Shown: in pieces, positions 1 to 40,186 of the stretch
How the letters are laid out: every line of letters begins with the position of its first letter
Position numbering within the stretch: the first letter of the stretch is position 1
Virus record (IMG/VR): IMGVR_UViG_2728369554_000009
Location: 1-40,186 of that record
DNA length: 40,186 nucleotides
Source: a virus
Lineage: Duplodnaviria > Heunggongvirae > Uroviricota > Caudoviricetes
Direction: 5' to 3' (one strand)
Notes under the pieces: model-generated
Seen by the model: only the letters and a program-made list of their open reading frames with translations
Databases searched by the model: none
Told to the model about the DNA's origin: nothing
Made by a program: the position numbers and the translations under genes

Positions 1-1251
1 GTGCTTACCGATACAAAATTAAAAAACCTCAAGCCGCAGGACAAACTGTACAAGGTCTCCGATCGTGACGGGCTGTATGTAGCTGTGCTTACGTCAGGCA
101 CGGTCTCGTTTCGCTATGACTACCGTATCAACGGTCGCCGCGAAACACTGGTAATCGGGCAGTATGGGCGTGACGGTATCAGCCTGGCAGAAGCGCGAGA
201 AGAACTGATTGCTGCAAAGAAGCTGCTTAAAGCAGGCCAGTCACCGGCTGCGGCTAAACGTGACGGTATCAAAAAGATTCGTGGTGCCGAGACGTTTGCG
301 GTACATACCGACAGTTATATGAAACACGTCATCCTGGCTGACAGTACCCGCGCAATGAAGCAGGCGGTGATCGACCGTGACATACTTCCTGTTCTTGGTA
401 ACAAAATGATGGCTGAAATTACCACATCGATGGTTCGTGATTTGTGTGACCGGATTGTCGAACGCGGTGGCCGGGCAACAGCAGTGCAGGCCAGGGAGAT
501 CATCAGTAGCGTATACCGTCACGCCAATGACCGTGGTCATGGTTTGTTTAATCCTGCGGCTGACATTAAACCTTCGTCTATCGCCATATTTAAACCACGA
601 GAGCGAACACTGACACCAGAAGAAATTGGCCTGTTCTTCCGCACGCTGGATGCCATTGGTGCTATGGGCACTATGAAAATGGCTTTAAAACTGGTGCTTA
701 TCACTATGGTTCGTAAGGGCGAATTCACCAATGCAACGTGGGATGAAATAGATTTTAAAAAATGGACATGGACAATTCCTCCAGACCGCATGAAGGGAAG
801 CCGGGCGCACGTTATTTACCTGCCTAAACAGGCACAGGATATATTGGTCGGGTTGCAGATGTGCGCTGGTGGAAGTGAATATCTGGTTCCTGGTCGTTAC
901 AATTTCCGGAAGCCATTATCTAATGCCGCGCTGAACTCTCTGATCGACAGAACGGTGAAAATAATAAATGAAGATGGTGAGCATATTCAGGGCTTCACCG
1001 TACACGATATGCGCCGTACAGCCAGTACGTTGTTGCATGAGGCTGGTTATCCTTCAGACTGGATTGAAAAGGCTCTGGCACATGAGCAGAAAGGTGTGCG
1101 CGCCGTATATAACAAAGCGGAATACGCCAGACAGCGCGCCTACATGTTGCAGCAGTGGGCCGATATGATTGATTCATGGATTGACGGGGAGCATACGGAT
1201 CTGATTCCGTTCTCCCCGTCGAAGTTTGAGAAGTGGATGGCGGGGGAATAA
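1..1251 (+). CDS. int: Tyrosine integrase, P4-like, with a DUF4102-type N-terminal arm-binding domain
   Basis: 416-aa ORF from GTG. The N-terminus LKNLKPQDKLYKVSDRDGLYVAVLTSGTVSFRYDYR is typical of P4-family integrases. Catalytic-type motifs are VRKGEF, HDMRRTASTLLHEAG and LAHEQKGVRAVYNKAEY. Confidence 0.9.
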   Translation: MLTDTKLKNLKPQDKLYKVSDRDGLYVAVLTSGTVSFRYDYRINGRRETLVIGQYGRDGISLAEAREELIAAKKLLKAGQSPAAAKRDGIKKIRGAETFAVHTDSYMKHVILADSTRAMKQAVIDRDILPVLGNKMMAEITTSMVRDLCDRIVERGGRATAVQAREIISSVYRHANDRGHGLFNPAADIKPSSIAIFKPRERTLTPEEIGLFFRTLDAIGAMGTMKMALKLVLITMVRKGEFTNATWDEIDFKKWTWTIPPDRMKGSRAHVIYLPKQAQDILVGLQMCAGGSEYLVPGRYNFRKPLSNAALNSLIDRTVKIINEDGEHIQGFTVHDMRRTASTLLHEAGYPSDWIEKALAHEQKGVRAVYNKAEYARQRAYMLQQWADMIDSWIDGEHTDLIPFSPSKFEKWMAGE

Positions 1252-1254
1252 CGT

Positions 1255-1449
1255 TTAATAGTTCTGCTGATTTTCTTCCATCTCTGCTTCTGCTGCCAGT
1301 GATTCAATTTTGTTTTCGAATATTGCTGACAGTGTTGCAAATTCAGCATCAGTGACAGCGGGAATTGGAACAAACCTGATCCCGCTGTGTGCAAGCATGT
1401 TTGCAGTTTCAAGGCATTTTCTTAAATCTGCTGGTGATGCCCTGTTCAT
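1255..1449 (-). CDS. Small hypothetical protein (64 aa) with an acidic C-terminal tail
   Basis: Internal start MNRASPADLRK. Its ATG overlaps the methylase stop as ATGA, which suggests translational coupling. The longer 104-aa version would overlap the methylase gene. Confidence 0.5.
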   Translation of the reverse strand: MNRASPADLRKCLETANMLAHSGIRFVPIPAVTDAEFATLSAIFENKIESLAAEAEMEENQQNY

Positions 1450-2096
1450 GCAGCACGCTCCCGCCCCTGGATGTCTGTTGGTGACAGCGGAGCATTGCTG
1501 AATGCATTTGTTAATCCGCCAATATCCAACGCGTATCCAGGGTGTAGTTGCACTGCCGGGTCTTCGCACTGATTACCCCAAACATCGAAGCCATGAGACG
1601 TCTGGCGGGCGAACAGTTCAATGCGAGAAACATCGCCTAATAATTGCACAAGTTTTTCACGAACGATATCTGGCTTTCTTGAATGCTCAAGCCGCGGTGC
1701 GGTAAATGACTGAACGATCCCTGCATTAATGCGCGTAGGTAGTTTTCCCTTTACCGCAAACAGGCAATCTTCACTATTGGCGCGAGTCATGTGTCCCATA
1801 CCCATAACCAGTTTATCTGGTTGTCGACTACCACATTTTATCCACGTGAAGCCCTTCATCGTCATCAGACGAAATCCCCAGGCTTCAACAACTTTTAGTG
1901 CTTCGAGTGGTTGTGTTGGCACCCACCACATGGCCAACAGACAGTTTTCAGCGGTCAAATCCCACACAGGAAGGCGGCAGATATCCAGCACACTCATAAC
2001 TGGATATTTAAAACCGGCACCGCGATTACCATCTGCGGCTTTGTCCCGGTATACCCAGGGTGGATCTGCATAGATTAGTGTGTATTTCTTAGTCAT
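1446..2096 (-). CDS. N6-adenine DNA methyltransferase, MT-A70-like, with no restriction partner
   Basis: MTKKYTLIYADPPWVY carries the DPPW catalytic motif. Size and layout resemble phage orphan methylases. The start was moved to the ATG at 2096. Confidence 0.8.
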   Translation of the reverse strand: MTKKYTLIYADPPWVYRDKAADGNRGAGFKYPVMSVLDICRLPVWDLTAENCLLAMWWVPTQPLEALKVVEAWGFRLMTMKGFTWIKCGSRQPDKLVMGMGHMTRANSEDCLFAVKGKLPTRINAGIVQSFTAPRLEHSRKPDIVREKLVQLLGDVSRIELFARQTSHGFDVWGNQCEDPAVQLHPGYALDIGGLTNAFSNAPLSPTDIQGRERAA

Positions 2097-2355
2097 AAAC
2101 CACCCCACAACATCCTATGCCGCTATAGTCGCCACGGCGAAGGCCGTTACCTTTTGTGATACATTGGTCCCTGCGAACCGCGATCCTTGCACGTTCAACA
2201 TCACCAGAAGCAACATCCATACACTGAAGCCAAAGGTGAGCGGCAATGCGGAACTGCCCTTTTTTCTCTCTTTCAATCGCGCGTTTTTCGATCTCTATCG
2301 CCGCAGGAGTAACGGCGACAATCTTTGACGGACTGCGCATTGAAACCTTATTCAT
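2089..2355 (-). CDS. Small regulator-like protein, PerC/ANR-like
   Basis: 88 aa from MNKVSMRSP. The segment EREKKGQFRIAAHLWLQCMD resembles the helix motif I remember from PerC/ANR-type small regulators. This is recollection only. Confidence 0.4.
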   Translation of the reverse strand: MNKVSMRSPSKIVAVTPAAIEIEKRAIEREKKGQFRIAAHLWLQCMDVASGDVERARIAVRRDQCITKGNGLRRGDYSGIGCCGVVYD

Positions 2356-2384
2356 GTGGTATTTTTCAAGTCGGCTTAACTTTC

Positions 2385-2501
2385 TCACTTAATCCAACCC
2401 TCTCTGAAAATTAATGCCAGCAGATAAAGCCATGCTGAAACAGAGGCCAGGAATAAGTACCATCCTGACCATTTGATCCAGTGCCTTAGCAGCGCACTCA
2501 T
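2385..2501 (-). CDS. 38-aa hydrophobic micro-protein (MSALLRHWIKWSGWYLFLASVSAWLYLLALIFREGWIK)
   Basis: Below the ORF-track cutoff. Its ATG overlaps the xis stop as ATGA. It has one predicted transmembrane helix. Confidence 0.35.
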   Translation of the reverse strand: MSALLRHWIKWSGWYLFLASVSAWLYLLALIFREGWIK

Positions 2502-2746
2502 GCAGCGTTGCTCACGGGACGATATACACGTTGCTGAACAGGAGGTTTTTTACCCTGGAACTCTGCCGGGCTTGCTGCCTGACGTTCATCAAGCCAACGC
2601 TCAACTTCGTCACGGTTCCATGCGCAGCGTTTATCGGTGATATACCAGCGTTTAGGAAATTCCCCTGCGCGCTCCATACGGTCGATAGTGCTCCATGACA
2701 GTGGCACCACCGCCAGGAGTTCCTTCTTACCTAATGCACCTTTCAT
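2498..2746 (-). CDS. xis: Excisionase or transcriptional regulator, AlpA family
   Basis: 82 aa. LLAVVPLSWSTIDRMERAGEFPKRWYITDKRCAWNRDEVERWL is the AlpA/HTH_17 pattern. Confidence 0.75.
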   Translation of the reverse strand: MKGALGKKELLAVVPLSWSTIDRMERAGEFPKRWYITDKRCAWNRDEVERWLDERQAASPAEFQGKKPPVQQRVYRPVSNAA

Positions 2747-2795
2747 AAATACCTCTCTTGGTTGCAGTGCGGCGCGCGTGGCGCCGCGGTGGTGG

Positions 2796-3677
2796 TTACA
2801 TAGATGTTTCGTTTAATTCTTCCCGACGAACGCTGTAAACGTCGGTGGCTTTTGCCAGCAGTTCGTCATCATCTGAAAGTTTTTGTGCAATGTATTTGTA
2901 AGCCTTATCCAGTTCGGAGACAGTGCTGTAATTCATCGCTGCGCTGGTAAAGGCCATCAGCATTTCTTCTGGATCACGGCTATCCGCTTTACGAGTTTGC
3001 TCATCAGGCTTTTTCACTGGTTTAGCGTTGATCAGACTGTTCATTCCCGCAGCAGTAGTTGTTTGCGGAGTAATGTCTCGCTCAACGCGCGGTGCCGTTT
3101 CCTGTAATTCGTCAGGGGTGTAAACACCGAGAAGCACATCAGGAGCGTGCAGGCGAGCCCATCGTTTCGTGCAAAGATAGGCAAGCTGCTGGCGCGGATC
3201 CTGTTCCCACAATGGAGAGTTACGCACTCCGGCTTGCGCCATACTGATGGTAAGCTCACGGGGTTCTGTTTCACCTTTAAGAACTGCTGACACAGTTACC
3301 GTCAGATTCGGTGATTTATCTGTTTTGCCGTTAACATTCGACCAGTCACCGCTCCAGCGATAATTCAGGCGTGTCGCCAGCAGGCTGGAAGAGGATACGA
3401 CCGCGTTTACCAACTGTGCTTCGTAGCCTAACGTTCCGTTTACCACATGCGTTTTCTGCGCCACGGCGAAAGGGTTCATTCCCCACTGTGCCGCCTGCAT
3501 AGTCACCGCCAGGCAATCGGCAGGTTTGCCTTCAAGATGTTTCGGTACAGTCGCTTTGCTTTGTGACATCAACTCCGCGAAACGCACCAGTTGATTCATG
3601 CCCTCGGGGCTGAAGATTGCCGCAGCAGTGCCTACAGTTGCGCCTGGTTGTGATGTGATTGCGATATCATTGCTCAT
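2796..3677 (-). CDS. recT: RecT/Red-beta superfamily single-strand annealing protein
   Basis: 293 aa. The core CLAVTMQAAQWGMNPFAVAQKTHVVNGTLGYEAQL resembles RecT/Bet cores. It is coupled to the upstream exonuclease gene by a 4-nt overlap. Confidence 0.8.
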   Translation of the reverse strand: MSNDIAITSQPGATVGTAAAIFSPEGMNQLVRFAELMSQSKATVPKHLEGKPADCLAVTMQAAQWGMNPFAVAQKTHVVNGTLGYEAQLVNAVVSSSSLLATRLNYRWSGDWSNVNGKTDKSPNLTVTVSAVLKGETEPRELTISMAQAGVRNSPLWEQDPRQQLAYLCTKRWARLHAPDVLLGVYTPDELQETAPRVERDITPQTTTAAGMNSLINAKPVKKPDEQTRKADSRDPEEMLMAFTSAAMNYSTVSELDKAYKYIAQKLSDDDELLAKATDVYSVRREELNETSM

Positions 3678-4495
3678 ACATACATATCCTGTTTACGTGC
3701 CCAGTCAGGGCGTTTAATAATTTCCACGCCGCCCCATTCATCATTTATGCGGCATTCGTGATAGGTATTCAGATCCCGGCGGAACAGAGCGTGCCCGGCA
3801 TCGACATCCGGCGCATCCAACTCGAACACGCGTACCGGATACCGACCACAATCAATGCTTTCGCTCACGGCAAGAAAGAAAAAACCATGCGGTTGACCAG
3901 TAACCCTCGTTGCGCCTTCGCGGTACATTGCGTCCTGCACGTGGTAGCGGAATTCCTCGATGTGGCGTGCAAAACGGTCCATATCTGCAACCTTTTTCAC
4001 GTCGACGATCACGTTGTGCTCGTTCAGCCATTTGTCTGGACGAATTCGGCACAACTCACCCGTCTCTTCATCGTTCCAGTACATTGATGCTTCGCAGTAA
4101 CCAGGTGCTTCCAACATCCAGCGTGCCGCCGGATGAGCCATTGCGCTATCACGCATGAGCTCAAGTTTTCGCCACTGCTCGACATCAAGTACCGTAATAC
4201 CCATATCCGCCACATCACGAAGAAATGCTTCTTCGTCAGCTTTACCTTGTTTTGTCCGACGATCGAATTTCGGTGACACGATGAAGCGTTTGTCGAATTC
4301 TCCAGGTTCCAGAAGCAGGCAGTGCAATGCGGTTCCCATATCCAATGCAGACTTTTTCTCTTCGTCTTCTGGTGCTGCCTGAACCCATTTAAGAAGCGCC
4401 GGATTCTTGGCAACCATGTCCAGTTGCGACTTACTCACGCCGTCACCTGCGTGGTAGTCTTCGTTGCTGATGCCGAAATAAATTCCCGGTTTCAT
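3674..4495 (-). CDS. RecE-type (exonuclease VIII C-terminal domain) PD-(D/E)XK exonuclease
   Basis: 273 aa. It has GIYFGISNEDYHAGDGVSKSQLD at the N-terminus and the RPDKW...IVDVKK nuclease motif. It is paired with the RecT gene. Confidence 0.8.
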   Translation of the reverse strand: MKPGIYFGISNEDYHAGDGVSKSQLDMVAKNPALLKWVQAAPEDEEKKSALDMGTALHCLLLEPGEFDKRFIVSPKFDRRTKQGKADEEAFLRDVADMGITVLDVEQWRKLELMRDSAMAHPAARWMLEAPGYCEASMYWNDEETGELCRIRPDKWLNEHNVIVDVKKVADMDRFARHIEEFRYHVQDAMYREGATRVTGQPHGFFFLAVSESIDCGRYPVRVFELDAPDVDAGHALFRRDLNTYHECRINDEWGGVEIIKRPDWARKQDMYV

Positions 4496-4791
4496 GCCGC
4501 GTCCTTCTGTCCATCAAGCTGATCCGCCAGATCCCAGCGGGCGATAATTGCCATTGCCTCTCGCCGATAGGCATCCATCAGTTCTTCGAACTCAGGGCTG
4601 TCTTTAGCAGCCTCCAGTACTTCCTGACGAACGCCTTTGCCTGTTACAACGTCGAAAGTTGATGACAGTTGATGAAGTCGGATGCTCTCAATCAGTTCAA
4701 CTTGTCGGTCATATAGCTGTTCTGACAGGTGGTAGTCCTTGTCGAATGCCTGCATGATTTTTTGAAGATTTTTCTGCTGATTAACGTTCAT
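4492..4791 (-). CDS. Hypothetical early protein (99 aa)
   Basis: The start MNVNQQKN sits 2 nt after the stop of the upstream small ORF. It overlaps the exonuclease start. No motif recognised. Confidence 0.55.
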   Translation of the reverse strand: MNVNQQKNLQKIMQAFDKDYHLSEQLYDRQVELIESIRLHQLSSTFDVVTGKGVRQEVLEAAKDSPEFEELMDAYRREAMAIIARWDLADQLDGQKDAA

Positions 4792-4793
4792 TA

Positions 4794-4946
4794 TCAGCCC
4801 TCCCATATCTCGTTATCGTTGGCCACATCGCGAGCTTCTTTGCTGACGAAAGCCCACTTAATGCCTTCCTGTAAGGTGCGGAACTTCCAGCTCATGAATC
4901 CGCATGCAGTAACGCAGTACCAACCGTTGATGATTTTCCACTGCAT
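4794..4946 (-). CDS. Hypothetical 50-aa early protein (MQWKIINGWYCVTACGF...)
   Basis: Not in the ORF track because it is under 60 aa. A GAGG Shine-Dalgarno lies 9 nt upstream. It is the first gene downstream of the OL-type operators. Confidence 0.4.
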   Translation of the reverse strand: MQWKIINGWYCVTACGFMSWKFRTLQEGIKWAFVSKEARDVANDNEIWEG

Positions 4947-4965
4947 AATTTGTTACCTCGGTCTG

Positions 4966-5042
4966 TTACCGTTGAGGTAATGATTATGCGTATCTGGTTT
5001 GATGTCAATAGATATGAGTTAAAAAAATTACCCATAAGGTAA
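4966..5042. promoter_or_regulatory. Leftward early control region with two TTACC-N5-GGTAA operators (4966-4980 and 5028-5042)
   Basis: Perfect palindromes ttaccgttgaggtaa and ttacccataaggtaa lie just upstream of the leftward operon. Confidence 0.6.
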
Positions 5043-5053
5043 TCTTGCTGGCA

Positions 5054-5078
5054 ATAAAAAAGCCGCCATGAGGCGGCT
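5054..5078 (-). terminator. Intrinsic terminator downstream of the repressor gene
   Basis: Minus-strand hairpin agccgcc/ggcggct followed by a T-run (an A-run at 5055-5060 on the plus strand). Confidence 0.7.
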
Positions 5079-5099
5079 TACTTACTGAAAAATATGATT

Positions 5100-5684
5100 T
5101 TATTGTTTGTTTTTTTCGTTCTGGCTGATGACAAATTCAATGTAACTTTCGATCTTTGCCTTCTCTGTTTCGGGTAACAATGCGTAGCGCGAGCGGTCAT
5201 AGTTGATAGTCGCAGGGTCGTGCGGGTGAATCAGTAATTCATAGCCGTGACGCCCGAATGCGGATGCAACATTCTCCAGGGTGGAAATGGAAACGCTGAC
5301 CTCATTGTTTAACAGGCGGCTGATTGTCACCTGGGCGACGCCGGATGCGCGGTGAAGTTTTCCCTGTGTTGAAAGGTAGCGGCTTTCGCTCATCCAGCGT
5401 TCCAGGTTGTGAGCCGCCAGCTGACCAATGTCGCTTGGGCCGACAGGCTGAAAACCTTCCTGAGAAAGCGAGCGATCGATATCAAGCCAGTTACGGGGTT
5501 TATTGGCGGCAGCTTCAATTTTTCGCGCAACCTGGTCGCCGATAACCTTCTTGCCAAGAGCCCAGCGGTTTACCAGATTTGCCTGAGTTCCAAGTTTTTC
5601 TGCCATCCGCGTCTGAACACCATTGAATTCACGGTCGATCAAGTCGTTGAGATTTTGCCTGCGGACGTCCTGGATACTTTTCAT
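5100..5684 (-). CDS. Prophage repressor with two HTH domains and no S24/LexA-like cleavage domain
   Basis: 194 aa. There are two XRE-type HTH segments (TRMAEKLGTQANLVNRWALGKK and LHRASGVAQVTISRLLNN). It is divergent from the Cro-like gene across a three-operator region. No Ala-Gly/Ser-Lys autocleavage module is visible. Confidence 0.75.
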   Translation of the reverse strand: MKSIQDVRRQNLNDLIDREFNGVQTRMAEKLGTQANLVNRWALGKKVIGDQVARKIEAAANKPRNWLDIDRSLSQEGFQPVGPSDIGQLAAHNLERWMSESRYLSTQGKLHRASGVAQVTISRLLNNEVSVSISTLENVASAFGRHGYELLIHPHDPATINYDRSRYALLPETEKAKIESYIEFVISQNEKNKQ

Positions 5685-5739
5685 TTTCTGGAAAATCGCC
5701 TCATATATGAATCAGTAGATGATTCAATTTAAAGCAATA

Positions 5740-5802
5740 TTACCCAACAGGTAAATGCACCTCATAGGTAACTATCCTTGATTTTTGTTACCTTATGGGT
5801 GA
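5740..5802. promoter_or_regulatory. OR-type tripartite operator between the repressor and Cro-like genes
   Basis: The three sites are 5740-5754 ttacccaacaggtaa (perfect), 5757-5771 gcacctcataggtaa and 5788-5802 ttaccttatgggtga (imperfect). A candidate rightward promoter has TTGATT (5778-5783), a 17-nt spacer and GAATAT (5801-5806). Confidence 0.65.
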
Positions 5803-5838
5803 ATATTTATTATCTGAAATAAATATCAGGCAATAGCT

Positions 5839-6069
5839 ATGAGCGATAACGGACATTTCGATTTCAAAAAGCACTGGCTTGCACTTACTCCGGATGAGCG
5901 TGAAGCCTTCGCACAGGAAGCCGGAACGACGAGTCACTATATCCAGACTCACTTAACAGGTAAGCGAAAAATGCCAGGTAAAGTATTGATGAATGGGCTT
6001 TTTAAAGCCTGTAAAACAAGACAATGGCTGCGCTCAAAAGCAGAACTGGCATACTTCTTCTACTCATGA
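5839..6069 (+). CDS. Cro-like small HTH regulator
   Basis: 76 aa. It is the first rightward gene after the operators. EAGTTSHYIQTHLTGKRKM resembles an HTH. Confidence 0.6.
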   Translation: MSDNGHFDFKKHWLALTPDEREAFAQEAGTTSHYIQTHLTGKRKMPGKVLMNGLFKACKTRQWLRSKAELAYFFYS

Positions 6070-6090
6070 TATCCAGCTACAACCCTCTGT

Positions 6091-6114
6091 AGACCGCCAC
6101 CCGGCGGTCTTTTC
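6091..6114 (+). terminator. Intrinsic terminator after the Cro-like gene
   Basis: Hairpin agaccgcc-accc-ggcggtct followed by tttt. Confidence 0.7.
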
Positions 6115-6124
6115 ATATCTATTC

Positions 6125-6139
6125 GTACCTCAAAGGTAA
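6125..6139. promoter_or_regulatory. Near-consensus operator (gtacctcaaaggtaa) ahead of the replication genes
   Basis: One mismatch to TTACC-N5-GGTAA. It lies directly after the terminator. Confidence 0.45.
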
Positions 6140-6218
6140 TAAAAAACCAAATCTGGTTGATCTTTTTTTGTGTCAGCACAAAATAACCGTAATCCCAATA
6201 CTAATAACAGGGCTTACC

Positions 6219-6419
6219 ATGGAAATCATTACACGTATTGATGCCGCAAAGCGCGGACTTAAACGCTACTACACCGGAAAACCATGTAAGCACGGACATG
6301 ACAGTGAACGCTGGGTTTACAACGGACACTGTGTTGAGTGCACCATGGAATCAAACCGTCGCATCAGGGCAGAGATTAAGCAGATCATGATTAATTCCAC
6401 CCCACAACATTCAAGCTGA
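6219..6419 (+). CDS. Small zinc-ribbon-like protein (66 aa)
   Basis: The start MEIITRIDAAKRG was chosen over the upstream TTG-type extension. Cysteine and histidine cluster: CKHGHDSERWVYNGHCVEC. Confidence 0.5.
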   Translation: MEIITRIDAAKRGLKRYYTGKPCKHGHDSERWVYNGHCVECTMESNRRIRAEIKQIMINSTPQHSS

Positions 6420-6434
6420 TAGCGGAGATTAATC

Positions 6435-7274
6435 ATGAGCAGACATGCAACAGATTGGGCCTGGGAGACAGATCCAGGTAGCTCGTCATTAAAGCTCATA
6501 CTGCTCTCGATGGCTGACAGAGCCGATGAATATAACCTCTGCTACCCCAGCATAGAACGCCTCGTTAAAGACACTTGCCTGAATAAAAAAACCGTGCAGG
6601 CCGGGCTTATATCACTCATGAAAATGGGGCTTATTTCAGATACCGGAGAGAGAAAGGGAGCGACGAAAAGAGTGCGGGTTTTCTCTCTTAATATAACCAA
6701 AAACGGGAACATTAAAGGCAACCGGGAAGGGGGTAATGAACCCGAAAACGGTAATGTTACCGAAAACGGGAATATACCCAAAAACGGGATGTTGAATGAT
6801 CCCAAAAACGGGATGTTGAATGATCCCAAAAACGGGATGTTGAATGATCCCAAAAACGGGATCCAGAACCAGTCATATAACCAGTCATTTAACCAAGAGA
6901 GGGAGAGCAGGACAAAAAGCGGGGATTCTGTGCCTAATGACCCCGGCGCAAACAACGCCGTGATGAATAACTTTGTTCCTCCTGGTGGGCCAGGGCAATT
7001 AGGCAAATTTGTCATGCATGAACAATGGCAACCATCAGATGACTTTCTTCGGAAAAGCTCATTGCAGGGGATCTACCTGGACAGTCTGCCAACGGCACAG
7101 GAACTTGCAGAGTTCAGAATTTACTGGATGGCTGAGGGTAAGGCATACCATCAGGCACAGTGGGAGCAGAAGCTGGCAAGGCGGCTGCAGATTAGCAGAC
7201 AGAAGCAATCAACATTACCTGATAACAACGTTCCGCACTGGAACAGCCCTGAAGCATGGGAGGATTTCTTGTGA
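6435..7274 (+). CDS. Replication initiator, O-like (N-terminal winged HTH, C-terminal DnaT-like region)
   Basis: 279 aa. Its N-terminus WAWETD...LKLILLSMADRADEYNLCYPSIERL is typical of phage replication HTH proteins. The iteron array is embedded in the gene, as in lambda O. Confidence 0.75.
   Translation: MSRHATDWAWETDPGSSSLKLILLSMADRADEYNLCYPSIERLVKDTCLNKKTVQAGLISLMKMGLISDTGERKGATKRVRVFSLNITKNGNIKGNREGGNEPENGNVTENGNIPKNGMLNDPKNGMLNDPKNGMLNDPKNGIQNQSYNQSFNQERESRTKSGDSVPNDPGANNAVMNNFVPPGGPGQLGKFVMHEQWQPSDDFLRKSSLQGIYLDSLPTAQELAEFRIYWMAEGKAYHQAQWEQKLARRLQISRQKQSTLPDNNVPHWNSPEAWEDFL
6697..6862. repeat. Origin-type iteron array
   Basis: About 7 copies of the core CC(A/C/G)AAAACGG(G/T)A. These include three perfect 24-bp tandem units cccaaaaacgggatgttgaatgat (6777-6848) plus a partial fourth. 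A short aaccagtcat duplication follows. Confidence 0.7.
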
Positions 7275-8056
7275 ACAACGTTTTTACCGCGATACAAAAC
7301 CGTGACGGAGAAGCCCTTTCTCGCATGTCAGGTTATGAGCATCAGTACGTCAACAATGACAATGTGGTGAACATGTCAGCAGAGAGGCTTGTTGATGCCC
7401 TTTTCAAACAGCTGAAACAACTGTTTCCGGCGGCAGTGGTAACCAACCTGAAGACGCCAGAGCAGGAAGTTGCTGCAAAACAGCAGTGGATTGCTGCGTT
7501 TGCCGAAGGTGGGATCCGAACCCGTGAACAGGTTTCTGCTGGTATGCGCCACGCTCGCGCCAGTGAGTCTCCGTTCTGGCCGTCGCCAGGGCAATTCATC
7601 AAGTGGTGTAAAGACAGCAAGATGGTTCTTGGCGTCACCATTGACGATGTGATGGCGGAGTTTCACCGGTACAGCAAGGAAAAAAGTTTATATCCTGGTG
7701 GTCCCGAAAGATTCCCGTGGCGGCATCCGGTTATGTACTGGGTCGTATGTGATACCCGCCGTGCAATGTATCAGCGCCAGCTTAGCGAGATTGAGGTTGA
7801 GAAACACGCGCGCAGGTTGCTCGATGATTGGGCGAAAAAGGTGGCTTCCGGACAGCAGATACCCGATCCGGTGATCAGCATACAGGCAAAGCCAGAACCC
7901 ATGAGTACACCTCCGGACACAGGGAGAGACGTTTACCATCCACCAGGGCGAAGTTTCGGGTGCATGCCTAACGCCGCCACCCTGGGGGGAATAACACCGG
8001 CGCAGTGGCTGATGGAGGAATACAGGCGAGGAAAGGCAGCAGGATTTATCAAGTAA
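7271..8056 (+). CDS. Replication protein P-like helicase loader
   Basis: The GTG at 7271 overlaps the upstream stop (GTGA), with GGGAGGA as the Shine-Dalgarno. QQWIAAFAEGGIRTREQVSAGMRHARASESPFWPSPGQFIKWC parallels the lambda P segment RRQWVLAFRENGITTMEQVNAGMRVARRQNRPFLPSPGQFVAWC as I recall it. Confidence 0.75.
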   Translation: MNNVFTAIQNRDGEALSRMSGYEHQYVNNDNVVNMSAERLVDALFKQLKQLFPAAVVTNLKTPEQEVAAKQQWIAAFAEGGIRTREQVSAGMRHARASESPFWPSPGQFIKWCKDSKMVLGVTIDDVMAEFHRYSKEKSLYPGGPERFPWRHPVMYWVVCDTRRAMYQRQLSEIEVEKHARRLLDDWAKKVASGQQIPDPVISIQAKPEPMSTPPDTGRDVYHPPGRSFGCMPNAATLGGITPAQWLMEEYRRGKAAGFIK

Positions 8057-8093
8057 TACCAGCGCGATAGCGCATTTTTTTACGCCTCAATAG

Positions 8094-8170
8094 TTACCCA
8101 ATGGGTAACAAAATGTTCTTAGATCTATTGATTTCGTGTCTTATGTGGTTTTTAATTACCTTAGAGGTAA
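8094..8170 (+). promoter_or_regulatory. Promoter region bracketed by two perfect operators (8094-8108 and 8156-8170)
   Basis: Sites are ttacccaatgggtaa and ttaccttagaggtaa. A candidate promoter has -35 TTGATT, a 17-nt spacer and -10 TTTAAT. The second operator covers the Shine-Dalgarno (gagg) of the next gene. Confidence 0.55.
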
Positions 8171-8173
8171 ATC

Positions 8174-8518
8174 ATGAGAAAACAGATACAGGCTCTTGGT
8201 CGACTCAAAACAGGCCAGATGAACAAAACAGAATCTGCGTATTGCCAGCACCTTGAGCTGCGTAAACGTGCAGGGGAAATCGCCTGGTATCGATTCGAGG
8301 GTATCAAGCTGCGGTTAGCTGACAACACGTTCTATACGCCAGATTTCGCTGTGATGCTCGCCACCGGAGAGATGGAACTGCACGAAGTGAAAGGTTTCTG
8401 GACCGACGACGCCAGGGTGAAAACCAAAGTCGCCGCAGATCAGTATCCGTTCCGAATCATCGGGGTAACGGTTAAACCAAAGAAAGCAGGTGGCGGCTGG
8501 AACATCGAAGAGTTCTGA
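8174..8518 (+). CDS. DUF1064-like protein (nuclease or resolvase-like fold)
   Basis: 114 aa. TESAYCQHLELRKRAGEIAWYRFEGIKLRLADNTFYTPDFAV...HEVKG resembles the DUF1064 pattern from memory. Confidence 0.55.
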   Translation: MRKQIQALGRLKTGQMNKTESAYCQHLELRKRAGEIAWYRFEGIKLRLADNTFYTPDFAVMLATGEMELHEVKGFWTDDARVKTKVAADQYPFRIIGVTVKPKKAGGGWNIEEF

Positions 8519-8579
8519 ATCGACGATCTTTTTAGTTATCAATGTAATCAATAAGTTATGTGGATAAGCGAGGGTAAAG

Positions 8580-9563
8580 ATGGAAAGTAATATCAAAGGG
8601 TTAGTTGCCGCCGGGCATGAGATGGCTTCGGAACTGAACGCAGAATGTGGTGCCGTTGATATGCGCAGTGTGGCAAAGCTGATCAGCGATTTGGCAACGC
8701 AACTGGAAGTGCAACTGGTGCGTGCTAATGCGCTGGCAGCGGAGAATGCTGGGCTTAAGGCCTTCAAAACCGCCGTTTATCAGCAGATGGGCGTCGGATG
8801 TGATGCTCCTGAATTCTCCATTACGACAGGTTTGAGTAACTTACGTCGTTTTGCTGACACACTCCACGCCATTGAACGTGAGTTCTTTACCAAAGAGCTA
8901 CCTGATGAAGAGCACGAAGGCGAAACATTCAATGAATGTCCACTTAGCTGGGGAATGAGCGTCGAACAGTACGTTTCCGAGTTTCGCAAATGCCTGGCTG
9001 AAGTGCGGGCGCAGGGCGTGGATGCTGCTATAGAAGCTGCAAAAAATCTGGTGGCCCAAGAATATGAGTATAAGGATTTCAAAGCGGCGCAGAGTGATTG
9101 CTGTATGCACCCTGGTTCAGACCTAGTAGGGAAGGTTGAAATGACTGAGTGGTTAGTTGACTTTGCTGCCCAGCTTCGCAAAGGAGGCAACCAGGCTGCC
9201 GAATCCAATCGCGGTAATGAGTGGACTGGCAATCCTGATATTGATAACGCCATCATCATGCTCGACCGCATAGATACGCTGGAAAATTGCGATGATGACC
9301 GTATTGAGGCTGTTAAGGCTGTTTTGCGTAGACTGGCTGGCAACTATCCGGTAATTCCGGATGGTTGGATAAGCTGTAGTGAGCGAATGCCGAAAGAAAC
9401 GGGTGACATTATTGTTGTTTCGGATGGCATTGTAATGTCCGGGATTTCTTATTCTCGTCGTGACGGGTTCTATATAGCCGCATTGGAGTACGACGACGAT
9501 GAGCCAATTGGCGGTGTAACCCACTGGATGCCGCTACCGAAACCGCCGCAGGAGGTGAAGTGA
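8580..9563 (+). CDS. Hypothetical early protein with a DUF551-like C-terminus
   Basis: 327 aa. The C-terminal DGWISCSERMPKETGDIIVV...GVTHWMPLPKPP is the DUF551 signature. Confidence 0.55.
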   Translation: MESNIKGLVAAGHEMASELNAECGAVDMRSVAKLISDLATQLEVQLVRANALAAENAGLKAFKTAVYQQMGVGCDAPEFSITTGLSNLRRFADTLHAIEREFFTKELPDEEHEGETFNECPLSWGMSVEQYVSEFRKCLAEVRAQGVDAAIEAAKNLVAQEYEYKDFKAAQSDCCMHPGSDLVGKVEMTEWLVDFAAQLRKGGNQAAESNRGNEWTGNPDIDNAIIMLDRIDTLENCDDDRIEAVKAVLRRLAGNYPVIPDGWISCSERMPKETGDIIVVSDGIVMSGISYSRRDGFYIAALEYDDDEPIGGVTHWMPLPKPPQEVK

Positions 9564-9847
9564 TGGACTCCTTCGCGAAATATACGATTATTGACTGGAT
9601 AGCATTCCTTCAGGTTTTGCTCATCTGGTTTTATATGGCTTACAGGAGTGGACAGTGGATTGTCAGTGTAGCCTGTAGCAAGGGATGGCGTTGGTGGAAC
9701 CGAAAGAATAAAAAAGCACTGGCCTTGGATTCGTTTTACGAAGCATTCAATCTTAACAGTCTTCAGCCTGGTTCTGTCGTTGTAGTCACCACTCAAAGCG
9801 GAATGACGATACAAATTCACAAGCCAAAGGAGGAAGGTCGTGGCTAA
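9563..9847 (+). CDS. Small membrane protein (94 aa)
   Basis: The ATG lies 6 nt after GGAGGTG. Hydrophobic segment: IIDWIAFLQVLLIWFYMAY. Confidence 0.5.
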   Translation: MDSFAKYTIIDWIAFLQVLLIWFYMAYRSGQWIVSVACSKGWRWWNRKNKKALALDSFYEAFNLNSLQPGSVVVVTTQSGMTIQIHKPKEEGRG

Positions 9848-10121
9848 CCTGCAACTTGCCGTAAAAGGTGAATACTTCAATGCCATGATTCGCGGAGAGA
9901 AAACGGAAGAGTATCGCTTGTGTAATGACTACTGGAAAAAGCGAATTATGTTCCGGGAGTATGACCGCCTGATTATCACAAGGGGATATCCGAAGCGCGA
10001 CGACTTCAGTCGCAGAATTGACGTCCCGTATGAAGGGTATGAAATCAAGACAATCACACATCCGCACTTCGGCGATAAACCGGTAAAGGTGTTCGCGATA
10101 AAGGTAAATATTGATGGCTAA
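9840..10121 (+). CDS. ASCH-like domain protein
   Basis: GTG start after AAGGAGGAAGG. LAVKGEYFNAMIRGEKTEEYRL...RLIITRGY resembles ASCH/DUF3850. Confidence 0.55.
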   Translation: MANLQLAVKGEYFNAMIRGEKTEEYRLCNDYWKKRIMFREYDRLIITRGYPKRDDFSRRIDVPYEGYEIKTITHPHFGDKPVKVFAIKVNIDG

Positions 10122-10452
10122 ATCAGCAGCAGAGCGCAAAGCCGCTCAGAGAGCCAGACAAGCTGCATCTGGTGTGCGTAAGCTGGAGATTGTGCTTGAT
10201 GCTCAGGAAATTGAAATGCTTGAGCGGAACTGCGCCGCCCGGCGCCCTGGTCGCGATCCCTATGAAATGGCCGAGTACATCGCGCTGCTGATCCGCCAGG
10301 ATGATGCACGTGTGCGCGGGCGTATAAAATCGATCAGCAGAAAACTTTGCGGTAAGTGCGGCGAGAGAGTTCCCGTTAATTCATGCCCGTGTAATGGTGA
10401 CTCGCAATGCTGGGTGACTAAAGGCTGGCATGAAACGAAATTAATAGTGTGA
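10114..10452 (+). CDS. Cys-rich basic protein and possible late regulator. It is the last gene before the terminator and terminase genes.
   Basis: 112 aa. Cysteine cluster: CGKCGERVPVNSCPCNGDSQC. The function is inferred from position only. Confidence 0.45.
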   Translation: MAKSAAERKAAQRARQAASGVRKLEIVLDAQEIEMLERNCAARRPGRDPYEMAEYIALLIRQDDARVRGRIKSISRKLCGKCGERVPVNSCPCNGDSQCWVTKGWHETKLIV

Positions 10453-10460
10453 CATGTCAC
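10449..10460. repeat. 12-bp palindrome GTGACATGTCAC, copy 1
   Basis: Exact sequence. It overlaps the stop of the 10114-10452 gene. Confidence 0.8.
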
Positions 10461-10501
10461 GAGTAGATTATGCATGATGAATTTGATGGGTTTTGAATAC
10501 T

Positions 10502-10527
10502 GCCGCCAACTATGGCGGCTTTATTTT
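10502..10527 (+). terminator. Intrinsic terminator between the early-right genes and the terminase genes
   Basis: Hairpin gccgcca-acta-tggcggc followed by tttatttt. Confidence 0.75.
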
Positions 10528-10530
10528 GCA

Positions 10531-10566
10531 TGGTACTATTACCACAACGGTAACTATTACCACGGT
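10531..10566 (+). repeat. Two direct repeats GGTA(A)CTATTACCAC spaced 18 bp apart, just upstream of terS
   Basis: tggtactattaccac / ggtaactattaccac. Each holds the GGTA/TACC half-site words in reversed order. Confidence 0.6.
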
Positions 10567-10570
10567 GGTT

Positions 10571-11167
10571 ATGATGCCTGCTGAACCTAAAACCTATAAA
10601 CGCAAATCAACGCAATTTAAGCCACTAACAGCAATGCAGGAGGCTTATTGCCAGTCATACATCAAAACGCCTGAAAACCAGACTCAGGCAGCGATTAACG
10701 CAGGATTCTCCCCAAATACAGCGGCAGTTAAAGCCAGTGTCATGATGCGCGATGAACGCATTCAAAAACGGATTGCCGAGTTGATGGAGGAGCGCAACAA
10801 ACGAATGCGCGTCAGTGCTGATTACGTTCTCATGCGCCTGGTGGAGATCGACCAGATGGACGTGATCGACATCCTCAACGACGATGGGAGCCTTAAGCCA
10901 ATCCGCGAGTGGCCGAAAATCTGGCGCACTACGCTTAGCGGCTTTGATCTGTCATCGACCATCATGAACATGAACGAGGATTCGATAGAGACAATCCTCA
11001 AAAAAATTAAATGGCCTGACAAGGTGAAGAACCTCGAACTGATTGGTAAGCACGTCGACGTCAAAGCATTCAAAGAACGCCTGGATGTTAATGTGAATGT
11101 GACAATTGCTGATCGCATAGCAGCAGCCAGGAAGCGACTCAAAGAACGTCAGGATGGTAATCAGTGA
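10571..11167 (+). CDS. terS: Terminase small subunit
   Basis: The start was moved to the ATG at 10571 (MMPAEPK). QEAYCQSYIKTPENQTQAAINAGFSPNTAAVKASVMMRDERIQKRI is the Terminase_2-type HTH segment. Confidence 0.75.
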   Translation: MMPAEPKTYKRKSTQFKPLTAMQEAYCQSYIKTPENQTQAAINAGFSPNTAAVKASVMMRDERIQKRIAELMEERNKRMRVSADYVLMRLVEIDQMDVIDILNDDGSLKPIREWPKIWRTTLSGFDLSSTIMNMNEDSIETILKKIKWPDKVKNLELIGKHVDVKAFKERLDVNVNVTIADRIAAARKRLKERQDGNQ

Positions 11168-12639
11168 CAGATACAGTGTTATCTCCTGAAGAGCAGTTGA
11201 TCGAGGATATTGCAGGGTTTACTCACGATCCGCTTGGTTATGCCCTCTATGCGTTCCCGTGGGGGGAAGAGGGGACTGAACTGGCACATGCTACTGGCCC
11301 ACGTCAGTGGCAGGCTGATGCGTTCCGAGAGATACGTGATCACCTGCAGAATCCAGAGACGCGCTATCAGCCGCTTATGCTGGCACGCGCTTCTGGTCAC
11401 GGTATTGGTAAATCCGCATTCATCTCAATGCTGATCAACTGGGGCATGTCCACTTGCGAGGATTGTAAGGTCGTGGTGACCGCCAACACCGACAACCAGC
11501 TACGAACGAAGACCTGGCCGGAAATTATCAAGTGGTCGAACCTTGCTATCACGGAAGACTGGTTTACCTGTACCGCTACCGCGATGTACAGCAATGACCC
11601 TGGGCACGACAAGCGGTGGCGTGCTGACGCAATACCCTGGTCTGAGCACAACACTGAGGCGTTCGCCGGACTACACAACGAGCGCAAACGCATCATCGTG
11701 GTGTTTGATGAAGCGTCGAACATTGCGGATCTGGTGTGGGAAGTTGCTGAGGGTGCGCTTACGGACGAAGACACTGAGATTATCTGGGTGGCGTTCGGAA
11801 ACCCGACGCGTAATACCGGACGTTTCCGTGAATGTTTCCGCAAGTATAAACACCGCTGGAAAACTGCGCAGATTGACAGTCGGACGGTGGAAGGTACCAA
11901 CAAACAGCAGTTGCAGAAATGGGTTGATGACTACGGGGAAGACAGCGACTTCGTTAAAATCCGTGTGCGTGGCATATTCCCTGATGCATCTGAATTGCAG
12001 TTTATCCCTACCGGTCTTACTGACGAGGCAATGAAACGGGTGGTAACCGCTGCGCAGGTTGCACATGCTCCGGTGATAATCGGCGTTGACCCGGCATACT
12101 CCGGCGTTGATGACGCTGTGATATACCTGCGGCAGGGGCTACACAGTAAGGTGCTGTGGACTGGCAACAAGACTACCGACGATCTGATTATGGCGAAGCG
12201 TATCGCTGACTTTGAAGACCAGTATCAGGCTGACGCGGTGTTCATCGACTTCGGTTACGGAACCGGTTTGAAGTCAATCGGTGACGGCTGGGGTCGTACA
12301 TGGCAACTTGTTCCGTTCGGTGGCGCGTCTACTGACCCGCAGATGCTTAACAAGCGTGGGGAGATGTTCAACTCATGTAAGACATGGCTGAGGCTGGGCG
12401 GCATGCTGGATGACCAGGAAACTGCAGACGACCTGTCGGCGGCAGAGTACAAAGTTCGCGTGGACGGTAAAATCGTTATCGAACCGAAGGAGGATATCAA
12501 GGAGCGGCTTGGGCGTTCGCCGGGTAAAGGCGATGCGCTACTGCTGACGTTTGCGTTCCCTGTGTCGAAGCGTCTGCGAATTCCCGGTCAGCAGAACCAG
12601 CAAGGCAAGGCCATCACAGATTACGATCCCTATGCTTAA
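11164..12639 (+). CDS. terL: Terminase large subunit
   Basis: 491 aa. GTG start overlapping the terS stop. It has a Walker-A-like ARASGHGIGKS and a later VVFDEAS (Walker B) motif. Confidence 0.9.
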   Translation: MTDTVLSPEEQLIEDIAGFTHDPLGYALYAFPWGEEGTELAHATGPRQWQADAFREIRDHLQNPETRYQPLMLARASGHGIGKSAFISMLINWGMSTCEDCKVVVTANTDNQLRTKTWPEIIKWSNLAITEDWFTCTATAMYSNDPGHDKRWRADAIPWSEHNTEAFAGLHNERKRIIVVFDEASNIADLVWEVAEGALTDEDTEIIWVAFGNPTRNTGRFRECFRKYKHRWKTAQIDSRTVEGTNKQQLQKWVDDYGEDSDFVKIRVRGIFPDASELQFIPTGLTDEAMKRVVTAAQVAHAPVIIGVDPAYSGVDDAVIYLRQGLHSKVLWTGNKTTDDLIMAKRIADFEDQYQADAVFIDFGYGTGLKSIGDGWGRTWQLVPFGGASTDPQMLNKRGEMFNSCKTWLRLGGMLDDQETADDLSAAEYKVRVDGKIVIEPKEDIKERLGRSPGKGDALLLTFAFPVSKRLRIPGQQNQQGKAITDYDPYA

Positions 12640-12689
12640 TCCGCTGGTGGGGATAATATCGTTGATATCCTCTGGTGAGGATAAAACAA

Positions 12690-12713
12690 AGCCAGCTCAT
12701 AGGCTGGCTGTTT
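12690..12713. terminator. Bidirectional terminator between terL and the reverse-strand cassette
   Basis: Hairpin agccagc-tcatag-gctggct, flanked by aaaacaaa on one side and gttt on the other. Confidence 0.65.
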
Positions 12714-12725
12714 GTGACATGTCAC
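12714..12725. repeat. 12-bp palindrome GTGACATGTCAC, copy 2
   Basis: Exact sequence directly abutting the terminator. Confidence 0.8.
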
Positions 12726-12729
12726 GGTG

Positions 12730-13062
12730 TTATTTCGGTAGATTGTGTTTGGCATTCGACTCGTCTATCACGTAACGCATTGCAGTTCGACCGAGATTAC
12801 CAGGATCTTCATGCAGACTCACTCGTGCCTTTAGGAGCACACATTCAGCCTTGACATAGTTTGCTGGAATTATTCCTACCTCGGCATTTTTAAATGCCTC
12901 CTTCACCGCCTCACCGTTGTACTGACCGCCAAGCAACTCTGTACATGTCAGGTTGTTATGGATAATTGCAAGGAGATCTTTAATCTCTTCACGCAGGTTT
13001 ACAATCGCCATCGCGGCATTGATAGCTGCGGCATAGCGCTCAGCTGCAGTCTTCTCTTTCAT
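12730..13062 (-). CDS. Orphan hypothetical protein (110 aa) opposing the late operon
   Basis: The start MKEKTAAERY lies behind AAGGTGA. The 142-aa extension would run through a terminator hairpin. No family recognised. Confidence 0.55.
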   Translation of the reverse strand: MKEKTAAERYAAAINAAMAIVNLREEIKDLLAIIHNNLTCTELLGGQYNGEAVKEAFKNAEVGIIPANYVKAECVLLKARVSLHEDPGNLGRTAMRYVIDESNAKHNLPK

Positions 13063-13073
13063 GATTTTCACCT

Positions 13074-13099
13074 TAAAAAAATGCCCGGACGAACCGGGC
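13074..13099 (-). terminator. Intrinsic terminator 12 nt upstream of the Shine-Dalgarno of the 110-aa gene
   Basis: Minus-strand gcccgg-ttcgt-ccgggc followed by attttttt. Confidence 0.7.
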
Positions 13100-13141
13100 G
13101 AATGATCAACGGAGTGCCTTCCTTGGCGGGTGATGCAGGGT

Positions 13142-13357
13142 TTACAGCGCAACGTCATCGGAATGGCGTTCTGCTGTAAAAAGGGCGGTGGTCAGAAGAA
13201 GGAGAACTGCCACCGCCAAAGCTACACGCATTGCCTGGTACTGCCGTATCACGGTCCTAACGTGATTGGGTTGTGGTGGCCGGTGCTGATCTCCGGCTTG
13301 AAATATGCTCAGTGTTAGCTGCCACTCTCTCAAGAGGATATGCGTCATGATTTTCAC
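13142..13357 (-). CDS. Possible small membrane peptide. It is 71 aa from the GTG, or 29 aa (MRVALAVAVLLLLTTALFTAERHSDDVAL) from the internal ATG.
   Basis: It has a hydrophobic C-terminal helix and its own downstream terminator. The ribosome-binding sites are weak. Confidence 0.3.
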   Translation of the reverse strand: MKIMTHILLREWQLTLSIFQAGDQHRPPQPNHVRTVIRQYQAMRVALAVAVLLLLTTALFTAERHSDDVAL

Positions 13358-13386
13358 TGAGTTTGTTGGGTAACCCTGACTTCCGG

Positions 13387-13740
13387 CTATTCACGCAGCT
13401 TGTCTTCCAACTCAGGCTTATGCCTTACCCATTCCCCCACGTTCACGGGGTGCGCATCAGCCTGCGCATTCACCACAACGGAAAGAGCACTGACTTCGAG
13501 CAGACCTTGGGCCCAGGAACGACGATCAATCTCAATGCTCTTACCTGTTGCATCCTCGTCTCTTCCGAGGTGTCACACCTGATCGCCGGGATGGTGAATC
13601 CCCGTGCGCGGAATAAAACCGCTCGACTTGCACATTCCGGCTACCTGGTTCGTTTGCCCGAGCAAGGGAGGGTGCCCCTTAAACGTATCCAGACCGCTAT
13701 CGGCGCATGTGCCATACGCCGTACTGCTCAAAATAAAAGC
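13387..13740 (-). pseudogene. Decayed reading frame with an in-frame TGA (13573-13575) and no convincing start
   Basis: The minus-strand translation ..GFIPRTGIHHPGDQV*HLGRDEDATGKSIEIDRRSWAQGLLEVSALSVVVNAQADAHPVNVGEWVRHKPELEDKLRE* looks protein-like but is interrupted. Confidence 0.3.
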
Positions 13741-13803
13741 TCACTCCACCTGTTCAATTTAACGACAAGCCAGTCAGGTTAGTAACCGGAATGAACTCTT
13801 TGG

Positions 13804-13818
13804 TTACCTGAAAGGTAA
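13804..13818. promoter_or_regulatory. Perfect TTACC-N5-GGTAA operator ahead of the structural operon
   Basis: ttacctgaaaggtaa, 90 bp upstream of the first structural ORF. Confidence 0.55.
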
Positions 13819-13908
13819 TAATTTGTGCGTTAAATGTCAACTACCTACGATAAATAAATCATATGTGGTTAAATTGGTAATAATTTAATTGCGTACGGAG
13901 TCATTGAT

Positions 13909-14115
13909 ATGTGCATGGGTAGCTCACCATCAGTGCCTGCAACACCAGAAGTTCAGGCAGCACCACAGGAGCAGGATGCCGCCGTTGTTGATGCCCGCGA
14001 CGAAGAAACTCGTCGCCGTCGCGCTGCTGCTGGTCGTAGTTCTACGCTGCTTACCGGTTCTCAGGGTGACACATCAACCGCTAATACCAGCGGTAAAACG
14101 CTGCTTGGTCAGTAA
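13909..14115 (+). CDS. Small conserved head-module protein (68 aa)
   Basis: A GGAG Shine-Dalgarno lies 9 nt upstream, and the same ggagtcattga-atg context precedes the portal gene. The RRRRAAAGRSSTLLTG motif recurs upstream of portals in related podoviruses, from memory. Confidence 0.55.
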   Translation: MCMGSSPSVPATPEVQAAPQEQDAAVVDARDEETRRRRAAAGRSSTLLTGSQGDTSTANTSGKTLLGQ

Positions 14116-14129
14116 CCGGAGTCATTGAA

Positions 14130-15809
14130 ATGGCGGAAACAACTAAAGAGCGATTGAACAAACAGTTCGCACAACTTGAAAGCGAGCGTCAGTCGTTCGA
14201 GCCGCACTGGCGCGAGTTGAGTGATTACATCAACCCGCGTGGTTCCCGCTTTCTGACTTCTGAGGTCAACCGTAACGATCGACGCAATACACGCATTATT
14301 GATTCGACCGGGACTATGGCGGCGCGCACTCTCGCCAGCGGCATGATGTCAGGCATCACAAGCCCCGCGCGTCCGTGGTTTCGCCTGGCTACGCCAGATC
14401 CTGAAATGATGGATTATGGCCCTGTTAAGTTGTGGCTTGAGGCGGTGCAGAACCGCATGAACGATATGTTCAATAAGTCGAATCTCTATCAGTCGCTGCC
14501 GCAGTTATACGGAAGCCTCGGCACATACAGCACTGGTGCAATGGCAGTGCTGGAGGATGACGAGGACATCATTCGCACAATGCCATTCCCGATAGGCAGT
14601 TACTACCTGGCTAACTCACCTCGTGGCAGTGTGGACACCTGTTTTCGCAAGTTCTCTATGACTGTTCGTCAGCTTGTTCAGGAGTTCGGGCTAAATAACG
14701 TCAGCGAATCCGTAAAAAGCATGTGGGAAAGCGGCACCTACGAGAAGTGGATTGAAGTGATGCATTCGGTTTACCCGAACATTGACCGCGATACATCGAA
14801 GCTGGATAGCAAGAACAAGCCATTCAAATCGGTTTATTACGAGGTTGGTGGCGATAACGACAAGTTGTTGCGTGAGTCCGGATTCGATGAGTTTCCAATT
14901 ATGGCTCCGAGCTGGGAAGTTAACGGCGAAGATGTTTATGGATCATCATGCCCGGGTATGCTGGCGCTTGGACCTGTTAAGGCATTGCAGCTTCTCCAGA
15001 AGCGCAAGTCGCAGTTGATTGATAAAGCCACCAATCCGCCGATGGTTGCTCCGACTTCCCTCAAGAATCAGCGTGCCTCCCTTCTTCCTGGCGACATCAC
15101 GTATATCGATCAGATTACTGGTCAGGATGGTTTCAGGCCTGCTTATCTGGTTAACCCCAGTACAGCAGATTTGGTGGCAGACATTCAGGACACCCGTCAA
15201 ATCATTAACAGCGCCTACTTTGTCGATCTGTTCATGATGTTGCAGAACATCAATACCCGCTCGATGCCTGTTGAAGCGGTGATCGAAATGAAAGAAGAAA
15301 AACTTCTGATGTTGGGGCCGGTTCTGGAGCGTCTGAACGACGAATGTCTTAATCCTCTCATTGACCGCGCTTTCTCGATGATGGTGCGTAAAAACATGCT
15401 GCCGCCACCGCCTGACGCGATGGAAGGTATGCCCCTGAAGGTCGAATACATTTCCGTCATGGCTCAGGCGCAGAAGTCTATCGGCCTGTCCAGTCTGGCG
15501 TCCACGGTTAACTTCATTGGTCAACTTGCGCAAGCGAAACCAGAAGCTCTCGACAAACTCAACGTTGATCAGGCGATCGATGCATTCGCTGATATGTCCG
15601 GAGTGTCTCCAACCGTCATTGTTCCGCAGGAACAGGTTGAGCAGGCTCGCCAGCAACGGGCACAGCAACAACAGCAGCAACAAATGATGGCGATGGGGAT
15701 GGCGGCGGCACAGGGTGCCAAGACGCTAAGCGAAGCTAAAACTTCGGATCCGAGTGTTTTGTCAGCTATGGCGAATGCAGTTAGTGGTCAGGGTGGGCAA
15801 TCACAATGA
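14130..15809 (+). CDS. Portal protein
   Basis: 559 aa. Its position after the terminase genes, its size and a Q-rich C-terminal tail fit podovirus head-tail connector proteins. Confidence 0.85.
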   Translation: MAETTKERLNKQFAQLESERQSFEPHWRELSDYINPRGSRFLTSEVNRNDRRNTRIIDSTGTMAARTLASGMMSGITSPARPWFRLATPDPEMMDYGPVKLWLEAVQNRMNDMFNKSNLYQSLPQLYGSLGTYSTGAMAVLEDDEDIIRTMPFPIGSYYLANSPRGSVDTCFRKFSMTVRQLVQEFGLNNVSESVKSMWESGTYEKWIEVMHSVYPNIDRDTSKLDSKNKPFKSVYYEVGGDNDKLLRESGFDEFPIMAPSWEVNGEDVYGSSCPGMLALGPVKALQLLQKRKSQLIDKATNPPMVAPTSLKNQRASLLPGDITYIDQITGQDGFRPAYLVNPSTADLVADIQDTRQIINSAYFVDLFMMLQNINTRSMPVEAVIEMKEEKLLMLGPVLERLNDECLNPLIDRAFSMMVRKNMLPPPPDAMEGMPLKVEYISVMAQAQKSIGLSSLASTVNFIGQLAQAKPEALDKLNVDQAIDAFADMSGVSPTVIVPQEQVEQARQQRAQQQQQQQMMAMGMAAAQGAKTLSEAKTSDPSVLSAMANAVSGQGGQSQ

Positions 15810-16102
15810 CAGATTACGAAGACGATCAACTGAAAGAAGAAAACGCCCGTAAGCAACGTGACATGGCACAGCGTGAAATTGATGACATTTGCTTTGTCAT
15901 GAGCAGTGAACAGGGGCGTCGCGTTGTCTGGTCGGTGCTGGAGAAAGGCCGTGTGTTTTCCGCTATCTCACCGATGGACGCTATGGCAATGGCATTTAAT
16001 GAGGGGCAACGCAATCTGGCGCTGGAACTGTTTCAGCGCGTTATGGCGCATTGCCCTGAACAGTATTTGAAGATGGCCAAAGAGGCCAGTGAACAGGAGT
16101 GA
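15806..16102 (+). CDS. Hypothetical head-assembly protein (98 aa)
   Basis: ATGA overlap with the portal gene. Acidic N-terminus. Confidence 0.6.
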   Translation: MTDYEDDQLKEENARKQRDMAQREIDDICFVMSSEQGRRVVWSVLEKGRVFSAISPMDAMAMAFNEGQRNLALELFQRVMAHCPEQYLKMAKEASEQE

Positions 16103-16104
16103 TC

Positions 16105-16800
16105 ATGAATTTATTTGAGCGTTTGCTGTATCGCCGTCTTTGCAATGAGCAACCAGTCGATGGTGGAGCAGCTCCGGCTGCGTCAGAACCGTCAGCGCCT
16201 GCAGGTGATAACCCTGCTCCAGTTGGTGATCCATCACAACAGGAAGGTGATAAGCCACAACCTGTTGCTGATGGCGATAAACCTGATGATGAAAAAAAAT
16301 CTGAAAACGATAAGCAGGGTGAAAAAAAGGACGGCGATAAACCAGAGGGTGCGCCGGAGAAGTACGAATTTCATGCTGCCGAAGGCGTAGAGCTGGATAC
16401 AGAAGCGTTGAAGGAATTCGAGCCGGTGGCGCGAGAACTAAACCTGACCAACGAGCAAGCGCAAAAGCTGGTTGATGCTTATCCGAAGATTCTGGCAGGT
16501 GTGCAGCAGCGCCAGGCAGAAGCCTGGCAGAAAACAACCGAGCAGTGGGCTGCTGATGTAAAAGCTGACAAAGAAATTGGTGGCGACAAGTTGATTTCTA
16601 ACCTTAGCGCCGCACAGCGTGCGCTTGACCAGTTCGGGACACCCGAGCTCAAAGAATATCTGAACACCACCGGGCTGGGTAATCACCCTGATCTGGTCAA
16701 AACGTTCGTGAAAATCGGAAAGGCGATGTCTGAAGATGGCATGGTCACCGGTGGTAATGAAGGCCAGCGTAGTGCGGCCGAAGTGCTCTATGGCAAATAA
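16105..16800 (+). CDS. Scaffolding protein
   Basis: Acidic, P/E/K/D-rich and helical. It lies directly upstream of the major capsid gene. The ATG sits 5 nt after CAGGAG. Confidence 0.7.
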   Translation: MNLFERLLYRRLCNEQPVDGGAAPAASEPSAPAGDNPAPVGDPSQQEGDKPQPVADGDKPDDEKKSENDKQGEKKDGDKPEGAPEKYEFHAAEGVELDTEALKEFEPVARELNLTNEQAQKLVDAYPKILAGVQQRQAEAWQKTTEQWAADVKADKEIGGDKLISNLSAAQRALDQFGTPELKEYLNTTGLGNHPDLVKTFVKIGKAMSEDGMVTGGNEGQRSAAEVLYGK

Positions 16801-16808
16801 GAGAGGAA

Positions 16809-17801
16809 ATGACAATGGCTGTTAAAGGCTTAACTGCGCTAACGCTGGCTGACTGGGGTAAGCGCGTCGATCCAAACGGGAAAGTCGATAAGATTATCGA
16901 GCTTCTCAGTCAAACCAACCCAATCCTTCAGGATATGCCTTTTGTTGAAGGAAACCTTCCTACCGGACACCGAACCACCATTCGTTCTGGTTTGCCTTCC
17001 GCTACCTGGCGTTTGCTGAACTATGGCGTACAACCGAGCAAATCAACAACGGTGCAGGTCACTGATTCCATTGGCATGCTGGAAACCTATGCTGAAGTCG
17101 ATAAGTCTCTGGCTGATCTGAACGGTAATACTGCCGAATTCCGCCTGTCTGAAGACCGAGCATTTATTGAAGCGATGAATCAGGCGATGGCGCAGACGCT
17201 GTTTTACGGTGATTCCAGCGTTAACCCTCAGCAGTTTATGGGACTGTCCTCCCGCTATTCCAGCCTGTCTGCGGGTAATGCTCAGAACATCATTGATGCT
17301 GGTGGCACGGGTACAGATAACACTTCAATCTGGTTAGTGGTGTGGGGCGAAAACACCGTGCATGGCATCTTCCCGAAAGGGAAGAAGGCTGGCATCCAGA
17401 TGGAAGATAAAGGCCAGGTGACACTGGAAGATGCTAATGGCGGCAAGTACGAAGGTTATCGTACCCATTATAAGTGGGACAACGGGCTGACATTGCGTGA
17501 CTGGCGCTATGTTGTTCGCATTGCAAACATCGATGTCAGCAATCTTGACGATCCTTCTACTGCTGCGAATATCGCAAAACTGATGATTCGTGCCCTTCAT
17601 CGAATCCCAAATCGTGGGATGGGACGTCCTATTTTCTACATGAACAGAACCATTAACGAAGTGCTTGACCTGCAATCTCTGGAGAAGAGTTCTCTGGCGA
17701 TCAGCGTGAAAGAGACAGAAGGCGAATGGTGGACAGAACTTCGTGGTGTGCCGATTCGCGAAACTGACGCACTTCTGGAAACAGAAGCCCGCGTGGTGTA
17801 A
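16809..17801 (+). CDS. Major capsid protein (HK97-fold class). An alternative start is the ATG at 16815.
   Basis: 330 aa. Position and size fit a major capsid protein, and it follows the scaffold gene. Confidence 0.85.
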   Translation: MTMAVKGLTALTLADWGKRVDPNGKVDKIIELLSQTNPILQDMPFVEGNLPTGHRTTIRSGLPSATWRLLNYGVQPSKSTTVQVTDSIGMLETYAEVDKSLADLNGNTAEFRLSEDRAFIEAMNQAMAQTLFYGDSSVNPQQFMGLSSRYSSLSAGNAQNIIDAGGTGTDNTSIWLVVWGENTVHGIFPKGKKAGIQMEDKGQVTLEDANGGKYEGYRTHYKWDNGLTLRDWRYVVRIANIDVSNLDDPSTAANIAKLMIRALHRIPNRGMGRPIFYMNRTINEVLDLQSLEKSSLAISVKETEGEWWTELRGVPIRETDALLETEARVV

Positions 17802-17852
17802 CGCCTGTTATTAACCTGTGGGCCGCAACAGGCCCACTAATGGAGAAAGAAG

Positions 17853-18290
17853 ATGATCACCGACAAACTGTTGATGTTCTCCGAAGCTCAGGCGGTTACG
17901 AATACCGCGGCTTCTACTGACGTAATCGATCTCGGTCCAATTGATGGAAACCGTCGCGATATCGGCGTGGGTTATCCGCTTGAGTTTTGGGCGCTGGTTA
18001 ACACAGCCGCCGCGGCAAGCGGTGATGCAACTGTAAACATCCAGTTGCAGACGAGTGAGAATAACAGCTCATGGACCACTATTTATGATAGTGGCGCACT
18101 GGCAAAGACCGCCCTGACAGCAGGTAAACGAGTTGTTTCTGCAAAGGTGCCTGCCGGTGTTCAGCGATATCTGCGTGTTAACTACTCCGTCGCAACTGGC
18201 CCACTAACGGCTGGCGAATTCACTGCTGGTATCAGTCTTGATGTTGATGCCAATACGCCGTATCCGATCCGCTCAAAAGTAACTGGTTAA
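17853..18290 (+). CDS. Capsid decoration or cement protein (jellyroll type, Bbp16-like)
   Basis: 145 aa directly after the capsid gene. MFSEAQAVTNTAASTDVIDLG...RYLRVNY resembles the BPP-1/epsilon15-type decoration family, from memory. Confidence 0.55.
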   Translation: MITDKLLMFSEAQAVTNTAASTDVIDLGPIDGNRRDIGVGYPLEFWALVNTAAAASGDATVNIQLQTSENNSSWTTIYDSGALAKTALTAGKRVVSAKVPAGVQRYLRVNYSVATGPLTAGEFTAGISLDVDANTPYPIRSKVTG

Positions 18291-18300
18291 GGTGATATCG

Positions 18301-18636
18301 ATGTCAGGTGAGAAACCAAGATACCGCGTTCTGCGCCTCTCTCATATCCATAACACTCTGTGGCCGGAGGGGGCAGAAATCGAATACGAAGGTGAGCCTG
18401 GTAGCGCACTGGAACCTGTTAACGATGCAGCCAGACAGGCAAAAGCAAAAGTTGCAGGAAAGGTGTCAATGGCAGCAACCAGCACCAAAATCATCAACGA
18501 TGTGTCAGATGATGGTGAACTGGATAAGCTCCGTGAAGAGTACGAATTGCTCTTTAACGAGAAGCCACACCATAATGCCAAAGCAGAAACGCTCCGCGAG
18601 AAGATCGCAGATAAGCGTAAAGAACTGGGCGTGTAA
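18301..18636 (+). CDS. Hypothetical virion-module protein (111 aa)
   Basis: The ATG lies after AAGGTGA. It is followed by a terminator. Confidence 0.55.
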   Translation: MSGEKPRYRVLRLSHIHNTLWPEGAEIEYEGEPGSALEPVNDAARQAKAKVAGKVSMAATSTKIINDVSDDGELDKLREEYELLFNEKPHHNAKAETLREKIADKRKELGV

Positions 18637-18652
18637 GCCTCGCGAATCAGAC

Positions 18653-18674
18653 AAGGGGCTTCGGCCCCTTTATT
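18653..18674 (+). terminator. Intra-operon terminator or attenuator after the head genes
   Basis: Hairpin aaggggc-ttcg-gcccctt followed by tatt. Confidence 0.65.
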
Positions 18675-18686
18675 GCAGGAGTGTAT

Positions 18687-19010
18687 ATGGAACTCGTAAA
18701 CCTCAAAACCGGCACTGACAGCTACCAGGATGAGAGCGGAGAAACCAGAACTCGAGATGAATACCCGTGGGGGCTGTGCATCACTCTTAATAACGACACA
18801 TTGAATAAGCTGAAGGCGCAACCTCAGGGCGTCGGAACAGAAGTGATGATAACTGCAAAAGCTGTTATTCGAGGCCTGTCTGCCAGAGAAACTGACGATG
18901 GTGTTAATCGCAGCGCCGATCTGCAGATCACTGATATGGCGATCGCTCCTGTTTCCGGGGATGTAGAAAAATCAGCGGCTGAAACCCTGTACGGCAATGG
19001 GGGTGAGTAA
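18687..19010 (+). CDS. Hypothetical virion protein (107 aa)
   Basis: The ATG lies 5 nt after AGGAG. Confidence 0.55.
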   Translation: MELVNLKTGTDSYQDESGETRTRDEYPWGLCITLNNDTLNKLKAQPQGVGTEVMITAKAVIRGLSARETDDGVNRSADLQITDMAIAPVSGDVEKSAAETLYGNGGE

Positions 19011-19615
19011 TGGCCTCTGTAGTAGAGATCTGCAATCGTGCGCTGTCCAATATTGGCAACAGCCGCAGTATTAACAGCCTGACGGAAGCCAGCAAGGAAG
19101 CGGGGGAATGTTCGCTGCACTTTGAGGCCTGCCGTGATGCTGTGCTTTCTGATTTTGACTGGAACTTTGCTACCAAACGCGTGGCGCTTGCAGATACGAG
19201 CAATCCACCGCCTGACTGGGAATATGCGTATCAGTACCCGTCCGATTGTCTGCGCATTACTGAAATTATGCTTCCTGGTGTACGCAATCCAACAGCAGCA
19301 ATGCGCGTTCAGTACGAAGTTGGTGCAGACACCAACGGAACAGGAAAGTTGATCTACACAGACCAGCCGCAGGCATGGCTCAAGTATGTCTCTCGCGTTT
19401 CAGATGTGAACATGTTTGATGCCATTTTTATGGAGGCGTTGGCCTGGCGTCTTGCGGCAGCTATTAACATGGCGTTGACTGGGAATGCAGACCTCGGTAC
19501 GTTTGCCCTCAATATGTACAATCGCGTGATTCTTAGTGCTGGCTCGCATAGCCAGAATGAATCACAGGAACCACTGCCACCGGTTGACGAGTTTACCATT
19601 GCGAGGTTGTCCTGA
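19010..19615 (+). CDS. Head-tail adaptor or gatekeeper (T7 gp11-like by size and position)
   Basis: 201 aa with a TAATG overlap. The N-terminus ICNRALSNIGNSRSINSL resembles podovirus tail tubular protein A families. Confidence 0.5.
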   Translation: MASVVEICNRALSNIGNSRSINSLTEASKEAGECSLHFEACRDAVLSDFDWNFATKRVALADTSNPPPDWEYAYQYPSDCLRITEIMLPGVRNPTAAMRVQYEVGADTNGTGKLIYTDQPQAWLKYVSRVSDVNMFDAIFMEALAWRLAAAINMALTGNADLGTFALNMYNRVILSAGSHSQNESQEPLPPVDEFTIARLS

Positions 19616-22086
19616 TGGCTATCAGTTGGATCCAGCCCAGCTTTGCCGGTGGTGAGATTGGACCGTCGTTGTACGGTCGTATTGACATGGCGAAGTACCA
19701 GGTGGCATTGCGCAAGTGCGATAACTTTATCGTGCGGCAGTATGGCGGAGTTGAGAATCGACCTGGTACGCGTTTTGTCGGTGCCGCCAAATACCCAAAT
19801 CGGAAATGCCGCCTGATCCCGTTCCAGTTCTCGACGGTTCAGACTTATGCTCTGGAGTTCGGACACCAGTACATGCGCGTTATCAAAGATGGTGCGTTGG
19901 TGCTGAACAGCAGCAATGTTATTTATGAAATTTCCACGCCATATACTGAAGCCGATCTGTTCCGAATTAAATTCACGCAAAGCGCAGACGTGCTTACGCT
20001 GGTTCATCCGGCATACCCGCCGAAAGAGTTGCGCCGCTATGCGCATGACAACTGGCAACTGGTTGATGTGGTAACGAAGAACGGGCCATTTGAAGATATC
20101 AATATTGACGAGTCAGTGACGGTTTATGCCAGCGCCAGCACCGGGACAATTACGCTAACGGCAAGCGCCTCTATTTTTGGCGCGGAGCAGGTAGGCAAAT
20201 TGTTCTATCTGGAACAGCCTGCAGTGGATTCTGTGCCGGTATGGGAAACCAGTAAGAGTACGTCGATTGGCGATATTCGCCGTGCAGACAGTAACTACTA
20301 TCGCGCCGTTACAGCAGGCAAAACAGGTACTTTGCGCCCTTCGCATACAGAAGGCACATCATGGGATGGCTGGGGCGGATCCGGTGATGATGATACTGGC
20401 ATTGAGTGGGAATATCTGCACAGTGGTTTTGGCATTGCCCGTATCACTGCTGCAAATGGAACTACTGCAACTGCCGAGGTGATTTCCTATATCCCTTCGC
20501 AGGTCGTGGGCGAGGATAATGCCAGCTATAAATGGGCTAAATATGCCTGGAACAGTGTTAATGGTTATCCTGGCACTGTTGTTTATTATCAACAACGTCT
20601 TTACTTCGCCGCATCGACTGCGTTTCCTCAGACTATCTGGGCCAGCCGTACCGGGGATTATAAGGATTTTGGCAAAAGCAATCCTACGCAGGATGACGAC
20701 AGAATTATCTACACCTATGCCGGACGTCAGGTTAATGAGATCCGCCACCTGATTGATGTTGGTTCTCTGGTGGCGCTGACTTCCGGAGGTGAGTACGTCA
20801 TCACCGGCGACCAGAACAAAGTGTTAACCCCATCATCATTTGCATTCAGCTCTCAGGGATCAAATGGCTCAAGCAACGTCCCGCCAATTGCCGTGGCGAA
20901 TATTGCTCTGTTCGTCCAGGAGAAAGGCAGCGTTGTCCGTGATCTGGCCTACTCATTCGATGTTGACGGCTATCAGGGGAACGACCTGACCATCCTTGCC
21001 AATCATCTTTTTCAGAAGCACAGCATTGTTGACTGGTGCTTCTCGATTGTCCCTTACTCCAGTGCCTTCTGCATTCGTGATGACGGTAAATTACTGGTGA
21101 TGACCTATTTGCGTGATCAGCAGGTTTTTGCATGGGCACCACAATCCAGTACCGGAAAATATGAAAGCACATGCAGTATCAGCGAAGGCAATGAAGATGC
21201 GGTGTATTTCGTCGTTAACCGAACCGTTAACGGGCAAACAGTGAGATACATCGAGCGACTGTCCAGCCGTTTATTTACCAGCGATGAAGATGCTTTCTTT
21301 GTTGATTCTGGCCTTAGCTATGATGGAAGAAATACGTCTGACAGAACGATGATCATCACTGGTGGTTCTGGCGAATGGGATTACCGCGCGGAATATACAA
21401 TCAGTGTTTCTGGTGGTGCGTACTTCACCAGTAGTGATGTCGGCGCGCAACTACAGTTCCCTTATACCGGAACGGATCCTGATACTGGCGATGAAGTGTC
21501 AAAAGAATTACGTTGCGACATTATTTCTGTAACCAGCAATACCGCTGTAGTGGTTCGTCCTAACAGGAACGTCCCGCCATCCCTCAGGAATGTGGCCACC
21601 ACGAACTGGCAGATGGCGCGCCGGGCATTTGGCGGCTTGTCTCATCTTGAAGGTCAGACCGTAAACATTCTCTCTGATGCGAACGTGGAACCACAGAAAG
21701 TGGTTTCCGGAGGTGCCGTCACGCTGGAATCTACGGGGGCTGTAGTGCACATCGGCCTGCCAATAACTGCTGAATTCGAAACACTGGATATCAACATTAA
21801 CGGACAGGAAACGCTGCTGGACAAAAAACAGGTGATCCCCTCCGTTACTCTGGTTGTGAATGCCAGTCGCGGCATCTGGGCGACTACGCCCGGCGGTAAA
21901 TGGTACGAATATCCACAGCGTGAATTCGAGTTCTACGATGATCCTGTTGATGATGCTACCGGAAAAGTAGAAGTGAAACTGGACAGTAACTGGGGCAAAA
22001 ACGGACGTGTAAAAATCCGTCAGCTTGACCCGTTGCCGCTGTCTGTTCTTGCCGTTATTCCTCGCCTTACTGTTGGGGGATTCTGA
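19615..22086 (+). CDS. Tail nozzle or tail tubular protein B-like (T7 gp12-like by size and position)
   Basis: 823 aa with an ATGA overlap. Confidence 0.55.
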   Translation: MAISWIQPSFAGGEIGPSLYGRIDMAKYQVALRKCDNFIVRQYGGVENRPGTRFVGAAKYPNRKCRLIPFQFSTVQTYALEFGHQYMRVIKDGALVLNSSNVIYEISTPYTEADLFRIKFTQSADVLTLVHPAYPPKELRRYAHDNWQLVDVVTKNGPFEDINIDESVTVYASASTGTITLTASASIFGAEQVGKLFYLEQPAVDSVPVWETSKSTSIGDIRRADSNYYRAVTAGKTGTLRPSHTEGTSWDGWGGSGDDDTGIEWEYLHSGFGIARITAANGTTATAEVISYIPSQVVGEDNASYKWAKYAWNSVNGYPGTVVYYQQRLYFAASTAFPQTIWASRTGDYKDFGKSNPTQDDDRIIYTYAGRQVNEIRHLIDVGSLVALTSGGEYVITGDQNKVLTPSSFAFSSQGSNGSSNVPPIAVANIALFVQEKGSVVRDLAYSFDVDGYQGNDLTILANHLFQKHSIVDWCFSIVPYSSAFCIRDDGKLLVMTYLRDQQVFAWAPQSSTGKYESTCSISEGNEDAVYFVVNRTVNGQTVRYIERLSSRLFTSDEDAFFVDSGLSYDGRNTSDRTMIITGGSGEWDYRAEYTISVSGGAYFTSSDVGAQLQFPYTGTDPDTGDEVSKELRCDIISVTSNTAVVVRPNRNVPPSLRNVATTNWQMARRAFGGLSHLEGQTVNILSDANVEPQKVVSGGAVTLESTGAVVHIGLPITAEFETLDININGQETLLDKKQVIPSVTLVVNASRGIWATTPGGKWYEYPQREFEFYDDPVDDATGKVEVKLDSNWGKNGRVKIRQLDPLPLSVLAVIPRLTVGGF

Positions 22087-22550
22087 TGATTGACGTTCAA
22101 ATTATTCCCGCTACCGAAGAGCATCTTCAGATGATTTTGCCGGATGTTCGTCAGGCTGATATTGACGAACTGTATGCGGTATCGCTGATGACTACCGAAG
22201 ATGCACTGCGTGTTGGCCTGCGTACTGCGACTATGGCTTGGTCAGGGTTCGCGAACGGAGAACTGGTAACCATGTTTGGTGTATCTCCGGCGTCAATGAT
22301 CGGTGGCAATGGTACGCCCTGGCTGGTCGGAACCAGCCGTATTGAAAAATATCAGAAGACATTTCTGCGCCACTGCCGCCCTGTATTGCAGCAGATGCTG
22401 GCAGTTTATCCGCGCCTGGAAAACTATGTCGACGAGCGAAACCATGTTGCCAAAGCATGGCTGCACTGGCTTGGATTCAGGCTTGAAGAAGCCGCGCCTT
22501 ATGGTGCTCTTGGTCTTAATTTCCACAGATTTCACATGGAGAGAAAATAA
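22086..22550 (+). CDS. Internal virion protein A-like (T7 gp13 position)
   Basis: 154 aa. The call rests on synteny. Confidence 0.45.
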   Translation: MIDVQIIPATEEHLQMILPDVRQADIDELYAVSLMTTEDALRVGLRTATMAWSGFANGELVTMFGVSPASMIGGNGTPWLVGTSRIEKYQKTFLRHCRPVLQQMLAVYPRLENYVDERNHVAKAWLHWLGFRLEEAAPYGALGLNFHRFHMERK

Positions 22551-23125
22551 TGTGCGATCCGGTTATTGCTGGTGGCGCAATGCTCGCCATGAGTGGCATT
22601 CAGGCATACACCCAGTACCAACAGGGAAAGTATGCCTCGAAGGTTGCAGAAGCGAACGCAGATATAGCCACTGCTCAGGCAAATGATGCAATAAACAGAG
22701 GTAACGCTGAAGCTGAGCAACGGCGCAGAGAGACCCGACAGCGGCTTGGTACACAGGCGGCGACAATGGGGGCTACCGGCGCTGATTTATCTACAGGTAA
22801 CGCGCTGGATATATTTGGCGACACTGCCCAGTTTGGCGCTCTTGATTCTCTGACGACGGTGAATAACGCGCAACGCGAGGCTTACGGTTATCAGGTTCAG
22901 GCTGCCAACTATAAAGCAGAAGCCAGTTCAGCCCGTAAACAGGGGAATGTGGGAGCAGCAACAACATTGCTCACTGCGCCTCTGAAGGCATACGGTGCGT
23001 ACCAGATGTTTGGTGGGACGTGGAGTCCGTTCTCTAAAGGAAGTACATCTAGTGGTGGGACGCCAATGTTATCTAACTCAGGTTTTATGAATTCTGACTC
23101 CCGATTCAAAATAGGAGGTTACTGA
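22550..23125 (+). CDS. Internal virion or ejection protein (T7 gp14 position)
   Basis: 191 aa. Hydrophobic N-terminus MCDPVIAGGAMLAMSGIQAY followed by an A/Q/N-rich helix. Confidence 0.5.
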   Translation: MCDPVIAGGAMLAMSGIQAYTQYQQGKYASKVAEANADIATAQANDAINRGNAEAEQRRRETRQRLGTQAATMGATGADLSTGNALDIFGDTAQFGALDSLTTVNNAQREAYGYQVQAANYKAEASSARKQGNVGAATTLLTAPLKAYGAYQMFGGTWSPFSKGSTSSGGTPMLSNSGFMNSDSRFKIGGY

Positions 23126-25833
23126 TGCCTGTTGTTCCTACTACATCCGGACGCCAGGTGCAAAGTCGTGGTGTGCAAACCGGTGGTTTTCAAACCTTCG
23201 ATGTTCCTCAGGCAGGTCAGGTGCTGGCGAATGTCGCAGATCAGTATGCGGTGGCATATGGTGAAGCCAGGCAGAAAGCGAATGTTGCATTGTCTCAGGA
23301 TGCCATCCTTCAGCTTAATCAGCGCAGCAATGAACGTCTTTATAACCCTCAAACCGGTTTTTATGCACAACAAGGCAAAAATGCGATTGGTAAGGGGCAA
23401 GAGTACATATCTGGATTTGATCAGGATGTGGAAGAAATAGCTGCTTCATTGACTGATGAAGCAGCAAGAAATATGTTTTTGCAACAAGCCAGAACACAGA
23501 AAATTCAGTTCAGTACTGGAGTTCTCAGACATGAGATAGGGCAGACAAATGCCTATGAAGATGAGCAATATCAGGCAACGAGAAAATTATGGATACAAAA
23601 TGAAGCGGATGCCTGGAATGACCCGCAAACTGCCACTTTAGCCAGAAATTCCAGAATGGTAGCCATTGCCAGATATGGAGCAGCCAGGGGATGGTCACAA
23701 GAACGCATTCTGGAAGAAATAGAAAGTGATGATCGCAGTGCCACAGAAATGCGGGCGAAGAATTATGCCGCTGCTAATCCGGAAGGATGGTTAAATGGTC
23801 AGTTTCAGAAAAATGATTCTGGAGGCATGGACATGCGTGCCATACGCCTTGTTGAATCAGGTGATCGTCATTTTAATCCTGATGGTAGTATTCTTGAAGG
23901 ACCGAAAACATCTTCTGGAGAGAGGGCCCAGGGGAAATACCAGTTAATGCCGGGCACAGGGAAAGAACTGGCGGCCAAACGTGGCGTTGAATACAACCCT
24001 ACGGACGAACAACAGCATGAAATGCTCGCCAGTGACTATGTAAATCAACTGTATGGTAAGTACGGTTCCGAAATATTGACCGGAGCAGCATATAACTGGG
24101 GGATGGGTAACGTGGATAAACTGATCGCCAAAGTCGGTGATCCACGTAAAGGTGAAATATCAGAAGAAGAATTTATCCGAAATCTTCCATCAGAAACACA
24201 AGGGTGGCTTTCCCGATATAGAAAAAATAAAACTGGAATGGATCCGCTGACTATTTATCAAATAGATAACCTTGCTAATAGTCAGATAGAAAAGCAAAGG
24301 AAGTTAATATTAGAACAGCTTGAGCCAGCTATTAATAACACCATGGCCCAGCTATATAACGGTGAGGTTCCAGATTATATACCGGCTCAGGAGACCATCA
24401 TCAGGGGGTATGGAAAAAACGCAGATAAAATAATCAATCAACTGGATATAGCGATTGATAACGCGAGAATATTCCAGACAATTCAGTATTTGCCTCCTTC
24501 TCAGCAGCAAGAAGAAATGCAGAAAGTGAAGCCTGAGGTTAACGATCCTCACTATGCGTTAAAACTCGATGCTTACGGAAAATTGTCTGCATTGCTTCAG
24601 AGATCAAATGAAGCAATTCAGGCGCAACGGGATTCACGCAGATTTAATGAGGCGCTGACAATAGGTGAAAAATTAGACCCAAGCAACAAGTCAATGCAGA
24701 AAGCTGCTGATTACACAGAAATGGCGCAGAACTTTCGTATTAATGATGCCTCCACTCATGATGGGGTTGTTCGGCTTGTGGCTCAGACTGGCATAATGCC
24801 TTCGCAGGTCATCACGCAGCTTTCAGCAGTATCCCGATCCAGCAATCAGGAAGTGGTTAAAAATGCGGCGGAACTGTTTAGTCGGTTATATGAAACAGAC
24901 AATGCATCTATTGGAAATATGCCGAAGGATATGCAGGGTTTTTATCTGACTGTTAAGCAACTAACTGATGCAGGGATGTCTTCAGATGCTGCTATTGTGG
25001 AAGCGCAGAGTAAGACATACAACCAGACAGATGCACTAAGGGCGCAGCTCTCATCTGTTCAGAGTACAAGAGAATACAAAAAAGAGCGTGACAGCGCAGC
25101 CAATTCTGCTGTCAGTAATATGACTCACTGGCTTCGCTGGGATCCGTCTGCGGATGACCAGACACCGGAAGCAGCGCTCTTTCGCAATGACTATCAGATG
25201 CTGTATGACGTTAACTATCGCCTTGCTGGTGGTAACGCTGACGTAGCGAAGCAAATGACCAACCAGCAGATAGCCCGCACTTGGAGTATCAGCGAGGTCA
25301 ACGGGGAAGCACAGTTTATGAAATATGCACCGGAGGCGCTTTATCAATATGGGCCGTCAGGCTGGATTGCAGCGCAATGGAAGGCTGAAAAAGAAAAAAT
25401 CATGTATGGCGATGACTTACATAAACCGGCTCCTTCATTTAACCGACCTTCAACTGAGGCTGGTGCATTGGGACTGAATAAGCCACGCTCACTGGTTGGA
25501 GGTGAGTTGATTCTCGTTCCTGACTTATCAACTCCGAGAGATAAGCTTTATTCAGTTGTGATCAGAACAAAAGATAAAGATGGTATTACGAGGGATGATT
25601 TATTTTATGACAAGCATGGAAGACAGATGCGCTGGGGGCCATCACTAGAAGATTGGGAACCTTATAAGAAAATGCAGCAGGAACGGGAGCAGCACGAGCA
25701 GGAAGAAATTATGCGTGGACAGGCTATACGAAACTTCAAAGACAAGCATCGCGCTCTGGATGAGCAGTATCAGCGCCTGCATAACGAACGTATGGACAAA
25801 TTTAAAGATTACTTTTCGTGGGGATCTAAATAA
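23125..25833 (+). CDS. Ejection protein with a lytic transglycosylase (SLT) domain
   Basis: 902 aa. VESGDRHFNPDG...GKYQLMPGTGKE...AAYNWGMGNV is the SLT E-S / Q-L-M / AYN-G pattern. Confidence 0.8.
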   Translation: MPVVPTTSGRQVQSRGVQTGGFQTFDVPQAGQVLANVADQYAVAYGEARQKANVALSQDAILQLNQRSNERLYNPQTGFYAQQGKNAIGKGQEYISGFDQDVEEIAASLTDEAARNMFLQQARTQKIQFSTGVLRHEIGQTNAYEDEQYQATRKLWIQNEADAWNDPQTATLARNSRMVAIARYGAARGWSQERILEEIESDDRSATEMRAKNYAAANPEGWLNGQFQKNDSGGMDMRAIRLVESGDRHFNPDGSILEGPKTSSGERAQGKYQLMPGTGKELAAKRGVEYNPTDEQQHEMLASDYVNQLYGKYGSEILTGAAYNWGMGNVDKLIAKVGDPRKGEISEEEFIRNLPSETQGWLSRYRKNKTGMDPLTIYQIDNLANSQIEKQRKLILEQLEPAINNTMAQLYNGEVPDYIPAQETIIRGYGKNADKIINQLDIAIDNARIFQTIQYLPPSQQQEEMQKVKPEVNDPHYALKLDAYGKLSALLQRSNEAIQAQRDSRRFNEALTIGEKLDPSNKSMQKAADYTEMAQNFRINDASTHDGVVRLVAQTGIMPSQVITQLSAVSRSSNQEVVKNAAELFSRLYETDNASIGNMPKDMQGFYLTVKQLTDAGMSSDAAIVEAQSKTYNQTDALRAQLSSVQSTREYKKERDSAANSAVSNMTHWLRWDPSADDQTPEAALFRNDYQMLYDVNYRLAGGNADVAKQMTNQQIARTWSISEVNGEAQFMKYAPEALYQYGPSGWIAAQWKAEKEKIMYGDDLHKPAPSFNRPSTEAGALGLNKPRSLVGGELILVPDLSTPRDKLYSVVIRTKDKDGITRDDLFYDKHGRQMRWGPSLEDWEPYKKMQQEREQHEQEEIMRGQAIRNFKDKHRALDEQYQRLHNERMDKFKDYFSWGSK

Positions 25834-28800
25834 TGCCGTTCTATCCTGTATCTGAATCAAACAATAACGGATTTATTTCTGCTGGTCTCGCCATTCCTGA
25901 ACCTGATGAACAGAGTTTTGATGTGCATCCGCCAGAAGGTAAGAACCCTGAACCTCGTCCCAAAGAGCCTTCATTGCTTGCCGCAGCAATACGACAGAAC
26001 AATATTCTGGCTGGTTTTTTCCGTCCTGCCAGACAGTTTGAACCGGTCGAAGGTTATAACCCATATGCTGATAAAAATGAGTTGCACGGTTATGAATACT
26101 GGGGGGCGAAATTTGCAGATTCCCGATCGCCAGAGGAAACGGCGTGGATTAAGCAGCAGATAGATGATGAAAATGAAGACAGACGTTTATTGTCTGATGC
26201 TGGCGTAGTTGGAACTCTTGCCAGTATTGCTGCAGGAATGGATCCGGTTACCGTTGCGTCAATGTTTATCCCCGGTGCTCAAGGAGGGGCACTGGCGCGT
26301 ATTGGCTCACAGATTGCGATTGGTGCTGCCGGTACAGCATTAAGCGAGGTTGTGCTGAATAATCAGCAAATAACACGCTCATGGGGTGAAAGTGCCGCTC
26401 ACGTTGCAGCGGGTGCGATGATGAGCGGCGTGTTTGCCAGTGCTGGTGTTGCGCTTTCGCCATCCGTCCGGGCTGCAGCCACGCGTGAGGTTGCTGATGC
26501 TCTTGATAATATGAGCATTACATCAGCGACTGACAGGGCTGCCGCTTCGCTTTCTGATGGTGGTAGTGTTGGTGCTATGAAAATTGATACAGCGACTCTG
26601 GATGATTTAACCCCTGTTTCCGGTGGGTGGGTTGGAAAGGCTGCATGGAAAGCAGGGAGCTATCTTACTCCTTTGACAAGGTTAATGGAGTCTCCGTCCA
26701 AGACAGTGCGAAAAACAACGCTGGAGTTAGCCGAAAATAATTTCACCCTTAAAGGAAATGAAAGGGGGATTGAAACACCGGTAGCTGTAGAAACCCGTAC
26801 ACGTGGATGGCAGCGTGAAGAAGCTGCTGTTGTTGTCGGAAATAAACAGGCATACGCAAAGTATAAAGCTGATGGTGGTGACATGAGTTTTGATTCATTT
26901 CGTCAGCAGGTTGGGAATGCTATGCGAAGCGGTGATGTGCATGCTAATCCTGTTGTTCAGGAAACGGCGCAGGCGATGCGAACTGTATTAAATCGGGTGA
27001 AAGTTGAAATGCAAAAGCTTGGTTTATTGCCGCCAGATGAAGAACTGAAAGCATTAGGCCAGGCAAGCTATTTCCCACGCATATATAAAGTTGGAAAAAT
27101 AATCAGTGAACGCGATAAATTTCGACGTATTTTGGTTGACTGGTGGTCGAGAGGAAATAAAACACTGGATCCTGAGGATGCTGAAATTGCAGCGGATATC
27201 GTAATTAATAAAATTACTGGTGCTAAGGTTCCACAGGATTTTGTCAGCGTATTTTCTGTAAAAGCCGCAGGTAGTACGAAAGAAAGAACATTAAATGTTC
27301 CTGATAGTCTTATCGGTGATTATCTTGAAAGTGATGTGAATTACGTGCTGCAACGTCATATCCGTGAAGCGGCAGCAGAAATTGAGTTGATGAGAACATT
27401 TGGCAAACGAACTATGACTGAGCGTCTGCAATTAATTGAGGACGAATATGACAGTCTGTTACGGGAAGTGCCTGAAAAAATAAAGGCGAAATATGACGAA
27501 AGTGTGGCAAATCTGAAAGCACGTTATGAGAGCAATGGTGAAGTTGTTCCTCAGGGTAAACTCGATTCATTAATGCGAAAGTACGAAAAGGAATTACGGA
27601 AAGAACAGTCCAGACTTTCAAAATCAAGAGCAAATGATCTCAGAGACATAACAGCATTACGCGATCGTCTTGTTGGTACATATGGGATGCCTGATGATCC
27701 GTCTTCGTTTTTTGTTCGTGCTGGCGCTTTTCTGCGGGATGTGAACTTCACGACCAAACTCGGTGGAATGACAGTATCAGCTATTCCAGATCTGGCCAGA
27801 GGGGTTATGGTTAATGGTTTCCGTAACACCATGAAAGGCTATGCTTCTCAGATATCCCAATCACCGGCATTTAAGGCCAGCAAAGAAGATATGTTGAAGA
27901 TGGGGATTGGATTGGAAGCTGTACTACATTCACGTTCTCGTGCAATTGGTGATCTTGTTGACAGTTCTTCCAGGACAACAGCAGTCGAAGCAGGAATGGA
28001 GCGAATTACTGATGCCTTCGGCAAGCTGACACTCATGGATCGATTTAATGACATAAACAAATCCATGAACGGAATGCTCACGTCAGACGGTATTTTGTCC
28101 GGTGCGTTTTCTGCACGTCGCATGGCAAAACTCGGTATCAACGACAATATGGCTGCGCGTATTCGCAGTGAGTTCGAGAAACATGGTGAGGTAATTGATG
28201 GATGGCACATTGGTAACTTTGATAAATGGGACGATCAGTACGTTGCCGGAGTATTCCAGTCAGCGGTTCTGAAAGACGTTAATAACACTATCATCACCCC
28301 CGGTATTGGTGACACACCTTTATGGGCGAGTACTCCAATGGGGCGAACGATATTTCAGTTTAAATCATTCACAACGGCTTCATACAACCGTGCGCTACTT
28401 GGTGGGTTACAGGAAGGAACTGCGCAATTTTATTATGGCACTGCATTTCAGATTGCTCTTGGCTCACTGGTCTATGCGCTTAAAGAAGCATCGAAAGGGA
28501 AAAATGTTGACTGGTCACCAGAGAAGCTGGTGCTTGAGGGTATAGATAGATCCGGTATTCTTGGGCCATTGATGGAATATAACAACATGGCTGAAAAGGC
28601 GACTGGTGGTGCTGTTGGGCTGGGGGCTTTATTTGGCACTGGCACACAGTCCAGGTATGCCAGTCGTGGATTCGTAGGATCTCTATTCGGACCGTCATTT
28701 GGTCTTGCGGATAGCATCATTGATGTGACCTCAGGAGTGTTGAATGGTGATGCCGGTGATCGTATTGTGCATAATGTCCGAACCCTGATACCCGGCAATA

Positions 28801-28853
28801 ACCTGTTCTGGATTGCGCCACTAATAAACCAAGTGGATCCGGTGATGCGTTAA
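25833..28853 (+). CDS. Large internal virion or ejection protein
   Basis: 1006 aa. It is the last gene of the ejection block and has glycine-rich hydrophobic segments. Confidence 0.6.
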   Translation: MPFYPVSESNNNGFISAGLAIPEPDEQSFDVHPPEGKNPEPRPKEPSLLAAAIRQNNILAGFFRPARQFEPVEGYNPYADKNELHGYEYWGAKFADSRSPEETAWIKQQIDDENEDRRLLSDAGVVGTLASIAAGMDPVTVASMFIPGAQGGALARIGSQIAIGAAGTALSEVVLNNQQITRSWGESAAHVAAGAMMSGVFASAGVALSPSVRAAATREVADALDNMSITSATDRAAASLSDGGSVGAMKIDTATLDDLTPVSGGWVGKAAWKAGSYLTPLTRLMESPSKTVRKTTLELAENNFTLKGNERGIETPVAVETRTRGWQREEAAVVVGNKQAYAKYKADGGDMSFDSFRQQVGNAMRSGDVHANPVVQETAQAMRTVLNRVKVEMQKLGLLPPDEELKALGQASYFPRIYKVGKIISERDKFRRILVDWWSRGNKTLDPEDAEIAADIVINKITGAKVPQDFVSVFSVKAAGSTKERTLNVPDSLIGDYLESDVNYVLQRHIREAAAEIELMRTFGKRTMTERLQLIEDEYDSLLREVPEKIKAKYDESVANLKARYESNGEVVPQGKLDSLMRKYEKELRKEQSRLSKSRANDLRDITALRDRLVGTYGMPDDPSSFFVRAGAFLRDVNFTTKLGGMTVSAIPDLARGVMVNGFRNTMKGYASQISQSPAFKASKEDMLKMGIGLEAVLHSRSRAIGDLVDSSSRTTAVEAGMERITDAFGKLTLMDRFNDINKSMNGMLTSDGILSGAFSARRMAKLGINDNMAARIRSEFEKHGEVIDGWHIGNFDKWDDQYVAGVFQSAVLKDVNNTIITPGIGDTPLWASTPMGRTIFQFKSFTTASYNRALLGGLQEGTAQFYYGTAFQIALGSLVYALKEASKGKNVDWSPEKLVLEGIDRSGILGPLMEYNNMAEKATGGAVGLGALFGTGTQSRYASRGFVGSLFGPSFGLADSIIDVTSGVLNGDAGDRIVHNVRTLIPGNNLFWIAPLINQVDPVMR

Positions 28854-28874
28854 TCAATATTTATTGGAGTTCTT

Positions 28875-29402
28875 TCAATGGCTGTTTATGGCTTCTAAAG
28901 AAGCTTCTGCACTTATCGGCAAAGCAATAGTATCCTTGTTAGATGTGCTATTGCTTTCCAGAACTATGGAAATCCAATCCTCTTGGTTTTCATTAATTGT
29001 GCTGACAGCCATGATAGCATTCAAATCATTTTTATATATTTCTGATCGAATAAGACCTTTCCTGAATAATTTAGTTAAGTTTTCAGCTATCGACATCGCA
29101 CGAATGCTAACTTTACTAAGCTCAATTGCGTCACTACCTGCGACTTTGGCGTGTTGAGAAAGAGCCATCAAAGCTATATGTGAAAATGTTTCTTCTTTTG
29201 AAAAACCGTTACTTAAAGACATGAGTGATACACCAGCTCCGTATGGGGTGAGTTTATATCCTGATACATTCAGTGCATGCTCTACAAAGGTAAGATCATC
29301 AGTTGTAGAAACATGCATATCGTTACTTTTTTGTTTTTTTGCAATAAATAAAAAAACAAAATTAATAATCACGATGCCGACGATGATTAAGAAAACTTCC
29401 AT
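28875..29402 (-). CDS. Membrane-anchored orphan protein (175 aa): N-terminal transmembrane helix plus a ~145-aa soluble domain
   Basis: MEVFLIIVGIVIINFVFLFIAKKQK signal-anchor. GAGGA Shine-Dalgarno. It has its own operator-bearing promoter. The DNA is visibly AT-rich compared with its flanks. Confidence 0.6.
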   Translation of the reverse strand: MEVFLIIVGIVIINFVFLFIAKKQKSNDMHVSTTDDLTFVEHALNVSGYKLTPYGAGVSLMSLSNGFSKEETFSHIALMALSQHAKVAGSDAIELSKVSIRAMSIAENLTKLFRKGLIRSEIYKNDLNAIMAVSTINENQEDWISIVLESNSTSNKDTIALPISAEASLEAINSH

Positions 29403-29422
29403 TGCTTTTCCTCACAATAACA

Positions 29423-29437
29423 TTACCTTAAAGGTAA
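29423..29437. promoter_or_regulatory. Perfect operator 21 bp upstream of the membrane-protein ATG
   Basis: ttaccttaaaggtaa. Confidence 0.55.
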
Positions 29438-29462
29438 TATTTTGTGCTAATGTGATCAAGTG

Positions 29463-29861
29463 TTAAGTGTATACCTCCTGCTGTTCAGTCGTGATTTTAC
29501 CCGGCAACACCTTTTTAGCTTTGCGCGGGTTAACCACATGGCCTTTAGTCCAGTACTCGTAGAGCACATCATCACACTCTTCCTGATACTGGATTACCTT
29601 ATCGCGGATTTCAGGGCGGACTTTGTTTGGACTGATGCTGTTCAACCAAGCTGCCAATTTTCGTAAAGCCATACAAATCATGGCTTGCACCCCTCCGGCA
29701 GAAGGTATGGTGATTTCCACCATACCCTTCGAGAAGCGTTGAGAAATCTTCTTATGTTGAGATTTCCAGTCTAGACCCATTCCCTCAACGATAGGTTTCA
29801 TTGGGGTGTACGGTTCGCCGTTGTGATTGACAACATAAAGTTCTACGCCGTGGAATGGCAC
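29463..29861 (-). CDS. P22 Ant N-terminal-domain-like protein (132 aa, GTG start)
   Basis: PFHGVELYVVNHNGEPYTPMKPIVEGMGLDWKSQHKKI matches the P22_AR N-terminal pattern as I recall it. The long Ant C-terminal part is missing. Confidence 0.6.
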   Translation of the reverse strand: MPFHGVELYVVNHNGEPYTPMKPIVEGMGLDWKSQHKKISQRFSKGMVEITIPSAGGVQAMICMALRKLAAWLNSISPNKVRPEIRDKVIQYQEECDDVLYEYWTKGHVVNPRKAKKVLPGKITTEQQEVYT

Positions 29862-30008
29862 GTTGATAGTAGTGACAAGTTTGAAACATCGCTGGTTGTA
29901 AGCCAGCAGATGCTCGTTATTTTACATCGCGGTACAATTTCTCGCTGGTGGCTCTTTTATACACCTTAACCAAATATGGTTGATTTTGATATTTATCTTC
30001 GTCTATTA

Positions 30009-30265
30009 TTACCTTTTCGGTAAATTTACATCGCACTCCTCTTGTGCCATAGTAATCGGGCACTGGCAAAATCCAGTGCCGGGATTGGTCTCCCGGATTA
30101 CTACAGAGGCACATATGCCGCATAAGCGGTTTTTTTATGTGTAAAGCGCACCTATTCTATGGTGGGCTGTGTGGGGGCACCGAAAGGTGCGCCGGGTTCC
30201 TTTGTAGCCGGTAAGACCAACTCTGCACAGTTCACCACCATCTGATTGGTCTCAGCGGTGGTGAT
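30009..30265 (+). repeat. Outer inverted repeat, arm A (operator plus structured leader)
   Basis: It is the reverse complement of 32938-33197. The first 95 nt are identical. After that there is patchy identity with paired substitutions. Confidence 0.85.
30024..30136 (+). ncRNA. Terminated leader sRNA, copy A, possibly C4-like
   Basis: An outer stem tagtaatc/gattacta (30050-30057 / 30096-30103) encloses hairpins ggcactgg-caaaat-ccagtgcc and ggga-ttggtc-tccc. Hairpin ccgc-ataa-gcgg plus T7 follows. The loop ttggtct is complementary to agaccaa in the downstream leader. Confidence 0.5.
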
Positions 30266-30290
30266 TAACCTAACTACAAAGGTGATCGCC

Positions 30291-30983
30291 ATGAATACCA
30301 AACCTTCCATCTTTTCCTTTGAGTCATCCTGCCAGATCCGTATGTTCATGATTGACGGAGAACCTTGGTTTGTCACCAAAGATGTGTGCAATGCTTTGAA
30401 TATTGATGTTACACAAGCGAGAAAACTTGATAAAAAAGGCTGGAACAAAAAGGGGCTGTATTCAATACAGACCCCTGGTGGAATACAAGAACTATCCATC
30501 GTTTCAGAATCAGGTCTCTACATCCTTATTCTGCGTTGCAAAGAGGCAATGACTGAGGGAACGAGAGCATTCAGATTTCTTGAATGGGTTACAGGTGAGG
30601 TTCTTCCTCAGATCCGCCGCACCGGAAGTTACATTAAAAACTCGCTCCCGCAGGAAGAACGCATAAAGATGGTTGCCGACCAGGTAGCCAACGCCACGGC
30701 GTCAGCAGTAATGCAGGCGATGAAGATAGAGAACAAAACCTACAGTGCCCCGCTGAAGCCCGGCTACCGCAGCCTGATTCATTCTCCGTCTGGTGTTCTC
30801 GGCCTGACGGAGAACTCACTGCTGATGAATCTGCTGAACCAGTTACAGGAAGACGGGCACGATGTATCGGGCGCGGCGGCGGAGCTGACCACCATGTTCT
30901 GCTACATCGTCGGTGTGAGCAAATGCCTGCGTGATATCCAGACGCACGCGGAATACATCAACGACAAGGCAGGGTTCTTCTGA
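30291..30983 (+). CDS. Antirepressor 1: Bro-N domain plus the shared C-terminal module
   Basis: The start MNTKPSIFSFE lies behind AGGTGA. QIRMFMIDGEPWFVTKDVCNALNI is Bro-N-like. The last ~81 aa are nearly identical to those of the 32255-32911 product. Confidence 0.75.
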   Translation: MNTKPSIFSFESSCQIRMFMIDGEPWFVTKDVCNALNIDVTQARKLDKKGWNKKGLYSIQTPGGIQELSIVSESGLYILILRCKEAMTEGTRAFRFLEWVTGEVLPQIRRTGSYIKNSLPQEERIKMVADQVANATASAVMQAMKIENKTYSAPLKPGYRSLIHSPSGVLGLTENSLLMNLLNQLQEDGHDVSGAAAELTTMFCYIVGVSKCLRDIQTHAEYINDKAGFF

Positions 30984-31008
30984 CAGAACGGCGGCACAGG
31001 GACGTGCA
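30741..31008 (+). repeat. Inner inverted repeat, arm A (antirepressor C-terminal module plus about 25 nt of 3-prime UTR)
   Basis: About 8 mismatches over about 245 coding nt against the reverse complement of 32230-32497, from manual alignment. Confidence 0.85.
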
Positions 31009-31021
31009 AAACGAAACTAGC

Positions 31022-31033
31022 GTGACATGTCAC
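31022..31033. repeat. 12-bp palindrome GTGACATGTCAC, copy 3
   Basis: Exact sequence directly abutting the terminator at 31034-31058. Confidence 0.8.
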
Positions 31034-31058
31034 AGGCCGCTTTCGCGGCCTTGTTTTT
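31034..31058 (+). terminator. Intrinsic terminator after antirepressor 1
   Basis: Hairpin aggccgc-tttc-gcggcct followed by tgttttt. Confidence 0.75.
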
Positions 31059-31218
31059 AACGAATGCCACCGCCACCCGGGCGGGAATCCGCAGAACGCC
31101 CACCGCAGCGGGAGCCGTCAGCAGCAGTGTCGCTGTCGTGCTGACAACGACCGGCAAAGGCCTGAGTTGAAGCTACCAGAGACAACAAAACGAACAGTGC
31201 AGCAAATGCTTTTTTCAT
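31057..31218 (-). CDS. Small secreted peptide (53 aa) with an Excalibur-like D-x-D...DG-x-x-C segment
   Basis: The signal peptide MKKAFAALFVLLSLVASTQAFA is followed by GRCQHDSDTAADGSRCGG. A candidate promoter of its own has TTGACG, a 16-17-nt spacer and TATAGA. It is GC-rich, unlike its neighbours. Confidence 0.45.
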   Translation of the reverse strand: MKKAFAALFVLLSLVASTQAFAGRCQHDSDTAADGSRCGGRSADSRPGGGGIR

Positions 31219-31299
31219 TGTGAAATTTCCATCTATAAACCACCTCAATGTGGCGTCAATGAGTGTAGCACTGACTTTTGTTTCGTCCATAAAAAACTA

Positions 31300-31812
31300 C
31301 TATGCAGGCTTTTTGGATTTGTACGAATAATCCCACGGATAAACATTTCTACTAAGTGGAGCTGTATTCGTTCGTTCATGAAATAATTTTGTGAAATTCA
31401 ATACGGAATCCATCCAAACTTTTGCGTTAGCTTTGGTGTGTGCGGGCGGGTCCCAATAAGCTAGTAAGGCTGCATCTCTTATTTCATTGACTGCATATAT
31501 GAGATATGCGTTACTGGTTGGTTTTGGCCTGTAATTTCCTTGTTCATCAATCAATCCATATGACCACTCATCCCAACACTGTTCAGTACATGAGTATGAA
31601 TATGATGCATATTCACCAATATTGACATGAACCTTTCTGAGATGGAAGCCTAATACTTCCTCTGGTCTTTCAAAAAGAGTATCTTTTCCCAGATCAGGAT
31701 GATGACCATGACGCCAGTGTTGTTTAAAAGCATCTTTTAGCGAAATCAGAAAGTCATCAGTTTTAAACTCACCAGTAGGTATAACCTTCCCGCTATACTC
31801 ACTCAAAAACAT
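31300..31812 (-). CDS. YafO-like toxin-family protein (170 aa)
   Basis: LKDAFKQHWRHGHHPDLGKDTLFERPEEVLGFHLRKVHVNIGE and NAYLIYAVNEIRDAALLAYWDPPAH parallel YafO segments (..PDIFGRDALYDD..VAHIHLAN.. and ..AHLVYCQG..AWLLIAIL.PEPH), which I am recalling from memory. AT-rich DNA. Confidence 0.5.
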   Translation of the reverse strand: MFLSEYSGKVIPTGEFKTDDFLISLKDAFKQHWRHGHHPDLGKDTLFERPEEVLGFHLRKVHVNIGEYASYSYSCTEQCWDEWSYGLIDEQGNYRPKPTSNAYLIYAVNEIRDAALLAYWDPPAHTKANAKVWMDSVLNFTKLFHERTNTAPLSRNVYPWDYSYKSKKPA

Positions 31813-32125
31813 CGAATTCCTCTTCCTTCATATGCGTTTCTAATGAGTTAAGCTGGCGGAAAGATATCTCTTTTGATTCTGCAGATGAGAGCTTTTTTAT
31901 CCGCTTTATATTCTTTGTGATAGGAATAGACATTGTATGCACATCAGCGGATGCTCTTGGCTTTGTGCTGATAAAAATATGGCGCAATGCCGCATTTTCA
32001 CTATTGAACGAGCCAATAGCTGATTTACGTGCTACAACCTTACCAGTAAAAATACGACTCTTGCTACGCTTTGCATGAGTTCCGCTTCTTACCGGACCTC
32101 TCATCACGAATCCAAGTTTTGTCAT
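31799..32125 (-). CDS. Upstream partner of the YafO-like gene (108 aa, basic N-terminus, acidic tail EEEFDVFE). Putative antitoxin of an unrecognised family.
   Basis: It overlaps the downstream gene by 14 nt. A promoter with a perfect operator lies 43 bp upstream. Confidence 0.5.
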   Translation of the reverse strand: MTKLGFVMRGPVRSGTHAKRSKSRIFTGKVVARKSAIGSFNSENAALRHIFISTKPRASADVHTMSIPITKNIKRIKKLSSAESKEISFRQLNSLETHMKEEEFDVFE

Positions 32126-32167
32126 CTTTAATCTCCGGTAAGTTACAGGTATAAAATAAAAACAGGT

Positions 32168-32182
32168 TTACCTTTAAGGTAA
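32168..32182. promoter_or_regulatory. Perfect operator upstream of the two-gene operon
   Basis: ttacctttaaggtaa. Confidence 0.55.
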
Positions 32183-32229
32183 TAGTACGCTATTCACCCC
32201 CGGTCTGCAATCTGTACAGAATTATTTAA

Positions 32230-32497
32230 AGGCACATCCCTGTGCCACCGCCCGTCAGAAGAACCCTGCCTTGTCGTTGATGTACTCCGCGTGGGTCTGG
32301 ATATCACGCAGGCATTTGCTCACACCGACGATGTAGCAGAACATGGTGGTCAGCTCCGCCGCCGCGCCCGATACGTCGTGCCCGTCGTCCTGTAACTGGT
32401 TCAGCAGATTCATCAGCAGTGAGTTCTCCGTCAGGCCGAGAACACCAGACGGCGAATGAATCAGGCTGCGGTAGCCGGGCTTCAGTGGGGCGCTGTA
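32230..32497 (-). repeat. Inner inverted repeat, arm B
   Basis: Reverse complement of 30741-31008. Confidence 0.85.
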
Positions 32498-32911
32498 TTC
32501 TTTTTTGTCTTCCAGCTTGATCGCCTCCATTATGGCGGGCATGAAGCCTGACAAGACCTTCTCCACTTTTGTTTCTTGTTGTCTTAAACGTTTCTCGCAT
32601 TCAATGAAGTAGCGTCGCACCTGGCGACCTTTTTCGTTACGCTCGACCATCGCCAGCTCTTTGGCTGTATCAAGGGTGAGGTGGTACTCTTTGCGGTTGT
32701 GGCCGCCTCTACCAGATGTTTGCTTTCCCAAATTGGAAAGCAAAATATAGTCTTGATTTTCAATGAATTCGTATTCTGATATGCGATTTGTAATCCATGC
32801 TGCAAACACCTTTTTAACACCTAAAAAAGCGTGCAGATCGCGGGCATTACAAAGTAGGGCTGTTTCGTTAGATATAGTGCCGTTGAATACGGGGATGAGT
32901 TGAGCGTTCAT
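32255..32911 (-). CDS. Antirepressor 2: AntA-type N-terminal domain plus the shared C-terminal module
   Basis: [37 protein letters not shown]...[29 protein letters not shown] is the AntA/AntB pattern. Confidence 0.75.
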
Positions 32912-33069
32912 GATGGCGTCTCCACTTAGCGAATTACATCACCACCGCTGAGACCAATCAGATGGTGGTGAACTGAACGGAGTTGGTCTTACCGGCCTAA
33001 GTGGTACCGGCGTCCTTTCGGACCCCCATTCAGCCCACCATAATTCTGGCATGACTGTGCTATACGCAT

Positions 33070-33182
33070 AAAAAAACCACGTCTGGCGTGGTATGCGCCA
33101 CTTAGTAATCCGGGAGACCAATCCCGGCACTGGATTTTGCCAGTGCCCGATTACTATGGCACAAGAGGAGTGCGATGTAAAT
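33070..33182 (-). ncRNA. Terminated leader sRNA, copy B
   Basis: Its body (33103-33156) is identical to copy A. The terminator stem differs (ccacg-ccaga-cgtgg plus T7), so the structure is kept while the sequence changed. Confidence 0.5.
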
Positions 33183-33197
33183 TTACCGAAAAGGTAA
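33183..33197. promoter_or_regulatory. Perfect operator at the head of leader B. Its mirror at the head of leader A is 30009-30023.
   Basis: ttaccgaaaaggtaa. Confidence 0.55.
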
Positions 33198-33228
33198 ATA
33201 TAAGCACTCCACTTGGTAATTGCAAACC

Positions 33229-33486
33229 TTATCTGGTTTGTTTTCGTAATTGTTCGGCACAATAGTCGAGATGTGTTTGCAGATCCTGCATAGACATCTG
33301 TGAGCTGGTGACGTAGTTAATCAGTGCAGTCAGTTCGGCAAGTGGGCCATCGACATTAAATCCATCCTTATCGAGATCCCGGAGTAATTTCATCAAGTGC
33401 GATCCCTCCACCAGTGACCTGACGCCTCCCGGCGTGTGAATCCTTTCGGTAAATCCGTCTTCCAGTGGATAGTGATACTGCTGCAT
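33229..33486 (-). CDS. Mini-antirepressor (85 aa) made only of a diverged copy of the shared C-terminal module
   Basis: The start MQQYHYPLEDG lies behind GGAGAAG. HTPGGVRSLVEGSHLMKLLRDLDKDGFNVDGPLAELTALINYV aligns with [44 protein letters not shown]. The longer 126-aa ORF would include the LexA box. Confidence 0.6.
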   Translation of the reverse strand: MQQYHYPLEDGFTERIHTPGGVRSLVEGSHLMKLLRDLDKDGFNVDGPLAELTALINYVTSSQMSMQDLQTHLDYCAEQLRKQTR

Positions 33487-33507
33487 CTTATCTTCTCCAT
33501 GCAATAA

Positions 33508-33523
33508 CTGTATATTTATACAG
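33508..33523. promoter_or_regulatory. LexA (SOS) box CTGTATATTTATACAG
   Basis: A perfect CTGT-N8-ACAG with an AT-only spacer, 22 bp upstream of the mini-antirepressor ATG. Confidence 0.8.
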
Positions 33524-33562
33524 TAGCAAATAATTTGTTTGCTATCCAGCACGTTTTGCAAA

Positions 33563-33577
33563 TTACCTGAAAGGTAA
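33563..33577. promoter_or_regulatory. Perfect operator in the divergent region between the mini-antirepressor and the tailspike gene
   Basis: ttacctgaaaggtaa, with the same spacer as the site at 13804. Confidence 0.55.
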
Positions 33578-33681
33578 TATCTATTCGTATTTACAGCCTT
33601 TCTATCCATATGTGGTTTTCCAGGTAATAGAATAACCAGATATGCGGCGCAACGGGTGCTGCGACTATCTGGAGATTTAAC

Positions 33682-36600
33682 ATGACGGTCTCAACCGAAG
33701 TTGACCACAACGAATACACCGGTAACGGCGTTACGACATCGTTTCCGTATACTTTTCGAATTTTCAGAAAATCAGACCTGGTTGTTCAGGTGTCTGACCT
33801 GAACGGAAACGTAACAGAATTGGTTCTGGATACCGGTTATACGGTAACTGGGGCGGGCACTTATAGTGGCGGTTCTGTGGTTCTTCCGTCTCCGCTTGCT
33901 ACTGGATGGCGAATTACGATAGATCGTGTGCTTGATGTAGTGCAGGAGACAGACCTTCGCAATCAGGGAAAATTTTTCCCCGAAGTGCATGAAGATGCCT
34001 TTGACTACCTGACGATGCTGATCCAGCAATGTTTTGGGTGGTTCAGACGTGCATTGATGAAACCATCTTTGCTTGCAAAATATTACGATGCAAAGCAAAA
34101 CAAAATTTCTAACCTTGCAGATCCATCATTTGAGCAGGACGCTGTAAATAATCGCTCAATGCGTAATTATGTCGATGCTGCAATCGCCGGGGTTGTTGGT
34201 GGTTTTGGTTGGTTTATTCAGTATGGTTCTGGGGCTGTGTACCGAACGTTCCAGGATAAAATGCGTGATGCTATTAGCCCCAAAGATTTTGGAGCTGTTG
34301 GTGATGGTATAAATGACGATTCCACTGCAATAAGCGCGTGCCTTGAAGCCTCATCTCCAGGTTATAAAATTGACGGATTAGGGCTTACTTTTAAAGTATC
34401 AACTCTTCCGGATGTCAGTCGATTTAAAAATGCTCGTTTTTTATTTGAGAGAATACCGGGCCAGCCTCTTTTTTATGCTTCTGAAGATTTTATCCAGGGA
34501 GAGTTATTTAAAATTACAGATACACCGTGGTACAACGCCTGGACGCAGGATAAAACGTTTGTATATGACAATGTCATCTATGCGCCTTTTATGGCTGGAG
34601 ACCGCCATGGTGTAAATAACCTCCATGTTGCATGGGTTCGCTCAGGAGATGACGGGAAGACCTGGACAACGCCGGAATGGCTTACAGATTTACATGAAAA
34701 CTATCCCACAGTTAACTATCACTGCATGAGTATGGGGGTTGTCAGAAATCGCCTTTTTGCTGTAATTGAGACGCGGACCGTGAGCGGAAATAAACTGCAG
34801 GTTGCAGAGTTGTGGGATCGCCCAATGAGTCGCAGCCTTCGCGTTTATGGTGGTATAACGAAAGCAGCAAATCAGCAAGTCGCTTATATTCGCATTACTG
34901 ATCACGGATTATTTGCTGGTGATTTTGTCAACTTCTCAAACTCTGGTGTTACAGGTGTTACCGGGAATATGACGGTGACTACTGTTATTGATAAAAATAC
35001 TTTTACAGTTACGACGCAAAATACCCAGGATGTGGATCAGAATAACGAGGGTAGATACTGGAGTTTTGGTACATCATTTCACTCGTCACCATGGAGAAAA
35101 ACCAGTCTTGGAACTATTCCTTCTTTTGTTGACGGAAGCACTCCTGTTACTGAGATTCACAGTTTTGCGACGATTAGCGATAACAGTTTTGCTGTTGGCT
35201 ACCATAATGGTGATATTGGTCCACGCGAGCTTGGGATACTCTATTTCTCTGATGCTTTCGGTTCTCCTGGTAGCTTTATTCGCAGACGCATACCTGCAGA
35301 ATATGAGGCGAATGCATCTGAGCCATGTGTAAAATATTATGATGGCATTCTGTATCTGACGACCAGGGGGACATTAAGTACTCAACCCGGTAGTTCATTG
35401 CACAGAAGCTCTGATTTAGGTACATCATGGAATTCTCTTCGCTTCCCAAATAATGTTCATCACTCAAACCTTCCTTTTGCCAAAGTTGGCGATGAGCTGA
35501 TTATTTTTGGCAGTGAGCGCGCATTTGGTGAGTGGGAAGGAGGAGAACCTGATAACCGTTATGCAGGAAATTATCCAAGAACATTTATGACCAGAGTTAA
35601 CGTCAATGAGTGGAGTCTGGATAATGTAGAGTGGGTTAATGTTACTGATCAGATTTATCAGGGCGGAATAGTTAACTCTGCGGTTGGTGTTGGTTCAGTT
35701 TGTATCAAAGACAACTGGCTGTACTACATTTTCGGTGGGGAAGACTTTCTAAACCCATGGAGCATAGGGGATAACAACAGAAAATATCCTTATGTTCACG
35801 ATGGTCACCCGGCTGATTTATATTGTTTCAGGGTGAAAATCAAACAGGAAGAATTTGTTTCAAGGGATTTTGTCTACGGAGCCACTCCTAACAGAACGCT
35901 TCCTACTTTTATGTCGACGTCAGGCGTGAGGACGGTTCCTGTACCCGTTGATTTCACAGATGATGTTGCCGTCCAGTCACTGACTGTCCATGCAGGTACA
36001 TCAGGACAAGTTCGCGCGGAAGTCAAACTTGAGGGTAATTACGCCATTATTGCGAAGAAAGTACCGTCTGATGATGTTACCGCTCAGAGATTAATCGTTA
36101 GCGGCGGTGAAACAACGTCTTCAGCAGATGGTGCAATGATAACGTTGCATGGTTCCGGAAGCAGTACTCCACGTCGCGCGGTATATAACGCACTCGAACA
36201 TCTTTTTGAGAACGGAGATGTTAAACCTTATCTTGATAATGTAAATGCTCTTGGTGGTCCGGGAAACAGGTTCTCGACAGTTTATCTTGGCTCCAATCCT
36301 GTGGTTACCAGTGACGGAACATTAAAGACAGAGCCGGTCTCTCCTGACGAAGCATTGCTGGATGCCTGGGGTGACGTCAGGTATATCGCTTATAAATGGC
36401 TGAACGCTGTCGCTATAAAGGGGGAAGAAGGGGCGAGGATACATCATGGTGTAATCGCGCAGCAACTTCGTGATGTTCTTATTTCTCACGGACTCATGGA
36501 AGAAGAAAGCACAACATGCCGCTATGCCTTTCTTTGCTATGACGATTATCCCGCAGTATATGATGACGTCATTACTGGCCAAAGGGAAATGCCGCTGACT

Positions 36601-36801
36601 GATAATGAAGGGAGCATCATTGTTGATGAGGATGATAATCCAGTGATGGTAATGGAAGACATCATTGAGCGCGTTGAAATAACGCCAGCAGGATCTAGAT
36701 GGGGGGTCAGACCTGATCTCTTATTCTATATCGAGGCAGCATGGCAGCGCAGAGAAATGGATAAGATAAAAGAGCGGATTCAGTCTCTGGAAGAACGTTA
36801 A
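33682..36801 (+). CDS. Tailspike: conserved N-terminal particle-binding domain, Asp-box (sialidase-like) central domain, and a C-terminal intramolecular chaperone (peptidase S74-type) domain
   Basis: 1039 aa. Asp-boxes are SGDDGKTW and SSDLGTSW. The GAVGDGINDDSTAI motif is present. The C-terminal VVTSDGTLKTE...HHGVIAQQL matches the S-D-x-x-x-K autocleavage region, with Ser877 at 36310-36312. Confidence 0.85.
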   Translation: MTVSTEVDHNEYTGNGVTTSFPYTFRIFRKSDLVVQVSDLNGNVTELVLDTGYTVTGAGTYSGGSVVLPSPLATGWRITIDRVLDVVQETDLRNQGKFFPEVHEDAFDYLTMLIQQCFGWFRRALMKPSLLAKYYDAKQNKISNLADPSFEQDAVNNRSMRNYVDAAIAGVVGGFGWFIQYGSGAVYRTFQDKMRDAISPKDFGAVGDGINDDSTAISACLEASSPGYKIDGLGLTFKVSTLPDVSRFKNARFLFERIPGQPLFYASEDFIQGELFKITDTPWYNAWTQDKTFVYDNVIYAPFMAGDRHGVNNLHVAWVRSGDDGKTWTTPEWLTDLHENYPTVNYHCMSMGVVRNRLFAVIETRTVSGNKLQVAELWDRPMSRSLRVYGGITKAANQQVAYIRITDHGLFAGDFVNFSNSGVTGVTGNMTVTTVIDKNTFTVTTQNTQDVDQNNEGRYWSFGTSFHSSPWRKTSLGTIPSFVDGSTPVTEIHSFATISDNSFAVGYHNGDIGPRELGILYFSDAFGSPGSFIRRRIPAEYEANASEPCVKYYDGILYLTTRGTLSTQPGSSLHRSSDLGTSWNSLRFPNNVHHSNLPFAKVGDELIIFGSERAFGEWEGGEPDNRYAGNYPRTFMTRVNVNEWSLDNVEWVNVTDQIYQGGIVNSAVGVGSVCIKDNWLYYIFGGEDFLNPWSIGDNNRKYPYVHDGHPADLYCFRVKIKQEEFVSRDFVYGATPNRTLPTFMSTSGVRTVPVPVDFTDDVAVQSLTVHAGTSGQVRAEVKLEGNYAIIAKKVPSDDVTAQRLIVSGGETTSSADGAMITLHGSGSSTPRRAVYNALEHLFENGDVKPYLDNVNALGGPGNRFSTVYLGSNPVVTSDGTLKTEPVSPDEALLDAWGDVRYIAYKWLNAVAIKGEEGARIHHGVIAQQLRDVLISHGLMEEESTTCRYAFLCYDDYPAVYDDVITGQREMPLTDNEGSIIVDEDDNPVMVMEDIIERVEITPAGSRWGVRPDLLFYIEAAWQRREMDKIKERIQSLEER

Positions 36802-36807
36802 AAAAAA

Positions 36808-36827
36808 GCCCGCAATATTTTGCGGGT
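36808..36827 (-). terminator. Hairpin after the tailspike gene whose T-run is on the minus strand
   Basis: gcccgcaa-tatt-ttgcgggt is preceded by A7-8 on the plus strand and followed by atcaaaaa. It is therefore a canonical terminator only for leftward transcription. Confidence 0.5.
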
Positions 36828-37107
36828 ATCAAAAACGGAGTTTGTGAAAAGTTATCTTTGAATTCTATCATGAATCAGTACGTATTTTAAATACATGTTC
36901 AGGTTTATTACACCATAGCATTATTAAATACAAAATTAAGTCTATGGTTCCTGTACAACTGCCCCCACTCTGCTGGCTCGTTCTGTAAAATCATTAGTAC
37001 TTTTATTGAGATATATGATATGGAACAATAATGATTTATATATGGTTTACTATGCGGGTTTAGTCATCAATAATTGACTGGCTTATAGATAGTAAACAGG
37101 AGAAAGT

Positions 37108-37512
37108 ATGTCTGCTCAAGTAACAAGTGAGCAATTAAATCAGTTGCTTAGTTTTAGTTCTCTTGCTGCGGTTATTGCAGGTGCCCCTCCGGAGGTTGCT
37201 TTAGGGGCTTTGGCTGGGGCGGTAATTTTTGTTACCTCTGCAGTAGAGTACCCCATCCGTCGCCGGGTGCTCCTGTCGATGCTCAGCTTTCTTTGCGGCC
37301 TTCTCTTTTACAAACCAGCAGCATCAATTCTTATCGGCATAGCCAGCCTGATCCCTACCATCACGCAGGACTCTTTTGAAAAAGGGATTGTTTTCTCTGC
37401 AGGCGCATTCGTGTCAGCAATTGTCGCTGTGCGTATTGGTATATGGCTCTATCACCGTTCCGATAATCCACGCGAGTTAATTCTGGGGAGAAAAGACGAT
37501 GGTAACGCATGA
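37108..37512 (+). CDS. Holin-like multi-pass membrane protein (134 aa)
   Basis: It has three or four hydrophobic segments and is the first gene of the lysis cassette. AGGAGAAAG Shine-Dalgarno. Confidence 0.55.
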   Translation: MSAQVTSEQLNQLLSFSSLAAVIAGAPPEVALGALAGAVIFVTSAVEYPIRRRVLLSMLSFLCGLLFYKPAASILIGIASLIPTITQDSFEKGIVFSAGAFVSAIVAVRIGIWLYHRSDNPRELILGRKDDGNA

Positions 37513-37807
37513 GTTTTTTTTGCTTATCACCAATGCAGTTATTTGCACTGGCATAGCAATTCGCGTTGTCACATTCCGGCGTAACGGCTCTCAACATCGA
37601 AGGTGGGGAGGATGGCTTGCTTATTTCCTGATTGTTGCTGCGGCCAGTATTCCTGTTCGAGTCGCCTATGCAATCTGGTTACGTACGCCAATGGCTGTGG
37701 ATTTATCTGAGGTCATTATCAACGCTGTCATGCTGGCTGCGGTTATTAAAACGCGCGGTAACGTCGTTCAAATTTTTAAAGTATCGAGGTCTAAACATGG
37801 AGATTAA
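37499..37807 (+). CDS. Holin or antiholin-like membrane protein (102 aa)
   Basis: It has three hydrophobic segments and overlaps both neighbouring genes. Confidence 0.6.
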
Positions 37808-38426
37808 ACAATTCCAGCGAGCTGCTGGTATCAGCGAGGCACTGGCCGCACGCTGGTTCTCGCATATAACTTCTGCGATGAAAGAGTTTGGTATCAGCAA
37901 AGCAGAAGATCAGGCAATGTTTATTGCTCAAGTCGGGCATGAGTCTGGGGGCTTCACCAGGTTGCAGGAGAATTTCAACTACAGTGTCAGCGGACTGGCT
38001 AACTTCGTTCGGGCTGGGCGTCTCACTCAGGGGCAGGCTAATGCACTGGGGCGCCGTGCTGGTGAACCACCATTGCCACTTGAGCGCCAGCGCGTGATCG
38101 CAAATCTGGTATACAGCAAACGCATGGGGAACAATGCCCCTGGTGATGGCTGGAATTACCGAGGGCGCGGACTTATCCAGATTACCGGTTTGAATAACTA
38201 TCGTGATTGCGGAAACGGTCTGAAGGTTGACCTGCTGGAGAGCCCTGAACTGCTGGCGCAGGACGAATATGCGGCTCGTAGCGCGGCGTGGTTCTTCGCC
38301 AGCAAAGGATGCATGAAGTATACCGGCGATATTGCACGTGTAACTCTGATTATCAATGGTGGCCGGAACGGCATCGACGACCGGCGAGCGCGGTACATCA
38401 CTGCCAGTAAGGTGCTGGCGGTATGA
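37797..38426 (+). CDS. Endolysin, glycoside hydrolase family 19 (chitinase-like)
   Basis: The start was moved to [33 protein letters not shown] and [12 protein letters not shown] are GH19 lysozyme signatures. Confidence 0.85.
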
Positions 38427-38920
38427 TCTGGGCATTCGTAAAAGCATACTGGAAACAGTTGCTTATCGTGGCAGTGCTTGCTGTTCTGGTCATATCAGGA
38501 GTGGTTGCCTGGAATATACACGGCAGTCGCCAGTACGATGCCGGGTATGCTCAGGCGAAGGAAGATCAGAAACAGGCTGATGATAAGTTAAGGTCACAGC
38601 GTGAACAGGAGAAAACACAAATTGAACGTGAAGCACAATCCCGTATCGATGCGGCGCGTGCTGATGCTGAGTATGCTAATTCCGCTGCTGACAGCATGCG
38701 CGCCGAGCTTGACAAAACCAGGCGGCTCGCCGAACACTATACCGGATCTTTCCTCCCTGGCACGCCAGCCAGCAAGGTCATCGGTGTGCTCGCCGACATG
38801 CTTGAAGAAAGCAACCGAGTTTACAACGCAACAGCAGCTGAGGCTGAAAAGTATCGTATCGCAGGGGAATTCTGCGAGCAGCAATACGATTCACTGAAGA
38901 AGCAAAAATCGTGGCACTGA
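38423..38920 (+). CDS. Rz: i-spanin (Rz-like)
   Basis: An N-terminal transmembrane helix is followed by a charged coiled-coil. ATGA overlap with the endolysin gene. Confidence 0.75.
38649..38897 (+). CDS. Rz1: o-spanin (Rz1-like) nested in the +1 frame
   Basis: [17 protein letters not shown] lipobox, followed by a proline-rich mature region. It lies fully inside the Rz-like gene. Confidence 0.7.
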   Translation: MRRVLMLSMLIPLLTACAPSLTKPGGSPNTIPDLSSLARQPARSSVCSPTCLKKATEFTTQQQLRLKSIVSQGNSASSNTIH

Positions 38921-39010
38921 TTTCCGGTGACGGTATATAAAACGGTACGGGAAAAGTTGAGGTTTGTAAAAGTGTTATCACTCAATTGGTTATGGTTGTC
39001 GTAAATAATA

Positions 39011-39025
39011 GAGTGGGAATGATTT
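39011..39025 (+). other. attR-side remnant of the guaA 3-prime end (ata gag tgg gaa tga = IEWE*)
   Basis: GMP synthase ends ..TIEWE, from memory. Here only these codons remain, preceded by in-frame stops and followed by a host-type terminator. Confidence 0.5.
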
Positions 39026-39046
39026 GACCCTGCACTATGAATGAAC

Positions 39047-39077
39047 AAAACCCTCTGTTACTACAGAGGGTTTTTTT
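39047..39077. terminator. Bidirectional intrinsic terminator (host guaA/yfgI convergent terminator)
   Basis: aaaa-ccctctg-ttacta-cagaggg-ttttttt. Confidence 0.8.
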
Positions 39078-39115
39078 ATCCTAAAGAATTATAGGTTTGA
39101 AGTTACTAACATCGT

Positions 39116-39655
39116 TTAGTTAAACCAGCTATCTGATTTATTCTCTTCTGCTTTACCCACGCTTTTCATCAGATCGCGACCGCCTTCAGTCATATTTCTG
39201 TTTGCGTCAGCTTCAGATTGCACCACATCGGTTTGCGCAGCTTTGTGCTTCAGTTCCTGATCGATAAATTCGTTTTCGCGCTTGACGCGGGCTTCTTCTT
39301 TCGCCAGCGCCAGTTTTTGTTTCTGAATCTCTAAGCTACGTAGCTCATCTTCATAACTTTGATCGCGTTTTTTGTCCGCAGTGGCTTCGGCGTCCAGTTT
39401 ATCCTGACGAGCTTTCTTATTCGCTGCTGCCGTTGCCGCTCTTTTATTAGCCGCGGCCTGGGCGTTTGCGCGACGTTGCTTCTCTTGCTGGATTTCCCTG
39501 TTGCGCTCCGCGACCCATTCGTCATGCTGCCTTTGCTCTTCATTTTTACCTTGCTGTTCCGCTTCTGCGACAGCCGAGAGTTGATCCTGCAATGATGAGG
39601 CGATAGCCGGATAGCTTAAGGAGGCTAAGATGGCGCAAAGAAAAACTTTCTTCAT
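39116..39655 (-). CDS. yfgI: Secreted Q/K/A/E-rich coiled-coil protein, YfgI-like host gene
   Basis: 179 aa with the signal peptide MKKVFLCAILASLSYPAIA. The sequence and its pairing with the upstream lipoprotein gene match my recollection of E. coli yfgH-yfgI. Confidence 0.6.
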   Translation of the reverse strand: MKKVFLCAILASLSYPAIASSLQDQLSAVAEAEQQGKNEEQRQHDEWVAERNREIQQEKQRRANAQAAANKRAATAAANKKARQDKLDAEATADKKRDQSYEDELRSLEIQKQKLALAKEEARVKRENEFIDQELKHKAAQTDVVQSEADANRNMTEGGRDLMKSVGKAEENKSDSWFN

Positions 39656-39670
39656 GACTCCTCCTGATTA

Positions 39671-40186
39671 TTAGCTCTTTTCAGGACATTTGGTATTTGG
39701 CTGAATACGCGTTTCGTTATACGTCGTGGTAATAACAACGGCTAAACCTGTCGTAAACTGGCACTCTTTACCCACCTGGGTGGAGGTATACACTTTGGTG
39801 CCTTCCTTATATGTTAAAGAAACACCTTCCACTAAGGTTTTATCATTCACCATAGAACCCGCTGCCGCGCCTACAGCTCCGCCGCCAACTGCACCTGCCG
39901 TCGTTCCGGAATTGCTGCCAGACCCGACGTTGTGGCCGATAACACCGCCAGCGACAGCGCCAATAAGCGCGCCGAAGGCTTGTGCGTTCCGTTTATTTTG
40001 GGCGTTGTCTACGGCAACTTTTGCGGGAAGAATGGAAATAATATTAACGGTTTTAGTTTCTTGTTTGGTATTCAGTTGATCGGTTTGATAAACATCGGCG
40101 GCATGATCATCAGCATTTGACTGGCATCCTGCCAGAGTGAATGACGCTAACATTGCCACAGGCAGAAGACATTTTTTAAATTTCAT
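39671..40186 (-). CDS. yfgH: Glycine-zipper outer-membrane lipoprotein, YfgH-like host gene
   Basis: 171 aa with an LAGC lipobox and the glycine zipper GALIGAVAGGVIGHNVGSG..GAVGGGAVGAAAG. Confidence 0.6.
   Translation of the reverse strand: MKFKKCLLPVAMLASFTLAGCQSNADDHAADVYQTDQLNTKQETKTVNIISILPAKVAVDNAQNKRNAQAFGALIGAVAGGVIGHNVGSGSNSGTTAGAVGGGAVGAAAGSMVNDKTLVEGVSLTYKEGTKVYTSTQVGKECQFTTGLAVVITTTYNETRIQPNTKCPEKS

Follow-up and report, generated by a model that had tools for sequence, protein, structure and literature searches.

The stretch of DNA analysed here (the window, 40,186 nt) represents a near-complete E. coli prophage of the phiV10/epsilon15-like type (Uetakevirus). The prophage carries an integrase, RecT, an HTH repressor, replication genes, the terminase and head genes, and it also encodes an immI-like Arc/Ant region, an endosialidase tailspike and lysis genes. 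Its minus strand harbours two small overlapping genes with the following elements.

31300-31812, minus strand: gene of a 170-aa long-form YafO-family protein, a predicted RelE/HigB-fold endoribonuclease toxin
31799-32125, minus strand: ORF of the 108-aa partner, a predicted antitoxin
31799-31812, minus strand: 14-nt overlap of the partner stop with the toxin start, as read from the sequence
31819-31822, minus strand: GAGG, 6 nt before the toxin ATG and within the last codons of the partner
32133-32136, minus strand: GGAG Shine-Dalgarno sequence, 7 nt 5' of the partner ATG, as read directly

The initial annotation had claimed two ORFs of 170 and 108 aa sharing 14 nt, of foreign base composition and placed at the centre of a palindrome. 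The coordinates are exactly as claimed, the pair has a GC content of 0.396 where the window averages 0.482 (an equally low or lower value is reached in only 1.5% of 826-nt windows), and the genes are flanked by 257-nt inverted repeat arms that are 95% complementary. The sequence CCGGAGAT at the Shine-Dalgarno site of the partner is kept in every allele, and the indels observed among the alleles of the pair are in frame. The toxin has a dN/dS ratio of 0.07 and the partner one of 0.46 overall (0.26 in its C-terminus and 0.72 in its middle zone), values that are approximate since the synonymous sites are near saturation. The conservation, the in-frame indels and the dN/dS values rule out chance ORFs. 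The 108-aa protein would be made first, and the synthesis of the larger protein is likely to be translationally coupled to it through the 14-nt overlap.

Of 5,426 complete E. coli genomes, 536 match part of a 1.4-kb query, the whole region being present in only 69 of these 536. The 170-aa product (WP_001555163.1) is labelled 'type II toxin-antitoxin system YafO family toxin' by RefSeq/PGAP, so the YafO assignment as such is not new; the 108-aa product is listed in RefSeq as hypothetical. As to the prophage itself, RefSeq annotates the tailspike of the matching genome (window 34547-37666, plus strand) as an endosialidase catalytic beta-propeller protein, a hint that the prophage is specific for the K1 capsule; among the hosts, an avian pathogenic O2:K1:H7 strain matches best. 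The window differs from an otherwise collinear E. coli genome (L037) at about 12700-13800, where the counterpart carries a RefSeq 'Gp49 family protein' gene and a tRNA-Arg gene whose coordinates give no clean translation in the window. In the early region the coordinates of the two are offset by about 460 nt.

The YafO-like protein and its partner

The 170-aa protein matches the Pfam profile YafO_toxin (PF13957) over positions 7-100 of 101. The alignment covers nearly the full length of the profile with an E-value of 7e-4, while the score of 20.1 bits falls under the gathering threshold of 25 bits. BLASTP of the protein against YafO of E. coli K-12 gave nothing significant, NCBIfam yielded no useful match for the pair, and the PHROGs family to which the protein belongs (phrog_1651) is of unknown function. 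The long-form subfamily is rare (54 clusters at E <= 1e-3 when 1.84 billion representative proteins were searched with a profile), and its clusters are mostly 160-200 aa long. An alignment of 37 diverse full-length members revealed F29, G42, H62, W80, Y106 and H125 as invariant and a G-K/R-D motif, shared with YafO, as kept throughout; PF13957 is matched at E <= 0.01 by 22 of these 37 proteins, the best E-value being 1e-7. When the 37-sequence profile was aligned by hhalign to K-12 YafO, a probability of 93.6% and an E-value of 2e-7 were obtained over 110 columns, spanning YafO residues 11-128 of 132, and five of the six invariant residues (F29, G42, H62, Y106 and H125) proved to be identical in YafO. 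These comparisons show homology to YafO.

The sixth invariant residue, W80, lies in a segment absent from YafO. A ~40-aa insert had been proposed for this part of the protein; the insertion is real, while the net gain relative to K-12 YafO is only about 17-20 residues, around positions 64-98. The insertion with W80 is a conserved feature of the long-form subfamily. AlphaFold2 modelled the 170-aa protein with high scores (pLDDT 95, pTM 0.89), and the predicted structure has the RelE-like alpha/beta fold of the RelE/ParE (BECR-fold) superfamily. Foldseek comparison of this model with PDB and BFVD gave nothing significant, and no YafO-family structure was found when one was sought by sequence. 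We assign the protein, as a long form, to the YafO branch of the RelE/ParE endoribonucleases. In its free form it is predicted to cut mRNA and to halt translation, with the invariant residues H62, Y106 and H125 and the G42-K43-D44 triplet as candidates for catalysis.

The partner is a protein of quite another kind. Its residues 1-78 have a pI of 12.0 and a charge of +15.8 and its last 30 residues, which end in EEEFDVFE, have a pI of 4.5, just as the basic N-terminal part and acidic tail described initially would imply. It has no sequence match in Pfam, NCBIfam, PADLOC or PDB, and the Pfam, NCBIfam and PDB searches revealed no DNA-binding or antitoxin domain of the RHH, HTH, AbrB or Phd types. 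BLASTP against YafN was likewise empty, and we therefore agree with the early impression that the protein does not resemble Phd, YefM or YafN. It falls into PHROGs family phrog_5933, function unknown. A profile search of 5.8 billion sequences delineated a family of 23 clusters, all 100-124 aa in length, all from Enterobacterales and all labelled hypothetical; tblastn of the partner against 50,697 phage records gave no match. The alignment shows a conserved N-terminus (MTKLGFVMRG..KRRK), a variable middle zone with in-frame indels and a conserved C-terminus (IS..S.ELSFRMLNSLEDRMKEEEFDVFE). In an AlphaFold2 model of the partner alone, built on an alignment of 6 sequences, residues 81-107 form a helix with pLDDT of about 88; pLDDT is below 55 outside this helix, residues 1-75 being disordered. 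The picture that emerges from the prediction is that of a disordered, fast-evolving, basic part making up the N-terminal two thirds, followed at the C-terminus by an acidic helix (residues about 79-108) that is conserved and by which the toxin would be neutralised.

The features just listed might also be read in a different way, namely that the 170-aa product, though YafO-like, has lost its catalytic activity or been put to another use, such as that of an RNA- or ribosome-binding regulator. The 108-aa product would then be a small, basic, unrelated protein that binds nucleic acids, and the two would form no toxin-antitoxin pair. The Pfam score under the threshold, the subfamily-specific insertion with its invariant W80, the extra termini absent from YafO and a partner devoid of antitoxin hallmarks are all compatible with such a regulator. 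However, H62, Y106, H125 and the G-K/R-D motif are shared with YafO and have not varied across the 37 members, the purifying selection on the gene is strong (see the dN/dS value above), and the strict coupling to an upstream partner, by an overlap kept across the whole subfamily, is what would be expected if the downstream product needs neutralising. We consider the loss of the toxin function very unlikely.

Cargo slot and inheritance of the pair

The position of the pair within the prophage is defined by the following elements.

30728-30984, no strand: left inverted-repeat arm, 257 nt, the 3' end of the antirepressor gene (repeat pair I1, 95% complementary)
32254-32510, no strand: right inverted-repeat arm, 257 nt, the 3' end of the Bro-N gene (repeat pair I1)
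32231-32246, minus strand: hairpin GGCACA-GGGA-TGTGCC after the Bro-N stop, followed by only three T, inside inverted-repeat pair I7
31057-31218, minus strand: 53-aa ORF with a signal-peptide-like N-terminus, downstream of the pair, annotated in RefSeq and in phage TL-2011b

The antirepressor and Bro-N genes that carry the arms are convergent. Their promoter regions are likewise duplicated and inverted, and more matching arms are found farther out. The hairpin is possibly a weak terminator that insulates the cassette. Among IMG/VR prophages the 1.27-kb segment between the 257-nt repeats, comprising the small ORF and the pair, is found either way round with respect to the Arc and tailspike sides (in L014 it is opposite to the window, L015 and L020). 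This suggests that the segment inverts by recombination between the ends of the antirepressor genes, an ambiguity of short-read assembly being possible.

The interval between the antirepressor genes (30985-32253) is a variable cargo site, as seen from comparison with loci L002, L045, L046 and L038. In phage TL-2011b it is occupied by another YafO-family pair, in EC.W1-9 by an unrelated DUF2335 pair and in phiv142-3 by two small ORFs; phiV10 has none of these cassettes. The 53-aa ORF (GC 0.574, with a Gly/Arg/Asp-rich tail, labelled 'putative transmembrane anchored protein' in TL-2011b) belongs to the slot and not to the cassette, since it is present in phiv142-3 and EC.W1-9 without the pair. 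EC.W1-9 encodes in addition a second long-form YafO relative (PP445227.1 28476-28928; loci L034-L036), 44-47% identical, whose partner is 152-171 aa long with an 11-nt overlap. This gene lies directly downstream of the DUF2335 cassette and outside the slot of the window pair, so related phages may have two YafO-type cargo sites.

The two genes of the pair are inherited together. In all 31 loci whose toxin is at least 66% identical the 14-nt overlap is the same and the partner is always upstream; relatives at 44% identity have a longer partner and an 11-nt overlap. The partner family is distributed no more widely than the toxin subfamily, and a scan of species-representative genomes found one locus only, in Serratia aquatilis. 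The more distant long-form YafO relatives are preceded by basic proteins of 57-71 aa that lack a known domain and end in a short hydrophobic or acidic tail. Three unrelated contexts of the pair were encountered. In Uetakevirus-like prophages of Salmonella, Serratia and Enterobacter it is a neighbour of Bro-N or pRha genes; a second setting is an integrase/AlpA island; and in a lambdoid prophage it separates the Q antiterminator from the lysis genes. An identical 170-aa allele, together with the partner and the palindrome considered below, occupies positions 9685-10513 both of L039 and of L040, that is, in a Uetakevirus-like prophage at guaA and in the lambdoid prophage. This identity indicates a recent transfer. 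The pair moves between different prophage types as a unit of ~1 kb.

Two small co-oriented overlapping genes that are inherited together are what is expected of a type II toxin-antitoxin system, and the gene order, the fixed overlap and the co-transfer fit the cassette of this type that was originally proposed. All the computational tests that could be applied supported this interpretation. We believe that the pair is probably a mobile type II toxin-antitoxin cassette, carried as prophage cargo and equipped with an antitoxin of a new family. As to its biological role, it could act in exclusion or abortive infection, in prophage addiction or in the lytic cycle.

The first of these roles is compatible with the toxin-antitoxin explanation and does not compete with it. 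An infecting phage would stop host transcription, the labile partner would be depleted, and the freed RNase would kill or arrest the cell, so that the prophage would confer abortive infection or superinfection exclusion. The placement of the pair as AT-rich cargo in a hotspot beside antirepressor genes speaks for this, as do the presence of the other YafO-family pair in the slot of TL-2011b and the use of a classic cargo site by the lambdoid copy. The interval between Q and the lysis genes is also the site of the Shiga-toxin genes in Stx phages. On the other hand, neither protein of the pair matches the PADLOC-DB v2 defence models at E <= 1. Toxins of the RelE/ParE superfamily are known as defence effectors (PMC11980606), while our literature search found no paper tying YafO-family toxins to a demonstrated defence phenotype. 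We regard a role in exclusion as possible, if somewhat unlikely, and a further argument against it comes from the promoter region.

Palindrome, candidate promoter and possible roles

Upstream of the partner gene, a promoter-like sequence abuts a palindrome.

32168-32182, no strand: palindrome TTACC-TTTAA-GGTAA, putative operator of a phage global repressor, 57 nt 5' of the partner ATG
32182-32210, minus strand: candidate sigma-70 promoter with -35 TTGCAG (32205-32210), a 17-nt spacer and -10 TACTAT (32182-32187)

The phage-wide TTACC-N5-GGTAA motif, said in the initial annotation to lie at this promoter, is strongly over-represented: the window contains 12 copies (4966, 5028, 5740, 8094, 8156, 10539, 13804, 29423, 30009, 32168, 33183 and 33563) and phiV10 contains 8, against 0 expected in either. 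A similar repeated palindrome is reportedly described in the epsilon15 genome paper. In most alleles of the pair the palindrome lies 53-57 nt 5' of the partner ATG with perfect half-sites and a variable spacer. We considered that it might be the partner's own operator; this was ruled out, as phiV10 has the 8 copies without having the pair, which implies that a core phage factor and not the partner binds the motif. In the lambdoid context the palindrome of the pair is the sole copy in about 20.5 kb, and since it stands beside an allele identical to the Uetakevirus-like one, it was evidently brought along in the recent transfer.

In phiV10 and in the collinear E. coli prophage, the immunity-region copies flank the HTH repressor gene at the positions expected for the leftward and rightward early operators; by correspondence, their equivalents in the window are those at 4966, 5028 and 5740. 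From this arrangement, the motif is probably bound by the immunity repressor or a Cro-type protein. The twelve copies look as if a single regulator had its operators throughout the genome, some of them ahead of the structural operon.

The claim that the pair has its own promoter could be upheld only in part. A -35/-10 layout is readable, but it matches the consensus weakly (7/12) and is absent from the output of a simple promoter scan. The final T of the candidate -10 is the first base of the palindrome, and the same layout (a -35, 17 or 18 nt, and a -10 ending at the palindrome) recurs at 4966 (minus), 8156 (plus), 30009 (plus) and 33183 (minus). Transcription of the pair probably starts from this weak promoter, and the palindrome would couple its expression to a repressor or Cro-type regulator of the phage. 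If the palindrome is an operator of the repressor, the pair would be off in the lysogen, which is unusual for an addiction or defence module and weighs against the exclusion role outlined above.

The pair might alternatively serve a repressor-gated function of the lytic cycle and not be a toxin-antitoxin system expressed in the lysogen. It would be silent in the prophage, owing to the immunity repressor bound at the promoter palindrome, and transcribed on induction or infection only; the RNase would then degrade host mRNA to shut off the host, and the partner would serve as a timing inhibitor or a chaperone. The abutment of the palindrome and the candidate -10, the recurrence of this layout at antirepressor and early-region promoters and the operator-like placing of the motif around the HTH repressor gene, here and in phiV10, agree with this. 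Yet the slot holds unrelated cassettes or nothing in other phages, so lytic growth does not depend on the pair; a lambdoid prophage in which 20 kb contain no further copy of the motif carries the identical allele as cargo; and both the binder of the motif and the direction of regulation are putative. A lytic function in this sense seems to us unlikely.

Returning to the cassette reading that we prefer, it also has a bolder form, to which we assign an equally low probability. The toxin-antitoxin promoter would be wired to the immunity operator of the prophage and transcribed only when repressor occupancy is lost. Were this correct, the triggers would be induction, superinfection by a heteroimmune relative carrying an antirepressor, or loss of the repressor, and the YafO-like RNase would be a repressor-gated switch serving for host shut-off or as a dead-man's switch and not a constitutive module for addiction or defence. 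The partner, basic and disordered, would then represent a new class of antitoxin, able to do without a DNA-binding domain since its regulation is left to the phage.

YafO is among the least understood toxins of the RelE superfamily. The pair described here defines a rare long-form subfamily characterised by the tryptophan-bearing insertion and by small, disordered, domain-less partners. What is new is the family of the partner, the insertion of the long form and the link to an operator found throughout the phage. The pair raises the questions of how a YafO-type RNase is neutralised without a Phd/YefM antitoxin, whether a toxin-antitoxin promoter can come under the control of a phage repressor, and what this cargo hotspot contributes to its lysogens, avian and extraintestinal pathogenic E. 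coli among them. We do not claim a new principle, as a prophage toxin-antitoxin pair with a swapped antitoxin is a familiar theme.

Comparison with known systems

YafO (PF13957) is counted among the 13 BECR-fold families of the RelE/ParE superfamily; it has about 1,000 members in Pfam and its systems follow the antitoxin-then-toxin order (PMC11980606). The ribosome dependence of YafO has been questioned (bioRxiv 10.1101/2021.07.08.451724; PMC11980606). Our search of the literature found no study of the present pair, of its subfamily or of prophage YafO-like toxins.

Within the same superfamily, HigB2 of Vibrio cholerae (5mje) and HigB1 of M. tuberculosis (7nbu) are ribosome-dependent mRNA endonucleases. 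Their identity to the 170-aa protein is 11-14%, with no sequence-level match and no significance in Foldseek. The HigBA systems also differ in having the toxin-then-antitoxin order and HTH antitoxins (PMC11980606).

The gp45-gp44 pair of TL-2011b (YP_007001996 and YP_007001995) is much closer and occupies the same slot in a related phage. Its gp44, a long-form YafO-family protein of 181 aa, shares 33% identity with that of the window (E 1e-27) and passes the Pfam threshold at 26.3 bits. It is likewise preceded by a small basic overlapping gene with a TTACC-N5-GGTAA copy just 5' of it; that upstream partner, however, has only 59 aa and no detectable similarity to the 108-aa partner.

The classical counterpart is YafN-YafO of E. 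coli K-12. YafO residues F25, G39, H62, Y90 and H111 are identical to the window toxin at the aligned positions, and in yafNO too the antitoxin gene comes first and the toxin gene second (PMC11980606). The tail of YafN (...DDDFNDFKE) and that of our partner are both acidic and aromatic-rich. In hhalign, the partner and YafN align only by their tails, end to end, with an E-value of 0.065, and the tail of the partner aligns with that of a distant partner with an E-value of 0.013. Composition-preserving shuffle tests of such tail matches gave p of 0.055-0.25 (0.055 for the YafN tail); this is not significant, so we dropped the idea of homology and speak of a resemblance only. YafO of K-12 has 132 aa against 170 aa in the window toxin, which bears the insertion and longer termini. 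Unlike YafN, the window partner is not of the Phd/YefM type and is predicted to be disordered apart from a single helix. Finally, yafNO resides in the dinB operon, an SOS operon, whereas the pair of the window is a prophage cargo furnished with a phage operator.

Follow-up and report, generated by a model that had tools for sequence, protein, structure and literature searches.

An 85-codon gene behind a LexA-like palindrome in a temperate phage raises the question of whether DNA damage would induce this prophage through an antirepressor rather than through cleavage of its repressor. The window analysed here, by which we mean the whole stretch of 40,186 nt, begins with an integrase gene, and the region that holds the gene is 99% identical to Escherichia phage phiv142-3 and 91–94% identical to phiV10, ZX5, TL-2011b and other members of Uetakevirus (epsilon15-like podoviruses). 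By this likeness we assign the window to an epsilon15/phiV10-like (Uetakevirus) temperate phage or prophage of E. coli. Its tailspike is an endosialidase, and the host strain was thus probably K1-capsulated.

The 85-residue gene and its LexA box

The open reading frame begins with an ATG at 33486 and runs to 33229 (85 aa plus stop); on one side of it is the block of tail genes and on the other the tailspike gene, which is transcribed divergently (Table 1), a synteny that recurs in the annotated regions of SPC32H, epsilon15, phiV10, phiv142-3 and others. When the product was compared with phage genomes by tblastn, 35 records were returned, mostly annotated Uetakeviruses, and the 'ant' gene of KC911856 proved 88% identical. 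The SPC32H and SPC32N records label the ortholog 'ant: anti-repressor protein', likewise at 88% identity, and the ZX5 counterpart is 100% identical. A sequence search of the PDB with phmmer returned chain E of 5D50 alone ('Anti-repressor protein', E = 4e-47, residues 2–84), an entry that Foldseek lists as 'Crystal structure of Rep-Ant complex from Salmonella-temperate phage', and PHROG 450 (88 positions, 'unknown function') matches the protein at E = 9e-48. Neither Pfam nor NCBIfam has a family for it; a Pfam line to DUF724 is noise (17.6 bits against a cut-off of 38.4), and Pfam finds in it no P22_AR_N or other N-terminal antirepressor domain. Rfam gave no match in 33487–33681, so this gene, hereafter mini-ant, is without an isrK/C4 leader. 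On homology, then, we identify the gene as the ortholog of SPC32H Ant in an E. coli Uetakevirus, and the palindrome ahead of it is a predicted LexA operator.

Table 1. Position and basis of the features discussed, in coordinates of the window.
Feature	Position	Strand	Basis or remark
ant (mini-ant), 85-aa antirepressor gene, predicted ortholog of SPC32H Ant	33229..33486	minus	sequence homology
Shine-Dalgarno GGAGAAG of mini-ant	33492..33498	minus	GGAG invariant, 8 nt before ATG
Predicted LexA (SOS) box AACTGTATATTTATACAGTA	33506..33525	none	matrix score, conservation in relatives
Palindrome TTACCTGAAAGGTAA, probable Rep operator	33563..33577	none	ant/tailspike divergent intergenic region
Endosialidase tailspike	33682-36801		divergent from ant
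Rep-operator-like palindrome adjoining the -35 of the isrK promoter, minus-strand copy	33183..33197	none	pattern scan
Leader of AntA-type gene: isrK 33146-33070, C4 antisense-type RNA 33045-32961	32961..33146	minus	Rfam
AntA-type 218-aa antirepressor, Ant-like C-terminal module (residues ~137-212)	32255..32911	minus	Pfam AntA, E = 4e-26
Leader of Bro-N-type gene: operator-like palindrome 30009-30023, promoter-like site, isrK 30060-30136, C4 30155-30242	30009..30242	plus	
Bro-N-type 245-aa antirepressor, Ant-like C-terminal module	30246..30983	plus	Pfam Bro-N, E = 2e-13
rep, 194-aa prophage repressor, presumed Ant target	5100..5684	minus	homology to 5D50 chain A

The first-pass annotation had described a perfect CTGT-N8-ACAG SOS box at 33508–33523, about 22 bp upstream of an ATG with a GGAGAAG Shine-Dalgarno. 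Sequence and coordinates are as it described, the 16-mer CTGTATATTTATACAG forming the core of the 20-mer AACTGTATATTTATACAGTA; we counted 21 nt between the 16-mer and the ATG (19 nt from the 20-mer), with GGAGAAG at 33498–33492. The consensus used for comparison was TACTG(TA)5CAGTA. The window was also scanned, as the first-pass annotation had proposed, with a symmetrised LexA position weight matrix made from 26 E. coli sites, whose scores are to be taken as approximate. On this matrix, whose maximum is 29.3 bits, AACTGTATATTTATACAGTA scores 27.2 bits and exceeds every training site (12.9–25.8 bits), whereas the runner-up in the window, at 10.8 bits, falls under the weakest of them. None of 200 shuffles of the window attained 27.2 bits, the shuffle maxima having a mean of 12.2 and a peak of 23.2. 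The window has one other CTGT-N8-ACAG match, at 17816; its centre is G+C-rich, and it is not among the top 12 matrix hits of the window. With no other site above 11 bits by the matrix, the claim that this is the sole SOS box in the window stands.

In an alignment of approximately 210 nt upstream of ant from nine Uetakeviruses (of Escherichia, Salmonella, Enterobacter and Klebsiella), the half-site parts TG-T and ATACAGT are invariant, as are GGAG and the ATG, and the N8 centre varies; fixed half-sites around a drifting centre are the pattern expected of a LexA site. The wider set comprised 16 related loci of 4–11 kb each, drawn from several enterobacterial genera including Pluralibacter and from one metagenome contig, and included four divergent ant orthologs (64–71% identity) from assemblies and a metagenome. 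The top LexA-matrix hit lay 17–19 nt upstream of the ant ATG in 16 of 16 loci, at 17.9–28.3 bits. One CTGT is replaced by ATGT in six loci (two Klebsiella phages, two Pluralibacter contigs, one metagenome contig and one sequencing-run assembly).

Upstream of ant, no sequence reached 9/12 in a sigma-70 consensus scan. Of three promoter candidates weighed by eye, none stands out by sequence: TTGCTA-17-TATTGC was rejected because transcription would begin at or after the Shine-Dalgarno, a -10 TATAAA within the LexA box has no credible -35, and the hexamer TTGCAA that adjoins the palindrome further upstream, taken as a -35, has a poor -10.

The repressor and its probable operators

The 194-aa repressor of the window, Rep, matches chain A of 5D50 ('Repressor') over its full length (phmmer, E = 1.4e-41). 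Its identity to SPC32H Rep is 41.8%, and to the repressors of phiV10 and ZX5 99%. Pfam finds in it HTH_3 and other HTH families only, and a Peptidase_S24 autocleavage domain was not found in the same search.

The pattern TTACC-N5-GGTAA has 15 matches in the window with at most one mismatch (12 exact; 0.8 expected), whereas the alternative spacing TTACC-N7-GGTAA, with a single match in the window, is at chance level and was discarded. Such sites cluster around rep (4966, 5028, 5740, 5788 and 6125), and others precede further transcription units; the pairs 4966/5028 and 8094/8156, in each of which the sites are 62 bp apart, flank good sigma-70-like promoters. Because the equivalent palindrome in the epsilon15 GenBank record is annotated 'protein_bind: repressor', the TTACC-N5-GGTAA palindromes are most likely operators of Rep. 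One of them, TTACCTGAAAGGTAA, lies between ant and the tailspike gene, 40 nt upstream of the LexA box. As a side observation, the motif ATATGTGGTT occurs near three operators and is weakly enriched (7 matches against 2.8 expected).

One module in three genes

The first-pass annotation had noted that the 85-aa product aligns with a C-terminal module shared by two large antirepressors, and our comparison agrees: mini-Ant aligns without gaps with the C-terminal ~75 residues of the 218-aa and 245-aa proteins at 42% identity (E = 6e-16 and 7e-16, respectively). PHROG 450 matches residues 135–216 of the 218-aa protein at E = 6e-36, and both C-termini at about 1e-36. The last ~85 residues are near-identical between the two large proteins, their DNA being 95% identical over 257 nt. 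The Bro-N-type frame has 245 aa when read from a TTG, although its likely start is the ATG at 30291 (230 aa); a RefSeq homolog of the gene is annotated at 693 nt. When the module of the 218-aa protein was modelled with AF2 (mean pLDDT 76), its best PDB fold matches were the Ant chains of 5D50 (TM 0.67–0.81, rmsd 1.5–2.2 Å), but the input alignment consisted mostly of mini-Ant orthologs, so that the fold match adds little beyond sequence homology.

At both large genes the order is the same: palindrome, promoter-like site, isrK, terminator-like hairpin, C4, open reading frame. All four RNAs are full length and above the Rfam gathering scores (isrK 67.7 and C4 61.2 bits ahead of the AntA-type gene; 74.7 and 78.6 bits ahead of the Bro-N-type gene), and the two leaders form an inverted repeat that is 98% identical over 100 nt. 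In the AntA-gene leader the promoter-like TTTACA-17-CATAGT ends 7 nt ahead of the 5' end of isrK and the hairpin lies at 33092–33076; both isrK promoters have their predicted start right at the 5' end of isrK. Since the two large antirepressors share one arrangement, the earlier proposal of three paralogs under three different controls has to give way to one of two schemes. The SOS input in the window is at mini-ant only, and the large antirepressors probably do not act as primary SOS sensors. Apart from these genes, a truncated P22_AR_N gene is present at 29463–29861.

An exhaustive profile search of 1.84 billion representatives returned only 62 clusters, all of them Ant-like modules, which either stand alone (~80–95 aa) or form the C-terminal part of fusions of 130–319 aa whose heads, as read from the sequences, are AntA, Bro-N, Rha-like and ORF6N-like; a word-indexed protein search returned 85–127-aa orthologs only and no fusions. 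Judged by these clusters, the module is a small enterobacterial-phage family found alone or as the tail of classical modular antirepressors. That it occurs in both forms supports the earlier suggestion that the ~85-aa module is the repressor-binding unit, and the orthology to the crystallised SPC32H Ant likewise argues for that role.

A module HMM, run on the window and on the 16 related loci, found exactly one mini-Ant in every case; the number of large module-bearing genes per related locus ranged from none to two. Large genes are present in phiv142-3, ZX5, Tyrion, Kp4865-1, the Pluralibacter contigs and others; E. coli A_5 has two, one metagenome-derived contig has the ORF6N form, and in phiV10 the large antirepressor is split by a frameshift. 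In approximately half of the loci (SPC32H, epsilon15, BUCT554, BUCT711 and four others) the search found none. The first-pass annotation had taken the arrangement to be new, which overstates the case, because the box with mini-ant is genus-wide and combinations of mini-Ant with large Ants recur among relatives.

A probable route of induction of the prophage

SPC32H Ant was studied by Kim and Ryu (2013, J Virol 87:11775) and by Kim et al. (2016, PNAS 113:E2480); in the latter work it reportedly binds the C-terminal domains of Rep and does not compete for the DNA-binding surface. The reading that we favour, with a probability of roughly 0.85, is that the SPC32H mechanism holds here by orthology, such that LexA would repress ant and Ant would inactivate Rep. 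In the lysogen, host LexA bound to AACTGTATATTTATACAGTA would keep ant silent, and Rep would hold the lytic promoters shut at TTACC-N5-GGTAA operators along the genome; DNA damage would activate RecA and lead to self-cleavage of LexA and transcription of ant, and Ant would then bind Rep and free it from its operators, inducing the prophage. We infer LexA binding, SOS-dependent expression and the binding of Ant to Rep from SPC32H. The original suggestion of a LexA-repressed mini-antirepressor thereby gains support from the orthology of Ant and from the presence of a Rep homolog in the window. One review describes an SPC32H Ant tetramer that takes up two dimers of Rep and disrupts the tetramer in which Rep binds DNA (PMC9638917), and another, with reference to Kim and Ryu 2013, describes SOS-driven cleavage of LexA, production of an antirepressor and inactivation of the repressor by protein-protein contact (PMC7380047).

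The likeness to SPC32H includes the protein itself (88% identity over 83 of 85 residues, equal size), the location of ant upstream of and divergent from the tailspike gene, a LexA box 19 nt ahead of the ATG, and a partner that is a homologous Rep without a matched autocleavage domain. The present phage differs in its host, E. coli, and its K1-type endosialidase tailspike, and in its Rep, which is only 41.8% identical; furthermore, in SPC32H ant stands alone, but here two large antirepressors with its module and the truncated P22_AR_N gene accompany it. With Ant so much closer to its SPC32H counterpart than Rep is, the interaction may plausibly carry over, though not with certainty.

In the large antirepressors the Rep-binding module would be joined to an AntA or a Bro-N head, and these proteins would most likely act after Rep begins to fall (as reinforcement), after infection, or in trans. 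More tentatively, the three module-bearing genes may form a two-stage induction circuit, a positive-feedback commitment switch in which LexA-gated mini-Ant would remove the first Rep molecules and the loss of Rep would derepress the two operator-controlled, isrK/C4-gated large antirepressors; we would put the odds clearly against it. In such a circuit the large proteins might co-assemble with mini-Ant into mixed tetramers, and could possibly knock out related repressors in co-resident prophages. No terminator-like site turned up in our scan of the stretch from the ant stop to isrK, so that transcripts from the LexA promoter that read through would link the stages more closely.

Compatible with the SPC32H-type model, but in our estimate less likely than not, is a scheme in which the ant promoter answers to both LexA and Rep, the latter through the palindrome at 33563–33577: cleavage of LexA alone would yield a trickle of Ant, and falling Rep would bring full expression in a self-reinforcing loop. 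This palindrome adjoins TTGCAA, and the resulting geometry (operator, 1 nt, -35-like hexamer) matches that at both isrK promoters; wherever a related locus has an exact copy of the operator, the LexA 20-mer follows it at a steady distance of 50–52 nt, and from a promoter so placed the LexA box would fall at about +1 to +20, with the Shine-Dalgarno within the transcript. However, the operator and TTGCAA are both palindromic and could equally serve a divergent tailspike promoter, the -10 that such a promoter would give ant is a poor one and varies among the aligned phages, the Klebsiella phages are without TTGCAA, and the start of induction would require Ant to be produced while Rep is still bound. 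If the palindrome does control ant, Rep would also damp its own antirepressor. Far less credible, and indeed scarcely worth entertaining, is the view that the LexA-like palindrome is a chance or non-LexA element and that the true product is a longer, 126-aa frame (33609..33229). Several automated gene calls do give products of 126–127 aa, but the extension would be translated through the LexA box and the operator, and we reject it because stop codons six codons upstream of the ATG close it in epsilon15, Tyrion, BUCT554 and others; the crystallised SPC32H protein, moreover, has 86 aa, the ATG and GGAG do not vary, and the LexA box is significant and conserved in position.

One could also envision a division of labour in the E. 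coli lineage in which induction falls to the large AntA and Bro-N antirepressors, with mini-Ant as a modulator acting, for example, through mixed oligomers formed by the common module or on heteroimmune Salmonella-type Reps. Rep has diverged to 42% identity with that of SPC32H while mini-Ant has stayed at 88%, and the tetramer reported for SPC32H Ant makes mixed oligomers conceivable. In addition, a Bro-N protein with an identical module has measured anti-lysogeny activity: overexpression of ZX5 ORF4 ('anti-repressor'), which is of Bro-N type, shares its C-terminal 107 residues exactly with the 245-aa protein of the window and faces a Rep that is 99% identical, lowered the prophage/lysogen titre from 10^9 to 10^6, about 1000-fold (PMC9782041). 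We nevertheless consider this improbable, because all loci examined retain mini-ant together with its LexA box, the large Ants are missing from about half of the loci and frameshifted in phiV10, SOS input is confined to mini-ant, and large genes that lie behind Rep-operator-like sites cannot fire first.

The same logic is known outside the genus. Tum of phage 186, the antirepressors of Gifsy-1/3 (Lemire et al. 2011) and AntC of N15 resemble the present case in pairing an uncleaved repressor with a LexA-repressed small antirepressor gene and in induction by protein-protein inactivation of the repressor (PMC7380047); they differ in phage type and repressor architecture, and in the Pfam and NCBIfam searches mini-Ant matched no family that they might share. 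The large genes alone, by virtue of the full-length isrK and C4-type RNAs upstream of them, resemble isrK-orf45-anrP of Gifsy-1 and immI (c4-icd-ant) of P1/P7. In Gifsy-1 the isrK promoter drives a partially terminating leader, and the antirepressor-like gene anrP downstream is translationally silent until short IsrK acts in trans. In contrast to Gifsy-1 and P1, the leader promoters here carry the Uetakevirus Rep-operator-like palindrome, and the small leader ORF does not overlap the start of the antirepressor gene, as orf45 does in Gifsy-1. Mini-Ant also differs from the Mnt/Arc-controlled Ant of P22 immI in being without P22_AR_N.

For this phage genus, control of a mini-antirepressor by LexA has been established before and the mechanism is not new; what the window adds is an E. 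coli member missed by current annotation. The literature that we searched contained no discussion of the common module or of its co-occurrence with RNA-gated, operator-linked large antirepressors, and module sharing together with this co-occurrence is a modest comparative observation, not a new kind of system. The repeated pairing of the stand-alone module with fusions to AntA, Bro-N, Rha and ORF6N heads that lie downstream of Rep-operator-like palindromes nonetheless makes a compact natural system in which one could ask whether the large heads add only regulation or targeting to a minimal repressor-binding unit. There is also value for annotation, in that the gene is called hypothetical even though a crystal structure and a defined role exist for its ortholog, and recognising mini-ant predicts that SOS induction of these prophages would proceed via an antirepressor and not via repressor cleavage. 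In the vB_EcoP_ZX5 paper mini-ant is annotated as hypothetical, and LexA, SPC32H and the common module are unmentioned (PMC9782041). Across 5426 complete E. coli genomes, the three-gene region is covered to at least 80% in only 2, and the unit of ant with its LexA box is found in 529; among the records listed for these 529 genomes, the gene is always a 'hypothetical protein' or unannotated.

Operator-like palindromes and the ant control region

TTACC-N5-GGTAA palindromes are strongly overrepresented in the window, where 15 were found as compared to 0.8 expected (span 4966-33577). They are grouped near rep/cro, the genes of the 194-aa prophage repressor (Rep) and of Cro, and many transcription units are also preceded by one; two pairs have identical spacing (see table). 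We conclude that the set probably represents the Rep operators of the window's immunity type. A second motif, ATATGTGGTT (or TTATGTGGTT), lies on the plus strand at 8141, 13861 and 33608, approximately 45-57 nt downstream of three of these palindromes, and the sequence block near 33608 is without variation in an alignment of nine phages from Escherichia, Salmonella, Enterobacter and Klebsiella. This motif may be a piece of a common promoter or activator site, with only a weak enrichment across the window (7 matches versus 2.8 expected).

Upstream of ant, the gene of the 85-aa antirepressor, the interval separating the operator from the LexA box contains the block GCTGGATAG (33541-33550). This block is almost invariant in the nine phages and showed no fit to a sigma-70 hexamer at sensible spacing. 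Among the 16 related loci compared, L005, L008 and L013-L016 (Klebsiella, Pluralibacter, metagenome and other assembly loci) carry the box, situated some 18-19 nt ahead of ant, as ATATGTATATATATACAGTA (17.9 bits), in which ATGT replaces CTGT in one half-site. As a LexA operator, this version may be weaker, or else adapted to the LexA of the host.

Between ant and the isrK leader that follows it, no terminator-like site was seen from the ant stop to isrK. In any transcript that continues from ant across 33160-33215 (minus strand), GGAGUGC (33210-33204) can pair with a downstream GCACUCC, enclosing both the operator and the -35 element of the isrK promoter. Compared with shuffles, the energy of this fold has a z of -5.0, and the left arm of the pairing was not found in the other isrK copy.

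Further genes of the locus

Coordinates and annotated properties of features in the window
Feature	Position	Strand	Properties
Palindrome pairs	4966/5028 and 8094/8156		62-bp spacing, each pair flanking a promoter
132-aa ORF	29463-29861	minus	P22_AR_N antirepressor N-terminal domain only (E = 5e-44)
Two-gene unit	31300-32182	minus	directly behind exact operator-like palindrome 32168-32182
170-aa YafO-family toxin-like ORF	31812-31300	minus	weak Pfam match; RefSeq homolog named YafO family toxin
108-aa ORF	32125-31799	minus	overlaps 170-aa ORF
Tailspike	33682-36801		complete endosialidase domain set (End_N_terminal, beta-propeller, beta-barrel, End_tail_spike) and Peptidase_S74 chaperone

The 132-aa ORF is a fourth, decayed antirepressor gene of the locus; E. 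coli A_5 has a homolog that carries a pseudogene annotation because its C-terminus is missing. In phiV10 (4284-4972 of that locus), the Bro-N gene p23, labelled "anti-immunity", has its Ant-like module split by a frameshift: p23 stops at module position 34, with positions 38-80 encoded on the next small ORF (p22 region).

The two-gene unit occupies the gap that separates one large antirepressor gene from the other. It is possible that it constitutes a toxin-antitoxin moron under Rep control.

Distribution of ant and the tailspike

The unit of ant plus LexA box is present in 529 of 5426 complete E. coli genomes (at least 90% identity), and among all matches listed ant is either a "hypothetical protein" or lacks annotation, which amounts to an annotation gap in E. 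coli for a protein with an ortholog of already solved structure.

Because its tailspike has the full endosialidase domain set, the window's Uetakevirus likely targets the polysialic-acid (K1) capsule, unlike phiV10 and epsilon15.

Follow-up and report, generated by a model that had tools for sequence, protein, structure and literature searches.

Tailspike gene and its prophage

The analyzed stretch of DNA (the window, 40,186 nt) contains an uninterrupted ORF of 3120 nt whose start, strand and length were found exactly as given in the preliminary description. A GGAG sequence is located 9 nt 5' of its ATG codon. According to the Pfam analysis, the encoded protein contains four endosialidase domains and a Peptidase_S74 domain, each above the gathering score. 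Its sequence identifies it as a true endosialidase (GH58) tailspike, in which the adaptor at the N-terminus is of the ε15 type and the C-terminus carries a chaperone of the self-cleaving kind. All sequence features named in the preliminary description are present, and its reading of the three parts of the protein is supported. The coordinates of the gene, its domains and the adjacent features are collected in Table 1.

Judging by its gene content, the element carrying the tailspike gene is a temperate podophage of the ε15-like (Uetakevirus) group, which lies as a prophage between guaA and yfgI. The window includes a full gene set, from the integrase to the lysis cassette, in which the tailspike gene follows the ant/moron region and precedes the lysis genes; the only host DNA in the window is yfgI/yfgH. 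The lysis cassette places the tailspike gene late in the operon, as in ε15-like phages, and the attR core marks the end of the prophage before yfgI. The tRNA scan of the window detected zero tRNA genes. The GC-rich hairpin found just after the stop codon is terminator-like on the minus strand and could possibly form the 3' end of the tailspike transcript. The AT-rich spacer at positions 36802–37107 contains no ORF of at least 60 aa, and a BLAST search of it against phages in the "distant" mode matched only ZX5 and two Phi05 fragments.

Table 1. Position of the tailspike gene, its domains, blocks of different origin and neighboring features in the window.
Feature	Position	Strand	Basis or comment
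Tailspike gene	33682..36801	+	ORF, ATG start, 1039 aa plus stop
Conserved N-terminal virion-attachment (adaptor) domain, aa 1–165 (by homology)	33682..34176	+	tblastn, PHROG, Dpo31 D1
Linker/neck into the conserved DFGAxGDGxxDD motif, aa 166–204	34177..34293	+	Comparison with Uetakevirus-type tailspikes
Endosialidase N-terminal extension (PF12218), aa 205–271	34294..34494	+	Pfam, E 5.9e-32
Six-bladed catalytic β-propeller (PF12217, End_beta_propel), aa 272–721	34495..35844	+	Pfam, E 2.9e-233
β-barrel inserted in the propeller (PF12195), aa 383–465	34828..35076	+	Pfam, E 3.2e-46
Asp-box 1, SGDDGKTW, aa 321–328	34642..34665	+	Alignment to K1F
Asp-box 2, SSDLGTSW, aa 576–583	35407..35430	+	Alignment to K1F
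Stalk (tailspike/triple β-helix) domain (PF12219), aa 722–876	35845..36309	+	Pfam, E 8.4e-78
Intramolecular chaperone/Peptidase_S74 domain, aa 877–1039 (163 aa)	36310..36798	+	Pfam, 3gw6
Uetakevirus-scaffold block: upstream ORF, intergenic region, codons 1–194	33229..34263	+	98.2% identical to phage EC.W1-9
116-nt junction segment, aa 195–233, encoding the shared motif KDFGAVGDGINDD	34264..34379	+	About 55–60% identical to both parents
CUS-3 siaK1 block, aa 233–1030, catalytic body and chaperone	34380..36772	+	99.4% identical
GC-rich hairpin CCCGCAATATTTTGCGGG, A8 run upstream	36809..36826		Just after the tailspike stop codon
Lysis cassette: two holins, GH19 endolysin, DUF2514 spanin-like protein	37108..38920	+	Context, downstream of the tailspike gene
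attR core ATAGAGTGGGAATGATT	39008..39024	+	Differs at one position from the att core published for ZX5

When complete E. coli genomes were searched with positions 28000–40186 of the window, no record covered at least 80% of the query. The closest genome, BCE049, is 99.9–100% identical to this region except for a 2.8-kb deletion, after which the antirepressor genes beside the tailspike gene became pseudogenes. The tailspike gene of BCE049 (WP_061336246.1) shows 100% nucleotide identity with that of the window. The BCE049 assembly has a large inversion. A full-length tailspike gene is present in 72 of the 5426 complete E. coli genomes, where it is annotated as endosialidase.

Domain organization of the tailspike

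The tblastn analysis showed 64–72% identity of the N-terminal sequence (aa 1–165) with the tailspikes of Salmonella phages E15 and SPN1S and of O157 typing phage 10, and 30–47% identity with those of Pseudomonas, Pelagibacter and Bordetella podophages. In 25 different PHROG tail families, the first 160–170 positions match this sequence, as does domain D1 of the tailspike Dpo31 (PDB 28lx; E 1.5e-32), which is not needed for depolymerase activity. The domain is thus common to tailspikes carrying many different catalytic bodies. The Pfam search with the N-terminal 204 aa found no family at E < 0.01 and did not reproduce the "T7-like tail fibrin" label of the ZX5 paper. Since the domain has no Pfam model, an attachment role is suggested by its position, by its modular distribution and by analogy with Dpo31. 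Homology and modular distribution support its assignment as a putative particle-attachment module, and the earlier reading of the N-terminal ~160 aa as a conserved attachment domain agrees with all three comparisons. The following residues 166–204 are kept only in the closest Uetakevirus-type tailspikes; the amino acid identity with EC.W1-9 is 97.5% over 204 aa.

As for the central part, the PF12217 match spans the full length of the profile. The preliminary description had proposed a sialidase-type domain with two Asp-boxes and a comparison with the K1F endosialidase structure. Both Asp-boxes are present and line up with those of K1F endoNF at residues 362 and 610; with the length and composition of the protein, 0.0095 occurrences of the pattern S.D.G..W are expected and 2 were observed. 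The sequence of aa 205–876 matched the K1F endoNF crystal structures 1v0e/3gvl with E = 0, 1048 bits and 65.6% identity over 665 residues, and the phi92 endosialidase structure 4hiz was also matched (E 2e-271). Together with the End_beta_propel match and the similarity to CUS-3 siaK1 (Table 1), these results go further than the sialidase-type assignment and identify the domain as an endosialidase. The K1F active-site residues known from the literature (H350, R549, E581, R596 and R647) correspond to H309, R515, E547, R562 and R613 of the tailspike, all of them identical. The stalk shows 56% identity to that of K1F.

The Peptidase_S74 match (PF13884) covers aa 877–937 with E 1.7e-10 and begins at profile position 1. 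The domain is located at the extreme C-terminus, directly following the triple β-helix, and aa 757–1038 match the structure of the K1F chaperone domain (3gw6; E 5.6e-94). Thr876, Ser877, Lys882 and R863 align exactly with Thr910, Ser911, Lys916 and R897 of K1F, in which the roles of the Ser911/Lys916 catalytic dyad and the upstream Arg897 in cleavage have been described (PMC8326128). Autocleavage is therefore predicted between Thr876 and Ser877 by a Ser877–Lys882 dyad, so that the mature protein would end at Thr876; the cleavage at Ser877 suggested previously corresponds to this prediction.

Comparison with known phages

The tailspike protein, its three-part architecture and the K1 link are already known from the literature on ZX5, CUS-3 and K1F and from RefSeq annotation. 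The gene is ordinary, since the same protein has been published for vB_EcoP_ZX5 and dozens of K1 E. coli genomes carry it in their annotation. ORF7 of ZX5 and the tailspike gene show 99.8% nucleotide identity; the proteins are of 1039 aa each and have three amino acid differences (S368R, I533V, E976D). In the vB_EcoP_ZX5 paper (2022), an N-terminal tail domain, an endosialidase and an intramolecular chaperone were assigned to this protein by annotation only. ZX5 is temperate, is classified in Uetakevirus, forms plaques on O87:H52:K1 E. coli and integrates at guaA; its spontaneous induction reaches 10^7 PFU/mL. Like ZX5, the prophage from the window has a lysis cassette downstream of the tailspike gene and the guaA integration site, whereas the moron/antirepressor regions upstream of the gene are unlike. 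In addition, ZX5 is an isolated phage, while the copy in the window is integrated.

SiaK1 of CUS-3, a P22-like prophage of E. coli K1 strain RS218 (CP000711), is essentially the same protein over aa 233–1030 of the tailspike. It is the endosialidase tailspike of CUS-3 (cited from Stummeyer et al., 2006), and its endo-alpha-sialidase activity is marked as direct assay in the siaK1 GenBank record. The proteins differ by six amino acids in this region (A266V, I533V, G826R, T866I, A891T and E976D), none at catalytic residues. At positions 266, 866 and 891, the tailspike residue is the same as in K1F; because the tailspike and K1F agree there, the state of CUS-3 RS218 at these positions is the derived one. 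CUS-3 has a P22-type head-binding N-terminus and another sequence of the last 10 residues, whereas the tailspike from the window has an ε15-type N-terminus. The CUS-3-type copy adjoins intS and a tRNA-Arg gene, unlike the prophage at guaA. Downstream of the tailspike gene, CUS-3 carries the phase-variable O-acetyltransferase gene neuO, which is absent from the prophage studied; blastn, tblastx and regular expression searches of the whole window found neither a neuO-type O-acetyltransferase nor a heptanucleotide repeat.

The endoNF of phage K1F (GH58) has the same domain order as the tailspike from aa 205 to the end. K1F is lytic and its endosialidase has a T7 gp17-type N-terminus, whereas the protein of the temperate prophage has an ε15-type one. 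The latter also contains a 7-aa insertion FVDGSTP (aa 482–488) relative to K1F, and its cleavage site has the sequence S-D-G-T-L-K where K1F has S-N-G-E-R-K. The tailspikes of ε15, phiV10 and SPN1S type and the EC.W1-9 "eliminase" share the N-terminal part with the tailspike, and their gene likewise lies after the ant/moron region and before the lysis genes. However, the receptor-binding body of these tailspikes is not an endosialidase but a β-helix depolymerase acting on O-antigen or another polysaccharide.

Mosaic structure and K1 capsule as the probable target

By nucleotide identity, the tailspike gene is a real mosaic of two main pieces, one from the Uetakevirus side and the other from the CUS-3 side. 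The similarity to Uetakevirus-type tailspikes stops at approximately aa 227, and the CUS-3 block, 2393 nt in length, is unbroken from the sialidase domain across the stalk to the chaperone. The only breakpoints visible in the recent history of the gene are the adaptor/enzyme junction and a second one 29 nt before the stop codon.

The link of the tailspike with K1 polysialic acid, put forward in the preliminary description, is supported indirectly by the growth of ZX5 on a K1 strain, by the capsule genes of BCE049 and by carriers of the tailspike gene, several of which are named K1 in their records. BCE049 contains the K1 cluster kpsMT-neuDBACES-kpsSCUDEF at pheV, in which neuC is annotated as frameshifted. 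The neuS gene is present in only 329 of the 5426 complete E. coli genomes. Identity with CUS-3 siaK1 and growth of ZX5 on its K1 host suggest that the enzyme hydrolyzes α2,8-polysialic acid. With the tailspike as a marker, the host of the prophage is almost certainly an extraintestinal E. coli of K1 type.

Proposed mechanism and alternative explanations

Taken as a whole, the comparisons make it very probable that the protein is a receptor-destroying K1 endosialidase tailspike of an ε15-like temperate podophage, recombinant with a CUS-3-type enzyme block. Close homologues suggest that it trimerizes, cleaves itself, hydrolyzes polysialic acid and attaches to the virion. The C-terminal chaperone domain would assist three chains in folding as a trimer and would then remove itself by the cut catalyzed by Ser877/Lys882, and the mature spike would be attached to the tail via the N-terminal domain. 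The β-propeller with the five residues named above would bind and cut α2,8-linked polysialic acid, so that the phage may pass through the K1 capsule and reach the cell surface. The prophage is most probably integrated at the 3' end of guaA. As for its origin, recombination at the DFGAxGDGxxDD motif probably joined the Uetakevirus adaptor to an endosialidase-plus-chaperone block of which the P22-like prophage CUS-3, although unrelated, has a nearly identical version.

Another origin is conceivable, in which adaptor, sialidase and chaperone were swapped independently as three modules, visible by GC content. The preliminary description had taken the more AT-rich center as a hint of domain swapping. 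Third-codon-position GC is indeed lower in aa 205–876 than in the ends (35.7% vs 43.7%, z = 2.4), and S74 chaperone domains exist on unrelated tail proteins (9vvr, 7y5s, 3gud, 6eu4). However, the overall GC difference (43.9% vs 46.2%, z = 1.2) is not significant, the CUS-3 block is continuous across all three of its domains, and K1F shows the same contiguous arrangement. Three separate swaps are therefore improbable; the mosaic itself is upheld by the nucleotide-identity breakpoints, while the argument from GC content is weak. The sialidase body and the chaperone were inherited as one block and not swapped separately.

The recombinant tailspike gene might also be a nonfunctional remnant in a defective prophage, its ORF intact by chance, with no expression or virion assembly. 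Many E. coli prophages are defective, and the pseudogenes next to the tailspike gene in BCE049 would fit such decay. This is nevertheless very unlikely, because the catalytic and cleavage residues of the uninterrupted ORF are all intact, the window holds the full gene set plus the attR core, and a 99.8%-identical gene works in the viable, spontaneously induced ZX5. Moreover, among the 2393 nt compared in eight copies from Uetakevirus-type and CUS-3-type prophages, only 18 sites vary, and no copy is disrupted. As for the substrate, a specificity for K92 (alternating α2,8/α2,9) or only for O-acetylated polysialic acid, or binding without cleavage, could be suspected from the six differences from CUS-3 and from Met819, which in the tailspike and CUS-3 replaces Q853 of K1F, presumably part of the polysialic-acid-binding site of the stalk. 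These options are extremely improbable: all six differences leave the catalytic residues untouched, the K1F-like residues at three of the sites make the RS218 protein the derived one, ZX5 grows on a K1 host, and the carriers checked are K1.

Possible exchange of the endosialidase block between prophage lineages

The Uetakevirus-type copy of EC69 and the CUS-3-type copy of APEC O18 have zero differences in a core of 2.3 kb (34462–36758), and the two copies inside APEC O18 have one. The flanks of this core are unalignable between the two types, and both breakpoints lie inside the ORF. A recent transfer of the endosialidase block stands. A tentative proposal, held with rather less than even confidence, is that the capsule-degrading module has been exchanged by homologous recombination (gene conversion) very recently, and possibly still is, between two unrelated temperate podophage lineages, Lederbergvirus and Uetakevirus, which share the chromosomes of K1 ExPEC/APEC strains; if so, one endosialidase allele would be maintained on two virion scaffolds. 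The five alleles that the CUS-3-type copy of APEC O18 has in common with the Uetakevirus-type copies were considered as proof of ongoing conversion and rejected: at the three polarizable sites, comparison with K1F shows RS218 to carry the derived states, so that plain ancestry explains this pattern.

That endosialidases are exchanged as modules is textbook knowledge, but in the literature searched no description of an exchange of the endosialidase module between Lederbergvirus and Uetakevirus was found. The tailspike adds little as a discovery and is one more clean example of a host-range change, in which a capsule depolymerase, complete with the chaperone that folds it, would be joined at a conserved junction motif to an adaptor specific to the phage lineage. 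For work on tailspike exchange or on the design of K1-targeting phages and enzymes, it could be of interest that the same strains carry a near-identical module on two prophage scaffolds that are unrelated.

Domain organization of the tailspike

The tailspike gene (33682-36801, plus strand) is an intact ORF of 1039 aa with an ATG start, and GGAG is located 9 nt 5' of it. All five domains assigned by Pfam exceed the gathering scores, and the PHROG family phrog_1171 covers the entire architecture. The strict Asp-box pattern S.D.G..W was found twice, with 0.0095 occurrences expected from the protein composition. The coordinates, the motifs and Ser877 had all been given correctly in the preliminary description.

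Features of the tailspike (aa) and of the surrounding prophage regions (nt)
Feature	Position	Strand	Remarks
End_N_terminal	aa 205-271		Pfam E 5.9e-32
End_beta_propel	aa 272-721		Pfam E 2.9e-233
Asp-box 1	aa 321-328		SGDDGKTW
End_beta_barrel, inserted	aa 383-465		Pfam E 3.2e-46
Asp-box 2	aa 576-583		SSDLGTSW
End_tail_spike	aa 722-876		Pfam E 8.4e-78
Peptidase_S74	aa 877-937		Pfam E 1.7e-10
Truncated-antirepressor-like ORF, 132 aa	29463..29861	-	matching piece 29476-29872
BRO-N type antirepressor	30246..30983	+
Moron-like ORF, 77 aa			signal-peptide-like N-terminus; phrog_14503, 'membrane associated protein'
Moron-like ORF, 170 aa			phrog_1651; sub-threshold YafO_toxin match (E 7e-4, 20.1 bits, cutoff 25)
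Moron-like ORF, 108 aa			phrog_5933
AntA type antirepressor	32255..32911	-
attR core	39008-39024		one mismatch with the published ZX5 core; directly before host genes yfgI, yfgH

A search of solved structures matched aa 205-876 with the phage K1F endosialidase endoNF (1v0e, 3gvl; E = 0, 1048 bits) and the phi92 endosialidase (4hiz; E 2e-271), and aa 757-1038 with the K1F stalk-plus-chaperone structure 3gw6 (E 5.6e-94). The alignment shows 65.6% identity with endoNF over 665 residues, single domains ranging between 56% and 78%, a level that settles the fold question raised earlier without modelling. Residues H350, R549, E581, R596, and R647, reported as catalytic or substrate-binding in K1F, correspond to H309, R515, E547, R562, and R613 of the tailspike, and all are identical. 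As for autocleavage, which in K1F involves S911, K916, and the helper R897 (PMC8326128), the corresponding S877, K882, and R863 are all identical, and Thr876 aligns with Thr910, where the crystal chains of mature K1F enzyme end. The Pfam endosialidase domains, the K1F structure matches and the conserved catalytic residues bear out the sialidase-type central domain proposed earlier; the Peptidase_S74 assignment, the 3gw6 match and the conserved cleavage residues do the same for the S74-type chaperone with predicted cleavage at Ser877.

Tailspike residue 819 (nt 36136-36138), aligned with K1F Gln853, is Met, as it is in CUS-3, and Arg803 and Ser814 are conserved in the alignment with K1F. Gln853 of K1F belongs, with Arg837 and Ser848, to the stalk polysialic-acid-binding site.

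No Pfam family was found for aa 1 to ~165. In PHROG, this region matches 25 different tail families over the opening 160-170 positions of their profiles, which are 538 to 1284 positions long in total. According to tblastn, the N-terminus is 97.5% identical to that of phage EC.W1-9, 64-72% identical to those of the tailspikes of Salmonella phages E15 and SPN1S and E. coli O157 typing phage 10, and 30-47% identical to those of Pseudomonas, Pelagibacter, Xanthomonas, and Bordetella podophages. Domain D1 of Dpo31, the tailspike of a marine podovirus (28lx, 8ck1; E 1.5e-32), is the one relative with a solved structure; depolymerase activity persists when D1 is removed. A single N-terminal domain shared by bodies of many kinds is the hallmark of an adaptor for virion attachment; these matches sustain the attachment domain of the preliminary description, and the modular distribution suggests that aa 1 to ~165 attach the protein to the virion.

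Mosaic origin and proposed mechanism

Nucleotide identity yields sharp mosaic breakpoints. Region 33229-34263 (upstream ORF, intergenic region, and codons 1-194) shows 98.2% identity to EC.W1-9, and region 34380-36772 (aa 233-1030) shows 99.4% identity to siaK1, the endosialidase gene of the P22-like K1 prophage CUS-3, with identity to CUS-3 dropping to 20-60% on either side. The two blocks are separated by a 116-nt junction (aa 195-233) not closely like either parent; it encodes KDFGAVGDGINDD, a motif common to the tailspike, EC.W1-9, and CUS-3 proteins, at which the crossover may plausibly have occurred. Only this phage lineage has the final 10 residues and the downstream spacer of 306 bp. 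Within the common block, the protein differs from that of CUS-3 by six residues (A266V, I533V, G826R, T866I, A891T, and E976D), none of them catalytic.

The preliminary description had presented a mosaic tailspike of three parts and proposed domain swapping from a more AT-rich centre. The GC content is 43.9% in aa 205-876 and 46.2% in the two ends (z = 1.2), and that of third codon positions is 35.7% and 43.7%, respectively (z = 2.4); the compositional argument thus holds weakly, at third positions and not overall. Independent swapping of three modules is contradicted, as the CUS-3-like block spans the sialidase body, stalk and chaperone, which therefore arrived as one piece. In its recent history, the gene is a mosaic of an adaptor joined to an enzyme with its chaperone. 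Apart from these two points, the earlier observation was confirmed and its interpretation is supported.

By analogy with K1F and CUS-3, the chaperone domain would nucleate trimer folding of the stalk, the Ser877/Lys882 dyad would cleave the Thr876-Ser877 bond, aa 1-165 would hold the mature trimer on the tail, and the propeller would depolymerise α2,8-polysialic acid, giving the virion access to the outer membrane. This mechanism as a whole is very probable. The alternatives that the gene is a dead relic, or that its substrate specificity is altered, are contradicted.

Relatives and endosialidase copies in K1 genomes

ORF7 of the temperate phage vB_EcoP_ZX5 (Uetakevirus) is 99.8% identical to the tailspike (three aa differences). 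The ZX5 paper describes ORF7 as having a tail domain at the N-terminus, an endosialidase in the centre and an endosialidase intramolecular chaperone; it gives the host as O87:H52:K1 and the 3' end of guaA as the integration site. It is reviewed knowledge that different phage scaffolds have gained endosialidases as modules (T7-like K1F, P22-like CUS-3, and SP6-like K1E/K1-5). The tailspike is an ε15-like version of such a scaffold-swapped endosialidase, already known from ZX5.

Of 5426 complete E. coli genomes, 72 carry the full gene, which RefSeq labels 'endosialidase catalytic beta-propeller domain-containing protein'. Among the carriers are APEC O1, CE10 (O7:K1), IAI39, and strains with O1:K1:H7 or O2:K1:H7 in their names; the copy in BCE049 (WP_061336246.1) shows 100% identity. 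Because the polysialyltransferase gene is rare (329/5426 genomes), the link between this prophage and strains named as K1, or verified to be so, is meaningful, in a small and partly biased carrier sample.

Many K1 genomes (e.g., EC69, APEC O18, and N21) hold both an ε15-like (U-type) and a CUS-3-type (C-type) gene. In EC69 and APEC O18 (L008-L011), they lie on unrelated prophages of the same chromosome, the U-type at guaA and the C-type adjoining intS and tRNA-Arg and followed by an acyltransferase gene. The shared 2393 nt (34380-36772) contain 18 variable sites among eight copies. In the core 34462-36758, U-type and C-type copies of these two strains differ at 0-1 sites, the EC69 U-type and APEC O18 C-type being the same. 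Five further differences in the CUS-3 copy of strain RS218 are likely derived, because K1F agrees with the U-type residues at the three polarisable sites. The near-identity of the eight copies indicates a very recent transfer of the block between the two lineages of phage, and conversion between prophages residing in one chromosome may still be going on.

Prophage context and host capsule

The window is a prophage beginning at the integrase start codon, followed by recombination, replication, terminase, portal, capsid, and internal-core genes, the tailspike, and then a pair of holins, a GH19 endolysin and a DUF2514 protein. The prophage ends at the attR core. The entire window was found in no complete E. 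coli genome of the collection; the BCE049 prophage, between guaA and yfgI, is 99.9-100% identical to it minus 30776-33593.

No capsule genes were found within the window. BCE049, the closest genome, has a K1 cluster next to pheV. It comprises ABC transporter genes of the kpsM/T type, neuB and neuC, genes for an acetyltransferase, a cytidylyltransferase, a glycosyltransferase and an α2,8-polysialyltransferase, and six export genes of the region-1 type. The neuC of this cluster (L007 of BCE049, 34158-35356) is annotated as frameshifted; if this is not an assembly error, the BCE049 lysogen would lack a capsule and be immune to the K1-specific type of phage that it carries. In this assembly (L005-L007), the thr operon is found on the minus strand, at 4.19 Mb, while the guaBA region, at 3.66 Mb, is oriented as in K-12; either a large part of the chromosome is inverted with respect to K-12 or the assembly contains an artefact.

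Regions adjoining the tailspike gene

Two convergent, partly duplicated antirepressor cassettes (30004-30984, plus strand; 32254-33202, minus strand) each contain an isrK RNA (RF01394) and a C4 antisense RNA (RF01695), then the antirepressor ORF. They are linked by inverted repeats of 257 nt (95%), 100 nt (98%), and 59 nt, and the last ~85 aa are common to both antirepressors. The arrangement resembles a P1/P7-style immI module in two inverted copies, and the segment between could invert. This segment carries the three moron-like ORFs (31057-32125, minus strand); genes annotated as YafO family toxin occur near the tailspike genes in EC69 and APEC O18. The antirepressor/moron region is the most variable prophage part across genomes. 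In BCE049, 30776-33593 corresponds to a clean 2.8-kb deletion (L001, 11096-11101), and the remaining BRO-N and antirepressor genes are pseudogenes according to RefSeq. CUS-3 has a second piece in common with the window, at the 132-aa ORF: the nucleotide identity with the 5' part of its ant gene is 95.7%. The BCE049 counterpart of this ORF is a truncated antirepressor pseudogene in RefSeq.

The AT-rich spacer between the tailspike gene and the first holin (36802-37107, GC ~0.32) has no ORF of at least 60 aa and is matched among phage records only by ZX5 and Phi05 fragments. It starts with the hairpin CCCGCAATATTTTGCGGG, preceded by A8, with a terminator-like score on the minus strand. At this position EC.W1-9 has two small ORFs and CUS-3 carries neuO.
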